A stretch of 64,000 nucleotides of DNA from Thermoproteota archaeon (GTDB lineage: Archaea; Asgardarchaeota; Njordarchaeia; Njordarchaeales; Panguiarchaeaceae). Each line of letters starts with the position of its first letter. Position 1 is the stretch's first letter. Under the pieces are notes generated by a model. The model saw nothing but the letters and a program-made list of their open reading frames with translations, did not search any database and had not been told where the DNA came from. The stretch is from assembly GCA_024720975.1 (NCBI GenBank), contig JANJXX010000003.1, positions 1 through 64,000 on the forward strand. Reading direction: 5' to 3'. This document shows, one piece after another, positions 1-64,000 of this stretch. Position numbers and translations under genes: made by a program.

Positions 1-255
1 AGAAATGATTTTATTAGAAGCCATAACATACAGCAGCCGTAATAACATGTGTATCATCAGAATACTCGGAACACTAAGATTTTCCGCTGAAGGATATTAA
101 TACTGAAGAATGTATCATTAATTCTATAGAAAGTTTAGGCGTCGGATTTTGGCCAAAAAAAGATACGCATACCTAGATAATCATCACAGGCTCGGAAAAA
201 GTCGTTAAAATTTATTAAGCATTTATAACATTGTATAATGCTATGATTTAACCAG

Positions 256-1008
256 TTGTCGAATTTGAATCCAAAGATATTAGCGATTATACCGACATTG
301 GATGATGACCCCTCGGACACCATAAGGAGCTTATTACATCAAACAATTAAAGTTTCCCAAATTTTTGTTGTCGTGGGATCAAAAAGGTTATACGAAAAAT
401 TAGTTTCAACTAATGAAAACAAAGATATTGTGAAGATTTTTTACGTCAAACCAGATTTTCGGGATCCTCTCGGAAAGAGAGTTGCTAAAGCCCTTAATTA
501 TGCTTTATCTATGGTAGAATTGAACAACTATGACTATTTGCTGAGGGTGGACGCGGACACTGTCTTGCCAAAGCGCTTCATTGAGGAAAATATAAAGGTA
601 AACGCTGATTATGTTGGCAAATCTGGATATGCCATGCTATTAAAAATGAACTGTTTCCTCAGAGTTTTTAAAGGGCGATTTATTGAAGTTGCTTTCGAAG
701 ACACGCACATGGGGCTTAAACTTCTCAGCCAAGGGTATAGCGTGCAATCATGGGCATTGCCACCAAAATTAAAAAGGAAAAGCGGTGCTCACCACTCATG
801 GAGATATTACTTTATCCGTGGGATGGAGCTGTATAAGCTAGGCTATGAACCTGTCCACATGGTTGAACTTATCCGTCATGACATTAGAAATATCTTTGCA
901 ATTTTAGGCTACTTTGCAGCTATAATCAAAAGGGCTCGACGCTACGATATCGCGAGCTGGGTTTTTAGAGCGCAATTGAGAAGACTCCTCTATGGAAAAG
1001 GAAAATAG
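256..1008 (+). CDS. Glycosyltransferase family 2 (GT-A fold)
   Basis: N-terminal AIIPTLDD, TIRSLLHQT, KALNYAL and DYLLRVDADT (DxD motif), later FEDTH. Confidence 0.85.
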   Translation: MSNLNPKILAIIPTLDDDPSDTIRSLLHQTIKVSQIFVVVGSKRLYEKLVSTNENKDIVKIFYVKPDFRDPLGKRVAKALNYALSMVELNNYDYLLRVDADTVLPKRFIEENIKVNADYVGKSGYAMLLKMNCFLRVFKGRFIEVAFEDTHMGLKLLSQGYSVQSWALPPKLKRKSGAHHSWRYYFIRGMELYKLGYEPVHMVELIRHDIRNIFAILGYFAAIIKRARRYDIASWVFRAQLRRLLYGKGK

Positions 1009-1202
1009 ATACAGTCATGTAGACAATATATTATAAAAGGCCTTAATGTAAGTATGGTAGGGGTATCTGGGGAGATATTGGATATGTATAGTAAAGTCTG
1101 TGAAACCAACTGCTATTTGTGATACTCATTATTCACCATTCAAAGATTATTCTTTTGAATTAACTAAGCAAGTCGCGTTCTAGAACATTCAGAAAAGTCC
1201 AA

Positions 1203-1431
1203 TTAAGAGTTCTTGAGTCTCATTCTCTTGTCCTCCTCAGGGTTCATCAGAGGGCTCATTGGAGTTAGCTCCTTTCGGGGAATCCATAACTCCCCACACA
1301 TCCTAAGGAATGTTTTCCAAATGTTTATTGATGCATTTTTCTGCCTATCTATTATAAGACCGCACCTAGGGCACTTGAAGACCGCCCCTTGGGTCTTTAT
1401 TGTAGTACCCGCATTTGGGGCAGGCCTTCGA
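1203..1431 (-). pseudogene. tnpB: IS200/IS605-family tnpB C-terminal remnant (Zn ribbon, RuvC-III, right end)
   Basis: The minus strand reads SKACPKCGYYNKDP, then after a 1-nt frameshift GAVFKCPRCGLIIDRQKNASINI. This is the double-CxxC plus DRxxNAxxNI signature. It is followed by a typical archaeal TnpB tail (…PMSPLMNPEEDK). The N-terminal part of the gene is absent. Confidence 0.85.
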
Positions 1432-1636
1432 AATACATTAATATCCTCCATATCTACTAATTATTTAAATCTACCTATTTTGAAACTGCCGACTTCGGCA
1501 ACTTTCTTAAATTGAGAAGAATAAAAATGGAAACAATTTGCAAACTTTTCAAAATGTAGAGGACGAAGTAAAAGGATTCCTATATAAGCTCGCTATTATA
1601 TTTTTATACGTTTGCATTTATAACCGATACCCTTAG

Positions 1637-1660
1637 CTTTCAATTCTCTTTGTGAGATTC
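1637..1660 (-). CRISPR. Solitary CRISPR-like repeat GAATCTCACAAAGAGAATTGAAAG (no array)
   Basis: 24 nt long with the canonical ATTGAAAG 3' handle and an internal TCTC/GAGA stem. It resembles Thermoproteales-type repeats as I recall them. Only one clear copy. Confidence 0.65.
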
Positions 1661-1680
1661 CATAAATAAATGTAAAAGTG

Positions 1681-1690
1681 TTATATAAAG
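1681..1690 (-). promoter_or_regulatory. TATA box of a leader-like promoter for the solitary repeat
   Basis: CTTTATATAA on the minus strand, 21-30 nt upstream of the repeat's first base, within an AT-rich tract. Confidence 0.45.
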
Positions 1691-1917
1691 TCAACTATTT
1701 TAAAACTATGCAACGCCCAACCACCATTCATAAAAAGCACACTTCCATTCCCTGAGTCAATTAATAGAGTTTGATTTGAGCAAGGCTAAGAACTAATCAT
1801 CATAAAAACACTTGATTCTGAGGATCTGCAATTATTAGCTGCATTTACACTTTCCGTGAGGCTAGTGAGTCTATTATAAATGCAGAAAGTTAATAGCTAA
1901 CTTTAGTTAACTTCCTG

Positions 1918-2478
1918 GTGATTAACATCGAATATCGTGATGTTGACCAGGAAAAAATTGTGGTCGGAAAAAATGTTGGTGAGTCTAGGGAAAAAATTTC
2001 CGATCGTGGTAGCTCTAGTAGTGAATGCTTTGTTGAAAAAATCTCCCTATTCACCGGTGGCGGCTTACTAAGTGTTGTTGAGATAATTAGAGATGAAGCA
2101 AAGATCATTACCGATTGGCCGGAAGAAATGACAATAGAGTCAATGAAATTCACTGCCGAAGTCTTAGATAAGTCTAGGAAGATGAAAAGAAACTTGTTTC
2201 TTGGGAAATCATGGGTCTTATACGTACCAGAAGGCAGCCAGTACATCTTATTAATCAAAGTTACCTCTAGAAGATATTTCATCCCAACAACTGGTCTGTC
2301 TCGGAGAATATGTGAAAAACTAAGAAGTATCCCTGAGGAAGCGTACACTGCAGGAGAGCTGATCGTTGATACCTTAAAAGAAGTCTTCAAATGCAACTTT
2401 AAAGTAACAGTAGGTCGGTATGAGTCATTACATAAGGAGATATTTGTACCTCTGGCGGAGCTCGTAGAACTTACGTAG
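1918..2478 (+). CDS. Hypothetical protein, possible longin-like fold
   Basis: 186-aa ORF co-oriented with pncB. The hydrophobic pattern suggests beta-beta-alpha-beta-beta-beta-alpha-alpha. Start uncertain. Confidence 0.55.
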   Translation: MINIEYRDVDQEKIVVGKNVGESREKISDRGSSSSECFVEKISLFTGGGLLSVVEIIRDEAKIITDWPEEMTIESMKFTAEVLDKSRKMKRNLFLGKSWVLYVPEGSQYILLIKVTSRRYFIPTTGLSRRICEKLRSIPEEAYTAGELIVDTLKEVFKCNFKVTVGRYESLHKEIFVPLAELVELT

Positions 2479-2542
2479 GGTCGTGCATATTTGTGCAAAA
2501 ATCAAAAATTAGATTAACTACTGCTAGAGTTTTTGTTACTTA

Positions 2543-3772
2543 ATGGTGAAGCGAATGAGCTTCGATCGACGCTTCTTCATAGCTTCTGAAGAGGACATAA
2601 AGAGTTGCAAAGTCACGGATATATACTTTATTCGTACAAAGGAAATTTTAGAGAGGGATGGTTTTGGTGACGTCGTCGTAGCTGCTGAATTTACTATTAG
2701 CTCCCTTCCAAATGATTACAAATGGCTTGTTTTTGCTGGAATGAGAGAAGTTCTTCATCTTCTTGAAGGTCTCCCTGTTGATGTGTACGCCATACCGGAG
2801 GGGACTATAATTCCATCTAGGGATCAGAACAATGTCAGAATTCCTGTGATGACTATAATTGGACCATATTCAAAATTTGCCACATATGAGACTCCAATAT
2901 TGGGATTTCTGGCTGCCGCATCTGGTTATGCTACTAAAGCTGCTAGGTTGAGGAAGAAAGCTGGAAGCGTACCCATAATTAATTTTGGTGCTAGAAGGAC
3001 CCACCCAGCAATAGCGTCCGTATGTGATTTTTACTCCTATATTGGTGGATTTGATGCTGTCTCCAATGTATTGGGGGCTGAGATTTTGGCGAAGAAGCCG
3101 ACTGGAACTATGCCTCATTCACTACTGATAATATATAGAGTCATGAAAGGAGATCATGCTTATGGCTGGAAGGCTTTTGATGATTACATGCCCCCAGACG
3201 TTCCGAGAATAATGTTATGTGACACGTTCTCTGATGAAGTTGAGGAGAGTATAAAAGCCGTTAAAGTCATCGGACCTGATAAAATTTACGGCGTTAGACT
3301 GGACACTCCCAGTAGCAGAAAAGGAAATTTTGCTGAGATACTAAAGGAGGTCAAGTGGAAATTAAAGATTGAGGGTTTCGAGCGCGTTAAGGTATTTCTC
3401 TCAGGCGGAATAAATGAGGACAACATTGAGGAGTTAGTTAAAGCAGGTGCCGATGGTTTTGGCATTGGATCTGCTATTGCAAATGCACCATTCATTGACT
3501 TTGCCATGGATATAATCGCAGTAAAGAAAAACGAAGATTGGATCTATATATCCAAGCGAGGGAAGTTCAGTGGTTTGAAACAGGTATGGAGGTTCATAAG
3601 ACCAGACGGAATTAAGTATGAGGTCACGCTTAGAGAGGAAAAACCCGCTGCAGAAGATGCTGAGCCTCTCCTTGAAAAGTGGATGGAGAATGGTAGGATC
3701 ATAAGAGAATTTCCCACACCAGATCAGTCGAGGGATTATGTGCTGAAACAGCTGAAATATTTTGATTTGTAA
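2543..3772 (+). CDS. pncB: Nicotinate phosphoribosyltransferase
   Basis: TDIYF, FGARRTHP, GTMPHS (phospho-His), VRLDTPSSR, SGGI, KRGKFSG. Confidence 0.93.
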   Translation: MVKRMSFDRRFFIASEEDIKSCKVTDIYFIRTKEILERDGFGDVVVAAEFTISSLPNDYKWLVFAGMREVLHLLEGLPVDVYAIPEGTIIPSRDQNNVRIPVMTIIGPYSKFATYETPILGFLAAASGYATKAARLRKKAGSVPIINFGARRTHPAIASVCDFYSYIGGFDAVSNVLGAEILAKKPTGTMPHSLLIIYRVMKGDHAYGWKAFDDYMPPDVPRIMLCDTFSDEVEESIKAVKVIGPDKIYGVRLDTPSSRKGNFAEILKEVKWKLKIEGFERVKVFLSGGINEDNIEELVKAGADGFGIGSAIANAPFIDFAMDIIAVKKNEDWIYISKRGKFSGLKQVWRFIRPDGIKYEVTLREEKPAAEDAEPLLEKWMENGRIIREFPTPDQSRDYVLKQLKYFDL

Positions 3773-3773
3773 T

Positions 3774-3788
3774 CCCTAAAAATTAGGG
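3774..3788. terminator. Short hairpin between convergent pncB and hisS
   Basis: CCCTAA-AAA-TTAGGG immediately after the pncB stop codon. Confidence 0.3.
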
Positions 3789-3821
3789 GTAGGGAGTTTT
3801 CTAATTTAACTCGAGAACTTC

Positions 3822-5144
3822 TTACGATGATGAAGAAATAAGCTGTATGACTTCCTCTAATGTGAGATTTTCATAGCGTCGCTGATTCTCGCGATCAAAT
3901 ACAGTGAATCTATTACTCTCCTTTTCCTTGTGTCCTATAAAGATTACATAAGGTATATTTTTGCTCTCGCAATATTCTCTTTGCTTCCTTTCCTTCCTTC
4001 GCATAAGATCCACCTGGGTTGCTATGCCACTATCTCTTAGCCTGTTAGTAATTTCCCAGCAGAATTTATAGAGTCCGGGATCAAGGCAAACCACACAGAC
4101 GCTCGTGTATGTTTTTTTGTCTAGCTTAAATAAGCCGAGTTCCAATCCAGCATCAATAATTCTCTCGATTCCAAATGATGTTCCAGTTGCCGGCAGGTCT
4201 GGACCGCCATATCTTTTAATTAGATCATCATATCTCCCACCGCCAGTCAACGATCCTATCTTTGGTTCTTCAACATATGTCTCGAATATTGGTCCAGTGT
4301 AATAGTCTAGACCTCTAACCATACTCAGATCAAATACTACTCTCTTGTGGTCCTTTATCAATTCGAACATTTCTTCTAGGTGCTGAACAGCTACTTTTAT
4401 TTTCTCATTATTAGGGAATCTAGAGCTTATTTCGCTCAATATGTCATTATAGTTGCCACTTATCAGAATCGTATTCATTATGCGATCTATATGATCCTGA
4501 GGTAGCTTAAGTGCCTCAAGCTCACTTCTTACACCATTAACGCCAATTTTGTCTAATTTGTCTATTGCCCTGAAAATAGCCAGCATGCGCTCTCTACCAT
4601 AGCTTCCAAGCCCCAGCCCCTCCTCGAAGATTCCAGTTAGGAGTCTGCGATCATTAACTCTTATGGTATATCCCGTTATGTTAAACGCTGACATGACGTC
4701 TATTATTAGATTTATGATCTCAGCATCTGCCTCAGGATATGGCGAACCAATAATATCCGCATCACACTGCCAAAATTCTCTGTATCTACCCTTCTGTGGA
4801 CTCTCATGCCTCCAAACCCTACCGATGTGATATCTCTTAAAGGGGAGTGCAACTGAACTGGAAGCAACAAACCTCGCTAGAGGAACTGTTAAGTCATATC
4901 TGAGTGCGAACCAAGTCTCACTCCAGGGATCCTGGAACTTGTAAACGAGCTTACTCTCGACTTCATCACCATACTTTCCCTTTAAAGTTTCCCAATATTC
5001 GATTGCTGGAGTTTCAAATGGATCGAATCCATACTTGATAAAGACCTTCTCGATAGTTGCCATAACCCTTTTCCTTAAAATCATGATGTCAGGTGGAAAA
5101 TCACGAAATCCTTTCGGTACCTTATAGATTGTCATAGGTTCCAT
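3822..5144 (-). CDS. hisS: Histidyl-tRNA synthetase
   Basis: PKGFRDF, LRYDLTVPLAR, WRHESPQKGRYREFWQCDAD, RGLDYYTG, GGGRYD, plus an anticodon-binding C-terminal domain. Confidence 0.97.
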   Translation of the reverse strand: MEPMTIYKVPKGFRDFPPDIMILRKRVMATIEKVFIKYGFDPFETPAIEYWETLKGKYGDEVESKLVYKFQDPWSETWFALRYDLTVPLARFVASSSVALPFKRYHIGRVWRHESPQKGRYREFWQCDADIIGSPYPEADAEIINLIIDVMSAFNITGYTIRVNDRRLLTGIFEEGLGLGSYGRERMLAIFRAIDKLDKIGVNGVRSELEALKLPQDHIDRIMNTILISGNYNDILSEISSRFPNNEKIKVAVQHLEEMFELIKDHKRVVFDLSMVRGLDYYTGPIFETYVEEPKIGSLTGGGRYDDLIKRYGGPDLPATGTSFGIERIIDAGLELGLFKLDKKTYTSVCVVCLDPGLYKFCWEITNRLRDSGIATQVDLMRRKERKQREYCESKNIPYVIFIGHKEKESNRFTVFDRENQRRYENLTLEEVIQLISSSS

Positions 5145-5383
5145 CCTAATGCAGACTTAGTTCTCATTACTGAAAGATATTATATAACTGCTTATTGATA
5201 ATTTGCACTTATTACATAAGTGGTTGTTCATGTTGCTTTAGATTTGTCTGGGTATTTTAGATAACGAGTATTATCAACACGGGTTTCCCTTGGCACCTGC
5301 TCACAGAAAGATGCCTAGGACCCGGAATATAGAAATAACCCGAACAACTAAGAAAAACCAAAAACTAAACAACCAATACATAA

Positions 5384-5403
5384 CAGCACATATCAATGTG
5401 CTG
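5384..5403. terminator. Perfect 8-bp inverted repeat downstream of the REase gene
   Basis: CAGCACAT-ATCA-ATGTGCTG, 25 nt past the REase stop codon. Could be a terminator or an operator. Confidence 0.3.
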
Positions 5404-5428
5404 GTTTGCAGCTGAAGGATAAAGCAAT

Positions 5429-6181
5429 CTATTTTACGAGCTCGAACAAAAGAGTTTCCATATCATCCACTTGCTTGATCTTCTTAATGAGTAAGTTGAA
5501 ATCTCTTCTGCCTCCGTACTTTTCTCTATACAATTTTACTAGGGACTCGTATCTCGTTGGATCTGTTATTATTACATAGTCAATTACGTGCAGTATTATG
5601 TATCTATTCGATTCGTTCCTAAGCTCATAATCCTTATCTATGGTTATAAATATGATCTTTATGTTCTTAGTGTTAACATGTTTCTCTAATTCTCTTTTCC
5701 AAAAAGCTGTCTCAGTCAGTCTTTCCCTTAAACTTGTCTTACAGGATGCTATAGCTTTAACAAGTTGGTTATTCTTGTCAACAATTAATAAGTCTACATC
5801 TGGAAGAATATCATTCCAGTTCCTAATAACGATCTGATCTCTATATGCATCGACTTCGTGTCCTCTAACCACTTGTAATAAGTTTCTCAATTGGGAATTG
5901 TCTATAACTTGCTTAATAGCCTCAAACACGGCATATTCATATAAAACTCCCTTGTATGTTTTCCACGCTTGGTCGGCACTTCTTAAGTTCTTGTAGAATT
6001 GGTTTAAATCACGGCGAATTTGAGTTTCAGATATCCTTTCAAAGCATTTAACTGCCTGTAAGTAATCTCCCTGAAAACCTTTGGTCACTATATTCTTGTA
6101 GCAGTTAATTAAATGATCTAAAGCATCTTTCTTATATCTATACCCTCTCCTCATCATGTCACGCACTCTTACTGAGAACAT
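5429..6181 (-). CDS. Type II restriction endonuclease, BsaWI/Cfr10I-like (CCGG family)
   Basis: KGVLYE, LPDVDLLIV and SCKTSLRERLTETAFWK (PD…KxxxRER motif of CCGG-family REases). Lies 8 nt downstream of an MTase gene. Confidence 0.85.
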   Translation of the reverse strand: MFSVRVRDMMRRGYRYKKDALDHLINCYKNIVTKGFQGDYLQAVKCFERISETQIRRDLNQFYKNLRSADQAWKTYKGVLYEYAVFEAIKQVIDNSQLRNLLQVVRGHEVDAYRDQIVIRNWNDILPDVDLLIVDKNNQLVKAIASCKTSLRERLTETAFWKRELEKHVNTKNIKIIFITIDKDYELRNESNRYIILHVIDYVIITDPTRYESLVKLYREKYGGRRDFNLLIKKIKQVDDMETLLFELVK

Positions 6182-6189
6182 TGTGGTGT

Positions 6190-7029
6190 TTATTTAAAGT
6201 ACTCGTACAGCTTTACGTGGTTGATACCAGCTTCTTTCTTCAGTCTCTGCACTGCTGTATCACAATACTTCCTCTCTATCTCGACACCTATCCCCCTCCT
6301 ACTCGTCAGGGCTGCCGCCACCAGAGTGGTTCCACTCCCAAGGAAGGGATCTAACACCACGTCGTCTATATAAGTGAAGAGCTTTATGCATCTCTTCGGC
6401 AGCTCAACGGGAAAGGGCGCTGGGTGCCCAACCTTCTTTGGGTTCTCCCCGGGGAACGTCCACAGGCCGTTGGTCCACTCTATGAACTCTTCTCTAGTTA
6501 TATCCGATATACCTTGCCTGACCTTCTTCCACTTCTCCTTATACATCACTACTACGACCTCCACAGGAGCTATCACGTATGGAGCGCTAGCGGAGCACCA
6601 ACTACCCCAGGCCGTCCTTCTGGATATGTTTCCCTCGTTCCACACAATCGTGGTGAAGTACCTCCAGCCGACGCGCTTAGCTACCTCAACTATGTCCGCG
6701 TAGACGCTCTGGAAGCCCTCTTCATCCCTTCCTTTACTCTTGTCCAGTGGGATGTTGAGGCAGAGCCTCCCATCGGGCTTCGCAAGCTCTAAAGCCTTAG
6801 CAAGCCACTTCTCCGTGAACTCTAGGTACTTATCGTAGGGGATGTCGTCTCTGTAGATCCCGTATTTGATGTCTACGTTGTATGGCGGGGAAGTAACTAT
6901 TAGGTCGATGCTTCCGTTCTCTATCAGGTTGGTAGAGAGAAAGTCATCGTTTATAACAGCTATCCTACCATCACGAGAGACAAACACAACGCTATCATCA
7001 ACCTTCTTAAGCGGCAGTTGTCCGAACAT
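6190..7029 (-). CDS. Site-specific DNA methyltransferase, beta class, probably N4-cytosine
   Basis: Motif IV DLIVTSPPYN precedes HPAPFP and motif I VLDPFLGSGTT (beta order). SPPY favours m4C. Confidence 0.93.
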   Translation of the reverse strand: MFGQLPLKKVDDSVVFVSRDGRIAVINDDFLSTNLIENGSIDLIVTSPPYNVDIKYGIYRDDIPYDKYLEFTEKWLAKALELAKPDGRLCLNIPLDKSKGRDEEGFQSVYADIVEVAKRVGWRYFTTIVWNEGNISRRTAWGSWCSASAPYVIAPVEVVVVMYKEKWKKVRQGISDITREEFIEWTNGLWTFPGENPKKVGHPAPFPVELPKRCIKLFTYIDDVVLDPFLGSGTTLVAAALTSRRGIGVEIERKYCDTAVQRLKKEAGINHVKLYEYFK

Positions 7030-7620
7030 TGTACTTAATCACCATCACCAATGATTCTCATCCTTCCTCCCTCACCTCTATAGCTATTGGTTCATTGGGG
7101 GCTTTCTAGGACAACAGAGTCCTCATCCTAAGCGCGATCACTATATCTTAGGCATAAGTCCATTCAGTGCTCTACTCATTAAATACAGAATACGCTAAAA
7201 CATTCATAAAGATCCATCTATTTGGGAGCTGCTGTTCAACCTCTGTAGTTCAGCGACTTTTGTTTTCAAGCAGAGATTTCGCAGTTGCACTTTAGGCAAT
7301 TAGAGTATCGGTTTCTCTTTTGTTCTAAGTACCTATAGCAGCTAAAAACCGTTTAAGGGCTTCCATAGAGGAAAATAGTCCAAGCTATAAGACGAATAAA
7401 GCCCTTTTGCTAAAGCTATATCCAACAATCATAGCACGAACAGGCTTTATATGTGTCGATATCAACTATAGCTATTGATTGACTGCTGTTAGTATACTTA
7501 CAAATTTTTACTCATCAATTTTTGATAATTTGAAGCTGTATTAACTGATACGAAACTATCACTAGAGGCGTAATGCAAGATACAAGTCTTTTGCAGTTGT
7601 GCTAATTATAGGTGCGTTCA

Positions 7621-9489
7621 ATGATAAGAATTGTCGTAGATGGACACAGTCTCTCTATCGATCATCTAGAGCTCATAGGCTATAAGAAGGCAAGTGTAGA
7701 GATTTCTATGGAGGCGCTAAAGAGGCTGGAGGATACAAGAAGATTCATTGAAGATTCTGTTAGAAGGGGGGAAGTATTTTATGGAATTACAACAGGTTTT
7801 GGAATCCTGGCTAGTAAAATAGTAGAACCGGACTTAGCTGAGCAGCTTCAACTCAACTTGTTAAGGAGCCATAGCGTTGGGGTAGGTGATTATGCACCAG
7901 AGCCTTTAATTAGAATGACAATGGCAATAAGGATGAATACGCTAGCTAAAGGAGCTTCGGGGGTTAGACCTGAGATTCTTTACTTGTTCAGAGAGTTTCT
8001 AAATAGGCACGTTTATCCCCTTGTTCCTATAAAGGGATCCGTTGGAGCTAGTGGAGATTTGGCGCCTCTATCGCATCTTGCTTTGGCATTGGTTGGCGAT
8101 CCTGTGGCAGAGGTAATCTACAAGGGCAAGAAATATTCTGGAGAGAAGCTAAAAGAGCTTCTGCTTGAGGAGGTGTATGCTGATCTTCCAGATAACGTCA
8201 AAAAGAACCTTGGAATTCTTGAGCACAATTCACGGGCGAATGAACCTCTGATAAGATTGAGCTACAAGGAAGGCCTTGCTTTGAACAATGGAACTGCTTT
8301 CTCTGCTGCATTACTGGCCGACGGGATTATTAAACTTAAGAAAATACTAAAGCTGGCAACAACATCTCTAGCGTTGAGTTTAGAAGGGCTTGCTGGATTT
8401 AAAGATCCATTTACACCTGAGATTCTTGAGTCTGAGTACAGCAGGAATTTTTCGAAAAGCGTACTGGAACTTATTAAAGGATCGAAACTTGTGAGGTCTA
8501 ATAGTGATACTGCGAATATAGCCTCAATAGCTAGGATAGAGATTTCTAGAGATCACGTCGAAATGACACTCAGGAAAGATATCCTGAGGGGATATGGGAT
8601 ATACCCATTTGAGCTTCTTAAGAATTTGTCAAGACTGAGCTCGGAAGGTATTGATTATTATGAAGACGAAAACAATGTTTATTTGACTTTTAGAGAAGTT
8701 AATGTAGATGAGCTCAATGATAAACTTAAGTCCGTTGCTTGGAAGGATTTAGGATTAATTCAGGATCCATACTCCATTAGATGCTCTCCGCAGATTTATG
8801 GTTCTTTCTTAGAGGCACTAGATTTTGCCAAAAATATACTTGAGAGAGAAATTAACACGGCCTGTGATAATCCACTGATAGTGAGTATTGACGAAAAATA
8901 CTCGGTGATTTCATGTGGAAACTTTCATGGACAGGCAATTGGACTAGCGAGTGATGTATTGGCAATAGCTATAGCAACTCTCTCTAACATCATAGAGAGG
9001 CGAGTACAGCTGCTACTTGACTCTAGATTCAATAGGGGACTTACTGATTGCTTGATACATCCTAGAAGCACACCTGGGGTAAACTCTGGACTTATGATGG
9101 TCCAATACACAGCAGCGGCATTAGCTGCTGAGAATCGAGCATTGGCTAACTCATTTAGTGTCCATTCAATACCAACATCAGCCAATCAAGAGGATATTGT
9201 TAGCATGTGCACCAACGCAGCTTTAAGACTGCAAGACATGATTGAGAATCTAATAAACGCAATTTCGATAGAGGTAGTAGTGGCTCTACAGGCAATATTC
9301 CTGAGAGCTGAGATACTGAAAAATAAAATTGAGAACCTGCTCGGATCGGGAACAAGAGAAGCTGTTAAATTCTTCACGGAAGCTGTCCAGGAATCGGGGA
9401 TAAGTCTCCCACTGAAAGAGGATATATATCTAAAGTCGTACTTAGATGCAGTACGTGACGCTATCCTACGCAAACTTGAGGAGCTTTAG
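7621..9489 (+). CDS. hutH: Histidine ammonia-lyase with extra inserts
   Basis: YGITTGFG, LLRSHSVGVG (His selectivity), GSVGASGDLAPL (MIO-forming ASG), QDPYSIRC, GNFHGQ, SANQED. ATG 7621 follows AGGTG. Confidence 0.92.
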   Translation: MIRIVVDGHSLSIDHLELIGYKKASVEISMEALKRLEDTRRFIEDSVRRGEVFYGITTGFGILASKIVEPDLAEQLQLNLLRSHSVGVGDYAPEPLIRMTMAIRMNTLAKGASGVRPEILYLFREFLNRHVYPLVPIKGSVGASGDLAPLSHLALALVGDPVAEVIYKGKKYSGEKLKELLLEEVYADLPDNVKKNLGILEHNSRANEPLIRLSYKEGLALNNGTAFSAALLADGIIKLKKILKLATTSLALSLEGLAGFKDPFTPEILESEYSRNFSKSVLELIKGSKLVRSNSDTANIASIARIEISRDHVEMTLRKDILRGYGIYPFELLKNLSRLSSEGIDYYEDENNVYLTFREVNVDELNDKLKSVAWKDLGLIQDPYSIRCSPQIYGSFLEALDFAKNILEREINTACDNPLIVSIDEKYSVISCGNFHGQAIGLASDVLAIAIATLSNIIERRVQLLLDSRFNRGLTDCLIHPRSTPGVNSGLMMVQYTAAALAAENRALANSFSVHSIPTSANQEDIVSMCTNAALRLQDMIENLINAISIEVVVALQAIFLRAEILKNKIENLLGSGTREAVKFFTEAVQESGISLPLKEDIYLKSYLDAVRDAILRKLEEL

Positions 9490-10782
9490 CATCTGCAGAG
9501 TCACTGTATAGCCTACAAATAGCATTGCAATAAATAGTACAACGTAGATCGCGACTCTAACAATGAGGCTTCTTTCACCGCCGCCATACTTTACGTAAAT
9601 TATCTTGTTCAGTATACCAGCAGTTAGCGCAGTGGTTAATATTAATAATGCATATTCCATTTCAATTTCTCCTGCCCATAGTAGGGACACTATGGCTAAT
9701 TCCACGCCACTGACTGTATAAAAACCACTTAAAAACGCAATTAGTACTGAGTATTCACGACCAAACATGTTAGCTATAACAATAGCTACGCTCACCGCAA
9801 ATAGTATAAAAGCAAATTTTGCTGCAGAGCTATACGAAAGTGGATTTCTCAGGACCTCGGTTCTCTCCTCTACTATCTGGATACTATACTTACGAAGTCT
9901 AGATGCGAGATTTATGATACCCACAGCTATTGCTGGAAGTGCTGTTATTGCAAAGAGATACACTATTGCTGGCGTCATAAAGGCCAAAACGACTAAATAA
10001 AGGAGTGTCCTAACTATTAGGGTTATTATCACAGCAACTATCGCCGTAACTGCAAACGAAATATCCATGTTTGCTTTGAATTTATTGTAAATCCTTGTAA
10101 TTTCAACTGTAGTTGCCTCACTGTGCACAAACGCACCCACACTAGCAAATAATACAAAACCTTTTCTCATTCCAAGGTGCCTGATTATGACGTAGCTTAG
10201 AAATTGCACTACCAAAATGAAGACGAGAAATATAAAGTAGAGCTGTATGTTAAGAACTCCAAATATTAACACTGGGGGTATTATTGGTAACACTACTAAG
10301 GCCAGCAGGCCTATTGTAAGTGCGGAGGTTAGTTCTCTATATTCCAGCGATGCAAGAATGCTCTTTACAGCATACTTTGAGGATAGCACTGCCGTGATGA
10401 AAACTGATAATACTATAGCCCAATAGAACATACCTAAACCAACTATAACGCCAAGCATATATGATAAAAAGGCAGCTATAGCTGTTGTTTCATGTATGCC
10501 TTTCTTTACAGTTGCCTGGTACAATAGGAGAACAACTGACCATGCCAAGACTGCACCAAAGGATATCAATACAAGATACTGTATTCCAAATTCCCTCTCA
10601 ATCGTAGTTGCGGCAGCCCCCAGAAGACTTATTAAGCCAAAGGTCCTCACGCCTGGAACCTCCTCCTCTGGCCCATGACCTTTCACGAATTGTCTCTCCA
10701 AGCCTATAATGCTACCGACTATGAATGCTACTACGAGTTTGAATTGTATTGTTTCGGCAATCGATGATAAGGCACCAAACAT
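9466..10782 (-). CDS. MgtC/SapB + DUF4010 family membrane protein
   Basis: IIGLERQ…PGVRTFGLISLLG, TTAIA, about 12 hydrophobic segments, NPLS motif. Confidence 0.85.
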   Translation of the reverse strand: MFGALSSIAETIQFKLVVAFIVGSIIGLERQFVKGHGPEEEVPGVRTFGLISLLGAAATTIEREFGIQYLVLISFGAVLAWSVVLLLYQATVKKGIHETTAIAAFLSYMLGVIVGLGMFYWAIVLSVFITAVLSSKYAVKSILASLEYRELTSALTIGLLALVVLPIIPPVLIFGVLNIQLYFIFLVFILVVQFLSYVIIRHLGMRKGFVLFASVGAFVHSEATTVEITRIYNKFKANMDISFAVTAIVAVIITLIVRTLLYLVVLAFMTPAIVYLFAITALPAIAVGIINLASRLRKYSIQIVEERTEVLRNPLSYSSAAKFAFILFAVSVAIVIANMFGREYSVLIAFLSGFYTVSGVELAIVSLLWAGEIEMEYALLILTTALTAGILNKIIYVKYGGGERSLIVRVAIYVVLFIAMLFVGYTVTLQMLKLLKFA

Positions 10783-10876
10783 CTTCTTTTATCACACTTC
10801 GTATGAACAGAGAGTATTATAGAAAGAATAAGATACCTAATAAATAAAAATCTCAACATATTTGCGAGCCTGACGG

Positions 10877-12859
10877 GTGTGCAATACCTTGAATAAGACC
10901 GTCTTTTGTCCACGAGATTGCTATGACACTTGCATATATGAGGTTAAGTATGATCCAGAGCCCAAGCTCATCCACACAGGCAAACCAACGATTAAACTAT
11001 CATGCCCTAGAGCTGAGAAAGATTTTGCTAGAGTGTCATCACCCGATCGCATCCTACACCCGTATATTGCTGTAAGCAAAAGGGAGGGAAAAAGGAAAAG
11101 AGTCTCCTGGTCATATGCTATAGGACTCATTGTTAATAAGCTTAAGGAAACACTTAAGGCCTATGGTGCTAGCAGAATTCTCTTTCTAGACTACGCAGGT
11201 AATCGAGGGATTTTCACACGATACTTAGCACAACGCCTTTGGTATTTTTTAGGCGCTGCCAGAGTGGACTATACAATCTGCAATGGGGCCGGTGCAAGGG
11301 CACTTATGTTACATTATGGGAGCACATATGGTGCATTACCTCAGCACATGGAACAAGCAAACATCCTCGTCTACTGGGGATTTAACGCTGCCATAACAAG
11401 TCCACACAATTTTTTCTATGCCCTTAGCTTGAGAGAACGCAAGCATGTGAAGATAATAACCATTGATACATTAAAGACAGAAACTGCAAAGCTCTCAGAT
11501 ATATGGCTACAGCCTCGATATGGGACGGACACATATCTCGCCCTTGGAATTGCCAGTTACTTGATACAGAACGAACTATACGATCGAGAATTCATTGAGA
11601 AACATACATATGGATTTGAGATGTTTAGAAAGTATGTGAGGGGTCTAGACCTCAACACTGTTTCAAATAAAACTAAAATACCGAAGGACGATATAATTGA
11701 ATTTGCTGAACTTTACAGCGAGAAAAAGCCAAGCATAATATTTATAGGCTATGGTCTTCAGAGGAGAATTGGTGGAGGCGAGGCAGTAAGGGCAATATCA
11801 CTTCTTCCTGCGCTAATAGGGATCCACAGAGGCTTCTACTACTCAAATACTGACGGACTGCTAATAGACATACAGTATCTAACGGGATCATTTTTAGGAG
11901 TACCATCTAGAATAATACCGCAATCAAAAATAGGGGAATACATATACAATGGTGAGTTCAAGTTTATATACATACACTTAACAAACCCAGCTGCAACGCA
12001 TCCAAGAGCAGATCTAATAAGAGAAGGCCTGCTTAGGGATGACGTCTTTGTAGTTGTACATGAAACTCATTGGAGTGACACTGCAAAACTAGCTGATGTT
12101 GTTCTACCAGCACCCACTTGGCTCGAAAAGCGTGATGTCGTATTTAGCTTCTGGCACAACTATATAGGATTCAACAGACCAGTATTAAATAAACCTAACA
12201 CATTAAAAACCGAGCTAGGGGTCATGAGATTGATTGCTAAGGGCCTCAATATAAAAGAGAAACTGATATACGAGAGTCCAGTGAGAGCACTTATCAAAGC
12301 CATTGGTAGGAGTATCTACGAAGAACTTATTACAAAAGGTTTTACTACACTTCCCTATCGCAAACTTAACGAGTACCAAACACCATCTGGCAAGATAGAG
12401 TTCTATAGTAATAAGGCAAAGGAATTCAACCTCAGTCCATTGCCTAAGCCAATCGAAGTACATCCCCCGCCAGACTACCCATACATACTCATATCATCTG
12501 CCCATCCAAGGTATACTCACACGCAATTTGAGGATGTCTATGGTCCCATACCACCAATAATCGAGATATCAGAAGAAGACATGGAGAAGCTATCAATAAC
12601 TGATGGAGAAAGTGTGATTGTAAGCAGCAAAAATGGGAGCGTTGTACTAATGGCTAAAGAGAGTGATAGAGTTCCACCTGGGGTGGTATTTGCGTATAGA
12701 TCATGTAAAACTCTCGACGGGAAAAGATTGAACTGCATAACAAACGACGAGACAAATGAACTTGGAGGAGCTACAATAAACACAACATTTGTATCAATAA
12801 TTCCACTTCGTTGCACTAATACATCCAAATTCAAAAGTCTTGTCTCCTATGAGGAGTAG
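10877..12859 (+). CDS. Molybdopterin (bis-MGD) oxidoreductase, DMSO reductase superfamily, substrate unknown
   Basis: CPRDCYDTC…C [4Fe-4S] motif, RILHP, TIC ligand, SDTAKLADVVLPA, TPSGKIEF, C-terminal binding domain. Confidence 0.88.
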   Translation: MCNTLNKTVFCPRDCYDTCIYEVKYDPEPKLIHTGKPTIKLSCPRAEKDFARVSSPDRILHPYIAVSKREGKRKRVSWSYAIGLIVNKLKETLKAYGASRILFLDYAGNRGIFTRYLAQRLWYFLGAARVDYTICNGAGARALMLHYGSTYGALPQHMEQANILVYWGFNAAITSPHNFFYALSLRERKHVKIITIDTLKTETAKLSDIWLQPRYGTDTYLALGIASYLIQNELYDREFIEKHTYGFEMFRKYVRGLDLNTVSNKTKIPKDDIIEFAELYSEKKPSIIFIGYGLQRRIGGGEAVRAISLLPALIGIHRGFYYSNTDGLLIDIQYLTGSFLGVPSRIIPQSKIGEYIYNGEFKFIYIHLTNPAATHPRADLIREGLLRDDVFVVVHETHWSDTAKLADVVLPAPTWLEKRDVVFSFWHNYIGFNRPVLNKPNTLKTELGVMRLIAKGLNIKEKLIYESPVRALIKAIGRSIYEELITKGFTTLPYRKLNEYQTPSGKIEFYSNKAKEFNLSPLPKPIEVHPPPDYPYILISSAHPRYTHTQFEDVYGPIPPIIEISEEDMEKLSITDGESVIVSSKNGSVVLMAKESDRVPPGVVFAYRSCKTLDGKRLNCITNDETNELGGATINTTFVSIIPLRCTNTSKFKSLVSYEE

Positions 12860-12944
12860 AAACAGAAGAAAACTATCAGCTGCATTTTAGAACTTACTCT
12901 TCAAAATTGGGAATACTTAAAGTGGTTGTTTGGAAAGTACGCAG

Positions 12945-14222
12945 TCATAGTATCAGGAATGGAACATATATTAGCATGTTTACTACTGTTATTAGCGCCC
13001 CAATCTTCATAAACTCAGTGAATGTTATGGTTCTACTATACCTAGATTCTAATACCTCTAGAATGATAATATTAGATGCTGCCCCGAGCAGCGTTAGGTT
13101 CCCAGCTATCGTTGATGCACAGGCTAGAGTGAGCCATGCATTTATGTCCTGTCCAACATATCCAATGCTCTTCATGTAGCCTAAGTAAAGATTCGCTAGC
13201 GGTACGTTACTTAAAACTTGGCTAAGAAGTATTGCAATCAGCGAGATAGCGACTACTTCTTGCAGTAGGGGCATCTTTTGCGGATGTATTATGCCTATTA
13301 CTGGTTGCAAAACAGCACTTCTCCATATCCCCTCCATTGCTATAAACATTGCTATGAAGAATATTATTGTTCCCCAATCAATCCCTGAAATTATTTTTCT
13401 GGGCTCTGTCGATAGTGCATAGATTATAGATGCTACCACGAATGGTATGAAGCCTCTGTGTTTCACATGCGGTAAGCCGAAAAGTTCGAATATATCGTTG
13501 ATTAACAATGCAGCAATGGTTATTAGGAGTCCCACTCCAGCTAGTATTGCATCTCTTCTATTTTTGATTGCCTCATGAGGAATTAACACTATGTATATCT
13601 GCTTGTTCTCAATCCTGTAGAATCTTATTATTAGGAATGTTGAGATTACTAAGTTTATTATTGTCGGCACTAGCAAGTTCCTTAGGAAGAATATGAATGG
13701 CGCCATCATGCCTGATCTTACAGCTACTAAGATATTTTGAGGATTACCAATTGGAGTAGCTGTAGAACCTATCGTCAGCGAAAATGCGAGTAAAAGAAAC
13801 ATTATTTTTGCATCGACACCTATAAATTTGGCTATTGTATATGCGATTGGTGGACCCATCAATGCAACAGCATCATTAGTTGCGAATGCAGCTATAAAAC
13901 CAAACATGAATGCAGAACCAAACATCGCCCCATAGCGCGATTTAAACTTTGATAAGAAGTAATAGGCTATGGCTGTTAACAGACCAGATTGATCAGCAAG
14001 AGCTACTAAACTGAACATACCTATAAGGAAGAGTATAACGTCGAGCTCAATAAGCTCACCAATTTCGTCTATGCCAATGAGATCTGTAACTACAGTTATA
14101 AACGCAGCAAGAGTCATAATGCTCCATATTGGAATGCGTGGCTTCTTACTTCGCAGAATAAGAGCTGCTATCAAAAACATGATTATGCCAAGTCCAACCA
14201 GGGGTTTATAGTTTATAGCCAT
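12945..14222 (-). CDS. ArsB/NhaD/SLC13-like anion permease
   Basis: TNDA, GSTATPIGNPQN, LSNVP, STIAGNLTLLGAASNII; multiple TM helices. Confidence 0.88.
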   Translation of the reverse strand: MAINYKPLVGLGIIMFLIAALILRSKKPRIPIWSIMTLAAFITVVTDLIGIDEIGELIELDVILFLIGMFSLVALADQSGLLTAIAYYFLSKFKSRYGAMFGSAFMFGFIAAFATNDAVALMGPPIAYTIAKFIGVDAKIMFLLLAFSLTIGSTATPIGNPQNILVAVRSGMMAPFIFFLRNLLVPTIINLVISTFLIIRFYRIENKQIYIVLIPHEAIKNRRDAILAGVGLLITIAALLINDIFELFGLPHVKHRGFIPFVVASIIYALSTEPRKIISGIDWGTIIFFIAMFIAMEGIWRSAVLQPVIGIIHPQKMPLLQEVVAISLIAILLSQVLSNVPLANLYLGYMKSIGYVGQDINAWLTLACASTIAGNLTLLGAASNIIILEVLESRYSRTITFTEFMKIGALITVVNMLIYVPFLIL

Positions 14223-14387
14223 ATTGCACTCCCTTGGTCAATTTCTATTAATACAAGGACAATGTCACAAGTCGACAACAATGATTAGAGTTTTTGATAC
14301 GTATAAACAAATATTACAATAGCCACAAGGTAAGAAAACTGTGAAAACTAACTAACAAAGAGCATCAAGTCCCACATAAATTCCCTT

Positions 14388-14405
14388 TGCAAAGTAATCT
14401 TTGCA
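14388..14405. promoter_or_regulatory. Palindrome in a divergent promoter region (possible operator)
   Basis: TGCAAAG-TAAT-CTTTGCA between the divergent permease and aldolase genes. Confidence 0.25.
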
Positions 14406-14513
14406 GACGAGTTCTGAACTTCTGAAACGATTTCCCAAGATCTTCTTAGATGCGAAACAGAAAATTATATACTTTAAAGTAGTATCTATAGTTTTGCGCC
14501 TAACTGATCACGC

Positions 14514-15176
14514 GTGATTATAGTGGACTTGAGCAAATTGAAGGGCGAGATCATAAGGGTTGGCCGCCTCTTAATTAGGAAAAATCTTACCGTTGGCTCT
14601 TCAGGTAATATTAGCGTTAGGATCCCAGGTGAAGACAGGATAATAATAACCCCTAGCGGCGTGCCATTCAGAACAATGCTACCAGAGGAGTTAGTTATTA
14701 TTGATCTTGACGGAAGGGTAATTGAGGGAAAGAAAAAACCGTCTTCGGAGCTGCCTCTTCATCTTAAAATTTATAAGAGTAGACCAGATGTAAACGCGAT
14801 AATACACGCGCATACTATATATTGCTCAGTACTTGCTGCAACACAAACGCCAATACCCCCGATACTCGACGAGATGATTTTCTTCATAGGTGGGGACATC
14901 TTAGTTGCAAAATATGCGCCACCCGGTACTGAGGATTTGGCAAGGAATGCCCTTGAGGCATTAGGGACAAGAAAAGCTGTAATTCTAGCAAATCATGGGG
15001 TTGTAGCATGCGGGCGTGACCTTGAAGATGCTTTAGAGACTTTGGTCCGTGTTGAGAGAATCTCTCAAATATATATACTAGCAAAGCTAATTGGCGAGCC
15101 AAAGAGGCTGCCAGATGAGGTAATACGACGCGAAATTGAGGCTTACGAGCTCCGCAGGGAGGGCAAAAGCCTATGA
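14514..15176 (+). CDS. Class II aldolase/adducin family (L-fuculose-phosphate aldolase-like)
   Basis: SGNISVR, ITPSG, KPSSELPLH, IIHAH and LANHG (Zn ligands). Confidence 0.9.
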   Translation: MIIVDLSKLKGEIIRVGRLLIRKNLTVGSSGNISVRIPGEDRIIITPSGVPFRTMLPEELVIIDLDGRVIEGKKKPSSELPLHLKIYKSRPDVNAIIHAHTIYCSVLAATQTPIPPILDEMIFFIGGDILVAKYAPPGTEDLARNALEALGTRKAVILANHGVVACGRDLEDALETLVRVERISQIYILAKLIGEPKRLPDEVIRREIEAYELRREGKSL

Positions 15177-15341
15177 GATAGTCCTTAAGGTCCTGCCAAA
15201 TTGGCTTGGATTAACCATGTTCTTGTTGACTCTTGCAGTTAGAGTCTATATACTAAGTGGTTAAGAACCCGAAATTTCTATAAATTATTTCTCTCAAGAG
15301 TTGTAAGCACCGAGATTGAGCGTTCTTGTATGGTAGATTAG

Positions 15342-16253
15342 ATGAATGTAAGGGAGGAAATTCTTAACCTTAAGAGAGAGCTGAACGCTGCTATCTTAGC
15401 CCACAACTACCAGCCGTATGAAGTACAGGAAATAGCTGACTTCGTGGGAGATTCATTAGAACTCTCTCTACTCTCAACGAAATTAGATGCTGAGGTTATT
15501 GTATTTGCTGGAGTAAGATTCATGGCCGAACAAACTAAGGCTCTTAACCCTAACAAGAAGGTCCTAATGCCAATTCCTAGTGCCCTTTGCTCGCTTGCGA
15601 GTTTGGTCACTGTTGAGATGATAAAGGAGTATAGAGAAAAATATCCGGGCGCACCACTAGTCGTGTATGTGAACTCTCCCATTGAGGTAAAGGCAGAAGC
15701 TGACTACATAGTTACGTCTGCCAATGCCACGAAGCTTATCTCAAAGCTGAATTCAGACACAATTTTATTCTCTCCTGATGCAAATTTAGCTCATTATGTT
15801 GCTAAGGTTACGGGAAAGAAAGTTATTGCAATTCCACCAACTGGACACTGCTACGTACATTTACTAATAACTCCTTATGACATTCTGGAGGCAAAAAGAA
15901 AGTATCCAGATGCTATAGCTTTGGTTCATCCTGAGGTGCCGCCGGAGGCTCAAGAACTCGCCGATTATATTGCTGGAACTTCTGGTATGATAAAATTTGT
16001 CTCACGGAGCGACCACAAGAAATTTCTTATAGGCACGGAGACTGGAATGTTAAACAGACTTAGGAGAGAATTTCCTGATAAGGAATTTTATCCAATAGTT
16101 CCCAATGCTGACTGTATTGGAATGAAAAAGATAACACTTGAGTCTATATATTATAGTCTTAAGAACCTCGTCTATGAAGTTGTAATAAAGGAGGAGTACA
16201 TGCATAAAGTTCGTCGAGCTCTCGATAGGTCATTTGAAATCTTAGGTGTTTGA
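15342..16253 (+). CDS. nadA: Quinolinate synthase
   Basis: ILAHNYQ, GDSLEL, GVRFMAE, CSLA, YVNS, CYVH, HPE, C..MK. Confidence 0.96.
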   Translation: MNVREEILNLKRELNAAILAHNYQPYEVQEIADFVGDSLELSLLSTKLDAEVIVFAGVRFMAEQTKALNPNKKVLMPIPSALCSLASLVTVEMIKEYREKYPGAPLVVYVNSPIEVKAEADYIVTSANATKLISKLNSDTILFSPDANLAHYVAKVTGKKVIAIPPTGHCYVHLLITPYDILEAKRKYPDAIALVHPEVPPEAQELADYIAGTSGMIKFVSRSDHKKFLIGTETGMLNRLRREFPDKEFYPIVPNADCIGMKKITLESIYYSLKNLVYEVVIKEEYMHKVRRALDRSFEILGV

Positions 16254-17112
16254 TTTGTTGCCAGAGATTTTTGCAAAAAAATTTTTGGAATGGCTTGAAG
16301 AGGATGCACCATACGACGACATAACAACAATGCTGTTGGATAATGAGTGCTTTGAGGCTATATTATTGGCAAAGAGTGATGGTGTTGTAGCTGGATTGGA
16401 TCTGTTAGCAGAGACTTTGATTAAGTTTGGACTCCATGTTGAACAGTTTAAGAGAGATGGAGAAGAGTTTTCTAGCGGGGTAATATTGGCAACGATACGA
16501 GGGGACGTGAGAAAAATCCTGACGTTTGAGCGCACGCTGCTCAATATATTGAATAGACTGTGCGGGATCGCCAGACTAACAAGAATGGTTGTGAAAAAGG
16601 CCAAGGCGGTGAACCCTAATGTAAGAATCGCTGCAACTAGAAAGACTACACCAGGTTTAAGATTTCTGGAGAAGTATGCAGTTAGCGTTGGTGGTGGAGA
16701 CACCCACAGGTTTAGCCTGAGCGACCAGATACTTATAAAAGATAACCATGTACGTGCCATAGGAAGCGTAGAGGAGGCTATCAAAAGAGCTAAAAGTAAA
16801 GCTAGCTTCTCCCATAAAATCGAGATAGAGGTTTCATCTGTTGAGGACGCCTTAAAGGCAGCTGAGCTTGGTGCGGACATAATAATGCTAGATAACATGT
16901 CCCCAGGGGAGATAAGACTTGTAGTCAGCGAGCTTAAGAGGAGAGGATTAAGAGACAGAGTACTCCTGGAGGCATCAGGCAGAATAAATTTAGAAAATAT
17001 CGAAGAGTATGCTTCCACCGGAGTTGATGTGATATCTCTAGGAATAATTACACATTCGGCACCATCATGCGATATTAGTCTAGAACTTACGAAGCAGTGC
17101 ACGACCAGGTAG
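16246..17112 (+). CDS. nadC: Quinolinate phosphoribosyltransferase (carboxylating)
   Basis: ATRKTTPGLR, HRFSLSD, IKDNH, IEIEV, MLDNM, EASG. Overlaps nadA. Confidence 0.96.
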   Translation: MFDLLPEIFAKKFLEWLEEDAPYDDITTMLLDNECFEAILLAKSDGVVAGLDLLAETLIKFGLHVEQFKRDGEEFSSGVILATIRGDVRKILTFERTLLNILNRLCGIARLTRMVVKKAKAVNPNVRIAATRKTTPGLRFLEKYAVSVGGGDTHRFSLSDQILIKDNHVRAIGSVEEAIKRAKSKASFSHKIEIEVSSVEDALKAAELGADIIMLDNMSPGEIRLVVSELKRRGLRDRVLLEASGRINLENIEEYASTGVDVISLGIITHSAPSCDISLELTKQCTTR

Positions 17113-17173
17113 TTATATTAGCATTATTGATAATCAATTTTGGAGGAGTTTAGTAGTCTTGAGATAAAAAATT

Positions 17174-19159
17174 CTATTCTTTGTTAGTGCTACTTGATGC
17201 CGTAGGTAGCACTGAAGGGGCTTGAACTAAGAGTGCATCTATCATCGAGATTATCTGCTTGGGCTCGTTGTTAGTAAGTATTATTGCACCCGATGGGCAT
17301 GCTGCAGCACAAGTACCGCAGCCTTCGCAAGCTGCATCAATGATCTTAGCTCCCTCTGGTGTCATTTCGATAGCGTGATATGGACATAATTGTACACATA
17401 CTCCGCATCTAGAGCACGGCTCTTTGTTCACTCTTGCTATCAGGGGCTCCCTCTCTATGTAATCTTTGGAGAGAATTTCTACTGCTTTCTTTGCTGCTGC
17501 ACTGGCTTGCGCTACAGAGTCCTGTATATCTTTAGGACCTTGTGCCACTCCCGCTAGGAATATTCCTTTTATTGGCGATTCTACCGGTGCCAACTTTGGA
17601 TGTAGTTCTTGTAGAAAGCCGTTTTCATCCAGTGGTATCCTAAGCACATTTGCTATCTCTTTTGTATTGGGTACTATTCCTGTTGCCAGAACAACCATAT
17701 CAAATGGGAGGGTCATTGGTTTTCCAGTTATTGTATCAACCGCATGCACTATTAATTGATCTCCTTTTTGAACTATCTTTGAAACTCTTCCACGGATGTA
17801 TTTCACCCTACCCTCTTGCTGAACTCTCATGATGAATTCCTCATATTTCTTTCCTGCAGCCCTTATATCAATGTAGAATATGTATGCCTCACCATCAGGC
17901 ACCAAGTGCTTGTATAAAAAGGCGTGTTTGGCCGTGTACATACAACATATTCTAGAGCAGTAAGGTAAATGCTGAAGGTCTCTCGATCCAACACACTGAA
18001 TAAATGCTATCCTCTTGGGAATTTTACCATCACTGGGTCTTCTAAGTTCGCCTCCTGTTGGTCCTGTAGACGATATTAACCTCTCAAATTGAAGGGAATC
18101 TATAACATCCTCCAGTCTTCCGTAACCGTATTCTCCAATTTTTTCCTTTGGATATAAATCGTAGCCAGTTGCGACAATTATCGCTCCCACGTCCTCTTCA
18201 ATAATCTCCTCCTTGTCAAAGAGGTTTATCGCCTTTTGTTCACATACCTTCGCACATTCATTGCAGCGAGCTGTTCCAACACCGTGACAATGACTGGCGT
18301 CTATAACGTAAGCTGCAGGAATTGCTTGCGGGAAGGGTATGTATATCGCTTTTCTCACGGTTAGGGACCGGTTATAGTCCTTATCAAGAACTATCTGTGG
18401 GCAGACTTTTTCGCATTCACCACACATGTTACAGGCTCCTATATCAACATATCTGGGATTCTTTCGGATCTTGACCTTAAAGTTACCAATTGAGCCGCTT
18501 ACTTCTATAACCTCAGAGAGAGTATATATTTTAATGTTTGGATTTCGTGCGACCTCGGCCATTTTGGGTGTTAGAATACATTGAGCACAATCAAGCGTTG
18601 GAAAGGTTTCAGATAGCTGTGCCATTCTGCCACCTATCGTTGGGGACTTCTCGACAAGTATTACTTCAAATCCGTTATTGGCTACATCTAGGGCAGCTTG
18701 TATTCCAGCTATGCCTCCGCCTATGACTAAACACTTTTTCTTTACACTGCTTCTAACTTTCTCTAGGGGTTGGTCTCCAGCAACCTTGTTTACAGCACTC
18801 CACATGATTCCCAATGCCTTTTTAGTAGCTTCATTTACATCATCATGAACCCAACTATTCTGCTCCCTTATATTCGCCATCTCAACCTTGTACGGATTTA
18901 ACCCAGCACTGACGGCCGCAGTTCTGAATGTCTCTAGATGCATACTTGGCGAACAAGCAGCAACAACAATACCCGTTAGCCCATGTTTCTTTATGGCCTC
19001 ACGAATGATATTTTGTCCAACACTTGAGCACATATATTTGTACTCTTCAGCGTGGACTACAAGCGGATGTTTTCTTATTTTATCAACAACTTCCTTGACA
19101 TTGACTGCCCCAGCTATGTTTCTTCCGCAGTGACAAACAAATACTCCTATTCTCTCCAA
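17174..19159 (-). CDS. hdrA: Heterodisulfide reductase flavoprotein subunit A
   Basis: IGVFVCHCG, CS…ACSP, GGGIAG, TFPTLDCAQC, inserted and C-terminal ferredoxin motifs, IQCVGSRD, CSRICCMY. Confidence 0.95.
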   Translation of the reverse strand: MERIGVFVCHCGRNIAGAVNVKEVVDKIRKHPLVVHAEEYKYMCSSVGQNIIREAIKKHGLTGIVVAACSPSMHLETFRTAAVSAGLNPYKVEMANIREQNSWVHDDVNEATKKALGIMWSAVNKVAGDQPLEKVRSSVKKKCLVIGGGIAGIQAALDVANNGFEVILVEKSPTIGGRMAQLSETFPTLDCAQCILTPKMAEVARNPNIKIYTLSEVIEVSGSIGNFKVKIRKNPRYVDIGACNMCGECEKVCPQIVLDKDYNRSLTVRKAIYIPFPQAIPAAYVIDASHCHGVGTARCNECAKVCEQKAINLFDKEEIIEEDVGAIIVATGYDLYPKEKIGEYGYGRLEDVIDSLQFERLISSTGPTGGELRRPSDGKIPKRIAFIQCVGSRDLQHLPYCSRICCMYTAKHAFLYKHLVPDGEAYIFYIDIRAAGKKYEEFIMRVQQEGRVKYIRGRVSKIVQKGDQLIVHAVDTITGKPMTLPFDMVVLATGIVPNTKEIANVLRIPLDENGFLQELHPKLAPVESPIKGIFLAGVAQGPKDIQDSVAQASAAAKKAVEILSKDYIEREPLIARVNKEPCSRCGVCVQLCPYHAIEMTPEGAKIIDAACEGCGTCAAACPSGAIILTNNEPKQIISMIDALLVQAPSVLPTASSSTNKE

Positions 19160-19161
19160 TC

Positions 19162-20040
19162 TTATCCCTCCTTTCCGACCATTCTATCTAATAGGTTCTT
19201 AATTTCTGGTTCGAGCGCATCATCTAATCCAAAAGCATAGGCTATAAGTTCAGAAACGTAAAGAATTGGTAGCTCAAGGCCTCTAAGCTCTTTTCTTCTT
19301 CTCTTCTGGCCCTCCTCAAGATTATACGCACATAGTGGGCATGTGGTCACAATGAGCTTTGCACCATAGTCACTAGCGGACTTAACGATCTCCTTCGCTC
19401 TATCCCAAACGTATTCTGGTGCGCTGACAACATTAAAACTTCCGCAACACTCATTTCTATATGGGTAATCGACTGGATTTGCATTGAGCCTTAGCAGCAG
19501 TTCCTCTATAATTACTGGATCTTCCGGATCATCTATTGCAACCTCTCTGGGTCTGAGAATCAAACAACCATAGAATGATGCTACGTTTAATCCTTTCAGG
19601 TTTCTTTTGACCTTATCTCTTATTTTATCATACCCGAGGATATCACGCAGAATCTCCAGAAAATGCATTATTCTCAGTTTTCCCTCATAGTTAGAGGGTT
19701 CGTCGGATAGGAATGCATTTAATTTCTGGGCTGCATCTGGATCATTCTTGTATAGGTTGTCCGCCATTTTAAGGACGTGATTACACATAGAGCATAAAGT
19801 CAGAAGGATGTTCTCTGTATTACTCTTTTTCATTGTTAGTTCTGACCTTATGAGAGTTCTTATGGAAGCGACAGCTTGGATCACTGTATCTTTAGGTAGA
19901 TTGTAGGTCGCACCGCAACAAATCCAGTTTTCGACTTCAATGGGCTCTATACCTAGTACTCTTAATACCTGCAGTGATGCTTTTTCGTCTCTCAATGCTG
20001 TCGCTTTAACTGTGCATCCAGGGTAGTACAGAATCCTCAT
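19162..20040 (-). CDS. hdrB: Heterodisulfide reductase subunit B (two CCG domains)
   Basis: YYPGC…CCGA…CSMC and FYGC…CCGS…CPLC. Confidence 0.93.
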   Translation of the reverse strand: MRILYYPGCTVKATALRDEKASLQVLRVLGIEPIEVENWICCGATYNLPKDTVIQAVASIRTLIRSELTMKKSNTENILLTLCSMCNHVLKMADNLYKNDPDAAQKLNAFLSDEPSNYEGKLRIMHFLEILRDILGYDKIRDKVKRNLKGLNVASFYGCLILRPREVAIDDPEDPVIIEELLLRLNANPVDYPYRNECCGSFNVVSAPEYVWDRAKEIVKSASDYGAKLIVTTCPLCAYNLEEGQKRRRKELRGLELPILYVSELIAYAFGLDDALEPEIKNLLDRMVGKEG

Positions 20041-20049
20041 ATAATCACC

Positions 20050-20415
20050 TCATGTGTACTTCCTACCAGCGGCAACTAGGGCTATCGGAGGAAGCTTCTC
20101 TAGATCCTCAACTTTTCTTAGATCAATTGTTTGTTGTTGGGCTCTAACCTTAATTGTTCTAAGTCCTTCCATAATTCTGGCGACGTCAAGATTTCGCGGA
20201 CATCTGACTGAGCAAGTGAAGCATGTGGCGCATATCCATATAGATTTTGCATTGAGTGCATTCATATCATTTAGTTGAACCATATGGATTACTTGGTAGG
20301 GAAGATGGTCCATTTTATCTGCCATCGGACAACCAGCACCACATTTGCCACAGAAATAGCATAAATATACATCTTCTCCCGTTATCTCAAGGATTTTATC
20401 TGCCAGATTTGTCAT
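20050..20415 (-). CDS. hdrC: Heterodisulfide reductase subunit C
   Basis: CYFCGKCGAGCP and IWICATCFTCSVRCPR. Confidence 0.92.
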   Translation of the reverse strand: MTNLADKILEITGEDVYLCYFCGKCGAGCPMADKMDHLPYQVIHMVQLNDMNALNAKSIWICATCFTCSVRCPRNLDVARIMEGLRTIKVRAQQQTIDLRKVEDLEKLPPIALVAAGRKYT

Positions 20416-20972
20416 TTCTTTTCACTCTCCACAAGCTTCCTACCATATTCATATCCTACTTCAAAGGCTCTCACGTTTAAATCTACATATCGACCTCTTA
20501 CCCCTTCTATAACGCTCCTCTTTACAGTCTCCTTATCGATTAAGTTAGATATTGCCGTGAATGCACCTATCATTACAATGTTGGCAACAATCCTCCTACC
20601 GACGCTTTCAGCCATTTTTGTGGCTGGAACTGCATAAATCTTTGCTTTTTTAGCTCTTTCGTCAAGTGTTACAAGATCATTGTCATATATAAGAACTCCA
20701 CCAGGCTTCAATAGATCTATGTATGAGTCATAAGCCTCTTGATACATAACTATTAGATAATCTGCATTTCTAACTAGTGGACAATCTACTTCCCTCTCAC
20801 AATCAATGACAACTCTAGAGGCGCATCTACCTCCTCTTGCTTCTGGACCGTAACTTGGAAGATATGTTGAATTATATCCTCTCAACATTGCGGCGTTTCC
20901 GAGTATCCAACCGGCGAGCAGTATTCCCTGTCCTCCGAATCCTCCAATCAGAATTTCTATCCTACTCATCAT
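20412..20972 (-). CDS. korC: 2-oxoacid:ferredoxin oxidoreductase gamma subunit
   Basis: GFGGQGILLAG, SYGPEARGG, ANIVMIGA, NVRAFEVG. Confidence 0.92.
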   Translation of the reverse strand: MMSRIEILIGGFGGQGILLAGWILGNAAMLRGYNSTYLPSYGPEARGGRCASRVVIDCEREVDCPLVRNADYLIVMYQEAYDSYIDLLKPGGVLIYDNDLVTLDERAKKAKIYAVPATKMAESVGRRIVANIVMIGAFTAISNLIDKETVKRSVIEGVRGRYVDLNVRAFEVGYEYGRKLVESEKK

Positions 20973-22414
20973 GATCGCCCTATTGTTTTTATAAGTTCTC
21001 CGTTTGAGTTGTAAATGCTAACATAAACCCTTATTCCGCCTGGAATGCTATGTGTCGAACACGCTAAGCATGGATCATAAGCCCTAAACGCCATTTCTAT
21101 CATGTTTAATACTTTGTCATCGAATTTACCAGCTGTTAGAAGCTTTGAGGCAACCTTCTTTATGTCTAGGTTTATTGATGAATTATTCATTGTTGTAGGG
21201 ATTATCAAATTCACTTTAGTAGTTATTCCTCGCTCATCCGCCTCGTAATGATGTATTAAGAGACCACGAGGAGCTTCAACCACTCCGACGCCAAAGCCAC
21301 TGAATTTACCATCATAGTTTACGACATCCCTAGACAACAATTCGCTATCCTCCACAAGCTCAAACATTCTTTCAGCTGCATACACCATCTCTATAGCCCT
21401 AGCGAAATGATATGCCATCGTATGATGAGCAGGTTTTCCAAAGGTTTCTACGAATTGTTTGTAGTACTCTTGTGCTTTCTCTGTTGCAAAGCCGTTGGAG
21501 GCGTTCAACCTGCCCAAAGGACCAACTCTATATATTCCGCTACTCGTATCAATTCCCCTCCACCCAATCTTTTTCAGATATGGCATCTTTGTGTAGCTCC
21601 ATTCAACAACTTTTTCTCCGATGTAATCTAGATAATCTTTGGGCTCGAAGACAAAGGCCTCGTTTCCTTTCTTATCAACAACTCTAATCCTACCATCGTA
21701 GAAGTTCAACTTATTATTCTTATCCACGAGACCTGCGTAATATGTTTCCAGATGATAGTAATCCCCAAAGATTATGTCCTTATACTCACTCCTTTGCAGA
21801 ATTCCATTGAGAAGCTCAACAGTCTCCGTCGAGAACTTAAGAAGCTCCTTTGCATAATTCCTAATTTCCTCGACCTCCTCCTTGGAGAGAGATTTACTTA
21901 CGCCGCCGGGAATCGCAGTCACAGGGTGTATGGCTTTTCCTCCGATAATTTCCTCAATCCTAACAATTTTATCTCTCATCTCAAGAACTTTCTTAACCAA
22001 TTCAGGATTACTTTTGTATAGACCTACTAAACTCCGCTCTCGCCTGGGAGCGCCTGGTGACAGAGCAAAATCTGGTAGTGCTAATGCGTATAGATGAACT
22101 GAGTGACTGTCTAATATATGTGCGCAATAACCCAGTTCCCTTATTTTCTTAGCAGCAGGCGTAGGTTCTCTGCCAAATACCATGTCGACGGCCTTTGCTG
22201 ATGCCATGTGATGAGCCCATGGACAGACTCCACAGATTCTGGTTACTATTCCTGGTAGTTCTTCTACGGGTCTTCCAACGCAGAATTTCTCGAAGCCTCT
22301 AAACTCGAGTACTTGAAAGAATGTATCCTTTACTTTCCCTTTTTCATCCAGAAATATCTTTATCTCAGCTTCTCCTTCAAGCCTTGTCGCCGGACTGATT
22401 TTAATTATGCTCAT
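20969..22414 (-). CDS. mvhA: F420-non-reducing [NiFe] hydrogenase large subunit (group 3c)
   Basis: TRLEG, RGFEKF, RICGVC, EAPRG, RAYDPCLACSTH plus a C-terminal extension. Confidence 0.94.
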   Translation of the reverse strand: MSIIKISPATRLEGEAEIKIFLDEKGKVKDTFFQVLEFRGFEKFCVGRPVEELPGIVTRICGVCPWAHHMASAKAVDMVFGREPTPAAKKIRELGYCAHILDSHSVHLYALALPDFALSPGAPRRERSLVGLYKSNPELVKKVLEMRDKIVRIEEIIGGKAIHPVTAIPGGVSKSLSKEEVEEIRNYAKELLKFSTETVELLNGILQRSEYKDIIFGDYYHLETYYAGLVDKNNKLNFYDGRIRVVDKKGNEAFVFEPKDYLDYIGEKVVEWSYTKMPYLKKIGWRGIDTSSGIYRVGPLGRLNASNGFATEKAQEYYKQFVETFGKPAHHTMAYHFARAIEMVYAAERMFELVEDSELLSRDVVNYDGKFSGFGVGVVEAPRGLLIHHYEADERGITTKVNLIIPTTMNNSSINLDIKKVASKLLTAGKFDDKVLNMIEMAFRAYDPCLACSTHSIPGGIRVYVSIYNSNGELIKTIGRS

Positions 22415-23400
22415 TCTCTCCTCACCATTCTAACCAAGCGGCTCAAACCCAGTGTGAATCTATAAAATAATCCTGCTGGGTCCATGATTGTAACTCTCTT
22501 GGATAATTCATCATCTGAGAGCTTAGGTTCATTCTCTATTTCCACCAATGACGGTAAAGCACTAACAAGCTTAGCTCCAACATCGTATATATTCGGAGCC
22601 GGGCCCATACAGCCTCTACAAGGCATATTAGCCTTTATGCATGGTGAACCGCATCCACCTCTAGTAGCTGGACCAAGGCATATAGCTCCTTGAGCCAAGA
22701 AACACTTGCTCGGATCTAACCTTACTTCGTGAATCCTCTTAAATCTATCTATGACTATTTTCTCGGGCTTTTCCCTCGGGCACTCATCACAAAGAGTTCT
22801 TGTCCCAGCAATGACTGTTCCCTTTTCTAGACTTATTCTCCCCTCAAAGTACTTGATAAGCTTGTTTACAGCCTCTGAAATTATCTCCTTAGGCGGCGGA
22901 CAACCTGGCACGTATACATCAACATCAATAAAATCATCGACTTTATAATTAATCTCAACGAGTTTGGGAGCGGTAATTTTATATGGATTTGCCTTGCTTT
23001 CACCTGGGAGTATCCTTTCCTCGTTGATAGTTGATGGTGACTTTAAGTAGGCTTCATTAAGAACCTCTTCAAGCTTGTATAAATCGGCAAGACTTTGCAC
23101 TCCACCAAAGCATGCACATGCACCAAATGCAACTTTAATCTTAGCCTTGCTAGCAACTCTTTCTATGATCTCCTTGTGTTTTTCTGTTCTGATGCTTCCC
23201 TGGAAGAGTGCTATGTCTATGCTTTCTAACTCATCGAGATCTTCTTCCTTAAAATCCATTGCTATGGGCCAGAAAACTATATCAGCCAGGCCAATAACAT
23301 CAATTAAGTTCTTATGCAGATCAACTAGTGCCATGTCACAACCGCCGCAAACTTCTCCAGGAACGACAGCTATCTTGAGCTTTCTACTCATGTTTATCAC
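22411..23400 (-). CDS. mvhG: F420-non-reducing hydrogenase small subunit
   Basis: CGGC, FGACAC, PGCPP, CDEC, CFL…CLGPATRGGC, MPCRGC. Confidence 0.93.
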   Translation of the reverse strand: MINMSRKLKIAVVPGEVCGGCDMALVDLHKNLIDVIGLADIVFWPIAMDFKEEDLDELESIDIALFQGSIRTEKHKEIIERVASKAKIKVAFGACACFGGVQSLADLYKLEEVLNEAYLKSPSTINEERILPGESKANPYKITAPKLVEINYKVDDFIDVDVYVPGCPPPKEIISEAVNKLIKYFEGRISLEKGTVIAGTRTLCDECPREKPEKIVIDRFKRIHEVRLDPSKCFLAQGAICLGPATRGGCGSPCIKANMPCRGCMGPAPNIYDVGAKLVSALPSLVEIENEPKLSDDELSKRVTIMDPAGLFYRFTLGLSRLVRMVRRE

Positions 23401-23821
23401 CTAAGGGACCAAGTTTCCTTATCTCTTCAGTAAATTCTCTAGCCACCTCGGCAAACTTTTTGCCTTCCGTAGCAGAAATCCATTCAAGCCTGATTCTCTG
23501 TGGCTCTATACCAATCTGCCTTAGGAGTTCTTTCATAACAGAAACTCTTTTCAAGGCCTTGAAATTACCCCTAAGGAAGTGACAATCACTAGGAGTGTGG
23601 CATCCTCCTATCAGTACACCATCCGCTCCCATTTCAAAAGCCCTAACAATAAACTGCATGTCGACACTTCCAGAGCATGGAACTGTTATAGGAAGGATGT
23701 TAGCTGGATACTTCAGCCTGCTAACACCAGCAAGGTCGGCGCCGGCTGATGCACAATACTTGCACAGGAATGCAATTATCTTAGGCTCCCAATTCTTATT
23801 CCTCTCTTCCATTAAAAACAC
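23384..23821 (-). CDS. mvhD: Hydrogenase [2Fe-2S] adaptor subunit
   Basis: FLCKYC, ADLAG, VPCSG, GADGVLIGGCH…DCHF, RLEWISA. Confidence 0.94.
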   Translation of the reverse strand: MFLMEERNKNWEPKIIAFLCKYCASAGADLAGVSRLKYPANILPITVPCSGSVDMQFIVRAFEMGADGVLIGGCHTPSDCHFLRGNFKALKRVSVMKELLRQIGIEPQRIRLEWISATEGKKFAEVAREFTEEIRKLGPLGDKHE

Positions 23822-23842
23822 CTAAGGACTAAAGTTGAGGAC

Positions 23843-24700
23843 TTATTGCAGATCACTTCTCCTTAATTCTTTCTGTGCTATTTCAATCAGTCGCCTTATC
23901 CTATCATCAAATGACTCCTTCCCTTCAATCTTAACAAACTCTCCTATTATAAATTTCTTACCCCATACAATATCTGCTTCACGAGGATCTGGATTTTTAA
24001 CATAAACCGCATTTTCTTTGAGATATCTGAGGTTGTCGAGAGGGTCTGGAAGGGCATTCCTTCGTCCAAAATCTGTTGGGCAGGTAGATATAACCTCTAT
24101 GACTCTAAAGCCCTTCATTTGAAATGCTGTTTTGATACTTTCAGTAAGATTACGCAAATGATACACTGTCCACCTAGCAACATAAACTGCACCACTTGCT
24201 GCGGCCAGCCAGACGGCATTAAATGGTGGCTCAGTGTAGTTTCCATATGGCGTAGTTGTTGTTCTCACGCCTTCTGGTGTTGTTGGTCCCACTTGTCCTC
24301 CGGTCATACCATAGTTAAAGTTATTCACTAATATCACTAGTATGTCGACGTTTCTCCTCGCAGCATGTATAAAGTGATTTCCTCCTATTGCTAGTAGATC
24401 ACCATCACCAGAAATTACCACTACATGCAGGTCTGGTCTAGCTAATTTAAGACCCATAGCAAATGGTATTGGTCTACCATGCGTCGTATGAAAGCCATCG
24501 TAGGCCCAGTAACCACTCGCACGCCCGGAGCAGCCAATTCCAGAAACAATCACAACTTTCTTTGGATCAATATTTAACTCCTCTATTGCCTTTGCAAATG
24601 CATTAAATATCATCCCCATACCGCAACCAGAGCACCATATGTGGGGGAGTCTTTCTGATCGGACAAATTTTTCTATAGGATGTACTAGCGCCGTGATCAT
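23843..24700 (-). CDS. korB: 2-oxoacid:ferredoxin oxidoreductase beta subunit (TPP)
   Basis: WCSGCG, GIGCS, HTTHGR, SGDGD…IGGNH, NNFNYGMTGGQ, CPT. Confidence 0.94.
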   Translation of the reverse strand: MITALVHPIEKFVRSERLPHIWCSGCGMGMIFNAFAKAIEELNIDPKKVVIVSGIGCSGRASGYWAYDGFHTTHGRPIPFAMGLKLARPDLHVVVISGDGDLLAIGGNHFIHAARRNVDILVILVNNFNYGMTGGQVGPTTPEGVRTTTTPYGNYTEPPFNAVWLAAASGAVYVARWTVYHLRNLTESIKTAFQMKGFRVIEVISTCPTDFGRRNALPDPLDNLRYLKENAVYVKNPDPREADIVWGKKFIIGEFVKIEGKESFDDRIRRLIEIAQKELRRSDLQ

Positions 24701-25852
24701 TTACTTCACCTCTAAAATTTTCCCGAGCACCTCCTCTGGGAAGATCCATCTACCACCATAATTCCCAACCCAAAAAACTTCAGACCTTCCTTTTGAAGCC
24801 CTTTCGACCTCTCGTGTTATCTGTCCTTCATTAATTTCGGCTACGATGAATTTCTTGACTTTTTTAGCGAGCTCAAAGATAACTTCATCAGGGAATGGCC
24901 AAATTGTTTTGAGCTGCAAAAAACCGACTTTTATCCCTTCCTTTCTAGCCATATCAACTGCACTCTTTGCACTTCTAGCTGCAGATCCATAGGAGACTAC
25001 AACTATATCAGCATCCTCGCACTTATACATCCTATAATCAATTATCTCATGCTTTCTCTTACGTATCTTGTCCAACAACCTTCGCACTAGTACATTTTGC
25101 ACCTCTGGATCCGCTGAGGGATATCCTCTCTCGTCATGGGTTAGGCCTGTCGATTGTATTCTGAAGCCCTCCCCAACTGGTGCCATTGGTGGAACTAAGT
25201 CGTCATCTGCCTTGTATGATAGGTAACCATTTGGATCTTTGGCAAGCTTTCTATTAATTATTATAACATCCCTTGGATCAGGAACGACAACTTTTTCATA
25301 CATGTGTGAAATGCCTTCATCAGCTAGTATTATTACTGGCGTTCTGAACTTTTCTGAGAGATTAAACGCCATTATTGTTAGATCGAAAGCCTCTTGCACA
25401 GTGCTCGGCGATAGAGCTATTATTTCATACGGACCATGAGATCCCCACTTGGCTTGCTGAACATCACCCATACCTATCATCGTTGGTATGCCCGTTGATG
25501 GACCAGCCCTTTGCACGTCCACTATTACTATTGGAACCTCCATCATTACAGCTAAACCTATGTTTTCCTGCATAAGTGAGAATCCTGGACCTGATGTAGC
25601 AGTCATTGATTTTAGTCCTCCCCACGAAGCACCGATTATCGATACTATAGAAGCTATTTCATCCTCCATCTGCACAAATATCCCTCCAACCTGAGGAAGG
25701 CGCCAAGATAGTCTTTCAGCTATTTCATTTGATGGCGTTATCGGATAGCCCGCATAGAACCTACAACCAGCAAATATTGCTGCCTCGGCTATAGCATCAT
25801 TTCCACTCCAGAAATACATCCCAGGTTTAACTTCTCCCACCAAATTCATCAT
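24701..25852 (-). CDS. korA: 2-oxoacid:ferredoxin oxidoreductase alpha subunit
   Basis: GNDAIA, YAGYPITP, QMEDEIAS, TATSGPGFSLMQE, QRAGPSTG. No fused gamma domain. Confidence 0.94.
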   Translation of the reverse strand: MMNLVGEVKPGMYFWSGNDAIAEAAIFAGCRFYAGYPITPSNEIAERLSWRLPQVGGIFVQMEDEIASIVSIIGASWGGLKSMTATSGPGFSLMQENIGLAVMMEVPIVIVDVQRAGPSTGIPTMIGMGDVQQAKWGSHGPYEIIALSPSTVQEAFDLTIMAFNLSEKFRTPVIILADEGISHMYEKVVVPDPRDVIIINRKLAKDPNGYLSYKADDDLVPPMAPVGEGFRIQSTGLTHDERGYPSADPEVQNVLVRRLLDKIRKRKHEIIDYRMYKCEDADIVVVSYGSAARSAKSAVDMARKEGIKVGFLQLKTIWPFPDEVIFELAKKVKKFIVAEINEGQITREVERASKGRSEVFWVGNYGGRWIFPEEVLGKILEVK

Positions 25853-26165
25853 CTGATTCTATCGGAACACTAAATATTGCAAAGTCAGGGCATATAAGAG
25901 AACAAAAACCGCAAGCTATACACACCTTAAGCGGGGGTTCCTCAACAACAACAGGATAATGATAACCCCTCTCATTGACATCCTCAGACTTCACAAGAAC
26001 CTTTGAAGGACAATTATCAATACAGAACCCACATTCCTTGCACCGCTCCTTGATAATATAAACCTTCCCCCTCCTTATTGGTACCCTCCTCTGCTCAATA
26101 ATCTTTATTCTCCTCTCCTCCTCGAGCTCGGCCAAACTTTTACGGAATGACATTTCAAGCACCAT
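25827..26165 (-). CDS. korD: 2-oxoacid:ferredoxin oxidoreductase delta (ferredoxin) subunit
   Basis: CKECGFCIDNCP and CIACGFCSLICPDFAI; first gene of the operon. Confidence 0.88.
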   Translation of the reverse strand: MVLEMSFRKSLAELEEERRIKIIEQRRVPIRRGKVYIIKERCKECGFCIDNCPSKVLVKSEDVNERGYHYPVVVEEPPLKVCIACGFCSLICPDFAIFSVPIESDDEFGGRS

Positions 26166-26372
26166 ACACCTTAATATATAATAACGAAGACGAAATAAAT
26201 ACAGATTTTATATACATAGACAAATACACAAGGAAAACTCAATAAATTGCCAATCCGTCAGGATTATCCTAAACAACCTTGCATGCAATATTTAATGATA
26301 ATGCTCAATAAGGAGTTTTATATAGCGCAAAAGATGCTCTCTTTTAATTAGAAAAACCGAAAGGTTAGCCTC

Positions 26373-26870
26373 ATGAAGAATGATGTAGAATCTACCACCT
26401 TAGAAGCAATCGAAGAATTTCACAAAAGATTCTACCCAGAAGCCAGAGTACAACTCCTCGGCACAGGTCCTGATGGAAGGATAGCAATATTGTTCACTGG
26501 CAACATGTGTCTCACTTGTGGTATGTCAGATTATTTTGTAGACTTCTTAGAGATACTGAAATCCCGCCTCAGCACGGAATACTGCATCGAAGACTTCAAA
26601 GAACTTGATGATGAAGGAACAGCTTGGATTGTTATCTATACTCCAGCTAGACTCGCGGGAGAGGTTAAAATGCTCCAGAAGAATTATTATCTTCGATCCA
26701 AAAGCCAAGAACAAGATAAAAACTATACCTTAAGAAAATTAAGTGCTAGGATGGTATTGCAGAGGTTTCCAATGTTGAAGGTTAGTGCTACTAGAGGTAG
26801 ACTTCGGTCTAGAAGCTACTTTGTTACAATAGTGGTAGGGTATCGGCTGATGTTGTTAAGGAGTGCATGA
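26373..26870 (+). CDS. Small CxxC protein (NifU-C-like pattern); C-terminus possibly frameshifted
   Basis: IAILFTGNMCLTCGMSDYF. The last ~65 aa look non-native, and the +1 frame gives KCSRRIIIFDPKAKNKIKTIP*. Confidence 0.55.
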   Translation: MKNDVESTTLEAIEEFHKRFYPEARVQLLGTGPDGRIAILFTGNMCLTCGMSDYFVDFLEILKSRLSTEYCIEDFKELDDEGTAWIVIYTPARLAGEVKMLQKNYYLRSKSQEQDKNYTLRKLSARMVLQRFPMLKVSATRGRLRSRSYFVTIVVGYRLMLLRSA

Positions 26871-27184
26871 TGGAATAGTTGGGAAGGTTGAGAGAAAAGT
26901 GAAGTATAATAGTGTTCAGAGTGTTCTCTCAGAATTTTTTTCCTCGAGTATGAGCTATGAAAACTTTGGTTATGTGTTTTCCGTGGATGTTTGCTTCTAA
27001 GTTTTTGGTTTTTCGCATTTTGGCATCTTATATTTTCTATTTTAAGGGCTCAATTAGCTTTGATTTTCTGTCATAAATTGTCATTATCTTACGCTTGCCT
27101 GCTCTAACCTCTTCTTTGAGCTCTCACTATTTAGAGAGGAAGAAAGTTAAAAATATAAAAAATGAAGGGAGTTAGTTGGGACTT

Positions 27185-30100
27185 CTAGGTTTTCAACGCT
27201 AGTTCCTTTCTTATGAGCTCAACTATGTACTCTTTCCTATCAGGGGCCTTGTACTTGAATATGCCTTTCTCAATGAGCTTCAGTATCTTTATTACCTCTC
27301 TCACTTGCCAGGGTAGAGACCACCATGAAATGAGCTTATAACTACCGTAGGCAAACATCACCAGGAGTATTGTCAGCATTGGATACAGGAACATGTTAGC
27401 GATGTATATATATCCGATGCCTGGTATGTGTATTCTTGTGGAGCCTGATAAGTAATCCACCGCTACTACATACTTTAGAATATCATAGACGAATTTGTCA
27501 GCCGGTATCTCCCGGCCGTACATTTTCACGGACTTTACAAAGATTACTACTTCCCACTTATATCCTGGTGGAAACACACCCCAATCAACCACGATCCTGA
27601 ACACTCCAGCGCCTATCCTAGTGGCACTGTATATTCTAAACATTTCGGCCTCTATACTACTAACGTTCGCAATCACTACTGCATCATCAACTGGGAGATT
27701 TCCGTGATATACAAAGACGTCGATTTCTGTGATTTTATGCTCGTCTATAAATTGAATCCTAGTGATTTCTTGTGGAGGTTCTTTTGCCACAGTTATTTCG
27801 ACAGAAAACTTGTCTATTATTAATGTAATTATCTCTTTTTGTTCTTGGTGATACTGTTTCAAGAAGTACAACTCTATCTTGATTGATATGGGTAATTGAA
27901 TGTCAGTTCCCAAAACACCTGACAGCATTTCCAGTATTTGAACCGTATCAATTTTTAGCACATAGGAACCGACTTTACTGTCAAATACGAGAGTGCCCCT
28001 ATATAGGACGTTTTCTCCATAATATATTATGTAGGTGGCATTAGCATCAGTAATGGCTTGAACTTCACCACCCTTATAGCAGAAATATGAGATGCTCATA
28101 TTGAGATATTCGCCATATTCAAGTGCAATATCTTTTTGCGGAACGATGAGATACGTCGGTACAGAACTTATCGTTAAGGATATCTCCAAACGTTGTGTCT
28201 TGTAGTTCTCCTTGAATAGTGTAACTATTATTCTATAGTTACCCGTGCTCATATTATGTGTAAAGTTCAACTTTAGCAGGTAATCGCTCCCATATGGTTC
28301 TAACTCACCAGTCCGAACCGGGGTATCTTGTCCGAAAGGTAACACCATATAACTAGCTATCGCTCCGATTATTTTTTGTGGTGGTGAAGTCTCACTATCG
28401 TAATAGGATAAGAGTATGTAAGAGGTGTCACCCCATATTAGCTCTATTGATGTTGCGTTTGCCGTGGCAAATGTTTTTCTCGGGTTTATTTTTATCATTA
28501 TTGAGAGAAATCTTCCCTCGTAGTATTCTTTGCTGAAGTAAATCCTAGCCGTGAACTCGCCAACACCTAATTGGTGTACTGGTATGCTGAACATATATTT
28601 AGAATCTGTTTCCACCAGACTGCCTTCAGCCAGGAGCTCTTGCGTAATTGGATTAATTATTTCGAATCGAGTCACTGCATTTGAAACAAGCACTCTCCTT
28701 CTACTATCGTTATAATAAATCGACAAATTGTAGTTTTCCATTTGCCATGGTGTTTCCACATATGTCTGACTGAATAGCTCAGTTGGTCTTGGGTTAACCA
28801 CTAGCGTTATGAAATATTCTGATTTTGAGTAGTTTCCTTTGGATGCTGTGATAGTTATCATATACGCTCCGGTTGGGTATTTGAATGATGACAACGCAAA
28901 TATATACTCGTTGTCTTGCTGTACTAACATCCCCTCAAAGGATGTTGGTCCGGAGAACAAAATTCTAACACTTGCATCAGGTAAATAACTGTCATTCAAT
29001 GCATCCTGGAAGTATAATCTAACGCAAAATTCTTCGTCCCAGTATATGGTAGATGTTAACGCTGCCACTACAATTTTTGTGGGTCTAGGTTGAACCATTA
29101 CTGCAATTAAAAGCGGTTGTGGTCGCTGGTACTTATTGCCATATGCGTCAATAAAGTATTCCCTTCCACCAACTGTTGTTGTATTGACATCTATTACCAG
29201 GTAGTACATCTCCCCAGCTGGTAGTCCATATGTTGATATGTTAATACTGTATGTGCCCAGGGATACCTTACACATTTTTAGAGTGCCAAATCCCGGAACT
29301 ATTGTACCATTCTTCGCATAAACAATCTTCCATGTTACATTATCAGCGGCATCTACAAGGTTTACTTCGCTTATTATTGCCACCTTAGTGTATATGTTAC
29401 CTCCCCAATACAGGCTATATGAGTATGAACCTTCTCTAAGCTCTATTCTAAGTGGGGGAGGAGCTGTCGCATCAAGATCTATGAGAATCCATGTTTGACC
29501 TTGGGTCACATTGATGAGAGCCCATCTAACCATTGTTATATTATTACCATAAATGTCTTTCACGGGAGTCTTGTTAGTATAAGTTAAATTGTAGCTGTCG
29601 AAGTCAAATTTGTAGCTTACGGTTATGTTCCAAATGCCCCTTGGGATGTACACATCAAGATGTCCAGTAAGGTTGGTACTCGCGTAAGCTATTGTTTCAT
29701 TGAATCGAACCAGAGCTCCTTGGAGTATCCTCCCTTCCGTGTCATTGCATTGTATAATCACTCTTACTAGGTGGGGGAACTGGTAGAAACTACTTATCGA
29801 GAATGTTGTATATGGTATCGTCGAAAGATCCAAATCCTCTACTATGCTGTGTATATTATTCGCACTAGAAAGTGTTATGTTTAGAGTGTAGTTATCGTAT
29901 CTAGGAACATCGAACGTTACTTTTCCTGACCAATCTGTATAGCCCGCACTGACTATAGCTTCGGATGTTTTGTTAACCAATGTTACTTGTGCATTAACAA
30001 CTGGACCATTATCTCCATCCGCCACATTATAGGTTACTTGCAAAGTGAATCGCTCAGTTTGAGCTATTGATATTAGTAGTGGGGCTCGAAGTCTTAAAGC

Positions 30101-32323
30101 CATATATTCTATTGTTGATGAGCCACTTTCTGCGGCGAAAATCACGGCATACTTGGCTCTTATCCAGTCTCCCGAGGACGCCGACATGCCAAGAATTCTT
30201 ATCGCCCATAAGATATAGTCTTCATCCGTTGACGGACCTTCGCCCTTGTTTCCCCAGTATAAGTCCCTGTATTGAAAGCTACCCACATTGACCTCAAGTG
30301 AAATGTTTACGAAGCCTACTGCTCGATTAAATGTGCCATGATATAATGCTATCCAGTTCCAGTTACCATTGCCTTCATAGTCTTCTGTTTCAGCGAATGG
30401 AGGTTCAAAATACAATTCCACTGTGATATCATCATTTGAACTCCCATCGTCAGGATCATAATAACTCCCGTCATAGTAGTGCACGAGAATAGCATAATAC
30501 CCGCCTGTTTGCGGGATTATGTTACGAGTTAGTGGTGGAGGAGCACCAGATGTGTCTCTTATCCACTCCGTACCATCCGGGAGGTATATATGGTAGTGAA
30601 CTTTTGCATATTCGAGATTCCACCATATCCTAATATCGTAGTCATCTCCTCCTGTTCGCGGCATGGGAAGAATGAATGCTACTAATTCATTGTCGGCGAA
30701 ATATCTTTTTGCCCAACCACCGACAGAGTATCCGACATTACCTTCCCTACTTGTATCTATTGTTCTCGGATAAGTTGGATAGTAGTTATAGTTACAATAT
30801 GCAGAATATCGGCTAGTGTATATGAATTGTTCACTAGTAAAACTACCAGTAAAAGTTGCAATTGTTTGTCCTGTACCTGTGTTGGTTACTGTCACAGTGA
30901 AGCTTGCTGATGCACCTTCGCTGCAGTAAGCCAGAACAACAATTATCCATCGCTCATTTTCAGTTGCTACGCATACTTCCTCCTCAGTATAATCTTGGGA
31001 TACGACGAACCCATCTAGCTTGTCCCATAGGCTATCATATCCTTCAATCAAGAAGCCCCTCTCTGAATATACAAATACATCTAAGTCTACGTAACCGGAC
31101 CATGTTAAGCGCACACGGTATTGTGTATTTTTCGTCAATACTGGGGTTATAAAAGCTCTCAGATTGTTAGTCAAATCTTCTCTGCCCCAATCAGGATTTT
31201 TTGCCGACTTAGTCCAGGGCAACCCTTCGCCTAAAATTACGGTGCTAGCTGGCGTTGCTACACGGTCATATACTACATCAGCAGCATCATCTTGGTCGAA
31301 TATATATGCTCCGATCCAATAATTGGCATTGGGAACGTCATTAGCTGTCCACTTAACATAAGCTTCGACAAGCCAACCGAAGGCCAGAAATCTATAAGTA
31401 AAGTTTGCTTTAGCAATAGTTGAACCACTTGTATCGTATATTGGTGCATTTATTACTTTGTATAATATAAATATAGGGCCGTTTTGTGTTTCCGTATCAA
31501 TAAATCTACTCTCCGGCTGGCTCGTGGCATTCGCATCTCCAAATGGGTTTGCAAGAGATGGATTACGGGATATGCCTATATCATTCATCGGTGATGTATA
31601 GAGGTTTAGGCTTGTTGATGCTTCCGTTATCTCAAGTATTCTACCACCGGTCCATACATACCTCGCTCCTATTTGTCTTCCAGGTGCTAAAACCGCCTTG
31701 GAGTAGCTCTGACCAGCTATTGTATATATGGGCTGTCCGGTACTTGGATCAGTTGATACTGATAGCATTACTTGAGTTGGAAATACTGGTCTACCAACAG
31801 GTTTGGTATCATAGTATATATAGTATTCAGCTGAGCTACCAGCGCCGACAGTCGCGAGGAATGTTATCGTCGCAGACATCATGTGTGTTTGATTGCCAGT
31901 ACTATTCCAAATTTGAAATACCACAATGCCTCCAGTTTTGTTGACTAATCTTATTCCCTGCCTGTTTGCACATGGGTTGAATTTTACGTAAACATCAACG
32001 GGCCAATTAATTCTAGAATATCCTGCAGGTTCAGTTACGGTTATGTTTATCCTGTAGTTATAGCTTATGTTATGCCACTCTCCGGGATAATGCTCTCCTC
32101 CAACGCCTTCTCTCATTTCTACGTTTGATAGCTCAACTTTCACAAAGTTAGACGCATTAACCGGCGTTAGGCTACAACCTCTTCCAGGGATTCTCTGAAT
32201 TCTGACTTCTTTTTTAGGACTGTCCAATTTTAAAGTGCTGCTAATCCTATGCTCGTATGTGAAAGCTATGACTTGCACTGCTAGTATATATATCAATAAC
32301 ACACATAAGAGTCTACTTCTCAA
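27185..32323 (-). CDS. Large membrane-anchored surface glycoprotein (DUF2341-like N-terminus, Ig-like repeats)
   Basis: Signal peptide; WHNISYNYRINITV; repeated PRPT/PRKT…GxYxIxIxxxKxxY units; many NxS/T sequons; C-terminal TM helix and cytoplasmic tail. Confidence 0.8.
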   Translation of the reverse strand: MRSRLLCVLLIYILAVQVIAFTYEHRISSTLKLDSPKKEVRIQRIPGRGCSLTPVNASNFVKVELSNVEMREGVGGEHYPGEWHNISYNYRINITVTEPAGYSRINWPVDVYVKFNPCANRQGIRLVNKTGGIVVFQIWNSTGNQTHMMSATITFLATVGAGSSAEYYIYYDTKPVGRPVFPTQVMLSVSTDPSTGQPIYTIAGQSYSKAVLAPGRQIGARYVWTGGRILEITEASTSLNLYTSPMNDIGISRNPSLANPFGDANATSQPESRFIDTETQNGPIFILYKVINAPIYDTSGSTIAKANFTYRFLAFGWLVEAYVKWTANDVPNANYWIGAYIFDQDDAADVVYDRVATPASTVILGEGLPWTKSAKNPDWGREDLTNNLRAFITPVLTKNTQYRVRLTWSGYVDLDVFVYSERGFLIEGYDSLWDKLDGFVVSQDYTEEEVCVATENERWIIVVLAYCSEGASASFTVTVTNTGTGQTIATFTGSFTSEQFIYTSRYSAYCNYNYYPTYPRTIDTSREGNVGYSVGGWAKRYFADNELVAFILPMPRTGGDDYDIRIWWNLEYAKVHYHIYLPDGTEWIRDTSGAPPPLTRNIIPQTGGYYAILVHYYDGSYYDPDDGSSNDDITVELYFEPPFAETEDYEGNGNWNWIALYHGTFNRAVGFVNISLEVNVGSFQYRDLYWGNKGEGPSTDEDYILWAIRILGMSASSGDWIRAKYAVIFAAESGSSTIEYMALRLRAPLLISIAQTERFTLQVTYNVADGDNGPVVNAQVTLVNKTSEAIVSAGYTDWSGKVTFDVPRYDNYTLNITLSSANNIHSIVEDLDLSTIPYTTFSISSFYQFPHLVRVIIQCNDTEGRILQGALVRFNETIAYASTNLTGHLDVYIPRGIWNITVSYKFDFDSYNLTYTNKTPVKDIYGNNITMVRWALINVTQGQTWILIDLDATAPPPLRIELREGSYSYSLYWGGNIYTKVAIISEVNLVDAADNVTWKIVYAKNGTIVPGFGTLKMCKVSLGTYSINISTYGLPAGEMYYLVIDVNTTTVGGREYFIDAYGNKYQRPQPLLIAVMVQPRPTKIVVAALTSTIYWDEEFCVRLYFQDALNDSYLPDASVRILFSGPTSFEGMLVQQDNEYIFALSSFKYPTGAYMITITASKGNYSKSEYFITLVVNPRPTELFSQTYVETPWQMENYNLSIYYNDSRRRVLVSNAVTRFEIINPITQELLAEGSLVETDSKYMFSIPVHQLGVGEFTARIYFSKEYYEGRFLSIMIKINPRKTFATANATSIELIWGDTSYILLSYYDSETSPPQKIIGAIASYMVLPFGQDTPVRTGELEPYGSDYLLKLNFTHNMSTGNYRIIVTLFKENYKTQRLEISLTISSVPTYLIVPQKDIALEYGEYLNMSISYFCYKGGEVQAITDANATYIIYYGENVLYRGTLVFDSKVGSYVLKIDTVQILEMLSGVLGTDIQLPISIKIELYFLKQYHQEQKEIITLIIDKFSVEITVAKEPPQEITRIQFIDEHKITEIDVFVYHGNLPVDDAVVIANVSSIEAEMFRIYSATRIGAGVFRIVVDWGVFPPGYKWEVVIFVKSVKMYGREIPADKFVYDILKYVVAVDYLSGSTRIHIPGIGYIYIANMFLYPMLTILLVMFAYGSYKLISWWSLPWQVREVIKILKLIEKGIFKYKAPDRKEYIVELIRKELALKT

Positions 32324-32658
32324 TAGAGAACACCAGCATTAGCAATTGATATATATAATGACATTACAAATTTTAGTATTAATGTATACGTTCGCTTACA
32401 TTTGAACGAAAATTGAGAAAACATACACGACTTCAAAATGCTTTATTGTGTTGGACTTAAAAGTAGGATTGCATGAACTTTTGGACACTTTAAATTGTTC
32501 TAGTATTGTATTCTGATCTAAGTCAGTTTAGTTGGTAAAATCTTGGCATCAACATATATTATTCGTATATATTTTGATTATGTTGATTATATAATTCCTC
32601 TTAGAAATCTTAGAAATGGTGCATTCAAGTATCGTCTTCATTAGGTCCTGGTTTCTGG

Positions 32659-33396
32659 TTGGTGAATCTATTGCAAGATAAGACTGAGCAGATACCAATG
32701 AAAGAGGTTAAGCCTCGCATGGTTACTATTTACTACATGGGGAAGGCTTACCAAGTTCCTGAAGGAATAACTATTATCAAAGCTCTGGAGTACATCGGTT
32801 ACAGGTTGGTGCGAGGTGTTGGATGCAGGAGTGGATTCTGTGGTGCTTGTACTACGTTCTATCGGAAGAAAAATGACTATAGACTGTATTCGGGTTTAGC
32901 TTGTCAGACTCCAGTCGAGGATGGCATGTACTTAACGCAACTACCCTTCATTCCGGCTGAGAGGAGAAGATATAGGATTGAGGACGCCAAGGCTGATTTT
33001 CATTTTGTGCTGTCTCTTTATCCTGAGATTGCTAGGTGTGTTGGATGCAATTCATGTACTAGGGTTTGTCCTCAAGAGATACAAGTTATGGATGCCGTTC
33101 AGGCGATACTCAGGGGTGATCTAGCAAAGGCTGCAAAAATGGTCTTTGATTGTATCTCTTGTGGGGCTTGTAGTATGAGGTGCCCTGCTGAGATTGTGCA
33201 TTACAATGTCTTCCAACTTGTTAGGAGGTTGTATGGTAAGTATATTGCTCCAAAGGCGAAGCATTTAGCAAGTAGGGTTGAGGAGATACAAAACAATTAT
33301 TACGAGGAACAATTTAAGAAGCTGTTCTCCATGAGTGTTAATGATTGGAAGGTTTTGGCGGAGAAGCTTCAGAAGAAGGAGAGTATAACCATATGA
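32659..33396 (+). CDS. SdhB/FrdB-like Fe-S protein ([2Fe-2S] + 2x[4Fe-4S])
   Basis: GCRSGFCGAC…LACQ, CVGCNSCTRVCP, CISCGACSMRCP. Start may be ATG 32698. Confidence 0.85.
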   Translation: MVNLLQDKTEQIPMKEVKPRMVTIYYMGKAYQVPEGITIIKALEYIGYRLVRGVGCRSGFCGACTTFYRKKNDYRLYSGLACQTPVEDGMYLTQLPFIPAERRRYRIEDAKADFHFVLSLYPEIARCVGCNSCTRVCPQEIQVMDAVQAILRGDLAKAAKMVFDCISCGACSMRCPAEIVHYNVFQLVRRLYGKYIAPKAKHLASRVEEIQNNYYEEQFKKLFSMSVNDWKVLAEKLQKKESITI

Positions 33397-33406
33397 GGTG
33401 AAGAAA

Positions 33407-35050
33407 ATGAAGCATCCGGGTTACCCGCCTGAATTTTGGGACTCAATAGAGAGAGTTGAAGAAACTCGCGATAAGAGGCTAAAAGAGAAATTTCCAAAGA
33501 TGTCGGTGACTGAAAGAGAGGATATTGTACGCAAATATCACCCAGATTACAAGGAGGGTACAAAGAGGCCTGTTCGCGTTGGAGCCTATAAGGGTCAGCT
33601 AGCACCTCATGAGGTCGCAGATTTGCTTGAGGCTCATGCCTTGATAAACCCAGATGACGTAGATTTAAGCAATGTAGACTATGACACTGACGTATTAGTT
33701 ATAGGCGGCGGTGGTGCTGGGGCATCTGCAGCATTGTGGGCTAATATAAGTGGTGTTCCGGCAGATCAAATCTTAATAGTCACAAAGCTAAGATTTGGAG
33801 ATTCAAACACGAAGGGAGCCCAGGGTGGTATACAAGCGGCTGATAGAGAGTATGACTCTCCCATATACCACTTCCTGGATGTACTATATGGAGGTCATTT
33901 TACGAATGATCCAGAACTCGTAAAAATTCTTGTCACTGAAGCACCACTAATAATAAAATTCCTAGAGGACTTAGGTGTTATGTTTGATAAAGAATCTAAC
34001 GGAGTAATGATCGAGGTTTCAGGTGGAGGATGTAGCAGAGACCGCATGCACTCCTGTGGTGATTACACAGGACTTGAAATAATGCGCGTATTAATGGACG
34101 AAGTTCTCAATAGAGGGATACCAGTCCTAGAATTTTCTCCTGCTGTTGAGCTCATAACTGATGACCGAGGGCAAGTAGCAGGAGCTGTTGTTATGAATCT
34201 TGAGACAGGAAGATACCACGTGGTACGTGCTAAAGCAACAATAATAGCAACTGGTGGCTTTGGAAGGCTACACATACAGGGCTTTCAAACATCTAATCAC
34301 TACGGAGCAACTATGGATGGCGTCGTTTTGGCTTACCGAGTTGGAGCTCAATTGAGAGATATGGATGCTGTTCAATATCATCCAACTGGTGCAGCGTGGC
34401 CTCCCCAACTCGCTGGTCAGCTAGTAACTGAAAAAGTGCGCTCGTTAGGTGCCCAGCTAGTAAATGTCAATGGCGAGCAATTCGTATACGAGCTAGAACC
34501 AAGGGATACTGTATCTGCTGCTATAATTCGCGAGTGTGAAGAGAGGAAGAGGGGCATAAAGACTATAGTGGGTTGGGGCGTTTGGCTGGATAGCCCGATG
34601 ATCGAGATAATACATGGTGAGGGAACTATAGAAAAATTCTTACCGGCGATGTTTAGGCAATTTAGGAGGTATGGGATTGACATAAGAAAGGAGCCAATAT
34701 TGACCTATCCAACACTCCACTATCAAAATGGAGGTATTCTGATAAACCAGTACACGCAGGTCCTAGACGCCGAAAGAAAACCAATACCTAATCTATTCGC
34801 TGCTGGTGAATGCACAGGTGGTGTACATGGAAAGAATAGGCTAATGGGCAATAGTCTACTAGAGATAACAGTATTTGGTCGTCGTGCAGGAAATTTTGCA
34901 GCTAAACATGTGAAGAATGTCTCCCTTGGTAAGCTAACATTAGATCATGTAACCAAATGGGAGAATATGCTCAAAGAAGCCAAGATAAGAAGCAGTAAGA
35001 AGGCACCAATAATTCTTCCGGACTATCGAGGAGACATGATATTTAGGTAA
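33407..35050 (+). CDS. Succinate dehydrogenase/fumarate reductase-family flavoprotein with non-covalent FAD (Tfr-like)
   Basis: GGGGAG, SNTKGAQGG (no FAD-linking His), QYHPTG, TEKVR, PRDTV, HYQNGG, HGKNRLMGNSL. ATG 33407 follows GAGGTGA. Confidence 0.88.
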   Translation: MKHPGYPPEFWDSIERVEETRDKRLKEKFPKMSVTEREDIVRKYHPDYKEGTKRPVRVGAYKGQLAPHEVADLLEAHALINPDDVDLSNVDYDTDVLVIGGGGAGASAALWANISGVPADQILIVTKLRFGDSNTKGAQGGIQAADREYDSPIYHFLDVLYGGHFTNDPELVKILVTEAPLIIKFLEDLGVMFDKESNGVMIEVSGGGCSRDRMHSCGDYTGLEIMRVLMDEVLNRGIPVLEFSPAVELITDDRGQVAGAVVMNLETGRYHVVRAKATIIATGGFGRLHIQGFQTSNHYGATMDGVVLAYRVGAQLRDMDAVQYHPTGAAWPPQLAGQLVTEKVRSLGAQLVNVNGEQFVYELEPRDTVSAAIIRECEERKRGIKTIVGWGVWLDSPMIEIIHGEGTIEKFLPAMFRQFRRYGIDIRKEPILTYPTLHYQNGGILINQYTQVLDAERKPIPNLFAAGECTGGVHGKNRLMGNSLLEITVFGRRAGNFAAKHVKNVSLGKLTLDHVTKWENMLKEAKIRSSKKAPIILPDYRGDMIFR

Positions 35051-35179
35051 GCCACCTTTTTTATCTATCCCCAAGACCTAGCCTGCAGGGTAGCAGACTT
35101 TGAGAAAGCGAACTTCTTATAAGCAATTTAAACCAATAAATACCATTAACTTACTCAAGGAAGTTTACCATGATCTCTG

Positions 35180-36241
35180 GTGCGTGTATTGATAAAGAAA
35201 GCATTGCGAAGAATTTATAAAGACAAGCTTCGGCTCTTGATGGGAAGATTATCCGAAGAGTATAACATTTTCAGTCCAAAGCTTGTGGAGGGAAGGATTA
35301 TCTTTGACCGCATAGATGACGTCTCAGAGATCATTAATGAATATCACACAAGGCCGGTTCTGCCTGTGAAAAAGCTTTTTCTACCTCAGAGAGAGACTCT
35401 ATTCGAGTATGAGATAGTTGACAATGATGTTATCATCAGCGATAAACTAGATCTTGTTGCTAGAGAGAAAAGATGCATTTTTGGAGTTAGAGCTTGTGAT
35501 ATTGCAAGTCTCCAAATTTTAAGGAGATTCTTTAGCAGGGGGCCAGGCGATCCCTACGTTATTGGCAGACTTAGTAACTCCATGATAATTGGAATTATGT
35601 GCAATAGTGTCTTTCCGTCATGCTTCTGTCATTTCACCGACAGTGGACCCCTGCCAAAAGATGGATTTGATCTCTTTCTTGTTGACGTTGATGACTATTT
35701 CATCGCAATCATTGGAAGTGAGAGAGGGAATCAAATTGCTTCAAAGAACGAGGATATATTTCTTGATGCAAACAAGGACGATGCTCTGGCTATAGATAAT
35801 AAGGTTAAAGAAATTGTTTCGCTTATGAAATCACCACCAGTAGTTGATCAAATGGTTTTATATGACGCCTTCGTTAGGAGTTTCAATCTAGACTTCTGGG
35901 AGGACTATGCTAAAAAATGCCTCTCCTGTGGTAAATGTAACTTTAATTGCCCGACGTGCTATTGTTTTGATATCTTTGACGAAGTAGATCTTGACCTTCG
36001 GAAGGGAAGACGCGTTAGAGTGTGGGATTCATGCCACTTTCTAAGTTTCACTAGAGTAGCAAGTGGTGAAATTTTCAGAAGGAACCGGAGTTCAAGGTTA
36101 AAGCAGAGAGTCTATCACAAATTCGTATACTCAGTTAATGACATAGGTCTAATTTCATGCGTCGGTTGTGGGAGATGCTTCGAAGTATGTCCAGCATCTA
36201 TAGACCTACGAGACATTATTACGAAGGTCCTGTGTGGTTAG
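35180..36241 (+). CDS. hydB: Sulfhydrogenase beta subunit (AsrA-like Fe-S)
   Basis: FGVRACD, C…CFC, CLSCGKCNFNCPTCYCF, RVWDSC, CVGCGRCFEVCP. Confidence 0.9.
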   Translation: MRVLIKKALRRIYKDKLRLLMGRLSEEYNIFSPKLVEGRIIFDRIDDVSEIINEYHTRPVLPVKKLFLPQRETLFEYEIVDNDVIISDKLDLVAREKRCIFGVRACDIASLQILRRFFSRGPGDPYVIGRLSNSMIIGIMCNSVFPSCFCHFTDSGPLPKDGFDLFLVDVDDYFIAIIGSERGNQIASKNEDIFLDANKDDALAIDNKVKEIVSLMKSPPVVDQMVLYDAFVRSFNLDFWEDYAKKCLSCGKCNFNCPTCYCFDIFDEVDLDLRKGRRVRVWDSCHFLSFTRVASGEIFRRNRSSRLKQRVYHKFVYSVNDIGLISCVGCGRCFEVCPASIDLRDIITKVLCG

Positions 36242-37076
36242 CATGAAGAACCCATATATTCCGACGAAAGCTATCATAACGCACATTCGAAATGAAACAC
36301 CTGACACAAAGACTTTCAGGATAAGAATTCTGGATCAAAACGAGTTTAGTTTCACTCCCGGTCAATTCATTCAACTCAGCGTCTTCGGCTTTGGTGAAGC
36401 GCCTTTCTCAATTGCTGGATCAACAAATGAGAAAGAGCTAGAAATTACTGTGAGGCGGATCGGAACAGTTACTGGAGCGTTATTCAGAAAAAATGTTGGT
36501 GATATCGTTGGAGTGAGGGGTCCTTTCGGTAAGGGCTGGCCCATTGGTTTAATGCTGAGGAGGAACATTCTCATAATAGCTGGTGGACTTGGATTAGCTC
36601 CACTCAGGTCACTGGTGCACTACATCATTCTAAACAGGGAGGAATTCGGCAAGGTTTACCTCCTTTATGGCGCTAGGACGCCAGCTGACCTTCTTTATAA
36701 AGACGAATTCAACACGTGGAGCAGGTATATAGATCTCCACTTAACTGTTGACAAGGGCGATAATTATTGGAAAGGAAGAGTTGGTCTTGTTACAATTCTA
36801 CTTGATGATGTAAGTGTCGATACCGAAGATACGATAGCACTGCAATGTGGACCTCCTATAATGATGCACTTTGTCTCGAAGAAATTAAAGAGCCTAGGAT
36901 TTCCTGATGAGAATATTTATCTGTCCCTAGAAAGGCTAATGAAGTGTGGCATGGGCTTTTGTGGTAGGTGTACCGTAAGCGGCAGATATGTTTGCATTGA
37001 GGGCCCAGTCTTCTGCTACGCCGACATTAAGAGCTTTATAGAGGCGATTCCGGAAGCAGGTGTTGAGCATGCATAA
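36234..37076 (+). CDS. hydG: Sulfhydrogenase gamma subunit (FAD/NAD(P), [2Fe-2S])
   Basis: PGQF…GEAPFSI, RGPFGKG, AGGLGLAPLRS, CGPPIMM, ERLMKCGMGFCGRC…CIEGPVF. Confidence 0.92.
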   Translation: MVSMKNPYIPTKAIITHIRNETPDTKTFRIRILDQNEFSFTPGQFIQLSVFGFGEAPFSIAGSTNEKELEITVRRIGTVTGALFRKNVGDIVGVRGPFGKGWPIGLMLRRNILIIAGGLGLAPLRSLVHYIILNREEFGKVYLLYGARTPADLLYKDEFNTWSRYIDLHLTVDKGDNYWKGRVGLVTILLDDVSVDTEDTIALQCGPPIMMHFVSKKLKSLGFPDENIYLSLERLMKCGMGFCGRCTVSGRYVCIEGPVFCYADIKSFIEAIPEAGVEHA

Positions 37077-37764
37077 ATTAAAAGTCGGAATTTACTCACT
37101 ATCATCCTGTGAAGGTTGCATCGTCCAAATTCTAAACCTGGAGGAGAGGTTACTAGAGGTCTTAAACCACGTCGATTTAGTCGAATGCAGAGTCCTTGGG
37201 CTGAAGCATGATGACGAAGTTGATGTAGCTTTCGTCGAGGGATTTGTTAGCAGTGATGAAGAAGCAACCAAAATCAAGGAGATAAGGGGGAGAAGCAGGA
37301 TCCTTATAGCCTTAGGCGACTGCGCTTATTCAGGCATGAGATTCGTCGCGAAAGATTTCGGAACCTCCACTATTAGAGCTGATCCTATAAACATGTACGT
37401 TAACGTTGACTACCACCTGCGAGGCTGCCCGATAGATTCCGAAGAATTCCTATCTTTGATCAGTGACTTAATTCACGGCAAAAAATTTAAGGAGAGCAGT
37501 AAGACTGTTTGTTCAGAATGTATCCTACTCGAAAATAAATGCTTGTTGGATAAGGGATTTTTGTGCTTAGGACCCATAACTAGAGGAGGATGTAATGCTA
37601 TCTGCATTGCAAATAATAAGGGATGTTTCGGTTGTAGGGGTTTAGGTGATGATGTCAATATTAGCGCTTTTATAGAGAGTCTTAAGAGTAAAGGCATAAG
37701 CATACCAAGTTACTTGCTAGGCCTACTAAAGGGTCCCGGTTATGGGAGTAGTCAGAATAGTTGA
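37069..37764 (+). CDS. hydD: Group 3b [NiFe] hydrogenase small subunit
   Basis: SSCEGC, LGDCA, RGCP, VCSEC…CLL…CLGPITRGGC…CFGCRG. ATG 37069 follows AGGTG. Confidence 0.9.
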   Translation: MHKLKVGIYSLSSCEGCIVQILNLEERLLEVLNHVDLVECRVLGLKHDDEVDVAFVEGFVSSDEEATKIKEIRGRSRILIALGDCAYSGMRFVAKDFGTSTIRADPINMYVNVDYHLRGCPIDSEEFLSLISDLIHGKKFKESSKTVCSECILLENKCLLDKGFLCLGPITRGGCNAICIANNKGCFGCRGLGDDVNISAFIESLKSKGISIPSYLLGLLKGPGYGSSQNS

Positions 37765-39037
37765 GCTACCTAGAATTGAAGGACACCTAGATGTGGAAAT
37801 TGAGATTTTAGGAGAGGACATCAGAGTTAGAGCCATGGCAAGAGAGGGGATTAGGATTTATGATATGATTTTGAGGGGAAGAGAGTACTCAGAGGTTCCA
37901 GACATAGTCTCACGAATGTGCGGTGTTTGCAGCGTCATTCATAGAGTAACCTCTGTAATGGCCATTGAGTCAGCACTCGGTATAACTCCCTCAGATGACA
38001 TTCTGGCACTGAGAGAGCTCGCTACAATTGGTGGGCATGTTCAGAGTCATCTCATTCACCTGTTTTACTTCATCCTCCCGGACGTTCTAGGTATTGATAG
38101 TTTTATCCGTCTCATAGATAAGAACCCAGGCTTGATCAAGAAAGTTATGCGCATTAAGGGTCTTGCGAATAGCATTATTGAGGCTCTTAGTGGCAGAGCT
38201 GTTCATCCCATTACAACAGTTAATGCAGAGACGAGTTTTTTACCAAGTAGGGATAAAGTCTACAGAATTCTGGACGAGTTAAAAGCCACCAAGAATATTA
38301 CTCTTGATATTTCCAAAATTTTCTTAGAAGCTGAATTTCCGGATATTCCTAAAGAGGAGAATTTTGTTTCACTTGCTAGTAGAGACTCCATCAATCTTTT
38401 AACGGGCAAAATATCAACTACTAGTGGAGTAATGGAGCCCCAGGCATTTTTGGAAAGGATCAATGCTATAGTTGAAGAATACTCAACAGCTCCTCATTTC
38501 TTGTTCGATGGAAAAGCATACATGGTGGGCTCTCTTTCTCGACTAAATAACAATTATCCATTGCTTAACGGGAGTGCTAGAGACCTTGCAAAGGAGTTCA
38601 ACTTAACTTTCCCTTCAAATTCTATATTCATGAATAATAAGGCCCAGGCCCTTGAAATTGTATATTTCCTTGAGAGAGCAGAGGAAATACTCGGGAGACT
38701 CCTTGAGAAAGATGAGTTGAAGTTGCAATCTGAGAAAAAACATGGCAACAACTTTGGTCTAGCAGCTACTGAGGCTCCTAGAGGACTTCTGATACACACA
38801 TATCAGCTAGAGAATGGAAAGATAATCTCTGCAAATATAATTACACCCACAGCCCAAAATCTTAAAAACATTGAGAAGAATGCTAGCGAGTACGTTAGAG
38901 CACTTCTCAACAACAACTTTGACCTAGGCGAAATTAGGAAACAGATCGAATTTTTAGTCAGGAGCTATGATCCCTGCATCTCTTGCGCCGCTAGGTTCAG
39001 AAAATCCAACAATCTGGGAAAAAAATTATATAAATAA
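37742..39037 (+). CDS. hydA: Group 3b [NiFe] hydrogenase large subunit
   Basis: RIEGH, SRMCGVC, EAPRGLL, ITPTAQN, RSYDPCISC. Confidence 0.92.
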   Translation: MGVVRIVELPRIEGHLDVEIEILGEDIRVRAMAREGIRIYDMILRGREYSEVPDIVSRMCGVCSVIHRVTSVMAIESALGITPSDDILALRELATIGGHVQSHLIHLFYFILPDVLGIDSFIRLIDKNPGLIKKVMRIKGLANSIIEALSGRAVHPITTVNAETSFLPSRDKVYRILDELKATKNITLDISKIFLEAEFPDIPKEENFVSLASRDSINLLTGKISTTSGVMEPQAFLERINAIVEEYSTAPHFLFDGKAYMVGSLSRLNNNYPLLNGSARDLAKEFNLTFPSNSIFMNNKAQALEIVYFLERAEEILGRLLEKDELKLQSEKKHGNNFGLAATEAPRGLLIHTYQLENGKIISANIITPTAQNLKNIEKNASEYVRALLNNNFDLGEIRKQIEFLVRSYDPCISCAARFRKSNNLGKKLYK

Positions 39038-39114
39038 GCATTGTTTCAATAATTATTTTTATAGTAGCCATTTTGTTGTGATGCTTAAAGATCGGGCAAA
39101 CCCGATGAGGCCCC

Positions 39115-39828
39115 ATGTCAATTGATCAACAAGATAAGACTTTACTAAGCTTTAAATGCCCTGTTTGTGGGGAAGTAATAAAATTTACTGTTGAGGAAAA
39201 CAAGATCAAAAATGATCCCTCCGGAGTGTGTACTATACCTCTGCTTCATAATCCTCCTAACTACTCTCCCCATTTAATCGTTATAAGTATAGATCCACAT
39301 GGTTTTGTCCGTTCGGCTTACTTATACAAGCAACTTTATGTTATTGAAAAAACTGGAGAGGAGGAACTCACTAAATTGGAAAAGCGCATTGAGGAAGCTA
39401 AATTCGATGCGCACGAACTCGCTCTTAGTAAGGCATATGATGTTCTTAAAGAGACATACAAAATTATCCAAGCATTCCAAATGAAATATCGGGAGGACCT
39501 ATTCCTTGAGATCCTAGGTAACACTATAATCCACCATGTTATCAAAGGTGGAAAACTGAGATTAAATATTCCTCGCGATGCTACACTATCGGAGATAAGT
39601 AAGGAATGCGTTTTGAAGGTGCTGAAAATTTTCAGAATTGACGCCGACCTCTACTACGGACTGGGAGATACAGTCATCATTAAACACAGTGAATACCCAA
39701 TAGAGTTCATACGCGGCATTCTCAATGGGCTTCTAGTAAAAATAGGAGATTACATTGGGCAAAGTCTAATGTTGGTCACGGAGTCGCTAAACCCTATCCT
39801 ATTTCGAATAGAACCCTACTTGCCATAA
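39115..39828 (+). CDS. Hypothetical: N-terminal Zn-ribbon plus possible V4R/HNOB-like C-terminal domain
   Basis: CPVCG…H…H…IDPHGFVR; C-terminal EFIRGILNGLL followed by beta strands. Confidence 0.55.
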   Translation: MSIDQQDKTLLSFKCPVCGEVIKFTVEENKIKNDPSGVCTIPLLHNPPNYSPHLIVISIDPHGFVRSAYLYKQLYVIEKTGEEELTKLEKRIEEAKFDAHELALSKAYDVLKETYKIIQAFQMKYREDLFLEILGNTIIHHVIKGGKLRLNIPRDATLSEISKECVLKVLKIFRIDADLYYGLGDTVIIKHSEYPIEFIRGILNGLLVKIGDYIGQSLMLVTESLNPILFRIEPYLP

Positions 39829-40015
39829 CTGGACCATTATAAGAGTTTATCTGCCATTATCGAACGAATGCGGAGAACCTCTCCAAACCCTTGCCCTTTA
39901 GAGTGAAGGTCAAAGCAATTAACAATTGATAAAAAAGGCAGTTATATTGAGGACTCATTTCTCCTAATGAGATACGGAAGACATACCATATTGCTCGATC
40001 TCACTTACTCAAATG

Positions 40016-41242
40016 TTAAAAGGGGAATATGCCCAGGCGCTTTCGCTTCTTCTTGCTGATGAGACCAAGACTAGCCATCAGGTTAGCGTGAAAGTTACCA
40101 ACTCCACTGATGAATCCCTGCTCACCGAACGTAAATGGCATGATAAATGGCACTCCTATGATTTTGCCGACTTCTTTAATCGATTCACCAATTTTATCTT
40201 TTATCGGAAACATTGTTCCCGCGCAGTAAGTAGTTAAGCAGAAAGCTAAGTTCTTGGGATCCTCTTTTATCGCTGATAAGCAGGCCCTAGCTAGTCGAAT
40301 TGGTCTCTCAATGAGAACTTTTTCATCGCCCTTTAGTAACCATATACGAGATCCTTCAGGAACTTCTGCAAATACTTCTATGCCACCCTCTGGAGTCGCA
40401 CGGCTGGGGTGTACAGAGATCCAATGTTCCACGCCCTTCACGGTGAACTTCCTAGCGAGTGGATAAAATGATGCTGGTCCCAATATGCTCTCCCCGGTTC
40501 TAAGTTTTTCTTCAAATACACGTTCTGTCCAAGTGTTGTAAACATCCCTTGCTGGGTTTCCGTCAATTTCTAGAATTACCCTCCCCTTTGACTTTGTTAC
40601 CACTCCACTCCACTTAAGTGCCGAGTATCCACTCATGTAGACAAACCCCATTTTGAGTTTGGTGTAGATAGCTGTCAGGGAAACGCCGTTCTTATAAACA
40701 TCCTTGCCACAGATGACTTTCCACTTGCCCTCCACGGTATTGTCGGCAGCTGATCCGCCATAGATTGGACACTTGCCGACAACGCTTTCGATACCAGCAA
40801 TAATTTGCTCTTCAAATGGCGGTGTTGGAGTCAACCAAATTAAATCAGGTTTCTTACCATTCTTACCTGCCGATCGCATTGCATTTTTAATGGCTTCTTC
40901 TCCCGCAACCTTAGCATTATCCACTATTAGTGCTCCTCCCACACCGAAGGTTATGTCCGTTGATTTAACTGCTAACGCACCCATAGTTTTATAGTTTGGT
41001 CCAATAATAAAACCATCAGGCGTCCCCACTCCTAAGGACGTAGTTAATCCATGTATCTTCACTTTGCCTCCAAATGCATTATACAATTCGTTAGCGACTT
41101 CTTCAACTGGATATTCGACCGTTAGTGCAAAGAATATGTAGTCAGGCGTTCCTATATCTTTTTCGATTTTTGATACAATTTCTTGAACGGCATCCCTATA
41201 ATCCTCCTTTATGCTATAAGCATAGGTAGCCTTAGTAACCAT
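40016..41242 (-). CDS. Stand-alone FIST (FIST_N + FIST_C) sensory protein
   Basis: GLTTS, GGSAADN, VTKSKGRVILEIDGNPA, YCAG, FTFGEQG…HANL. Confidence 0.9.
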   Translation of the reverse strand: MVTKATYAYSIKEDYRDAVQEIVSKIEKDIGTPDYIFFALTVEYPVEEVANELYNAFGGKVKIHGLTTSLGVGTPDGFIIGPNYKTMGALAVKSTDITFGVGGALIVDNAKVAGEEAIKNAMRSAGKNGKKPDLIWLTPTPPFEEQIIAGIESVVGKCPIYGGSAADNTVEGKWKVICGKDVYKNGVSLTAIYTKLKMGFVYMSGYSALKWSGVVTKSKGRVILEIDGNPARDVYNTWTERVFEEKLRTGESILGPASFYPLARKFTVKGVEHWISVHPSRATPEGGIEVFAEVPEGSRIWLLKGDEKVLIERPIRLARACLSAIKEDPKNLAFCLTTYCAGTMFPIKDKIGESIKEVGKIIGVPFIMPFTFGEQGFISGVGNFHANLMASLGLISKKKRKRLGIFPF

Positions 41243-41647
41243 AGGGGCACACCCAATTGCTACTATGGTATTACTTTAAAATTAAATTTAAATATCAGGA
41301 CAAACCCATACAGAAGTTTGGCCATTTTGAGATCCAAGCTTTAATAGATCGCTAATCCCGCCATCTATAAACACTATCTAACTTGCAACTGGCTTGGAAA
41401 TCAGGCCACTTACTCACGCTTTTCAATCTTCCGAAAGTTCTTAGAAGAACTTGTAACATTCGCTTAGAGATATGTTCTATTGGCTGTTGAGACAACTCCG
41501 AGTTCTAAAAATTACATTTAAAAATAAGCTCATTATAAGTTTTTCACGTGATTAGAGTTTTGCGTACGAGAAACTTTGAATGCTGTGCACCTCCAAAGGC
41601 TTTATGTTACTGAAGTTATTAGTTCTTCATTGTTTGTCGGTGTGATT

Positions 41648-42892
41648 ATGGAGGGAAAAGATGTTGCTGAGAGAATAATATGGACAAATATTGTTGGGTT
41701 GACTCTTAGTTGGGTTATCTGGAATCCGTTTCAATTGGCTACTATGACTTATTGGCAGATCTTTCTTTTGGCACTAGGTGCAACACCTCCAATCATTGCT
41801 ATGATATCTGCAGTGTCTGAGATAACTTTATCGATTTCGCGAATTCCTGGTGGATACTTAGCTGATAAAATAGGTCGTAGGATTTTAATCGTTTCAATGA
41901 CGTACGTTATCTCACTGGTTTACTTAATCATGTATTTCGCAACTCGTTGGGAGCATATTCTAATAGCTAGTATAATAAATAACATAGCGCTCTTCTACCA
42001 ACCGGCACTTAATGCTATCATTGCAGATAGTTTGCCAAAGAGAAGGAGAGGTTTTGGATTCTCAATAACGAGCACTATTCCCGGTATAGCGAATATCTTT
42101 GCGCCCTATATTGCTCTTATTTACGTGACCAAATATGGTGTTGTAATTGGTACTCGACAATTATTACTCTTATCATGTCTAACCGGCCTAATCGCAGCTA
42201 CAGTGAGGTTAATTACGCTCAGAGAGACTATAAAAAGCGAGAACTTCGCTTTGAATAAAATCGGTAGTGATATTGTGATAGAGTATAGAGAGACCATCAA
42301 ATTAATATTCAGAGTGATGAAATTCCTACTTATAGGGCTTGCATTTGCTGGAATAGCTAGTGGACTTGCATATTTATCTCAGTTATACGCCCTCAACTAC
42401 TTAGCAATTAGCAAGGAAGGTTGGGCATATATACAAATTGCATCCATTACGCTCTTTTTGGTATTACCTTTACCATTCAGTATCCTTGTAGATAAAGTTG
42501 GTAGAAAGTTACCTATAGTCACCGCCGCACTCTTGGCCTCTGTATCATATTTCATGATGGCAATCGCTCCAGTAGGTGAAAGAGCCATCCGATATTTATT
42601 CGCCTCAGCTATACTTGGATCAATAGCTGGCGCCATGAACTCTGTCGCGCTATCTGCTGCTGAAGCTGATTTAATCTCGCAGGAGATTCGAGGAAAGGGA
42701 TATGCCATGATTGGCCTTATAAATACTTTTGTAGTTGCACTAGCTCAACTAACTAGTGGTTTGATATACATATCGCTAGGGCCGAGAGTTCCATTTCTTC
42801 TCGCTGCGATGTTTTCACTACTAGCATTTCTCGTATTCCTTAGAATCTCAGAAACTCTGAGAGGAAAACCACCAACAATTTCAACTCGTTAA
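41648..42892 (+). CDS. MFS transporter
   Basis: GGYLADKIGRR and LVDKVGRK motif A; 12 TM helices. Likely start is ATG 41648. Confidence 0.9.
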   Translation: MEGKDVAERIIWTNIVGLTLSWVIWNPFQLATMTYWQIFLLALGATPPIIAMISAVSEITLSISRIPGGYLADKIGRRILIVSMTYVISLVYLIMYFATRWEHILIASIINNIALFYQPALNAIIADSLPKRRRGFGFSITSTIPGIANIFAPYIALIYVTKYGVVIGTRQLLLLSCLTGLIAATVRLITLRETIKSENFALNKIGSDIVIEYRETIKLIFRVMKFLLIGLAFAGIASGLAYLSQLYALNYLAISKEGWAYIQIASITLFLVLPLPFSILVDKVGRKLPIVTAALLASVSYFMMAIAPVGERAIRYLFASAILGSIAGAMNSVALSAAEADLISQEIRGKGYAMIGLINTFVVALAQLTSGLIYISLGPRVPFLLAAMFSLLAFLVFLRISETLRGKPPTISTR

Positions 42893-42926
42893 ATTAATAG
42901 ATCTCAGGCTTTAATGGCTCCGTTTC

Positions 42927-43805
42927 TCATTTACCTCTAAGGAGTTCCTGGAGAGCCTCCCTAGCTGGTTTGTACACTTTTTTAAGAGGCCATTCCAACT
43001 CTAAGCCAGCAGCTTTAAGCCTACGGAGGGACATATCGTAGGGATCTACAACCTCTTCTTCGAGTAGGAGCAAGAGCCTGATATCAATATCAACGAGCCT
43101 CTTAAGCAGCGCAGTGCGCTCCTCTACAGTCATTATTCGTGGGTCTAGAGACATTGCCGCAACGTGCCATCTCTTTCCTAAGGTCTCTATTCCAGCTACA
43201 TCAACTATATTTCTTATGGCTTGGAATGGTATCTCGAAATTCTCCTTTCTGGCCCCGGTCTTTCTCTGAAAATCCTCCGGCGTCCCAGCCTTTAGGGATA
43301 GTCTTAGATAAACCTTGTCGAAGCTATTGAAAATCTTTTTCACATAATCCTTATCTATGCCAAATAAAATACCATTCGTCTCTAGTATGAATATTTTAAT
43401 ATTCTGGTCATCCTCTATATAATCAAGCAAACTAATCAAATGCGCCTTGCATAATGTAGGTTCACAACCTGATATCCTAGCCTTATGAATATTACTCTTC
43501 TTGGCAGAGCTAGCCATACACTCATATGCACGCTCGGGAGTATAAAATTCCCCATAAGTCTCAGGAAAGTCTCTCGAGGGACTAACCCAACAGAATACGC
43601 ATCTTAAGCAGCAACCAACTCCATATCCTGTAGCAATGCCACCATATACACCAGCAACATAGAATGCCGTGTACTTTCTGGCAGCATCTTTCTCTCTACA
43701 GACTATTTTCTCAGTAAGGCGTGCCAATTCTACAGCGTCGAATGGTTCCCAGTTCTTTGTAACAAAACGTGGATATTTAGAAATACCTTCTGACATTCTT
43801 TCCAC
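42927..43805 (-). CDS. Radical SAM protein of unknown function (archaeal family)
   Basis: YGGIATG…GCCLRCVFCW (CxxxCxxC), RISGCEP, LETNG. Confidence 0.85.
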   Translation of the reverse strand: MERMSEGISKYPRFVTKNWEPFDAVELARLTEKIVCREKDAARKYTAFYVAGVYGGIATGYGVGCCLRCVFCWVSPSRDFPETYGEFYTPERAYECMASSAKKSNIHKARISGCEPTLCKAHLISLLDYIEDDQNIKIFILETNGILFGIDKDYVKKIFNSFDKVYLRLSLKAGTPEDFQRKTGARKENFEIPFQAIRNIVDVAGIETLGKRWHVAAMSLDPRIMTVEERTALLKRLVDIDIRLLLLLEEEVVDPYDMSLRRLKAAGLELEWPLKKVYKPAREALQELLRGK

Positions 43806-43952
43806 TAATCAAAAATACTTAGAGACAATCTATACTTTTCCATCAAGATAAGGAAAAGCAATTTTTGTCTGTGAGAGAGCCCATTATAAGTGTTCATTAT
43901 CTAGAAATCTCAAAAGCGAGAAAAAAATAGAAGGTTAGCGAAATATGCATAT

Positions 43953-45848
43953 CTACGCTCTACGCCTTTTTATAAGTAGAGCTAATCCAACTATTGCTAC
44001 CACTGAAACTATTATGAGGCCAAAGATTAGTGGTTGTGAGATTATGTATTCTCCCATTTTCGCTGGCGTCACAACTTTCCAGGCTTGCTTATCAGAGAAA
44101 GATGGCGGGTCAGAGTCGAGTTGATCCCAGTAGACCACCCAACCAGGAGCCCTTACTTCTTCTGAGACCACCTTATTAATTATCAGCTTAAGAGAATAAT
44201 CCTGCAATGTTTCGTCGTCTAGTGAGCCATCTCCATCAGTATCGTATTTGAGCTTAACACTAAACTCGAAACCAGCCTCTACAAGGTACCCCGTGGACTT
44301 ATAAACAAGCCATATTCCTCCATAACCACTCAGGATAAATGGTCTTTCACCCGGATTAACATTCGTGTAATTTATTGAGAATGTAACATTTGCAAGGATG
44401 GTAAAGTGTCCCTGAATACTCTCAAGTACATCATAGTAACCATGCATATCGAACTCTGGCACGCGATATCCCTGAGATCTTGCTACAGCCAAGTAGTATT
44501 TGACAAATCTAGGTAAAACATCTGCTAGCGCATGTCCAACAAGCTGCAATTGACCATAGAGAATATCTTTATAAGGATACACTCTTATACCTCCCGGCAT
44601 TAGCATTGGACTGGCAAGATCGAACTGTTCTTTCTCTATCATGCTTCCGGATGATTCATTATAATAGTACACCTGTCCTTTGTATTCAGCAATGAGCCCC
44701 GTTGGATTAGCACAATATGTGAGGTTTACCCTTAGATTTTCAAAGGATTTAATAGATATAGGTACACCCGTTTTGTTTAGGATTTCCTCCAAATCTGGTG
44801 AGATTGAAATGTCAGTTACTTTGTATGCTATTACCTCACCAAAGTTCGTCCAGGGCTCTAGATCATGCGATTCAATATACTTTATTCTAATTTTTATTGA
44901 CCCGCTAACAGTCAGCCCAACAGATCCATACTGGTACGTATATATGGAGTATGGAACATTCTGAAAGTTCGCTGAGAGGTATAGATCCTTCAGAAGACCT
45001 GTTGTTAAATCATACTTAGCCTGAAAATCAATACTAAAAACTAGAAGCGAACCTTTAAGACTGAAAATAGCCTCGTTTCCGCTTTCGGTATACATGAAGC
45101 TTAAGCCATAATAACTTCCATTCCATTCAGAACCACATGCTCTTATAGCGTCGGGATCTCCAAGAATCATCCCTGGAGAGAATAAATCCATGCGCATTGG
45201 AACGGCATAAAGGGATCCTAGTAGTTCCGGCGCCTCAAATTGCTTTGGATGAATTTCTATGATGGGTGCAATAATATTCCTTAGCATATTTGATAATATG
45301 TCAACACTCCTGAGGTTCAGTCTAGGAATTAATATCTCACTGAGTGATCTTCCAAGCGACATAGCATATGGCGAGAAGCCATATTGCGCAAGCGGTGGCA
45401 ATGGGAACACAGATTTTTTCGGAATTGAAAATTCTAGGATTTTGGCTAGATCTTCATTCATCGGTATTTCTTCGCCAATTGCCCACTTAACTATACTTGC
45501 CAACGCTAGGAATAAATCTTTGGAAACAAGTATGTCCTTTTGTGTTTCTATAAATCCAGCTGCCCACACAATTTTATAGTAATCTGAATAGTTTTTGTTC
45601 CCTATGAATGCATAGTATTCTGAATCCTTAAATGCGCCTATGATAGCCTCTATACAGTTTGCTAGTTTATTTAAATCATTCTTAACTACAGAGTTGTCTG
45701 ATTCTATATCTATGGATAGCGAGATTTCTGGAACACTCCATTTGTGTACCTTATACGGCTCAACTCCTGGGATGGAAAAAGTTGGTGCTATTCTGACAAA
45801 GGCTGCCAGTAGTAGCACCATTATTAACACATAATATTTGCTCTTCAT
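43953..45848 (-). CDS. Secreted, C-terminally anchored protein with an apparent internal duplication
   Basis: Signal peptide; two units each starting YKV and containing Y..(T)TG.L; DTDGDGSLD; C-terminal TM helix then KRRRA. Confidence 0.7.
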   Translation of the reverse strand: MKSKYYVLIMVLLLAAFVRIAPTFSIPGVEPYKVHKWSVPEISLSIDIESDNSVVKNDLNKLANCIEAIIGAFKDSEYYAFIGNKNYSDYYKIVWAAGFIETQKDILVSKDLFLALASIVKWAIGEEIPMNEDLAKILEFSIPKKSVFPLPPLAQYGFSPYAMSLGRSLSEILIPRLNLRSVDILSNMLRNIIAPIIEIHPKQFEAPELLGSLYAVPMRMDLFSPGMILGDPDAIRACGSEWNGSYYGLSFMYTESGNEAIFSLKGSLLVFSIDFQAKYDLTTGLLKDLYLSANFQNVPYSIYTYQYGSVGLTVSGSIKIRIKYIESHDLEPWTNFGEVIAYKVTDISISPDLEEILNKTGVPISIKSFENLRVNLTYCANPTGLIAEYKGQVYYYNESSGSMIEKEQFDLASPMLMPGGIRVYPYKDILYGQLQLVGHALADVLPRFVKYYLAVARSQGYRVPEFDMHGYYDVLESIQGHFTILANVTFSINYTNVNPGERPFILSGYGGIWLVYKSTGYLVEAGFEFSVKLKYDTDGDGSLDDETLQDYSLKLIINKVVSEEVRAPGWVVYWDQLDSDPPSFSDKQAWKVVTPAKMGEYIISQPLIFGLIIVSVVAIVGLALLIKRRRA

Positions 45849-46045
45849 TCATAGCCACCATGGTTCTATCCATAAGAAATTAAAAAGTTATTTATAAAAG
45901 CTAACGAAAAAAGGATACATAAAAAACACTCCATATCAAACTTCTCATTCACCATTGAAAAGCTCCTAAAAATTACACATACTTGTTAAAAACATTTCTA
46001 TGAGAATACTCCTATCCGCATGTAATTTGCTAACCGCCATTTTTA

Positions 46046-47290
46046 TTAGTAATTGGACTTTTTATATAGTACTATGGATAGGGGAATTCCTATAGAATAT
46101 ATTGCAACACCTAACCCTAGAATTACTGACATTAGTGTTATGTTCTTTTCTGCTCCTATCACCCACGAAATAATACCACCTGCTATGTCTCCAAGTGCCA
46201 TGAATATGATGCTTGCCAAATTTCGCACTGCATGGGCTTCTGACTCTCTCGTCTCAATGCTATATATTGTTGTAAGCGATATTAGTTCTAGATTTATGAT
46301 TGTCCAAAGCGGAGCAAGCCAGAATATTATAGATAATGTAAAGTCCCAGCTAAATACTAATAGGGCCATTAGCAAGGTTCTTATAAGCAGGGTACAAATA
46401 AGTATTCTCTCTTCGCCAAGTTTTTTGCTAACTGCCCCAACTAAATATGGTGCTCCAATACTTAAAATCCCACTCACACCAGAAAGTACACCATATAGAG
46501 TCTTGGATCCTACGATCATGTAGAACTTTATTATAAATACTAGGAAGTATAATGAAGACCCAAAACTTAGAACACCAACAATTGCAAGCAGGTATACTAG
46601 CAGGTTATCTTTGCTCGGTAAAGATAAACTCCAAGCAGCCTTAAAGGCTTCCTTAAAGGATATAGAACTTTCTGCAAAAATCTCACTGTAAGAGCCTATT
46701 ACTAGTAGACCTAAAAGTACTGACAAAATTGATACCAACAAGACTGGCTTTAAGCCAATGGTATCGACAAGTATACCTGAAACAAAGCTACCCAGAGTCC
46801 ACCCGATAGCGTCTGAAGCAACAAATATGCCCGACGCTAGGCTTACCCTCTCTCTGCCGAGAGATGTTGTTATTGCCGCGGCTAATGCACCGCCACCAAC
46901 TGATATACTAAGTCCTACCATCGCGGAGAACATGGCGATTGAGATGACATTAATGAATTTTGTCTCAACACATAGATAAAATGTGATGTATGCTGCAAGC
47001 AGAATGATTAATTCTATCACTATGAATTTCTTCCTACCAGTCCTGTCGGCGTATATGCCCAGAGCTCTAGAGAATGTGAGCATAACAAGACTTTGTGATA
47101 TGTATGTTATTGCCATCTCTAGAAAACTAAATCCGAGATCCCACATATATAATGGGAGAATTGTCCAGAATACCGAAATCGAAAACCCCAAAACTACTGC
47201 TGTTATTGATAGGCTTAATAAACCCGACCTCAAAGCAAACACCAACAAATCTGGTACTTGAAGATCGAAGACAGCAACAGAGTTTACCAA
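46046..47290 (-). CDS. MFS transporter
   Basis: GIYADRTGRKK motif A; about 12 TM helices. Confidence 0.85.
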   Translation of the reverse strand: MVNSVAVFDLQVPDLLVFALRSGLLSLSITAVVLGFSISVFWTILPLYMWDLGFSFLEMAITYISQSLVMLTFSRALGIYADRTGRKKFIVIELIILLAAYITFYLCVETKFINVISIAMFSAMVGLSISVGGGALAAAITTSLGRERVSLASGIFVASDAIGWTLGSFVSGILVDTIGLKPVLLVSILSVLLGLLVIGSYSEIFAESSISFKEAFKAAWSLSLPSKDNLLVYLLAIVGVLSFGSSLYFLVFIIKFYMIVGSKTLYGVLSGVSGILSIGAPYLVGAVSKKLGEERILICTLLIRTLLMALLVFSWDFTLSIIFWLAPLWTIINLELISLTTIYSIETRESEAHAVRNLASIIFMALGDIAGGIISWVIGAEKNITLMSVILGLGVAIYSIGIPLSIVLYKKSNY

Positions 47291-47371
47291 GCTGCTGGAA
47301 ATACGTTAGGTGCTTAAATCAAAAATTGAGATTTTTTTATTTCTTAGGTGTGAATAGGCGGTGCTCTTATT

Positions 47372-48544
47372 TTGGATCAAGAGGTAGTTTTTCCACTTGT
47401 CGCCTTCGTTGGACAGGACTTATTCAAGTTAGCCCTACTGGCTATAGCAGTTAATCCATCAATTGGAGGACTCTTAGTTAGGGGAGAAAAGGGCACTGGA
47501 AAATCCGTCCTGGTGCGGGCCCTGGCCGATGTTCTTCTACCAATAGAAGTAGTAGCCGATTGTCCATTTAACTGCGATCCTCACAACCCACTTCTAATGT
47601 GTCCACAGTGTCGTGAGCGTTATAATCGGGGAGAGAAACTGCCAGTGAAGCAGATGAAAATGAAGGTTATCACCCTTCCAATAGGAGCGACTGAGGATAT
47701 GGTTCTCGGCACAATAGATATCGAGAAAGTTCTCAAGGAAGGAAAACCGGCATTAAAACCAGGTATATTAGCGCGAGCAAATAGAAATATTCTTTACATA
47801 GATGAGATAAATTTATTGCCTGATCACTTGGTAGACATAATACTGGATGCTGCTGCAATGGGTTTTAACTACGTTGAAAGAGAGAACATAAGCTTCTCGC
47901 ACCCAGCTAAATTCATTCTAGTAGGCACAATGAACCCAGAAGAGGGTGACATTCGACCGCAACTACTAGATAGACTCTCACTGTGCGTGGACGTGAAGGG
48001 TATAGATTCTCCAGAACTACGCGCGGAGATTATTAAGAGGAATATGGAATTTCAGCTAGACCCCATAGCGTTTAGAGAGCGATACAAGGAGCAGACGGAG
48101 AATTTAAGAAATAGAATCGCCTATGCTAAAAGCCTCATAAATAGCGTTGAAATTAGTGATGCGATGATACTCCTAATAGCAAAACTATGTAGCACTCTTG
48201 AGGTTGACGGACACCGTCCTGACATCGTCATTGCTCAGACAGCAAGAGCTCTTGCAGCATTAGATGGAAGAGATAGCGTTGAACCTTCTGACATTCAAAT
48301 AGCAGCTCAGCTGGCTCTTATACATAGAACGCGAAAGGGTGGTCTTCTAGAGCCACCAACACTGGAAGAGATTGAGGAAGCATTCAAGAAAGCATTAAAA
48401 GAAGTAAAATCAAAGCTCACTATTAAAATCGAGGAACGCTACAAGACAGCCAGAGAGTACATCGAAAACATTCTCTTGACTCCTATAGTGCCTAAAGACA
48501 AAGGTAAAGTTTCTTTGAAGGGTGAACAGCACTTTTTTCGATGA
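47372..48544 (+). CDS. ChlI/BchI-like chelatase AAA+ ATPase
   Basis: FPLVAFVGQ, GEKGTGKS (Walker A), PIGATED, YIDEINLL (Walker B), GTMNPEEG..RPQLLDR, VDGHR. Confidence 0.92.
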   Translation: MDQEVVFPLVAFVGQDLFKLALLAIAVNPSIGGLLVRGEKGTGKSVLVRALADVLLPIEVVADCPFNCDPHNPLLMCPQCRERYNRGEKLPVKQMKMKVITLPIGATEDMVLGTIDIEKVLKEGKPALKPGILARANRNILYIDEINLLPDHLVDIILDAAAMGFNYVERENISFSHPAKFILVGTMNPEEGDIRPQLLDRLSLCVDVKGIDSPELRAEIIKRNMEFQLDPIAFRERYKEQTENLRNRIAYAKSLINSVEISDAMILLIAKLCSTLEVDGHRPDIVIAQTARALAALDGRDSVEPSDIQIAAQLALIHRTRKGGLLEPPTLEEIEEAFKKALKEVKSKLTIKIEERYKTAREYIENILLTPIVPKDKGKVSLKGEQHFFR

Positions 48545-49793
48545 AAGTGAGATACCCGATCAGATAAGAAAACTACCTCGAAAGTCAAAATCCTTGAATA
48601 ACCTGAAGAGCATCGATAAAGAGAACGTTGACAAATTCCTGAGTAGCGATAGGAAAAGGAGTATTCTAAAAGCATTCTTCAAAGCAAGATTACTCGAACA
48701 TATAAGACATTCAATACCAATCAGGGGTAAAATTAATATCAAGCCCGACGTTGAGTATTCAGAGCATGCACACGCAAGAAAAGCAAGACTAGGAGTAGCC
48801 AAAGTCAAAATTGTTGAAGAGGACTTTCCGATATTGGAGAAAGTCAGCATCAGGGATCTCTTGTCGATGCCATCAATAAAACGCGCAAATACAACAGCGC
48901 CAAAATTAAGGCGTATCCGTCCCATGCGTGCAGAAGGGAGCTATTATGGTCTGAATTACACAGCGACATACGGTTCTAGAGGATTCTACGTGTCTTACAC
49001 AATGAATAAGAAATTCCATAGTAGAATAGCGCTAGTACCGACACTAATATCAAGGCTTCTATATCAACGGGGAAAGGTGAGTTCGGGAGAAATAAAATTC
49101 GAGTTAAGAGAGGGAAAACAAAGGCTTCTACTTGTAATAGTCTTAGATGCAAGCGAAAGCATGCAGGCATTTATCCCCATAATCGCACGCACCCTATTAC
49201 GCTTTCATGAACGAGCATGGAAGCTGCGAAGCCTCACTGGCCTAATATCAGTACAAGAGAACACGACAAAAGTTCTAGTCTATCCAACGACAAATATTAA
49301 CAAAATTATTAGCGGCTTCTTCCAAGTGGAGTTCTGGGGTAGGACGCCACTTGCACTTGGCCTCCTTAGGGCATTCAGGCTGATATTATCTATGCATGCT
49401 AAGTCTCCTGATTTAGTACCTAGGGTCATTTTATTCTCCGATGGACTAGCTAACATACCTCTTCAAATACCGGTTGACAGAAATGTAAGAAATTACTTTG
49501 AATCTGATGCTCAAGCGGATGTAATTGCTGCTGCTAGACTACTTGCAAGAAGAAACGTAAAGCTAATAACTGTCAATCCATGGCACATTAACTACTGGCC
49601 CGCAAAGTATATAATATCCCCATCTGAACTTCTCAAAATTGCAACTAGAATCACCGGGGGTATTTACTTAGGCTTCAATTTAAGCCAGGAACATCCATCA
49701 ATAATACCACCCAGAATGATTAACATTGACGATGCCACCGTGGAGGAGCTCGTAGATAGGATCCTGTGTGCAATATTTAAGTCAATTAGCTGA
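48522..49793 (+). CDS. vWA (ChlD/BchD C-terminal-like) domain protein; probably the frameshifted 3' half of a chlD-like gene
   Basis: VLDASESM (MIDAS DxSxS), GRTPLALGL, FSDGLAN. Overlaps the ATPase ORF in the +1 frame across a T6 run. Confidence 0.82.
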   Translation: MNSTFFDESEIPDQIRKLPRKSKSLNNLKSIDKENVDKFLSSDRKRSILKAFFKARLLEHIRHSIPIRGKINIKPDVEYSEHAHARKARLGVAKVKIVEEDFPILEKVSIRDLLSMPSIKRANTTAPKLRRIRPMRAEGSYYGLNYTATYGSRGFYVSYTMNKKFHSRIALVPTLISRLLYQRGKVSSGEIKFELREGKQRLLLVIVLDASESMQAFIPIIARTLLRFHERAWKLRSLTGLISVQENTTKVLVYPTTNINKIISGFFQVEFWGRTPLALGLLRAFRLILSMHAKSPDLVPRVILFSDGLANIPLQIPVDRNVRNYFESDAQADVIAAARLLARRNVKLITVNPWHINYWPAKYIISPSELLKIATRITGGIYLGFNLSQEHPSIIPPRMINIDDATVEELVDRILCAIFKSIS

Positions 49794-49913
49794 AGCCCAT
49801 GCAAAATTCATCAAGACTAGCTAGCAGAGTTAGTCGTGAAGAGTGAGATTAATTCCCTGCTAATTGATAATATCTTAAATCAGTAAGACTGAAATTCGTA
49901 TTCAGTAATCTAA

Positions 49914-50354
49914 GTGATCAATGTGAGTATAGAGAAACCCGAAAAGCCTGATGGTTTGTACCTATACGAAAACGGAGCCTGGATTCAAAAATCCCAAGAA
50001 GACTTCACTGAAGGAGTTCACATAGTATACTTTAACAATAAAGAGTGCTTCGCCTGCCTGTTATTTAATGCTACATGGAATAAATTCGTAGAACTGACTA
50101 ATTCAAGCAATCTAAAATTCTGGACTGTTATCTGCTCTTGGTTTGCCAAGAAGTGCTCAGATGATAGGGCCAAATGGTTATTCGAAAATTATCAAGTCAA
50201 ATCATCACCGACAATACTAATAATAAGAGACGGCGTCATAATAAAGACAATAAAGGGCTCCTTAAGCTTAGAGGAACTCGAGAAACAAATAAAAGACGTA
50301 CTTGAGGGAAAAGAGGAACAAAAGGAAGACCTAACAAAAAGATTTGTATGCTGA
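49914..50354 (+). CDS. Thioredoxin-fold protein
   Basis: VYFNNKECFAC (CxxC), SSPTILI..DG (cis-Pro loop); extra CSWFAKKC. Confidence 0.8.
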   Translation: MINVSIEKPEKPDGLYLYENGAWIQKSQEDFTEGVHIVYFNNKECFACLLFNATWNKFVELTNSSNLKFWTVICSWFAKKCSDDRAKWLFENYQVKSSPTILIIRDGVIIKTIKGSLSLEELEKQIKDVLEGKEEQKEDLTKRFVC

Positions 50355-50359
50355 AAAAG

Positions 50360-51085
50360 TTATTGGGAAGCAGCATATGAGCTATAATAATCCTTGGAAA
50401 TTGCGAGAAGCATTGCACATCTCTTTGTAAAATTAAGTACTATTCCTACTCTTAGAGCCTTTTTCTCTCCACCTATGTCATTAAAAAGCGTTATCAGTGA
50501 TGGATAGCTAGGAGTAATACCACGCTCAGATAACAATCTCATTATATGTTCCTTTCCAAGACCGATCTTGCATCTGTACAGAGCTTTTATAAAGGCGCTG
50601 AAAGTGTAATATGTAAAACCGCGTAGCAAGTCTTCATAACTATACCATCTTTTTTCACTGCTAAGTTTACCTAGTAGATTCTTCGGTGAAACAAAGACTG
50701 AGAAAACTACTGCTAAAGGATCGAAGGTGTTTTCATAATATCTTGGTAGAACTATGAAAACATACTCTTTTCCCATTGCATCATTCCTTTCAGACATCCT
50801 TATAATTTCCTCAGCATCCAAATCATAGTAGAAATTCTTCTTATCATATTCCTCCGTCCCTTGTTCAAATTCCTCTGGAGTTGTGTATATTCCCTTAACC
50901 TCAAGCACAACAAACTTTAGGAAGTCTTCAGTCTGAATCCACTTGACGATGGAGAATTTAACATCAAAAGGAGCACCAACAGGACCAAGACCAACTACTT
51001 GAAAGCCAAGCAATCCTAGCATACTTTTAAGTGACCCGATTATCCAAAAATAGTAGCTGTAAGGACTCCTAATTGGTATCAACAT
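50360..51085 (-). CDS. Hypothetical, PD-(D/E)xK nuclease-like
   Basis: LGFQV…PFDV…VVLEVKG. Probable start is ATG 51085 after GGTGG. Confidence 0.5.
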   Translation of the reverse strand: MLIPIRSPYSYYFWIIGSLKSMLGLLGFQVVGLGPVGAPFDVKFSIVKWIQTEDFLKFVVLEVKGIYTTPEEFEQGTEEYDKKNFYYDLDAEEIIRMSERNDAMGKEYVFIVLPRYYENTFDPLAVVFSVFVSPKNLLGKLSSEKRWYSYEDLLRGFTYYTFSAFIKALYRCKIGLGKEHIMRLLSERGITPSYPSLITLFNDIGGEKKALRVGIVLNFTKRCAMLLAISKDYYSSYAASQ

Positions 51086-51390
51086 AGCCACCAAGAAGGA
51101 TCCATTAACGGCAACTATTCGGTTAGTAGTGTAGATAATATTAATACCCATTCTTAAAATAAATGTGTATATTAAAACATAAGGGGCATTGCTGGCTCTA
51201 AAAATTCCTGTTCATTTATCTACATGGATATCTAATTTTAAACATTCTTCAGCAAGACATCATTAGGAGTAGTAAAATAGAAATGACTTGATCCATTAGA
51301 GAATTGTGAGCTCGTAGATTCTCTATGCCCCAGCGCCTTTAATTTCCACAAGAGTGTGTATTTGGATTTTACTTTAAAGAGTCTTTATTC

Positions 51391-52812
51391 TTGTCTAGTT
51401 CGGTGTATTCCATGTGGGATCTTCTGGAATTTGCCGTTGAAGAGAGTCTGAGCCTTAACGCAAGCTTTGTTGAAGTTCGAGGCGAGAGGCAGACTTTAAC
51501 CACAATCAGATTTGTTAATAATGTTCTTAAGTCTGTGGAGTCAACGTCTTTGATTGGAATAGGAGTAACTGTCATTGTTGGTAAATCTAGGGGCCACGGT
51601 TTCACAAGTGTACTCACAAAGGAAGGTCTGAGGGATGCTATAAGGAAGGCTATAGATTCTGCTAAGGGATTGACTAAGGCTGCGGAACTTTCTGCTGAGC
51701 CTGCGGAGTATAAACCTAAAGAATATCACGGTTTTGTTCCTTCTAGGAATAAGGACCCAGAAACTACCGAGTTTGAGGAAAAGTTCGAAATTCTTAAAAG
51801 AGGAATAAATGAGATAAAAGGACTTGAGGGAATAGCATCTATTGCTGCTATTTATGCTGAATTACATGGTGAGAGATACTTTATAAATAGTGAGGGTCTA
51901 AAAAGATTCTGGAGACCACTAAGACACGGAATTCTCTTCCAAGTTGTTGCTAGAAAAGATGGAAATATCGGATCTGGACGTGAGTTATTTGCATCATCCT
52001 TCGGTCTGGAAGTCTATGAGAAAGAGAAACCTGAGGAAATCGCTATGAAGGCCTATAAAGGTGCTATTGAATCTGCTCAGGCAAAGACAATACAGCCGGG
52101 AAAATACCCATTAATAGCTGACCCCGACTTCGCCGGTGTTCTAGCTCACGAGAGTTTCGGGCATCTAACAGAATCTGACTATGTTGCTACTAAGGCTAGT
52201 ATACTGTACGGAAGACTCCATGAGCAGCTAGGATCAGAATACGCGACAATAATAGAATCTGGTGACCCCGTAAATTACGGATTTTTCATACCTTACGACG
52301 ATGAAGGCGTGGCTACTGAGAAAATAATCCTCCTCAACAAGGGGGTCTTGGAAAACTATTTGCACTCTCGTAGTACAGCTAAGCTCATGAATATGCAGCC
52401 AACTGGGAATGCTAGGGCGATAAACTTTATGTTTCCAGCGATAGTTCGCATGAGGAATACATACTTTGATTCTGGAGACATGACCAAAGATGAATTATTT
52501 GAACTTGTCAAGCGCGGAGTTTATGTTGAGGGAAGCACAGGCGGTCAAACAGAAGACACCGGAAACTTCACATTTGGTGCAAACAGAGCATACTATATTG
52601 AGAACTCCGAGATAGCATATCCGCTTAAGGGTGTTGTGGTTAGGGCTCACATACTTGACTTTTTAAGGAATATCATAGGAGCTTCAAAAGAGGTAATTGT
52701 TGGAACGTCCCCACTTGGAGGCTGCGGAAAGGCCGGTCAATCACCACTACCCGTGGGAGGAGGCGGGCCATATTTAGCCATAAAAGAAGCCTTAATAGGA
52801 GGAGGTGTGTAG
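51391..52812 (+). CDS. tldD: TldD metalloprotease subunit
   Basis: GVLAHESFGH (HExxxH), YDDEG, TGNARA, RMRNT, CGK…QSPLPVGGGGP. Confidence 0.92.
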   Translation: MSSSVYSMWDLLEFAVEESLSLNASFVEVRGERQTLTTIRFVNNVLKSVESTSLIGIGVTVIVGKSRGHGFTSVLTKEGLRDAIRKAIDSAKGLTKAAELSAEPAEYKPKEYHGFVPSRNKDPETTEFEEKFEILKRGINEIKGLEGIASIAAIYAELHGERYFINSEGLKRFWRPLRHGILFQVVARKDGNIGSGRELFASSFGLEVYEKEKPEEIAMKAYKGAIESAQAKTIQPGKYPLIADPDFAGVLAHESFGHLTESDYVATKASILYGRLHEQLGSEYATIIESGDPVNYGFFIPYDDEGVATEKIILLNKGVLENYLHSRSTAKLMNMQPTGNARAINFMFPAIVRMRNTYFDSGDMTKDELFELVKRGVYVEGSTGGQTEDTGNFTFGANRAYYIENSEIAYPLKGVVVRAHILDFLRNIIGASKEVIVGTSPLGGCGKAGQSPLPVGGGGPYLAIKEALIGGGV

Positions 52813-52814
52813 AC

Positions 52815-54167
52815 TTGAATGAGAGGATAAATAAACTTATCAATATTGGGGAGAAAATAGTTAGTAAGAGGGATGAATTAAACGTAGATGATATTGAGAT
52901 ATATTTATACGAGGCTGATGTATTCAACTCCATAGTGATTAATAACTACGTTACATCGCAATCTGGAGTCGATGCCGGAGTCGGAATTCGTGTTTCTATA
53001 GGGAAGAAGGTAGCGTTTACATCTGTTTCAAGTATTGCTGAAGAGAGAATCTTAGAGGCTGCAAAACTTGCTGGTAAAATTGCAAAAGTTAAAGAGGAAG
53101 ATCCCAATTTCACACACTTGCCAGATCCAATGCGCGGTTATGAGAGGCATGGAATCTTCGACGCTGAGCTCGCATCCCTTAACCCAGAAGAACTTGCAGA
53201 CTACGTTTCAAAACTTGTTCAGGAATCAAAAAGAATACAAAACTTGAAAAAGATGAGTCTACACCTAACAAAAGGAAGCTATACCTATGCTGTGGTAAGT
53301 TCCAGAGGAGTTAATGTTGGCGATTATGGCACGATGATTTCCACGTGGTACGAGATAGATCTGAAGCGCAACGACAAAATAGGAAAGGGAATTGACTTCT
53401 ATATTTCCAGGAAATTCGATGAGGAAGCGCTATTCTCAACCATACCAAAAGCTGAGGCAATGGCACGAGAGGGACTCGAGGCAAAAAAGATTGCTGGGCC
53501 TCTCAAGTGTGATGCTGTAATCGATCCAATGATACTCTCGAGCATTTTGTGGCCCCTCGTATACAATGTATCAGCTTTAGCTGTGCAGGAGCAGAGAAGT
53601 AGATTCATAGGAATGATAGACAAGCAAGTTGCGAATCCAAATTTGACGATACTAGACGATGGCACGCTACCGGATGGTCTATCAACTAACATAAGCGATG
53701 ATGAGGGAATACCAATGCAGAGAAAAGTGATAATAGATCGTGGAATCCTTAAAACCTACCTCTACGATACATATACGGCATATCGGGAGAATAGACCAAG
53801 TACTGGGAATGCTAAAAGAAGGGACTATAAATCTCAACCTTCACCATCACAAACGAATCTTGTTATTGAAAGCACAACGAGCAAAAAACTCGAAGATATT
53901 ATAAGGGAAATTGATAAAGGCATTCTATTGCGAGGTATTGCCATGGGCTCGCATTTAATAGATCCAATTAAGGGATCAATGGCAATTACGTGCTTAAACG
54001 CACTATATATCGAGGGAGGCGAAGTTCGTTATCCCATCGAAGCCGTGAGTATGAGTGCCGATTACTTTGAATTCCTGAGAAATATGGACACAGCAGGTTC
54101 TGATCATAGGATAACTCCTGTTGGGAAGCTGCCTACAGTAGTTGTTAGAAATGTGTTCTTTAGCTGA
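52815..54167 (+). CDS. pmbA: PmbA/TldE non-catalytic partner
   Basis: GVGIRV, DDEG, YLYD, STGNA, TNL; no HExxxH; directly follows tldD. Confidence 0.9.
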   Translation: MNERINKLINIGEKIVSKRDELNVDDIEIYLYEADVFNSIVINNYVTSQSGVDAGVGIRVSIGKKVAFTSVSSIAEERILEAAKLAGKIAKVKEEDPNFTHLPDPMRGYERHGIFDAELASLNPEELADYVSKLVQESKRIQNLKKMSLHLTKGSYTYAVVSSRGVNVGDYGTMISTWYEIDLKRNDKIGKGIDFYISRKFDEEALFSTIPKAEAMAREGLEAKKIAGPLKCDAVIDPMILSSILWPLVYNVSALAVQEQRSRFIGMIDKQVANPNLTILDDGTLPDGLSTNISDDEGIPMQRKVIIDRGILKTYLYDTYTAYRENRPSTGNAKRRDYKSQPSPSQTNLVIESTTSKKLEDIIREIDKGILLRGIAMGSHLIDPIKGSMAITCLNALYIEGGEVRYPIEAVSMSADYFEFLRNMDTAGSDHRITPVGKLPTVVVRNVFFS

Positions 54168-54173
54168 TTCCTC

Positions 54174-54497
54174 TTATTTTTTGAATTCTAGTCCTAGCAA
54201 GTAGCCCAACATCCAATCAACATACTTACCATGAGCTTCGGCTTTGATTGTAACTATCTCTGGTACTGAATAAGGATGATTCTCCTTTAGATATTTTATG
54301 GCTTCCGAAACTTTCTCCTCTAAAGTTTTTATTATCAGTAGAAACTCAGGTTGTTTCTCAACTATCTTTTCCATCCAATAGTATGTTGACCTCACTGGAA
54401 AAACACTAACGCATGCAGCTAGCTTATTTTCAACGAGCTCCTTGGATAACCTATCAGCATCTTTTTCTGTTTCGACTGTTGTCATGATGATTATCAA
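54174..54497 (-). CDS. cutA: Divalent-cation tolerance protein CutA
   Basis: LVENKLAACV, STYYW, IKT, HPYSVPEI. TTG start after GAGGTGA. Confidence 0.92.
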   Translation of the reverse strand: MIIIMTTVETEKDADRLSKELVENKLAACVSVFPVRSTYYWMEKIVEKQPEFLLIIKTLEEKVSEAIKYLKENHPYSVPEIVTIKAEAHGKYVDWMLGYLLGLEFKK

Positions 54498-54626
54498 TAC
54501 TATCACCTCATTGCATAAGATTTGCAGCTGTTTCACAACTATATTTGATTGAAAGATCAATTATATTGTCTAAATGAAAAACCTACTTACAGTGAGTAGA
54601 ATAACTCTTGAGAATTCTGGTGACTG

Positions 54627-56117
54627 TTGTTGAGAAATAAACTGCACTACTTCTTTGCACCAAGGAGTATAGCCGTTATTGGTGCATCATCTCAAGTTGA
54701 TTCCCCCGGGTACGTAATATTTAAGAATCTACTTGACAATAGGCGAGCTGGCGTACTTAAAGCTAGAGTCTACGGCGTCAACATTAAGGGAGGAGTTTCT
54801 CTTGGTGAAAAATTGTATAGATCAGTAACAGAGATTCCAGATGAGATTGATCATGCAGTTATAGCTATTCCAGCGAAATTCATCCCAGATGTTTTGGACG
54901 AGTGTGGCAGAAAGAACGTGAAAGTTGTTACAATTATCAGTGGCGGCTTTTCTGAGATTGGAAATGTCGAACTAGAGAACAATGTCAGAGAGATAGGTAA
55001 AAAATATGGATTGAGAATAATAGGACCTAATGGACTTGGCGTTTATGACCCTTATACTGGTGTGGATACCCTTTTTATACCGAAAAGTAAGGACGTTGAT
55101 GGAAAGGAAATGATAAACCTCGCTCGGCCTCCTCGAGGATTTGTAGCATTTCTCACGCAGAGCGGTGCTCTTGGAGGTGCACTCCTAGACTACCTCTGTG
55201 GAGAAAATCTAGGTATATCTAAATTCGTGAGCTGGGGGAATAAAATCGATGTCGATGAGATTGACATGCTAGAATACTTAAAGGATGACCCTAACACGCG
55301 CGTAGTAGCTATATATGTAGAAGCATTAAAGGAGAGGGCAAGAGAGTTTGTTAGAATAGGCAGAGAATTCACCCTAATCAAGCCCATTGTTATCCTCAAG
55401 GGCGGTACAACAGAGGCTGGTGCCCGGGCAACACAAACGCATACTGCATCACTAGCTGGTGACTATGCTGTATACATTGGAGCCTTTAAGCATATGGGAG
55501 CCGTCATAGTTGAGTCAGTTATGGAACTTATGGATGCATCTAAGGCTCTTGCATTGCAGCCGCCTGCCCGTGGGAGGAACATTGGTATCATAAGTAATGG
55601 CGGCGGGCCAGGGATAATTACTGCTGATTTGCTTGAGAAGAGGGGACTAAGAGTACCTCCACTGTCGGATGATACTCTAAGGGAGCTTAAGCAAGCCATT
55701 AATGAGGGAATAATCCCCACAATAGCAACATTTGCAAATCCAATTGACATTAGCGGAACTGCTACTGATGAGGCGTATGTCAGAGCCACGGAACTTGTCT
55801 TAAATGATAAGAATATAGACTTAGTTATTATTCTAGCACTTCACCATCCGCCAACACTCACAAGCAAGTTGCCTGATAAATTAATATCAGTGGTAAAGGA
55901 TTCTAAGAAACCGGTCCTAGTTATGGACATTGGTCTTGGTGAGCTATCAGAATATGTTAGGAGACGATTTGAGGCAAGTAATATTCCAGCCTACGCACTC
56001 CCGATTCGGATCGTTAATGGTGCATGTGCACTAGTCAATTATGGTGAGTACTTAGCTAGGCGCGGTGCTTTAGATGAGTACATTGAAAAGTGGAGCCCAC
56101 CAAGGATATCTGGTTGA
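54627..56117 (+). CDS. acdA: ADP-forming acyl-CoA synthetase alpha subunit
   Basis: PRSIAVIGAS, IIGPNGLG, TQSGALG, SWGNKID, THTASLAG (phospho-His), NGGGPG, NPID. Confidence 0.92.
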   Translation: MLRNKLHYFFAPRSIAVIGASSQVDSPGYVIFKNLLDNRRAGVLKARVYGVNIKGGVSLGEKLYRSVTEIPDEIDHAVIAIPAKFIPDVLDECGRKNVKVVTIISGGFSEIGNVELENNVREIGKKYGLRIIGPNGLGVYDPYTGVDTLFIPKSKDVDGKEMINLARPPRGFVAFLTQSGALGGALLDYLCGENLGISKFVSWGNKIDVDEIDMLEYLKDDPNTRVVAIYVEALKERAREFVRIGREFTLIKPIVILKGGTTEAGARATQTHTASLAGDYAVYIGAFKHMGAVIVESVMELMDASKALALQPPARGRNIGIISNGGGPGIITADLLEKRGLRVPPLSDDTLRELKQAINEGIIPTIATFANPIDISGTATDEAYVRATELVLNDKNIDLVIILALHHPPTLTSKLPDKLISVVKDSKKPVLVMDIGLGELSEYVRRRFEASNIPAYALPIRIVNGACALVNYGEYLARRGALDEYIEKWSPPRISG

Positions 56118-56889
56118 CCGGAGCAAAGAGATTGTCGGTGCCGAAATCATAAAGTCCGTCAGAGAGAATGTTCTTGTAAAGTCTATATATCTGCGGCCCT
56201 TCAGACCACTCGCCAAGCCAAAGCCCGGTCAGTTCGTTATGATCTGGGTTCCAAACATGGAGGAAATTCCTATGAGCGTGTCAGGTTTCTACGGAGATCA
56301 CTTTAGAATAAGTGTTGCTTCAGTTGGACCTACAACTAGAGTGTTAAATGAATTACCAGTTGGGACATTAGTGGGAGTGAAGGGATTCTTAGGGAACGCG
56401 TTACAGTTGGGGAATAAAAAATACCTGTTGGTTGGCGGGGGATATGGTGTGGCTCCGTTAGTTTATGCCATGGCAGGGATAAGAAATTCTCATGGAGAGG
56501 CGCAAATAGTCATTGGAGCTAGGACGAGAGATTTGCTCCTATTCTTAGATGAGGCAAAAAGATTTGGAAAGGTACACATATCTACAGATGATGGCTCGGA
56601 AGGGTTTCATGGAACTGCGCTAGACCTTGCAAAGGAAATACTCTCCTCAGAGAGTTTCGATGAGGTGATAGTATGTGGCCCAGAACCACTACTCATTGGA
56701 GTTTCGGAGCTATGCTCTGAGTATAATATCCAAGCCTATGTTCTTGCCGAAAGATATATGAAATGTGGAATTGGGCTCTGTGGTTCGTGTGTTTTGGACG
56801 GAAGTGGGCTCTTAGTTTGCAGGGACGGTCCGGTGTTTGATGCAAGAATATACCTTAAGGCTTTAAGAAGGAAAATATCAAAAAATTGA
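56074..56889 (+). CDS. pyrK: PyrK-like NAD(P)/FAD/[2Fe-2S] electron-transfer subunit
   Basis: PGQFVMIW…EIPMS, GGGYGVAPL, TDDGS.G, CGPE, ERYMKCGIGLCGSC…CRDGPVF. Confidence 0.85.
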   Translation: MSTLKSGAHQGYLVDRSKEIVGAEIIKSVRENVLVKSIYLRPFRPLAKPKPGQFVMIWVPNMEEIPMSVSGFYGDHFRISVASVGPTTRVLNELPVGTLVGVKGFLGNALQLGNKKYLLVGGGYGVAPLVYAMAGIRNSHGEAQIVIGARTRDLLLFLDEAKRFGKVHISTDDGSEGFHGTALDLAKEILSSESFDEVIVCGPEPLLIGVSELCSEYNIQAYVLAERYMKCGIGLCGSCVLDGSGLLVCRDGPVFDARIYLKALRRKISKN

Positions 56890-56927
56890 ACCTCTGATGG
56901 GAGGTCGCTGCTATCTAGGAGTTAGCA

Positions 56928-58694
56928 TTAGGCTTTTTCGACTTCTTTCTTCACTAACTCAATTTCTCTTCTTCTATTATCAGGCCATGTATCTGGAATC
57001 ATTGGATGCCAGACTTTATGCTTCTTAGCGACTTCGATTGCACGTTCGTAACCAGCATCAGCATGCCTGATTATACCGAGTCCAGGATCTGTCGTTAGAA
57101 CAGTTACTATTCTTTTGTCCATTTCTCGCCTTCCATCACATACTAGGCACATACCAGCATGAATGGATAACCCTATTCCAACACCGCCACCATGATGAAC
57201 CGCCACCCAGGAGGCACCAGCCACGGCATTGAGTAAAGCATTTAGGATTGGCCAATCTGCTACTGCATCGCTTCCATCTTTCATGCCTTCTGTTTCTCTC
57301 GTTGGAGAAGCAACCGAGCCAGCGTCTAGATGATCCCTACCGATCCATATTGGACCGGAGAGCTTACCCTCTCTAACCATTTCATTAATTATCTTGCCCA
57401 TTTTCGCCCTCTGACCATAGCCCATCCAGCATACTCTAGCAGGCAGTCCTTGAAATGCTATAAATTTCTGGGCTTTTTCTACCCAATTAACCAGTATTTT
57501 ATCATCCTTGAACTCTCTCTTTATTACCTCATCGAGCTCAATAATGTCCTCCGGATCGCCCACTAGCGAGGTATACCTAAATGGTCCTCTTCCCTCACAG
57601 AATAGAGGTCTTATGTACTTCTTAACGAATCCTTCAAATGCAAATGCCCCTTCGAATCCAGCATCATAAGCCTGCTGTCGGATGCCATTACCATATTCGA
57701 AGACAATAACTCCCCTCTTATGGAATTCTGTCATCGCTTTAACGTGTCTAACAACACTCTTCTTTGCGAGATATATGTACTCCTTGGGGTCTGACTCTCT
57801 AAGCTTATCGGCTTCTTCTCTAGATATACCTGCTGGATAATAACCTCTTAGTAAATCATGAGCAGCGGTTTGGTCAGTCATTATGTCTGGCTTTATACCC
57901 CTCTTAAGAAGCTCCTCATAAACATCTACGGCATTTGCTAACACAGCTACACTCAGAGGGTATTTTTCCGAAACCGCATTTTTAACCATTTCTACGGCTT
58001 CATCAATATCTTCTGTCCACTCCATTAGGTATCCATGATCGATGCACCTTTGAATTGCCTCCTTTCTCACCTCAGCAAAAAGACCAACACCATCATTCAT
58101 AACAACAGCCAAGGGTTGAGCACCACCCATCTCTCCTAAGCCCGCACTTAAGACAAACCTCCCTCTAAGAGTCCCTCCAAAAGGCTCAGCTGCTTTTGCT
58201 AGTGTCTCATATGTCCCTTGAATAATTCCCTGATGTCCTATGTATGCCCAAGCTCCAGCAGTCATCTGGCCAAACATTATTAGACCTTTCTGCTCTAGTT
58301 CTAGAAAATAATCCCAAGTCGCCCATCGAGGAACAAGTAGACTATTCGCCATTAAGACCCTTGGTGCATAGTCGTGGGTTTTGAAGACACCAACGGGCTT
58401 GCCACTCTGTATAAGTAGCGTCTCGTCTGGCTCCATCTCAAGTAGCGTTTCCACGATAACCTCTAGCGCATCCCAATTCCTAGCTGCTTTACCAGAACCG
58501 CCATATACAATTAGATTCTGTGGATCCTTGGCAACATCTGGAGCCAAAACATTAAATAGCATCCTAAGTGCTCCTTCTATCTGCCAATCAGCACAATGGA
58601 GATCTGGCCCTGTAATTATATCTATCTTCCTAGCTTTAACTTTGGCAATTATTTCCTGCTTTCTCTTAAGCTTCTCGAGATCATAAGCACTCAT
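56928..58694 (-). CDS. hutU: Urocanate hydratase
   Basis: [64 protein letters not shown]. Confidence 0.97.
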
Positions 58695-58847
58695 GGAATC
58701 ACCAAACGAATAATTGTAATTCTAATCTTATCATGAACAAATCGGAGATTTAATATTGCGGTTTATCTGCATCCTACTTTGTTGTGCAGACTTACACCTG
58801 ACTGCAGGCTTCAGCAGAATTCTCAACAATATCTTGGAAGTAACTAG

Positions 58848-60230
58848 TTAACAATTCGCATGAGAAACATTCCCATTACAATATAAGATTCGGTTACAGA
58901 TTTTGTCGCCAGATACTTTCACCACATATTCCGCCACAAGATCAATAAGTTTAGCTCTCTTCTCAGGATCCAATCTAGTGTCTAGGGATGCCTCGATTTG
59001 TATAACTCTAACCTGCGACAGTGAGCTATATCTCGTAACTGTATGTTTCCCTGCTAGTCCGAAGTCATTAACCCCAACGGTAAATTCTTTCTCCAGTGTC
59101 CTTTTTAGTTCAACGCATTTATCTTCAAACCCGCTGATACTCCTGCCGTAATCTGTTCCAAGTACGACATCTAAGCCAAGATTTCTCATCCCATGGATGT
59201 CTAATATCAGTACCCAATCATGTAACTTTCGGAGAACCTTTATTAAGTTCGTTATAAGTTCGTGATACTTCCTGTATACCCTTTTAGCATCGTCATCCTG
59301 AGGCTCATACGGCCGATTCAATTCGACGAAATTTCTGTACGCTCTACTTAAAACCCCCGATGGCAATATATGCCAATTGCTTAATTCGAAAGTTCTTCTA
59401 ATAATTCCCTCTGCTATATCGAGTGTGAAGCTATCCCCAAGCAGTCCTTGGTGAGCTGGCACGTTAGTAGGTCGGAGAAGTCCACCATGAGGTGCTGTAA
59501 TTATAACTGGTGAATTTCCAATAATCCACTTAATGTAAAGGTCACTTGAAAACTCAGAGTAACTGAATAGATAATTGCATATGCAATAAGAGTCAGGATA
59601 TTTGATGGATGTTGCTTTAAGTCCATAACCTTTCTTGTCTTTGCGAAAATAAATCTTAGCACTAATGGGTTCTGCTTTGATCATATTTTCTGCGGGAGTT
59701 ATCTTTACAGTTTTTTCAGTCCATCCATCAGAGCGATCAAAATAGTCAGCAAAATAACCTAATGCATTTGGATACACCTCCCCTAGAATGATGTCGTTAT
59801 CCTTAGTAATTGATGGAAGTTCAGATTCTTTCTGCCATGTCAGTGAGAAGCCCTTAAGAATTCCTTTGATGTGTGGTAATTCGCCTGAGGCTCCCCTATG
59901 AAGTTCACATGTGAATGGATTCCAGTAGCTTGAAAGCCCCTTACTATAAACGAATATTGTCATTCTTGGATCTGCTATCTCTAATGATATCTCCTTAGGT
60001 CCTTTGAGAGCAATATAAGCACTCTTATTCAGAGCTATGCGACTACCAGCCCTATTAGCAATCAAATCCATTGGAGCTACCGCTAATAAGATAGCATTCT
60101 TATTACATCTAGCAATGGCTAAAGCTCCGATTTTTCTGGCTATTTTCCTCGGCACGAATATTGTTGGAAAAGTATCTATGCGTGTTCTAATGATGCTAAA
60201 CTCGCTGATGTTCATTGACACAACCGACAC
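58848..60230 (-). CDS. Multidomain protein: N-terminal beta-barrel-like + GGCT/AIG2-like + N-formylglutamate amidohydrolase-like
   Basis: C-terminal IITAPHGG, ELNRP, YH, LDIHGM, VVLGT, IQIE. Middle IFVY…GILKGFSL…ILGEVY…FDRSDG…AKIYF. Confidence 0.75.
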   Translation of the reverse strand: MSVVSMNISEFSIIRTRIDTFPTIFVPRKIARKIGALAIARCNKNAILLAVAPMDLIANRAGSRIALNKSAYIALKGPKEISLEIADPRMTIFVYSKGLSSYWNPFTCELHRGASGELPHIKGILKGFSLTWQKESELPSITKDNDIILGEVYPNALGYFADYFDRSDGWTEKTVKITPAENMIKAEPISAKIYFRKDKKGYGLKATSIKYPDSYCICNYLFSYSEFSSDLYIKWIIGNSPVIITAPHGGLLRPTNVPAHQGLLGDSFTLDIAEGIIRRTFELSNWHILPSGVLSRAYRNFVELNRPYEPQDDDAKRVYRKYHELITNLIKVLRKLHDWVLILDIHGMRNLGLDVVLGTDYGRSISGFEDKCVELKRTLEKEFTVGVNDFGLAGKHTVTRYSSLSQVRVIQIEASLDTRLDPEKRAKLIDLVAEYVVKVSGDKICNRILYCNGNVSHANC

Positions 60231-60237
60231 GTTTGGT

Positions 60238-61077
60238 CTAATCTTCTAGGATTTTCAAATCCTCTTCACTCAATCTCCATCCCATAGTGTCAATATTTTC
60301 CTTAATGTGATTTCGATTTTCCGACTTAGGTATTGCGACAACAAGGGGCTTTGAAATGAGCCAATTGAGTGCAATTTGTGCAGGAGTCTTCCCATATTTC
60401 TCCGCTAGCTTTATAACATTTCTGAGACGCAGAACTTCTCCGCGCTCAAGTGGGGTGTATGCCATTATGATTATCCCTTCTTTTTGACAGTATGGGATTA
60501 TTTCCTTTTCTGCACTACGGTCGAGTAGGCTATATTTCACTTGATTAACAACTATGTCCGTTACCGACAGGTAGCTTCTAGCTTCCTCGAGTAACTCTTT
60601 ATCAAAATTGCTAACACCAATATACCTGATTAGACCATCATTGTATAGTTTTTCCATTGCTCTCATTGTCTCTGATATGGGAATCCTAGGATTGGGCCAG
60701 TGCACTAGGTATAAGTCTATATAGTCAGTTTGAAGTCTCCGCAAGCTACCCTCTGCTGCCTTAACAAGTTTGTTATAGCTTAAATTTTCGGGTTTAACCT
60801 TAGTAGTTATAAAAACTTCCTCTCTGGAAAAACCCCTTAATGATTTACCTACAAGTTCCTCGGAATGGCCAGCCCCGTACAATTCTGCTGTATCTATTAG
60901 AGCTAGTCCTACTTTTTCTATACTGTACCCAATCCCGAATTTCAGTGCATCAATCCACAACGAATCCTTGCTATAATTTGGAGCGTAATTCCCTCCTATT
61001 CTCCACGTACCCATACCGATAGCTGGGATTTTGTCCATCGATCCCTTAATGGGTTTCAGATCTGAAGTATCTATCAT
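60238..61077 (-). CDS. Aldo/keto reductase
   Basis: IGMGTW, IDTAELYG, TTKV, DYIDLYLVHWP, IGVSNF, NQVKYS, AYTPL, AIPKS. Confidence 0.95.
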   Translation of the reverse strand: MIDTSDLKPIKGSMDKIPAIGMGTWRIGGNYAPNYSKDSLWIDALKFGIGYSIEKVGLALIDTAELYGAGHSEELVGKSLRGFSREEVFITTKVKPENLSYNKLVKAAEGSLRRLQTDYIDLYLVHWPNPRIPISETMRAMEKLYNDGLIRYIGVSNFDKELLEEARSYLSVTDIVVNQVKYSLLDRSAEKEIIPYCQKEGIIIMAYTPLERGEVLRLRNVIKLAEKYGKTPAQIALNWLISKPLVVAIPKSENRNHIKENIDTMGWRLSEEDLKILED

Positions 61078-61106
61078 CTAAGTTCTCCGCAATTTACCAA
61101 TTTTGA

Positions 61107-62987
61107 CTATTCAAGCCCAAGGCGATTTCTTATCTTTTTGACTAGTGGTATTGCGTCTTCTAAGCCTAGGTTCCTGAGGACTTCTGGTTTTGATACCCCG
61201 TATTCATCATATCCTATACCCTCGTAGTAAGCTTTCTTTAGTTCATTTACCTCTTGCTCATTAGCTTTCTTACCTTTGTGTGGGCCGCTCGGCAAAGGTT
61301 CATAAAACCTTGGTGGGTTGTCATCATGGACACGCGGATCCCATTGTATGTCTGGCCCTCCTAGCAATAGTAAAAGTCTTTGAATGTGTATTATGCGCGG
61401 CGCTGTCTGGTTTATCCATTCCTCCACAGTCATATTCCAGCCGGTAACTGAGTTTAGGAATTGTATTAATACATCAAAGTTTGTCCAGTACGTGAATGAA
61501 CATATCACTGCAGAATCAGTAAAAACGGCCTCTATCTCTCCCGCTGGTACTTTAGGATCACTGAAAGCCGCTGATGTATGATCTCCACCTTGGACGGATA
61601 CAGCATATCCTATTGGGGATGGGTAATCCTCTCCACTTCTTATTCCATGAGCGCCAACGGCTATACCCTTCACTTCGACAGCAAACCTTGCAGCGTCTAT
61701 GCCCTTGATTTTGCCGATTATCCTTGCAGCTCTGTGTGTTCCCTCGGCCAAAACGCCACCTATACCTTCTCTATTTGCTATCATTTGCATCAACTTAGCA
61801 AATGCATCGGTATCTCCCCACCTAAGCTCAAAGCCAACATCATTTTTGCTCAAAATTCCTTTCTCATATAACTCTGCTGCGAAGCCTAAAACATTTCCCG
61901 TGTTTATAGCATCAAGACCTAGTTCATCAGCTAGGTATGATAGGTATATTATCTCCTCAGGTTTGAATATTCCCAGGTTTGTCCCGAGATACGCCGCTAG
62001 TTCATAGTCTGGTGCGTCAGTCTTAGCACCCTTATATTTTCCATGACGTATGTAAGATATTTTCATGCAAGTAACTGGGCAACCATAATCACCCCAGTAC
62101 TTCTTTACCCAATAGCCCAACTCGAAGTTTACAACACTGATCTCTTTCCTATCATGCCACTCCTCTTGCCAGTTTCGAATAGGCTCACTTGAGGTTCTGT
62201 ACCCAAATTCATAGCCACCAGCTCCTGTGCCCCATGCTCTAAACGTTGTAATTTCTAGTAACTGATGTTGAATATCCCTAAGCAGTTTCTTATACTCCTC
62301 AAAATTTGCTACAGGTGGCAGAGGCCCATTTCCTTTGACAACAATTGCTTTTAAGTTCTTTGATCCCGCTACGGCACCGTATCCTCCATAACCTGCCGCG
62401 TGAACGAATTTTGCCATAATAGATGCAAATCTAACCTTTCTCTCTCCACCTCTTCCTATATAGAGAATCGCTGGTTCTTTCGGCAATCCACTTCTCCCTG
62501 CTAATTCTATCACCTCCCTGTGTGATTCACTCATTAACTCTGAGAGAAAGTCACTGGGACCTCTTCCCCAATATTTCCGAGCATCTTTAATATCGACATG
62601 GTCATCAACTAGTAAGATATACTTCGGCTCTTCCGCTCTTCCTCTGATAATCATTCCATCATAACCAGCTGCTTTGAGCTCAATAGCTACCTCACTTGAG
62701 ATTGTAGAACCCACCACACCATTGCTCTCAGGCGACTTGCCAGTTATACAGAGCTTTATTCCAGGATAGTAGCCTGAGAGAGGCCCTGTGAGAATCAACA
62801 ACAAATTCTCAGGACCAAGAGGATCTATTTCCTCCCACTTATCCCCAAGCTCTTTCCAGAGAATGTATGTTCCTAATCCTCGACCTCCGAGCCAATTCCT
62901 GTACACACCTTCTGAAAACTCCTTGACTCTTATCTTCTCCCTAGATAGATCTACTTCAAGGATCTTGCCAGTAAATCCATATGGCAT
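61107..62987 (-). CDS. wor5: Tungsten-pterin oxidoreductase, AOR family, WOR5-type large subunit
   Basis: LGGRGLG, KSPESNG, HAAGYGGYGAV.GSKNLKA, DYGCPVTC, DAPDYE, DELGLD, GGDHTS, DNPPRFYEPLPSGP. Closely resembles Pyrococcus WOR5 as recalled. Confidence 0.88.
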   Translation of the reverse strand: MPYGFTGKILEVDLSREKIRVKEFSEGVYRNWLGGRGLGTYILWKELGDKWEEIDPLGPENLLLILTGPLSGYYPGIKLCITGKSPESNGVVGSTISSEVAIELKAAGYDGMIIRGRAEEPKYILLVDDHVDIKDARKYWGRGPSDFLSELMSESHREVIELAGRSGLPKEPAILYIGRGGERKVRFASIMAKFVHAAGYGGYGAVAGSKNLKAIVVKGNGPLPPVANFEEYKKLLRDIQHQLLEITTFRAWGTGAGGYEFGYRTSSEPIRNWQEEWHDRKEISVVNFELGYWVKKYWGDYGCPVTCMKISYIRHGKYKGAKTDAPDYELAAYLGTNLGIFKPEEIIYLSYLADELGLDAINTGNVLGFAAELYEKGILSKNDVGFELRWGDTDAFAKLMQMIANREGIGGVLAEGTHRAARIIGKIKGIDAARFAVEVKGIAVGAHGIRSGEDYPSPIGYAVSVQGGDHTSAAFSDPKVPAGEIEAVFTDSAVICSFTYWTNFDVLIQFLNSVTGWNMTVEEWINQTAPRIIHIQRLLLLLGGPDIQWDPRVHDDNPPRFYEPLPSGPHKGKKANEQEVNELKKAYYEGIGYDEYGVSKPEVLRNLGLEDAIPLVKKIRNRLGLE

Positions 62988-62998
62988 CCGAGATCACT

Positions 62999-63532
62999 TT
63001 AATCAAACATTTTCTTAGACAACGCCAAGCTCTTTTCCCTAGGATCACCTGCAAATGTACTGAACACTGGACGATACAACCCCCTGTAAAGTTTTAGAGC
63101 ATTGTAGCCGGCTTCATTACATATCTTCACGCACTTAGGCTCGCCATTGCATAGATCACATATTACAACAGTCTTCTTGCCCTTCGGAATTCTCGGAACT
63201 TTCCCAGGACACGCTTCTATGCACTTACCACATCCAATACATTTCTGATCATCTACTATAACAGCGCCAGTCGCCTCATTGACACTAAGAGCCCCGACTG
63301 GACAACTTTTAACGCACGGATAATCTAAGCATTGAACACATAGATGCGGTACTGGAGCTCCATAAGCCTCCTCAAAAATCCTTATCCTCGATGCTTCTGG
63401 CCATATAGTGCCCTCATGTTCCAGAGCACAAACTACTTCGCATAGCCTACAGCCAGAGCAACTCCCATAGTCCACTAGTATCCATAATCTGTTTGCTTCT
63501 CTAACCAAGATAATCACCGACATTTTACGCAA
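62999..63532 (-). CDS. Polyferredoxin small subunit of the WOR5-type enzyme
   Basis: CSGCRLCEVVC, CVQC..YPC..CP, CIGCGKCIEACP, CDLC…C…C; directly upstream of the large subunit. Confidence 0.88.
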   Translation of the reverse strand: MRKMSVIILVREANRLWILVDYGSCSGCRLCEVVCALEHEGTIWPEASRIRIFEEAYGAPVPHLCVQCLDYPCVKSCPVGALSVNEATGAVIVDDQKCIGCGKCIEACPGKVPRIPKGKKTVVICDLCNGEPKCVKICNEAGYNALKLYRGLYRPVFSTFAGDPREKSLALSKKMFD

Positions 63533-63651
63533 ATAATTATTAGCAGAATTAGGGATTTAATAACTGCAACAACATTATGTAAATTTTTGCTATACGTAGA
63601 AAAAGCCTAAATCTGCTCATCAATTATTCAAAAAAACAAAAATTAGTTCGC

Positions 63652-64000
63652 TTAGTAGTTACCGTTACCGTCTGGCTCCAAGGCATCTGGTTCTCCATCA
63701 TACGAATCCATAAAGCAAATACCTGATATCGTTGCATTTTCAACAGTGCTTGCATTAGGATGAGGTTTAATTAGCCACTCTCCTTGCGAATCTTTGTAGA
63801 GAACTATTACACGCGTGTTGCTGTAGTCATGAAATGTCCATTGTACAGTACTTATTAACAGCACAATCTTACCAGCGAGTATATTGGGGTTCCAATCTCC
63901 TGATACTAGATAGAATCCTGGTGTATAGTAGTAAATTACCCACCAGAACATTACTATTTCAACTTCAAAGCTCATTAGAACCATGGACCATGCATCACCA
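63652..64000 (-). CDS. 3' end of a hypothetical gene running off the window
   Basis: The frame of ORF 63652..63984 stays open to position 64000 (…GDAWS-MVLM…). Confidence 0.55.
   Translation of the reverse strand, partial: GDAWSMVLMSFEVEIVMFWWVIYYYTPGFYLVSGDWNPNILAGKIVLLISTVQWTFHDYSNTRVIVLYKDSQGEWLIKPHPNASTVENATISGICFMDSYDGEPDALEPDGNGNY

Follow-up and report, generated by a model that had tools for sequence, protein, structure and literature searches.

A candidate hydrogen-driven module of 2-oxoglutarate oxidoreductase, Mvh-Hdr and fumarate reductase in an Asgard-type archaeon

What would a cell gain by placing the genes of a 2-oxoacid:ferredoxin oxidoreductase (Kor) among those of a [NiFe]-hydrogenase (Mvh) and a heterodisulfide-reductase-type module (Hdr)? 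The question is raised by ten minus-strand genes at positions 26165-17174 of the window (the whole stretch of 64,000 nucleotides that was analysed), in the order korD-korA-korB-mvhD-mvhG-mvhA-korC-hdrC-hdrB-hdrA, with korC split from korDAB. All ten open reading frames were located and the family named for each was matched in Pfam and NCBIfam, as an earlier sequence-only reading of this DNA had proposed, and its three ATGA overlaps, at 22414-22411, 20972-20969 and 20415-20412, were confirmed by direct reading of the sequence. Junctions are overlaps or gaps of at most 31 nt throughout. The earlier limit of 21 nt for the remaining junctions holds if mvhD starts at GTG 23821, which leaves a korB-mvhD spacer of 21 nt, and fails if it starts at ATG 23811, which leaves 31 nt; the ATG is the more likely start, having GGTG close upstream and agreeing with the N-termini of orthologues. 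The gene arrangement exceeds chance, and the ten genes may well form one operon. The upstream intergenic region (26166..26372, minus strand) carries AT-rich TATA-like boxes at about 26216-26203 and about 26186-26174, read directly, and is probably the operon promoter, of archaeal type; the T-run past the hdrA stop (17160..17173, minus strand), which has six consecutive T no more than a few bases from that codon, is a probable archaeal terminator. The kor, mvh and hdr genes are under purifying selection, with dN of 0.07-0.17 against the congener G003, synonymous sites between the two genomes being saturated.

The Kor subunits, all minus-strand as are the other operon genes, most resemble 2-oxoglutarate oxidoreductases. 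The delta subunit korD (25827..26165; 112 aa; two [4Fe-4S]) has OGOR_delta and OorD as top named matches and carries two CxxCxxCxxxCP motifs, both invariant (alignment A3). The alpha subunit korA (24701..25852; 383 aa) matches POR_N, PFOR_II and PRK08659 (551 bits, cut-off 411), and scores 423 bits against PDB 1yd7 and 312 bits against the 2-oxoglutarate synthase 8ys5. For the beta (TPP) subunit korB (23843..24700; 285 aa; TPP_enzyme_C) the top named match is a 2-oxoglutarate ferredoxin oxidoreductase beta subunit, and the separately placed gamma subunit korC (20412..20972; 186 aa) matches POR over its full length. Substrate specificity was assigned solely via best family and PDB matches, by which KorDABC would be a four-subunit 2-oxoacid:ferredoxin oxidoreductase of 2-oxoglutarate type.

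Among the hydrogenase genes, mvhD (23384..23821; 145 aa; FlpD, 172 bits) encodes a [2Fe-2S] adaptor subunit, mvhG (22411..23400; 329 aa, with a possible alternative start at ATG 23391) a small subunit (Oxidored_q6; VhuG-like, 202 bits), and mvhA (20969..22414; 481 aa) a group 3c-type large subunit (NiFeSe_Hases; VhuA, 407 bits) whose N- and C-terminal Ni-Fe cysteine motifs, RICGVCPWAH and DPCLACSTH, were read directly. The hdrA gene (17174..19159; 661 aa; FAD and six [4Fe-4S] sites) starts at TTG 19159, 2 nt past the hdrB stop, and its cluster cysteines are invariant (alignment A2). HdrB (19162..20040; 292 aa; two CCG domains, all ten cysteines present) scores nearly equally as HdrB (132 bits) and as the type-E fumarate reductase subunit SdhE (127 bits); since both complete CCG motifs are retained, a small thiol/disulfide shuttle stays possible. 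HdrC (20050..20415; 121 aa; 2x[4Fe-4S], identified by family profiles) is a short form that aligns with the 198-position methanogen profile just over positions 32-114, and most orthologues from clusters of this type measure 121-138 aa. MvhAGD is plausibly a group 3c [NiFe]-hydrogenase, and HdrABC a flavin bifurcation module of heterodisulfide-reductase type. The methanogen MvhADG-HdrABC (PDB 5ODC and later entries) shares all six subunit families, including an Mvh/Vhu-type hydrogenase, the CCG motifs of HdrB and the HdrA cluster cysteines (659 bits to 5odc_A). It differs in its longer HdrC; here, moreover, Kor genes lie within the operon and HdrB is followed by a fumarate reductase in relatives. 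Citrate synthase, isocitrate dehydrogenase, MCR and ComA were not found in this genome, which is 81% complete, and without MCR or ComA the heterodisulfide CoM-S-S-CoB is unlikely to be the Hdr substrate.

As the source genome is metagenome-assembled (a MAG), in 29 contigs and to that completeness, the interleaved order might be a chimeric join, an explanation to which we attach a negligible probability. The order is identical on an independent contig of the congener MAG G003, with proteins 81-89% identical, and G001 and G004 likewise have korC between mvhA and hdrC, within a permuted 12-gene operon, mvhDGA-korC-hdrCB-tfrB*A*-hdrA-korDAB; the korC orthologues of the three congeners are 75-81% identical to that of the window. 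The junctions consist of overlapping start and stop codons, and the window lies inside a 149.5 kb contig. The order is thus not peculiar to one assembly, and the match in G003 together with the korC placement kept in G001 and G004 rules out the misassembly that the sequence-only reading had allowed for.

A contiguous korDABC is the rule at almost all other loci examined, and among these korC is parted from korDAB by other genes in this genus only; in other lineages a HycI hydrogenase maturation protease gene occupies the korC position. The interleaving of korC therefore appears to be a genus-specific rearrangement retained within the operon, and not the marker of a particular subunit contact. 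The phylum-wide core is hdrA-mvhDGA-protease-hdrCB-tfrB*A*, with korDABC directly upstream of it in G037, G036 and G016, and Kor adjoins Hdr at 10 of 20 loci of the same phylum. Of the 80 closest KorA loci, 33, from many phyla of archaea and bacteria, include one or more genes of Hdr, Mvh or Tfr, most often hdrA together with mvhD, and 8 of these 33 additionally have tfrB* and/or tfrA*. With linkage at just these fractions of loci, Kor is best regarded as an optional member of the module. The input module also varies between loci, being MvhAG, Flx-like or a ferredoxin-fused MvhD.

The partner set first proposed, Kor, Mvh and Hdr, was incomplete, leaving out a fumarate reductase that is conserved with HdrCB. 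Its genes lie on the plus strand of the window. The first, tfrB* (32659..33396; 245 aa), encodes by family match an FrdB/TfrB-N-like Fe-S subunit without a CCG domain; it is 68% identical to the G004 gene sitting between hdrB and tfrA*, and, at the 17 related loci for which upstream context is available, it comes after hdrC-hdrB in 15. The second, tfrA* (33398..35050; 550 aa), encodes a soluble fumarate reductase flavoprotein with TfrA as best match (343 bits); it is extended by 90 aa at the N-terminus and shares 75% identity with its counterpart inside the G004 operon. Across 18 orthologues the substrate residues HPT, E, R, H and R are invariant, and all 18 have Asn in place of the FAD-linking His, by which TfrA* is predicted to bind FAD non-covalently. 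E. coli Frd that lacks the covalent FAD link no longer oxidises succinate but still reduces fumarate. The conserved partner of HdrCB is probably the soluble fumarate reductase TfrB*A*, and not a free heterodisulfide. The pair (32659-35050) is inside the operon in the congeners G001 and G004; it is outside it in G003 and in this genome, where it lies 6.5 kb away, with a group 3b hydrogenase operon directly downstream of it, so the wiring may have changed in this lineage.

In the explanation that we prefer, and to which as a whole we would give about an even chance, H2 would be oxidised at MvhA and its electrons carried via MvhG and MvhD to the HdrA flavin, which would split each pair. High-potential electrons would pass from HdrC through HdrB to TfrB*A*, where fumarate would be reduced to succinate; low-potential electrons would leave by the HdrA ferredoxin domains, to ferredoxin or straight to KorD, and drive the conversion of succinyl-CoA and CO2 to 2-oxoglutarate at Kor. 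The net reaction would be 2 H2 + fumarate + succinyl-CoA + CO2 -> succinate + 2-oxoglutarate + CoA, a reductive branch run without needing CoM-S-S-CoB. The E0' values are about +30 mV for fumarate, -414 mV for H2 and about -500 mV for ferredoxin and Kor, which makes the H2-consuming direction exergonic (about -70 kJ) and means that H2 evolution needs a pH2 below about 0.1 Pa.

Less probably, the electrons run the other way, as Imachi et al. 2020 have modelled: Kor would oxidise 2-oxoglutarate or other 2-oxoacids from amino-acid fermentation, HdrA would merge these electrons with those of a putative thiol oxidised at HdrBC, and MvhADG would release H2. Metabolic models of Asgard archaea use Mvh-Hdr in this manner (PMC7015854) and a Panguiarchaeum study takes 2-ketoacids as electron sources (PMC12411855); in both, reconstructions of related genomes have catabolic 2-oxoacid oxidoreductases and H2-evolving or reversible hydrogenases, which counts against the preferred explanation. 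Fumarase and SucCD genes are present in the genome, the latter making 2-oxoglutarate -> succinate + ATP possible, and the complete CCG motifs of HdrB and the position of tfrB*A* outside the operon are also as such confurcation would have it. However, the phylum-wide HdrCB partner is a fumarate reductase with predicted non-covalent FAD, and established potentials leave succinate unable to donate the high-potential electrons at any realistic H2 pressure. Neither a pathway for a thiol cofactor nor an enzyme that forms disulfides was found linked to the cluster, and glutamate dehydrogenase was not found in the 81% complete genome. The two directions had been left side by side in the sequence-only reading; given the conserved fumarate reductase, reductive carboxylation with bifurcated electrons is favoured, and H2 evolution is thermodynamically unlikely.

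Whether Kor and Hdr also touch is a separate matter. Enforced co-translation had been taken to point to a physical complex. A model of KorD with HdrA gave a median score of 0.58 (runs 0.00, 0.58 and 0.65) against 0.15 for the best of three controls, with partner pLDDT of at least 72, but the runs share 0% of contacts. Among solved complexes the mark used is passed by 58 of 80, among mismatched pairs by 2 of 110, and scores up to 0.60 hold just 7 of the 80 solved complexes plus both mismatched pairs that passed. The model hints faintly at a KorD-HdrA contact, and a search for a Kor-Hdr fusion protein, itself weak evidence, found none. What stands of the proposed physical Kor-Mvh-Hdr module is one conserved functional module, whose order recurs across independent MAGs of the genus and whose Kor-Hdr adjacency recurs across phyla of both domains; a physical complex is a weaker possibility. 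Physical association is proven in the Fmd-Hdr-Fdh/Mvh megacomplex of Methanospirillum hungatei (PDB 7BKB). The proposed principle is alike, an enzyme that fixes CO2 and consumes ferredoxin being connected directly to the point where low-potential electrons leave HdrA, but the partner there is formylmethanofuran dehydrogenase, joined by way of a polyferredoxin.

Kor, Mvh-Hdr and Tfr could also be separate soluble enzymes, placed in one regulon since each deals with ferredoxin or with intermediates of the TCA branch, with HdrBC reducing a putative disulfide, the gene order (korC included) a product of neutral shuffling, and neither complex nor direct wiring. The failure to find a fusion and the disagreement between the model runs would fit, as would the Kor-free half of the phylum loci and the adjacent pairs that change with lineage (korC-hdrA, mvhD-korD, hdrA-korD, korB-mvhD); methanogens run the same three enzymes unlinked. 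Yet the linkage is kept across two domains and several rearrangements, the permuted orders within the genus still keep the genes in one operon, hdrC-hdrB-tfrB*-tfrA* is near-invariant where visible, and the KorD-HdrA score, for what weak support it lends, is well above controls. We consider co-regulation alone rather improbable.

In methanogens, anabolic KorABCD belongs to a reductive branch alongside TfrAB and Mvh-Hdr, as separate enzymes. Chemistry and stoichiometry are alike, 2 H2 reducing fumarate and supplying ferredoxin for 2-oxoglutarate synthase, and TfrA is the top family match of TfrA*. Methanogen TfrB, in contrast, has CCG domains of its own and uses free CoM-SH and CoB-SH, whereas the Fe-S subunit here lacks them and stands beside HdrB (for the thiol:fumarate reductase TfrAB of Methanothermobacter, see Heim et al. 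1998, as cited in PMC8163825).

The sequence-only reading knew of no description of such a complex, but the idea is in print for bacteria, with Flx replacing Mvh (PMC6315080, PMC11636981, PMC7282089). Tubeworm symbionts and Thioflavicoccus mobilis carry an rTCA cluster, flxABCD-hdrABC-korABCD-tfrAB, for which operon co-expression was shown and a complex proposed that hands the electrons from bifurcation straight on to OGOR and to fumarate reductase (Rubin-Blum et al. 2019, PMC6315080; Mitchell et al. 2024, PMC11636981). There too the genes of hdrABC and of an MvhD-type subunit (FlxD) are mixed with korABCD and tfrAB, and in both cases the complex is a proposal. Unlike the archaeal operon, with its [NiFe]-hydrogenase MvhAG, split korC and tfrB*A* at a distance, the bacterial one takes its input from NADH-dependent FlxABC, in autotrophs with a full rTCA cycle; here just fumarase, Tfr*, SucCD and Kor were found. 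The archaeal operon would be a hydrogen-driven version, in an Asgard-type archaeon, of the Kor-Hdr-fumarate reductase module proposed for bacteria.

The "succinate operon" of Pseudoclostridium thermosuccinogenes likewise ties a soluble, novel two-subunit fumarate reductase to HdrABC, with Flx and fumarase, and succinate formation was proposed to be coupled to ferredoxin reduction, on transcriptomic and stoichiometric evidence only (Koendjbiharie et al. 2020, PMC7282089, which cites a 2019 preprint by Koendjbiharie and van Kranenburg). It is bacterial, its donor is NADH and not H2, and Kor is not among the operon genes listed in that paper. The fumarase adjacency recurs in Asgard relatives, fumarase genes adjoining the operon in G038 and G032, and also at one Eubacteriales locus. 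In the KorA tree, Hdr-linked sequences cluster (7 changes versus 19.8 in shuffles, a figure inflated by relatedness), and methanogen KorA, unlike that of the window, falls in a separate clade without Hdr linkage.

ORF calling places ten consecutive genes on the minus strand between 26165 and 17174, and matches to Pfam and NCBIfam models bear out all ten gene names, korD through hdrA, proposed in the sequence-only reading. The subunits of the 2-oxoacid:ferredoxin oxidoreductase (Kor) are complete and intact, namely alpha (POR_N and PFOR_II domains), beta (TPP binding), gamma (POR) and delta (2x[4Fe-4S]), with the CxxCxxCxxxCP motif occurring twice in KorD. The [NiFe] large subunit MvhA matches VhuA (407 bits), and both of its Ni-Fe cysteine motifs can be read in the sequence (RICGVCPWAH and DPCLACSTH); the small subunit MvhG matches VhuG (202 bits) and the [2Fe-2S] subunit MvhD matches FlpD (172 bits). 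HdrA carries an FAD domain and six [4Fe-4S] sites with every cluster cysteine present (659 bits against methanogen 5odc_A), HdrB has two CCG motifs and retains ten of ten cysteines, and HdrC has two [4Fe-4S] sites in an unusually short protein of 121 aa, below the size of methanogen HdrC. The three ATGA start/stop overlaps reported earlier, at 22414-22411, 20972-20969 and 20415-20412, are all present, mvhD and mvhG are overlapping genes, and the korA stop is followed by the korB start with no gap. Gaps of 9 nt and 2 nt were read for hdrC-hdrB and hdrB-hdrA, respectively, hdrA starting with TTG. The sole real spacer, between korB and mvhD, is 21 nt if mvhD starts at GTG 23821; the ATG at 23811 is the more likely start, given the GGTG upstream of it and its agreement with the N-termini of orthologues, and would make the spacer 31 nt.

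The window opens a contig of 149.5 kb, of which it covers the first 64 kb, in a 1.36 Mb metagenome-assembled genome (MAG) that is 81% complete. In the synteny survey that had been set beforehand as a test of the gene order, the ten operon proteins were mapped on DNA around the best KorC orthologues of 20 related genomes. The interleaved order korD-korA-korB-mvhD-mvhG-mvhA-korC-hdrC-hdrB-hdrA is not unique to this assembly, being identical in G003, a MAG of the same genus, and misassembly is ruled out because the order is common to independent MAGs. Two further MAGs of the genus, G001 and G004, have the order mvhD-mvhG-mvhA-korC-hdrC-hdrB-[two genes]-hdrA-korD-korA-korB. In the genus korC is thus fixed between mvhA and hdrC; korDAB and hdrA have changed place without leaving the operon. 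korDABC is contiguous in nearly every other locus examined, a split korC is seen only in this genus, and the interleaving is a genus-level rearrangement. Synonymous sites between congeners are saturated, leaving only dN usable, which is 0.07-0.17 against G003. The arrangement is therefore old, and purifying selection acts on the genes, including korC. Other lineages have, between mvhA and hdrC, a gene for a HycI-type hydrogenase maturation protease of ~160 aa, which this genome encodes elsewhere. This, and the varying neighbour pairs between lineages, rule out the position of korC as a sign of contact between KorC and HdrC or MvhA.

The two extra genes in the hdrB-hdrA interval of G001 and G004 encode a flavoprotein of 548 aa and an Fe-S protein of 239 aa, which are 75% and 68% identical to the products of window ORFs 33398-35050 and 32659-33396 (plus strand), respectively. 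We refer to these as TfrA* and TfrB*, the flavoprotein and Fe-S subunit of a soluble fumarate reductase. The best family match of TfrA* is TfrA, the flavoprotein of methanogen thiol:fumarate reductase, and TfrB* (245 aa) matches the N-terminal Fe-S part of TfrB only. Methanogen TfrB has C-terminal CCG domains for thiol oxidation, whereas no CCG domain was found in TfrB*; here the CCG domains sit in the separate HdrB, whose scores against HdrB and against SdhE of type-E fumarate reductases are equal. Direct wiring of HdrCB to TfrB*A* would fit both the SdhE-like score of HdrB and the make-up of TfrB*.

Twelve proteins were then mapped on 38 loci of the phylum, giving the conserved core hdrA-mvhD-mvhG-mvhA-protease-hdrC-hdrB-tfrB*-tfrA*. 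hdrC-hdrB directly precedes tfrB* in 15 of the 17 loci with visible context, the exceptions being the window and G003. The tfrB*A* pair is inside the operon in G001 and G004, and in the window it lies 6.5 kb away on the opposite strand. The flanks of tfrB*A* in G003 have no match to anything near the window's copy. In the window (32659-39037, plus strand), a group 3b-type hydrogenase operon (35180-39037) comes 130 nt after tfrB*-tfrA*; it encodes both [NiFe] subunits, small and large, together with an Fe-S protein resembling HydB and an NAD-binding protein resembling HydG. As tfrB*A* has left the bifurcating operon and now precedes this one, its wiring may have changed in this genome, and the arrangement is a hint that this lineage has a second H2/NAD(P)H:fumarate route, one without bifurcation.

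The dicarboxylate-binding residues (His-Pro-Thr, Glu, Arg, His and Arg) are invariant across the 18 TfrA* orthologues, every one of which has Asn in place of the His that binds FAD covalently in SdhA/FrdA; the orthologues also share a conserved N-terminal extension of 90 aa. Without its covalent FAD link, E. coli Frd still reduces fumarate and loses succinate oxidation. We also considered whether TfrA* is an unrecognised L-aspartate oxidase. NadA (quinolinate synthase) and NadC are encoded at 15342-17112 (plus strand), convergent to the end of hdrA, searches of the 81% complete genome found no NadB, NadX or aspartate dehydrogenase (Asp_DH_C), and TfrA* is the genome's only FrdA/NadB-family flavoprotein at E≤1e-40. 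We do not favour this as the main function since the Fe-S partner is always present, the gene follows hdrCB, and TfrA* co-occurs with fumarase and Kor. TfrA* might have a side role as an iminoaspartate-forming enzyme, next to its predicted role as a fumarate reductase.

Linkage of Kor to Hdr extends across the phylum, where 10 of 20 Kor loci are Hdr-linked. korDABC lies directly upstream of the hdrA-mvhDGA-protease-hdrCB-tfrB*A* core in G037, whose genome is a single contig, and in G036 and G016; in G033 it is upstream of an hdrA-mvhDGA set without visible tfr genes. In G008 it is divergent, and in G024 and G034 it stands behind a fused hdrA-mvhD. For a wider survey, an alignment of 18 KorA sequences was searched against a set with one genome for each prokaryotic species, and the 80 closest KorA loci were taken. 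Within flanks of up to 10 kb, 33 of the 80 have at least one hdr, mvh or tfr gene and 23 have both hdrA and mvhD, as do 11 of the 32 loci with at least 6 kb on each side. Among the taxa are archaea (including Heimdallarchaeota, Thermoplasmata and Bathyarchaeia) and bacteria (including Chloroflexota, Thermodesulfobacteriota, Spirochaetota, Planctomycetota, Bacillota, Vulcanimicrobiota, Bipolaricaulota and Verrucomicrobiota). Two arrangements are commonest, korDABC-hdrA-mvhD(-hdrC-hdrB-tfrB*-tfrA*) and (fused hdrA-mvhD)-korDABC. In the KorA tree the window sequence clusters with the Hdr-linked Kor of the phylum and one Vulcanimicrobiota sequence, and methanogen Kor forms a separate clade with no Hdr genes nearby. 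Hdr linkage as a label on this tree requires 7 changes against 19.8 in shuffles, a figure that is inflated by relatedness. Comparative genomics strongly supports a functional link between Kor and Hdr. That Kor, HdrA and MvhD are linked at about a third of the closest KorA loci, in many anaerobic phyla, suggests that flavin-based bifurcation may be a widespread, as yet uncharacterised means of driving 2-oxoglutarate synthesis.

A second Kor-linked Hdr type was also seen, with an HdrA-MvhD fusion of ~800-826 aa beside korDABC and without fumarate reductase (loci L021 and L022 of G034 and G024, and L060, L072, L062, L068, L097 and L122). HdrB/C-like genes of this type are only distant (25-35% identity), some being fused to ~480 aa. 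The window's own contig carries a second HdrA paralogue with 51% identity outside the window (G000:C23:145595-147523). At locus L015 of G004, two small ORFs upstream of mvhD (12941-13652, minus strand) appear by eye to be TusA-like (CPGP motif) and DsrE-like, and lie beside a second hdrCB-hdrA set at 14149-18950.

The electron input also varies. Flx-like sets in place of MvhAG were seen in G016 and in a Eubacteriales locus. At L023 of G016 (6217-9086) and at L071 (14938-17810), which share the cluster context, the set comprises an Fe-S protein of 328 aa, a protein resembling AsrA/HydB and an NAD(P)H flavoprotein resembling AsrB/HydG. Such replacement implies that the bifurcation core accepts interchangeable donor modules. 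In G036 (L024, 5066-7492), MvhD carries a fused ferredoxin domain with 2x[4Fe-4S] (339 aa in all), and the place of MvhGA is taken by a Fer4_11 Fe-S protein and two ORFs without a Pfam match.

The best named matches of Kor alpha, beta and delta are OGOR/Oor-type, the generic alpha model being the only one above cut-off; in the PDB, 1yd7 and the 2-oxoglutarate synthase 8ys5 were matched. Next to the hdr-mvh-tfr operon of G038 and G032 there are fumarase genes, which in a Eubacteriales locus come after korDABC; the neighbour of kor is sucCD in an Anaerolineae locus and sucC in methanogens. This clustering with fumarase, SucCD and Tfr supports a putative specificity of Kor for 2-oxoglutarate/succinyl-CoA. 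With class I fumarase, SucCD, Kor and TfrA* among its genes, the genome covers the stretch malate/fumarate-succinate-succinyl-CoA-2-oxoglutarate. Citrate synthase, isocitrate dehydrogenase, ELFV glutamate dehydrogenase, Ldh-type malate dehydrogenase, MCR alpha (MCR_alpha) and ComA were not found, and neither an oxidative route to 2-oxoglutarate nor a CoM/MCR system was seen, in a genome that is 81% complete, where absence is not proof.

In the mechanism we propose, fumarate would be the high-potential electron sink and the low-potential electrons would pass to Kor or ferredoxin, with one bifurcation event per turn of the reductive branch. Standard potentials are ~+30 mV for fumarate/succinate, -414 mV for H+/H2 and ~-500 mV for ferredoxin and the Kor couple. 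With 2 H2 bifurcated to fumarate and Kor, the reaction would yield roughly -70 kJ under standard conditions and would still be exergonic at 10 Pa H2; the reverse, from succinate and 2-oxoglutarate to 2 H2, would need H2 below ~0.1 Pa. These potentials, together with the non-covalent FAD of TfrA*, favour the H2-consuming direction. Methanogens reach the same stoichiometry with free Tfr, Mvh-Hdr and Kor.

The sequence-only reading had gone further and proposed a physical Kor-Mvh-Hdr module. When HdrA (17-row alignment) was paired with KorD (14 rows) for complex modelling, the outcome was weak support for a contact, with a median score of 0.58 and 0.15 for the best of three controls; the three runs scored 0.00, 0.58 and 0.65 and agreed in 0% of contacts, with a partner pLDDT of at least 72. 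Of 80 solved complexes, 58 reach the mark used for such models, as do 2 of 110 mismatched pairs, and scores of up to 0.60, where the KorD-HdrA median falls, are given by only 7 of those 80 complexes and by both passing mismatches. A search with KorD for longer proteins found no fusion of a KorD-like domain to Hdr or Mvh, a blank that is weak evidence; the two proteins returned are both fused to a BlaI-type repressor domain. A physical Kor-Hdr supercomplex is therefore put forward as a hypothesis that we consider doubtful. A single H2-driven Mvh-Hdr-Tfr-Kor megacomplex, ancestral in Asgard archaea, would pass the two halves of each bifurcated electron pair directly to two steps of the reductive TCA branch, fumarate to succinate and succinyl-CoA to 2-oxoglutarate, without free ferredoxin or heterodisulfide; such a complex seems to us unlikely.

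In methanogens, the physiological acceptor of MvhADG-HdrABC is CoM-S-S-CoB, made by methyl-CoM reductase. The system described here has the same Mvh/Vhu-type large and small subunits, MvhD, HdrA, HdrB and HdrC, but in its relatives HdrCB is followed by fumarate reductase, and neither MCR_alpha nor ComA was found in this 81% complete genome. The idea of joining Kor and Tfr to Hdr is already published for bacteria by Rubin-Blum et al. (PMC6315080). As in their Flx-Hdr-Kor-Tfr cluster, one operon here has its kor genes scattered among hdrABC and an MvhD/FlxD gene; the input is MvhAG instead of NADH-dependent FlxABC. The tfr genes lie outside the operon in the window and inside it in G001 and G004. 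Mitchell et al. 2024 (PMC11636981) showed co-expression of the cluster, with KorABCD between HdrA and HdrBC, and Koendjbiharie et al. (PMC7282089) proposed that an Hdr-linked fumarate reductase reduces ferredoxin in P. thermosuccinogenes. The system would thus be a hydrogenase-driven archaeal variant of the module hypothesised for bacteria.

For Asgard Mvh-Hdr, the searched passages of published accounts make no mention of linkage to Kor or fumarate reductase, and in one of them (PMC8163825) the authors call the existence of a CoM-S-S-CoB cycle undetermined. Synteny suggests a concrete, testable answer, in which the acceptor would be fumarate, via a dedicated soluble reductase, and Kor would be the low-potential consumer. 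If this holds, the most widespread cytosolic Asgard hydrogenase system would be H2-consuming in that context, which would matter for syntrophy models of eukaryogenesis in which Mvh-Hdr is taken to release H2. The megacomplex, if real, would make fumarate the long-sought "unidentified heterodisulfide" acceptor of Asgard Mvh-Hdr, and this widespread hydrogenase a consumer of H2, not a producer.

Two further ORFs lie on the minus strand near hdrA. At 12945-14222, 3 kb past hdrA, a CitMHS-family di/tricarboxylate transporter is encoded, which might carry fumarate, succinate or 2-oxoglutarate into or out of the cell. The 286-aa ORF at 16242-17102, antisense to nadC and without a Pfam match, is most likely a spurious shadow ORF.

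Follow-up and report, generated by a model that had tools for sequence, protein, structure and literature searches.

A candidate +1 recoding site, UUU_UUU_CGN, between a ChlI-like ATPase and a vWA domain in Asgard archaea

Recoding of chlD-type genes is already on record, as the initial annotation of the DNA described here had held: it has been published for the fs-chlD, or 'magnesium chelatase', cluster (PMC3711429, PMC9227772; reviewed in PMC5009743). In these genes an ORF for a ChlI-like AAA+ protein overlaps a vWA ORF, standard decoding yields the small subunit and frameshifting yields the medium, ChlD-like subunit, a layout that the locus described below resembles. Recoding of fs-chlD is reportedly also treated by Antonov (2020, Mol Biol Evol 37:2268). 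The cluster includes archaea, and the likeness to our locus extends to the existence of in-frame fused homologues and to the fact that some carriers, the 'stage 1' genomes, are without chlH/cobN and tetrapyrrole pathways (PMC9227772). In these papers the signals described and tested act by a -1 shift on A-rich runs (A_AAA_AAR, A7-A11), in many cases with downstream structure (PMC3711429, PMC9227772, PMC5009743). Genes of the +1 type exist and are rarer (PMC9227772).

The motif at our locus also has precedents. UUU_CGN is an established +1 motif, used as UCC_UUU_CGU by influenza A PA-X according to the account of that work in PMC5009743 (citing PMC3498833), and plant amalgaviruses have a UUU_CGN +1 site (PMC5052127); the initial attribution of this motif to some RNA viruses was therefore well founded (PMC5009743, PMC5052127). 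UUU_Ynn is +1-prone in bacteria (PMC5009743, PMC5052127). For archaea, a 2021 review of recoding gives one demonstrated programmed frameshift in a cellular gene, which is a -1 shift, and no +1 shift (PMC8211752).

The DNA analysed, hereafter the window, comprises positions 1 to 64,000 of the forward strand of contig JANJXX010000003.1 (assembly GCA_024720975.1), a stretch of 64,000 nucleotides assigned to a Thermoproteota archaeon (GTDB Asgardarchaeota; Njordarchaeia; Njordarchaeales; Panguiarchaeaceae). The nearest named records to this organism are those of Candidatus Njordarchaeota, and its genome (G000) is a 1.36-Mb MAG that is 81% complete.

The ATPase and vWA reading frames

All features described here lie on the forward strand. 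Standard decoding of ORF1 (47372..48544, TTG start) gives a ChlI/BchI-like AAA+ ATPase of 390 aa with a Walker A motif, GEKGTGKS (47483-47506), a Cys4 insert, CPFNC...CPQC (47561-47611), and a Walker B motif, LYIDEINLL (47792-47818). In profile searches ORF1 matched TIGR02030 (E 3.9e-117), and it matched the PDB ChlI structure 6l8d (E 3e-99). ORF2 (48519..49793, 424 codons) is an open frame in +1 relative to ORF1 that ends at a TGA (49791-93) and encodes, in this order, a basic linker of ~140 aa, a vWA domain and a C-terminal region. It amounts to a ChlD-type linker and vWA/MIDAS domain without an ATPase module of its own; it matched the BchD vWA structure 2x31 (E 5e-4), and its MIDAS motif, DASES (49146-49160), is intact. 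The two ORFs also match separate parts of TIGR02442, a 'putative cobaltochelatase' with fused AAA and vWA domains, ORF1 at positions 1-318 and ORF2 at positions 409-613, with scores for the halves taken separately of 480.9 and 83.3 bits against a curated cut-off of 779 bits that is set for the whole protein. These matches to TIGR02030, TIGR02442, 6l8d and 2x31, together with the intact MIDAS, confirm the ChlI-like ATPase and vWA identities that had first been assigned.

The frame layout at 48515-48545 was re-derived from the sequence and its coordinates agree with those first given. The 3' end of ORF1 reads CAC (48530), TTT (48533), TTT (48536), CGA (48539) and TGA (48542). The +1 frame is closed upstream by a TGA (48516..48518), the 5' limit of the shift window, after which it reads AGG GTG AAC AGC ACT TTT TTC GAT, so that the vWA frame opens just 5 codons 5' of the T-run. 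The 3' limit is the 0-frame stop, TGA (48542..48544), where the short product ends; the open frames of ORF1 and ORF2 thus overlap by 23 nt (48519-48541). Within this overlap lies the proposed shift site, TTT_TTT_CGA in the 0 frame (48533..48541), with TTTTTTCG invariant in split and fused relatives. A +1 shift at this site would give an 806-aa product, to which ORF2 would contribute the C-terminal 417 aa, with a junction reading ...GEQHFFDESEIPDQIR and a predicted trans-frame peptide ...HFFDESEIPDQIR. The sole vWA-frame start codon near the junction is the GTG at 48522, and the next are TTG codons at 48594, 48834 and 48861.

Conservation of the shift site among Asgard relatives

Comparison loci were picked solely by homology and frame relation, the motif playing no part in the choice. 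There were 18 distinct +1-split loci, with the vWA frame shifted by +1 from that of the ATPase, from Njordarchaeota, Baldrarchaeota, other Asgard MAGs (five GTDB families) and contigs of independent JGI metagenome assemblies; the +1-split Asgard lineages are known solely from MAGs and metagenome contigs. TTT_TTT_CGN stands in the 0 frame in 18/18 of these loci, inside an overlap of 20-62 nt, and the orthologues therefore keep both the frame break and TTT_CG, which the initial annotation had singled out for checking. Around the motif the preceding codon, the following codons and the position of the stop are all variable. In the relatives the +1 frame opens 2-18 codons 5' of the T-run, the 0-frame stop falls 0-15 codons 3' of CGN, and the N of CGN is A, C or T. 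All six Ts are invariant in the split loci and T7 occurs in none of the 18. This invariance goes beyond the need of a simple P-site +1 slip, and it also fits a -2 slip or polymerase slippage.

Other invariant columns of the same alignment served as a matched synonymous control. Phe columns were 32-86% TTT, and Arg columns had AGR in half of the loci or more; such mixed codons indicate that synonymous sites are saturated, yet TTC or AGR was never seen at the shift site. The slippery sequence inside the ORF overlap is under purifying selection, as judged by the 18/18 loci and this control. Furthermore, where one lineage has been assembled more than once independently, the site sequence recurs unchanged (L002, L021, L060 and L061 are one such set), and hence is not a homopolymer error.

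In the genome of the window organism, TTT_TTT_CGN occurs in frame once among ~1019 long ORFs, at the shift site, and the shift site is likewise the one FFR tripeptide out of 36 that is written TTT_TTT_CGN. A single genomic occurrence combined with invariance in 18 split loci is more than chance would give. When the 1.36-Mb assembly was scanned for UUU_CGN +1 junctions this site alone was returned, while control motifs gave 0-4 chance matches. In-frame TTT_TTT is under-used 2.3-fold in this genome (88 against 205 expected). In-frame TTT_CGN is not avoided, with 140 occurrences, and TTT is equally frequent before CGN and AGR; UUU_CGN alone is therefore not strongly shifty here, and the whole T6 or its context must govern efficiency. 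Of the Arg codons 30% are CGN, each CGN codon being used 2-5.5 times per thousand against 25 per thousand for AGA, and there is one tRNA-Arg gene each for the anticodons GCG, UCG and CCG. That CGN codons are just moderately rare in this genome, and that all of them are served by tRNA-Arg genes, counts against the +1 reading. The proteins of the window's genus have ~40 extra residues ahead of FFR.

Relatives fused in frame, 750-860 aa long, are found in the same genus (L003 and L075), in Baldrarchaeota (L006, L025 and L026) and at L019 and L055-59; the motif is retained in 12 in-frame fused relatives, as T6 or T7. On a tree from a quick IQ-TREE search the arrangement has changed between split and fused at least four times, and in genome G001 both paralogues have flipped together. 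Under +1, colinearity holds for three split/fused pairs (FF, 6 aa, YVL; FF, 3 aa, ETC; FF, 12 aa, LPKKS). We considered this spacing as a means of separating +1 from -2 and set it aside, since any single-base indel gives the same colinearity. Other Asgard families carry a -1/poly-A type (L018, L020, L049, L050, L052, L077 and L078), and A9-A11 runs are used by sister families of the same gene.

Upstream elements, start codons and folding were checked in 12 loci. A start codon within the overlap is lacking in 7/12 and present in 5/12. In L002 and L022 there is no ATG, GTG or TTG in the vWA frame over 43 codons; the peptide just after FF is conserved (FFDESEIPDQIRKLPRKS versus FFAETQIPERIRKIPKKS), and L002 has the conserved linker peptide IPxxIRK[LI]P[KR]KS ahead of any start codon. 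The SD-like GGGTGA that had been suggested upstream of the site does occur in the window, yet the relatives do not share it: their upstream 24 nt are purine-rich with no common SD-like element or spacing, and we have dropped it as a stimulator. The 70 nt 3' of the site fold no better than shuffled sequences in these loci (z -1.0 to +1.7), and Rfam gave no match anywhere in the window.

Proposed decoding and its alternatives

Based on these comparisons, we think it probable that the locus is one fs-chlD-type recoded gene with a +1 signal that gives a short ATPase and a long AAA-linker-vWA protein; both products would most likely come from one gene through a one-base forward slip by some of the ribosomes at UUU_UUU_CGN. 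For the majority of ribosomes, translation of ORF1 would end at the TGA at 48542 with release of the 390-aa ChlI-like AAA+ ATPase. A fraction would pause when tRNA-Phe occupies the second UUU as the P-site codon and the less-used CGA stands in the A site, whereupon the P-site tRNA-Phe (anticodon GAA) would move from UUU (48536-38) to UUC (48537-39), and the E-site tRNA-Phe could re-pair on UUU. The next codon to be decoded would be GAU (48540-42), in the vWA frame, and the outcome would be an AAA-linker-vWA protein of 806 aa with an ATPase module no different from the short form. On the model of ChlI and ChlD, we infer that the two forms would join in a mixed AAA+/vWA motor, with a ratio set by the shift efficiency. 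Its client would not be a CobN/ChlH subunit. A shift at the T-run before the ATPase stop, giving proteins of 390 and 806 aa, was the central proposal of the initial annotation, and it is supported by the in-phase motif in every +1-split orthologue, the in-frame fusions, the unconserved starts and the conserved peptide after FF.

On sequence alone +1 is not distinguishable from -2 or from deletion of one U from the transcript, since all lead into the same frame, and a transcript lacking one U would yield a protein identical to the +1 product. Transcriptional slippage, in which the archaeal RNA polymerase would drop one U or add two at the T6 and so bring a subset of mRNAs into frame, is a recognised possibility for the A9-A11 runs of the sister families (PMC3711429, PMC5009743). 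At the T6 it would be consistent with the invariance of all six homopolymer Ts, with the T6/T7 kept in in-frame relatives, as expected if transcripts were mixed whatever the genomic frame, and with the origin of these lineages in hydrothermal samples, where rU:dA hybrids are presumably weak. Nevertheless, we consider slippage of this kind unlikely, given that six residues are short for a cellular RNA polymerase, whose known slippage sites mostly have 8-9 or more, that the run is never longer in the split loci (T7 in 0/18) though a longer one should slip better, and that the strict CG after the run and the choice of CGN instead of AGR are left unexplained. The C at position 7 bears also on a ribosomal -2 frameshift, in which the P-site tRNA-Phe would go back two bases onto UUU and then UUC would be read, to give ...HFFFDESE... 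and a protein of 807 aa: its conservation is required for +1 and not for -2, and a move from UUU to UUC improves pairing with the anticodon GAA whereas a move from UUU onto another UUU brings no such gain. In nature -2 shifts are rare and as a rule depend on strong stimulators, and the site has no structure or conserved flanking element. A -2 shift, which the initial annotation had raised as an option, is therefore quite improbable in our view, even though its frame geometry is the same as that of +1 and its need for upstream Us would explain why the whole T6 is conserved.

Two further explanations dispense with slippage altogether. If the vWA protein were the product of a second gene, starting independently at GTG 48522 or a downstream TTG/ATG and possibly coupled to ORF1 termination, the GTG 4 codons 5' of the T-run and the start codons in the overlap of 5/12 relatives would be accounted for, and separate ChlI and vWA pairs do exist in nature. 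However, GTG 48522 is without a properly spaced SD, in agreement with the initial remark that it has no clear RBS, and the starts are unconserved in position and kind, the peptide being conserved from FF even in L002 and L022, which have none for 43 codons. Neither would independent initiation explain the nucleotide-level invariance of TTTTTTCG, and the repeated interconversion with in-frame fusions shows the functional unit to be the long fusion; we hold two separate genes to be very unlikely. It is hardly credible that the homopolymer was misassembled or that the gene is a recent pseudogene: although the assembly is a single MAG of 81% completeness and two metagenome contigs (L062 and L070) have extra downstream frame breaks, the same break and motif recur across many independent assemblies, in 18 distinct loci, and both ORFs are intact across >400 codons.

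The +1 reading may have a broader form, which we put forward tentatively and with some doubt: UUU_UUU_CGN could be a two-way, fairly efficient switch kept by the whole Asgard subfamily. In split genes a slip would make the long AAA-vWA form, whereas in in-frame genes it would meet a nearby stop and give the short ChlI-like form, in T7 variants alternatively by a -1 slip on the U_UUU_UUU heptamer. One-base indels would then flip the default product by lineage, with at least four flips on the tree. If so, something acting across the genome, for instance the supply of tRNA-Arg(CGN), would presumably determine how efficient the shift is, and the I:D subunit ratio might be set by a regulatory sensor.

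The missing large subunit and relation to known systems

The initial annotation found no CobN/ChlH large subunit in the window and proposed a genome search; we ran it, and the absence extends to the whole G000 assembly (81% complete), which has no match to PF02514. Nor was there a PF02514 match in G002-G004, G006, G009, G010, G012 or G040, while control genomes did match; G017 is the exception among the split-gene carriers searched. Where CobN is present in Asgard genomes it mostly adjoins a different, in-frame paralogue of 640-720 aa (7/9 genomes). The neighbours in the window encode an MFS transporter, a thioredoxin-like protein and TldD/PmbA. None of the neighbours that might hint at a client is kept beyond the closest relative, which alone shares the upstream MFS gene with the window locus; the Baldrarchaeota loci are syntenic among themselves and not with the window locus. 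The vWA family was found in 287 of the 400 Asgard genomes searched, and the CobN-less context marks an AAA+/vWA motor that is widespread in Asgard genomes.

Asgard archaea are the closest prokaryotic relatives of eukaryotes. If the ribosomal +1 reading is true, Asgard ribosomes respond to a minimal UUU_CGN signal that eukaryotic RNA viruses exploit, and chlD-type genes evolved the capacity to yield two subunits each on more than one occasion, by +1 on T6CG here and by -1 on poly-A in sister families. Annotation pipelines would then be wrong to split such genes into a ChlI and an orphan vWA protein. As the shift site is a compact 8-nt element, it is easily tested in reporters.

Among the class I chelatases (ChlIDH, BchIDH and CobNST), ORF1 is 50-60% similar to the ChlI/BchI structures 6l8d, 8osf and 1g8p, and the long product would have the ChlD architecture of AAA, linker and MIDAS vWA. 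In contrast to these enzymes, the long form would have no degenerate AAA module but the same one as the active short form, the linker is basic and not acidic and Pro-rich, ORF1 has the Cys4 insert, and ChlH/CobN was not found in the split-gene carriers searched, except G017. Similarly, E. coli dnaX produces long and short AAA+ proteins (tau/gamma) with a common N-terminus from one gene, but does so by a -1 shift on A_AAA_AAG with SD and hairpin stimulators. The +1 P-site slip of prfB on a U-rich codon (CUU_U) during a slow A site is closer in kind to our proposal, but there the A site holds a stop codon and an SD is closely spaced. The stimulators of neither dnaX nor prfB are conserved at the Asgard site.

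The proposed decoding most resembles that of PA-X and the amalgaviruses in its details: P-site UUU would slip to UUC while a less-used CGN occupies the A site, there is no obligatory 3' structure, and the extension ORF is in the +1 frame. Shift efficiency in these viruses is low, about 1%. Their mRNAs are those of eukaryotic viruses read by 80S ribosomes, whereas ours is a cellular archaeal gene, and the E-site codon is UCC in PA-X and a second UUU at the Asgard site, with all six Us invariant. Unlike the tested fs-chlD genes, the Asgard site would shift +1 at UUU_UUU_CGN, a T6 followed by CG, without structure. Two proteins per chelatase-type gene are already known from fs-chlD; beside the signals described in PMC3711429, PMC9227772 and PMC5009743, a +1 signal of the UUU_UUU_CGN type appears to be new to it.

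Organisation of the two-frame locus

On the forward strand, a ChlI/BchI-type AAA+ ATPase gene (ORF1; 47372-48544, TTG start, 390 aa) ends in CAC_TTT_TTT_CGA_TGA. The +1 frame, which encodes the vWA protein (ORF2), runs from an upstream TGA at 48516-48518 through 424 open codons to the TGA at 49791-49793, and the two open frames overlap by only 23 nt (48519-48541). ORF1 matches TIGR02030 (E 3.9e-117) and the solved ChlI structure 6l8d (E 3e-99), and its Walker A and Walker B motifs are both intact. Unlike classical BchI, ORF1 carries a Cys4 insert, CPFNC...CPQC (47561-47611, forward strand), shortly 3' of Walker A, which is probably a zinc-binding knuckle. In ORF2, a basic linker of ~140 aa precedes a vWA domain, whose MIDAS motif is DASES, and a C-terminal region follows. 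ORF1 and ORF2 match the fused-family model TIGR02442 over positions 1-318 and 409-613, respectively. Re-derived from the window, the frames, ends and domains agree with the locus layout described in the initial annotation. The neighbouring genes encode a divergent MFS transporter (46046-47290, reverse strand), common to the closest relative only, a thioredoxin-like protein (49914-50354, forward strand) and a TldD/PmbA metallopeptidase pair (51391-54167, forward strand).

Conservation of the frame junction

Searches of 41 relatives, 400 genomes of the phylum, GTDB species genomes and JGI metagenomes gave 78 homologous loci, which we sorted on two criteria alone, homology and how the vWA match is framed relative to the ATPase match. 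They fell into three arrangements: a +1 vWA frame (18 distinct loci, five GTDB families), an in-frame fusion, and a -1 vWA frame, where the junction carries an A8-A11 run. The nearest named public records to the window's genome (G000) are Candidatus Njordarchaeota MAGs, and the more distant loci come from Baldrarchaeota and other Asgard MAGs. In one large Asgard family, vWA open frames of ~500 aa are common. Two metagenomic loci, L062 (Ga0180301_10003515) and L070 (Ga0190367_1054054), combine a T6CG junction with a second frame change deeper in the vWA part, probably through assembly error or decay.

Judged from its sequence, the feature is real and conserved. A phased TTT_TTT_CGN in the ATPase frame (TTTTTTCG) is present in all 18 distinct +1 loci, within an overlap of merely 20-62 nt; the initial annotation had proposed looking for the frame break and TTT_CG in orthologues, and every one of these loci retains both. 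The preceding codon varies (CAC, CGC, GAA, CAA, GGC, AAA, AAG, CAG or GAC), the third base of CGN is A, C or T, the codons 3' of it are also variable, and the 0-frame stop lies 0-15 codons past CGN. In the window's genus, FFR is ~40 residues farther from the AAA lid than in other families. Since this distance and the surroundings vary, the motif follows the frame junction rather than any one place in the fold. Identical sites in independent assemblies (e.g. L002, L021, L060 and L061) rule out homopolymer error as a general cause.

Codon choice at the site was compared with an alignment of 22 of the homologous genes. Its six other invariant Phe columns are 32-86% TTT, and half or more of the codons are AGR in every one of the ten remaining invariant Arg columns, so these genes have diverged far enough for synonymous positions to be saturated. 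TTC and AGR are never seen at the site, though each is one synonymous step away. In none of the 18 split loci does the codon preceding the T run end in T, which fits a translational constraint, because a T there would make a U_UUU_UUU -1 heptamer into a dead frame.

Candidate recoding mechanism and its alternatives

A separate start of the vWA protein is unlikely on the sequence evidence. Its first start codon in the window is GTG 48522, the next ones being TTGs; among 12 loci, seven have no start codon inside the overlap, and elsewhere start codons vary in position and kind. In L002 and L022, the 43 codons 3' of the T run contain no ATG, GTG or TTG in the vWA frame. The peptide right after FF is conserved within the genus (FFDESEIPDQIRKLPRKS versus FFAETQIPERIRKIPKKS), and the other loci have an LP[KR]KS block. 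The initial annotation was right that GTG 48522 lacks a properly spaced SD, but the SD-like GGGTGA it noted has no conserved counterpart in the 12 loci, where no downstream structure was found either (z -1.0 to +1.7). N_TTT_TTT_CGN is the sole conserved element around the junction.

The simplest model, by analogy with the +1 shift established on UUU_CGN in PA-X and amalgaviruses and on UUU_Ynn in bacteria (PMC5009743, PMC5052127), is a UUU_CGN-type shift in which P-site tRNA-Phe (anticodon GAA) would slide from UUU to the better-matched UUC while the less-used CGN sits in the A site. Re-pairing of the E-site tRNA-Phe, from UUU to UUU, could occur too and may be why the whole T6 is retained. 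The model is limited by three observations: G000 shows no avoidance of in-frame TTT_CGN (140 cases), CGN is just moderately rare (30% of Arg codons) and tRNA-Arg genes for all CGN codons are present. A -2 ribosomal slip would give the same frame, as would loss of one U during transcription, whose protein would be identical to the +1 product; both are possible but less likely alternatives.

The G000 assembly (1.36 Mb, 29 contigs, 40% G+C, 81% complete) uses TTT for 56% of Phe codons. Its ~1019 long ORFs contain 36 FFR tripeptides, and only the window's site is spelled TTT_TTT_CGN. In frame, TTT_TTT occurs 88 times where 205 would be expected, a 2.3-fold under-use, and it spells only 13% of Phe-Phe dipeptides instead of the expected 31%. 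Sense-strand T runs of at least 7 are very rare; this scarcity and the under-use may reflect avoidance of oligo-T termination or slippage. In this incomplete MAG, ARAGORN found no tRNA-Phe; it predicted two 'tRNA-Stop' genes (anticodon TTA) and three tRNAs with odd anticodons, which are probably false positives or tRNAs with introns.

Fused relatives and known recoding systems

TTT_TTT_CGN also occurs at the ATPase/linker boundary of 12 distinct fused genes, most of which would bring a shifted ribosome early to a stop: in the +1 frame this lies 1-15 codons past the re-paired UUC. Eight of the 12 have a T7 run. In fused relatives with T7 (L019, L055-L059, L075, L003) the run forms a phased U_UUU_UUU heptamer, and the -1 frame mostly closes within 1-2 codons (TCG_TAA, TCG_AAA_TGA, TCG_CGA_TAG); of five T7 genes inspected, four behave in this way and the fifth reaches a -1 stop after 20 codons. 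Here a -1 slip would release a short ChlI-like form, and the sequences suggest that split and fused arrangements may both yield both products. The arrangement changed at least four times on a quick maximum-likelihood tree; among the syntenic Baldrarchaeota orthologues, one is split and three are fused. In genome G001 both paralogues are fused (L003, G001:C31; L075, G001:C181; GAT/CAT_TTT_TTT_CGN, T7 run), whereas in its congener G002 both are +1 split (L004, L022), which hints that a genome-wide factor sets the favoured arrangement. A fused paralogue in G017 (L009/L046, G017:C14) reads GAT_TTT_TTC_GTT, with the T6CG string retained in the 'post-shift' phase, and also shows a frame change in the ATPase part, near query residue 118.

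The initial annotation saw no CobN/ChlH in the window, and a genome-wide search of G000 (81% complete) for PF02514 was likewise without a match. Nor was CobN/ChlH found in the other split-gene carriers among the 41 genomes searched, G017 excepted; in Asgard genomes CobN mostly adjoins a different in-frame paralogue of 640-720 aa (7/9 genomes). Comparison of loci between families found no conserved neighbour, the MFS, thioredoxin-like and TldD/PmbA genes included. With neither CobN/ChlH nor a conserved neighbour, the predicted product is therefore described by its architecture, as a chelatase-type AAA+/vWA motor, and is not classed as a chelatase.

As the initial annotation stated, chlD-type genes are known from published work to frameshift: the -1 shift that occurs on A-rich runs has been verified in E. 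coli (PMC3711429, PMC5009743), and +1 cases exist but are rarer (PMC9227772). No +1 event in a cellular archaeal gene appears in a 2021 review (PMC8211752). In the literature we searched, no paper connects programmed ribosomal frameshifting of a cellular gene with Asgard archaea, and UUU_CGN is described for viruses only, the signals of Antonov 2020 lying outside the comparison. Within that same comparison, UUU_UUU_CGN is a new signal variant, of predicted recoding function, in a known recoding family. The -1-frame loci with A8-A11 runs in other Asgard families (L018, L020, L049, L050, L052, L077, L078) are of the published frameshifted chlD type; their in-frame congeners L053 and L054 keep an A10 run. 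The CobN-less setting of the gene resembles that of the 'stage 1' genomes of PMC9227772.
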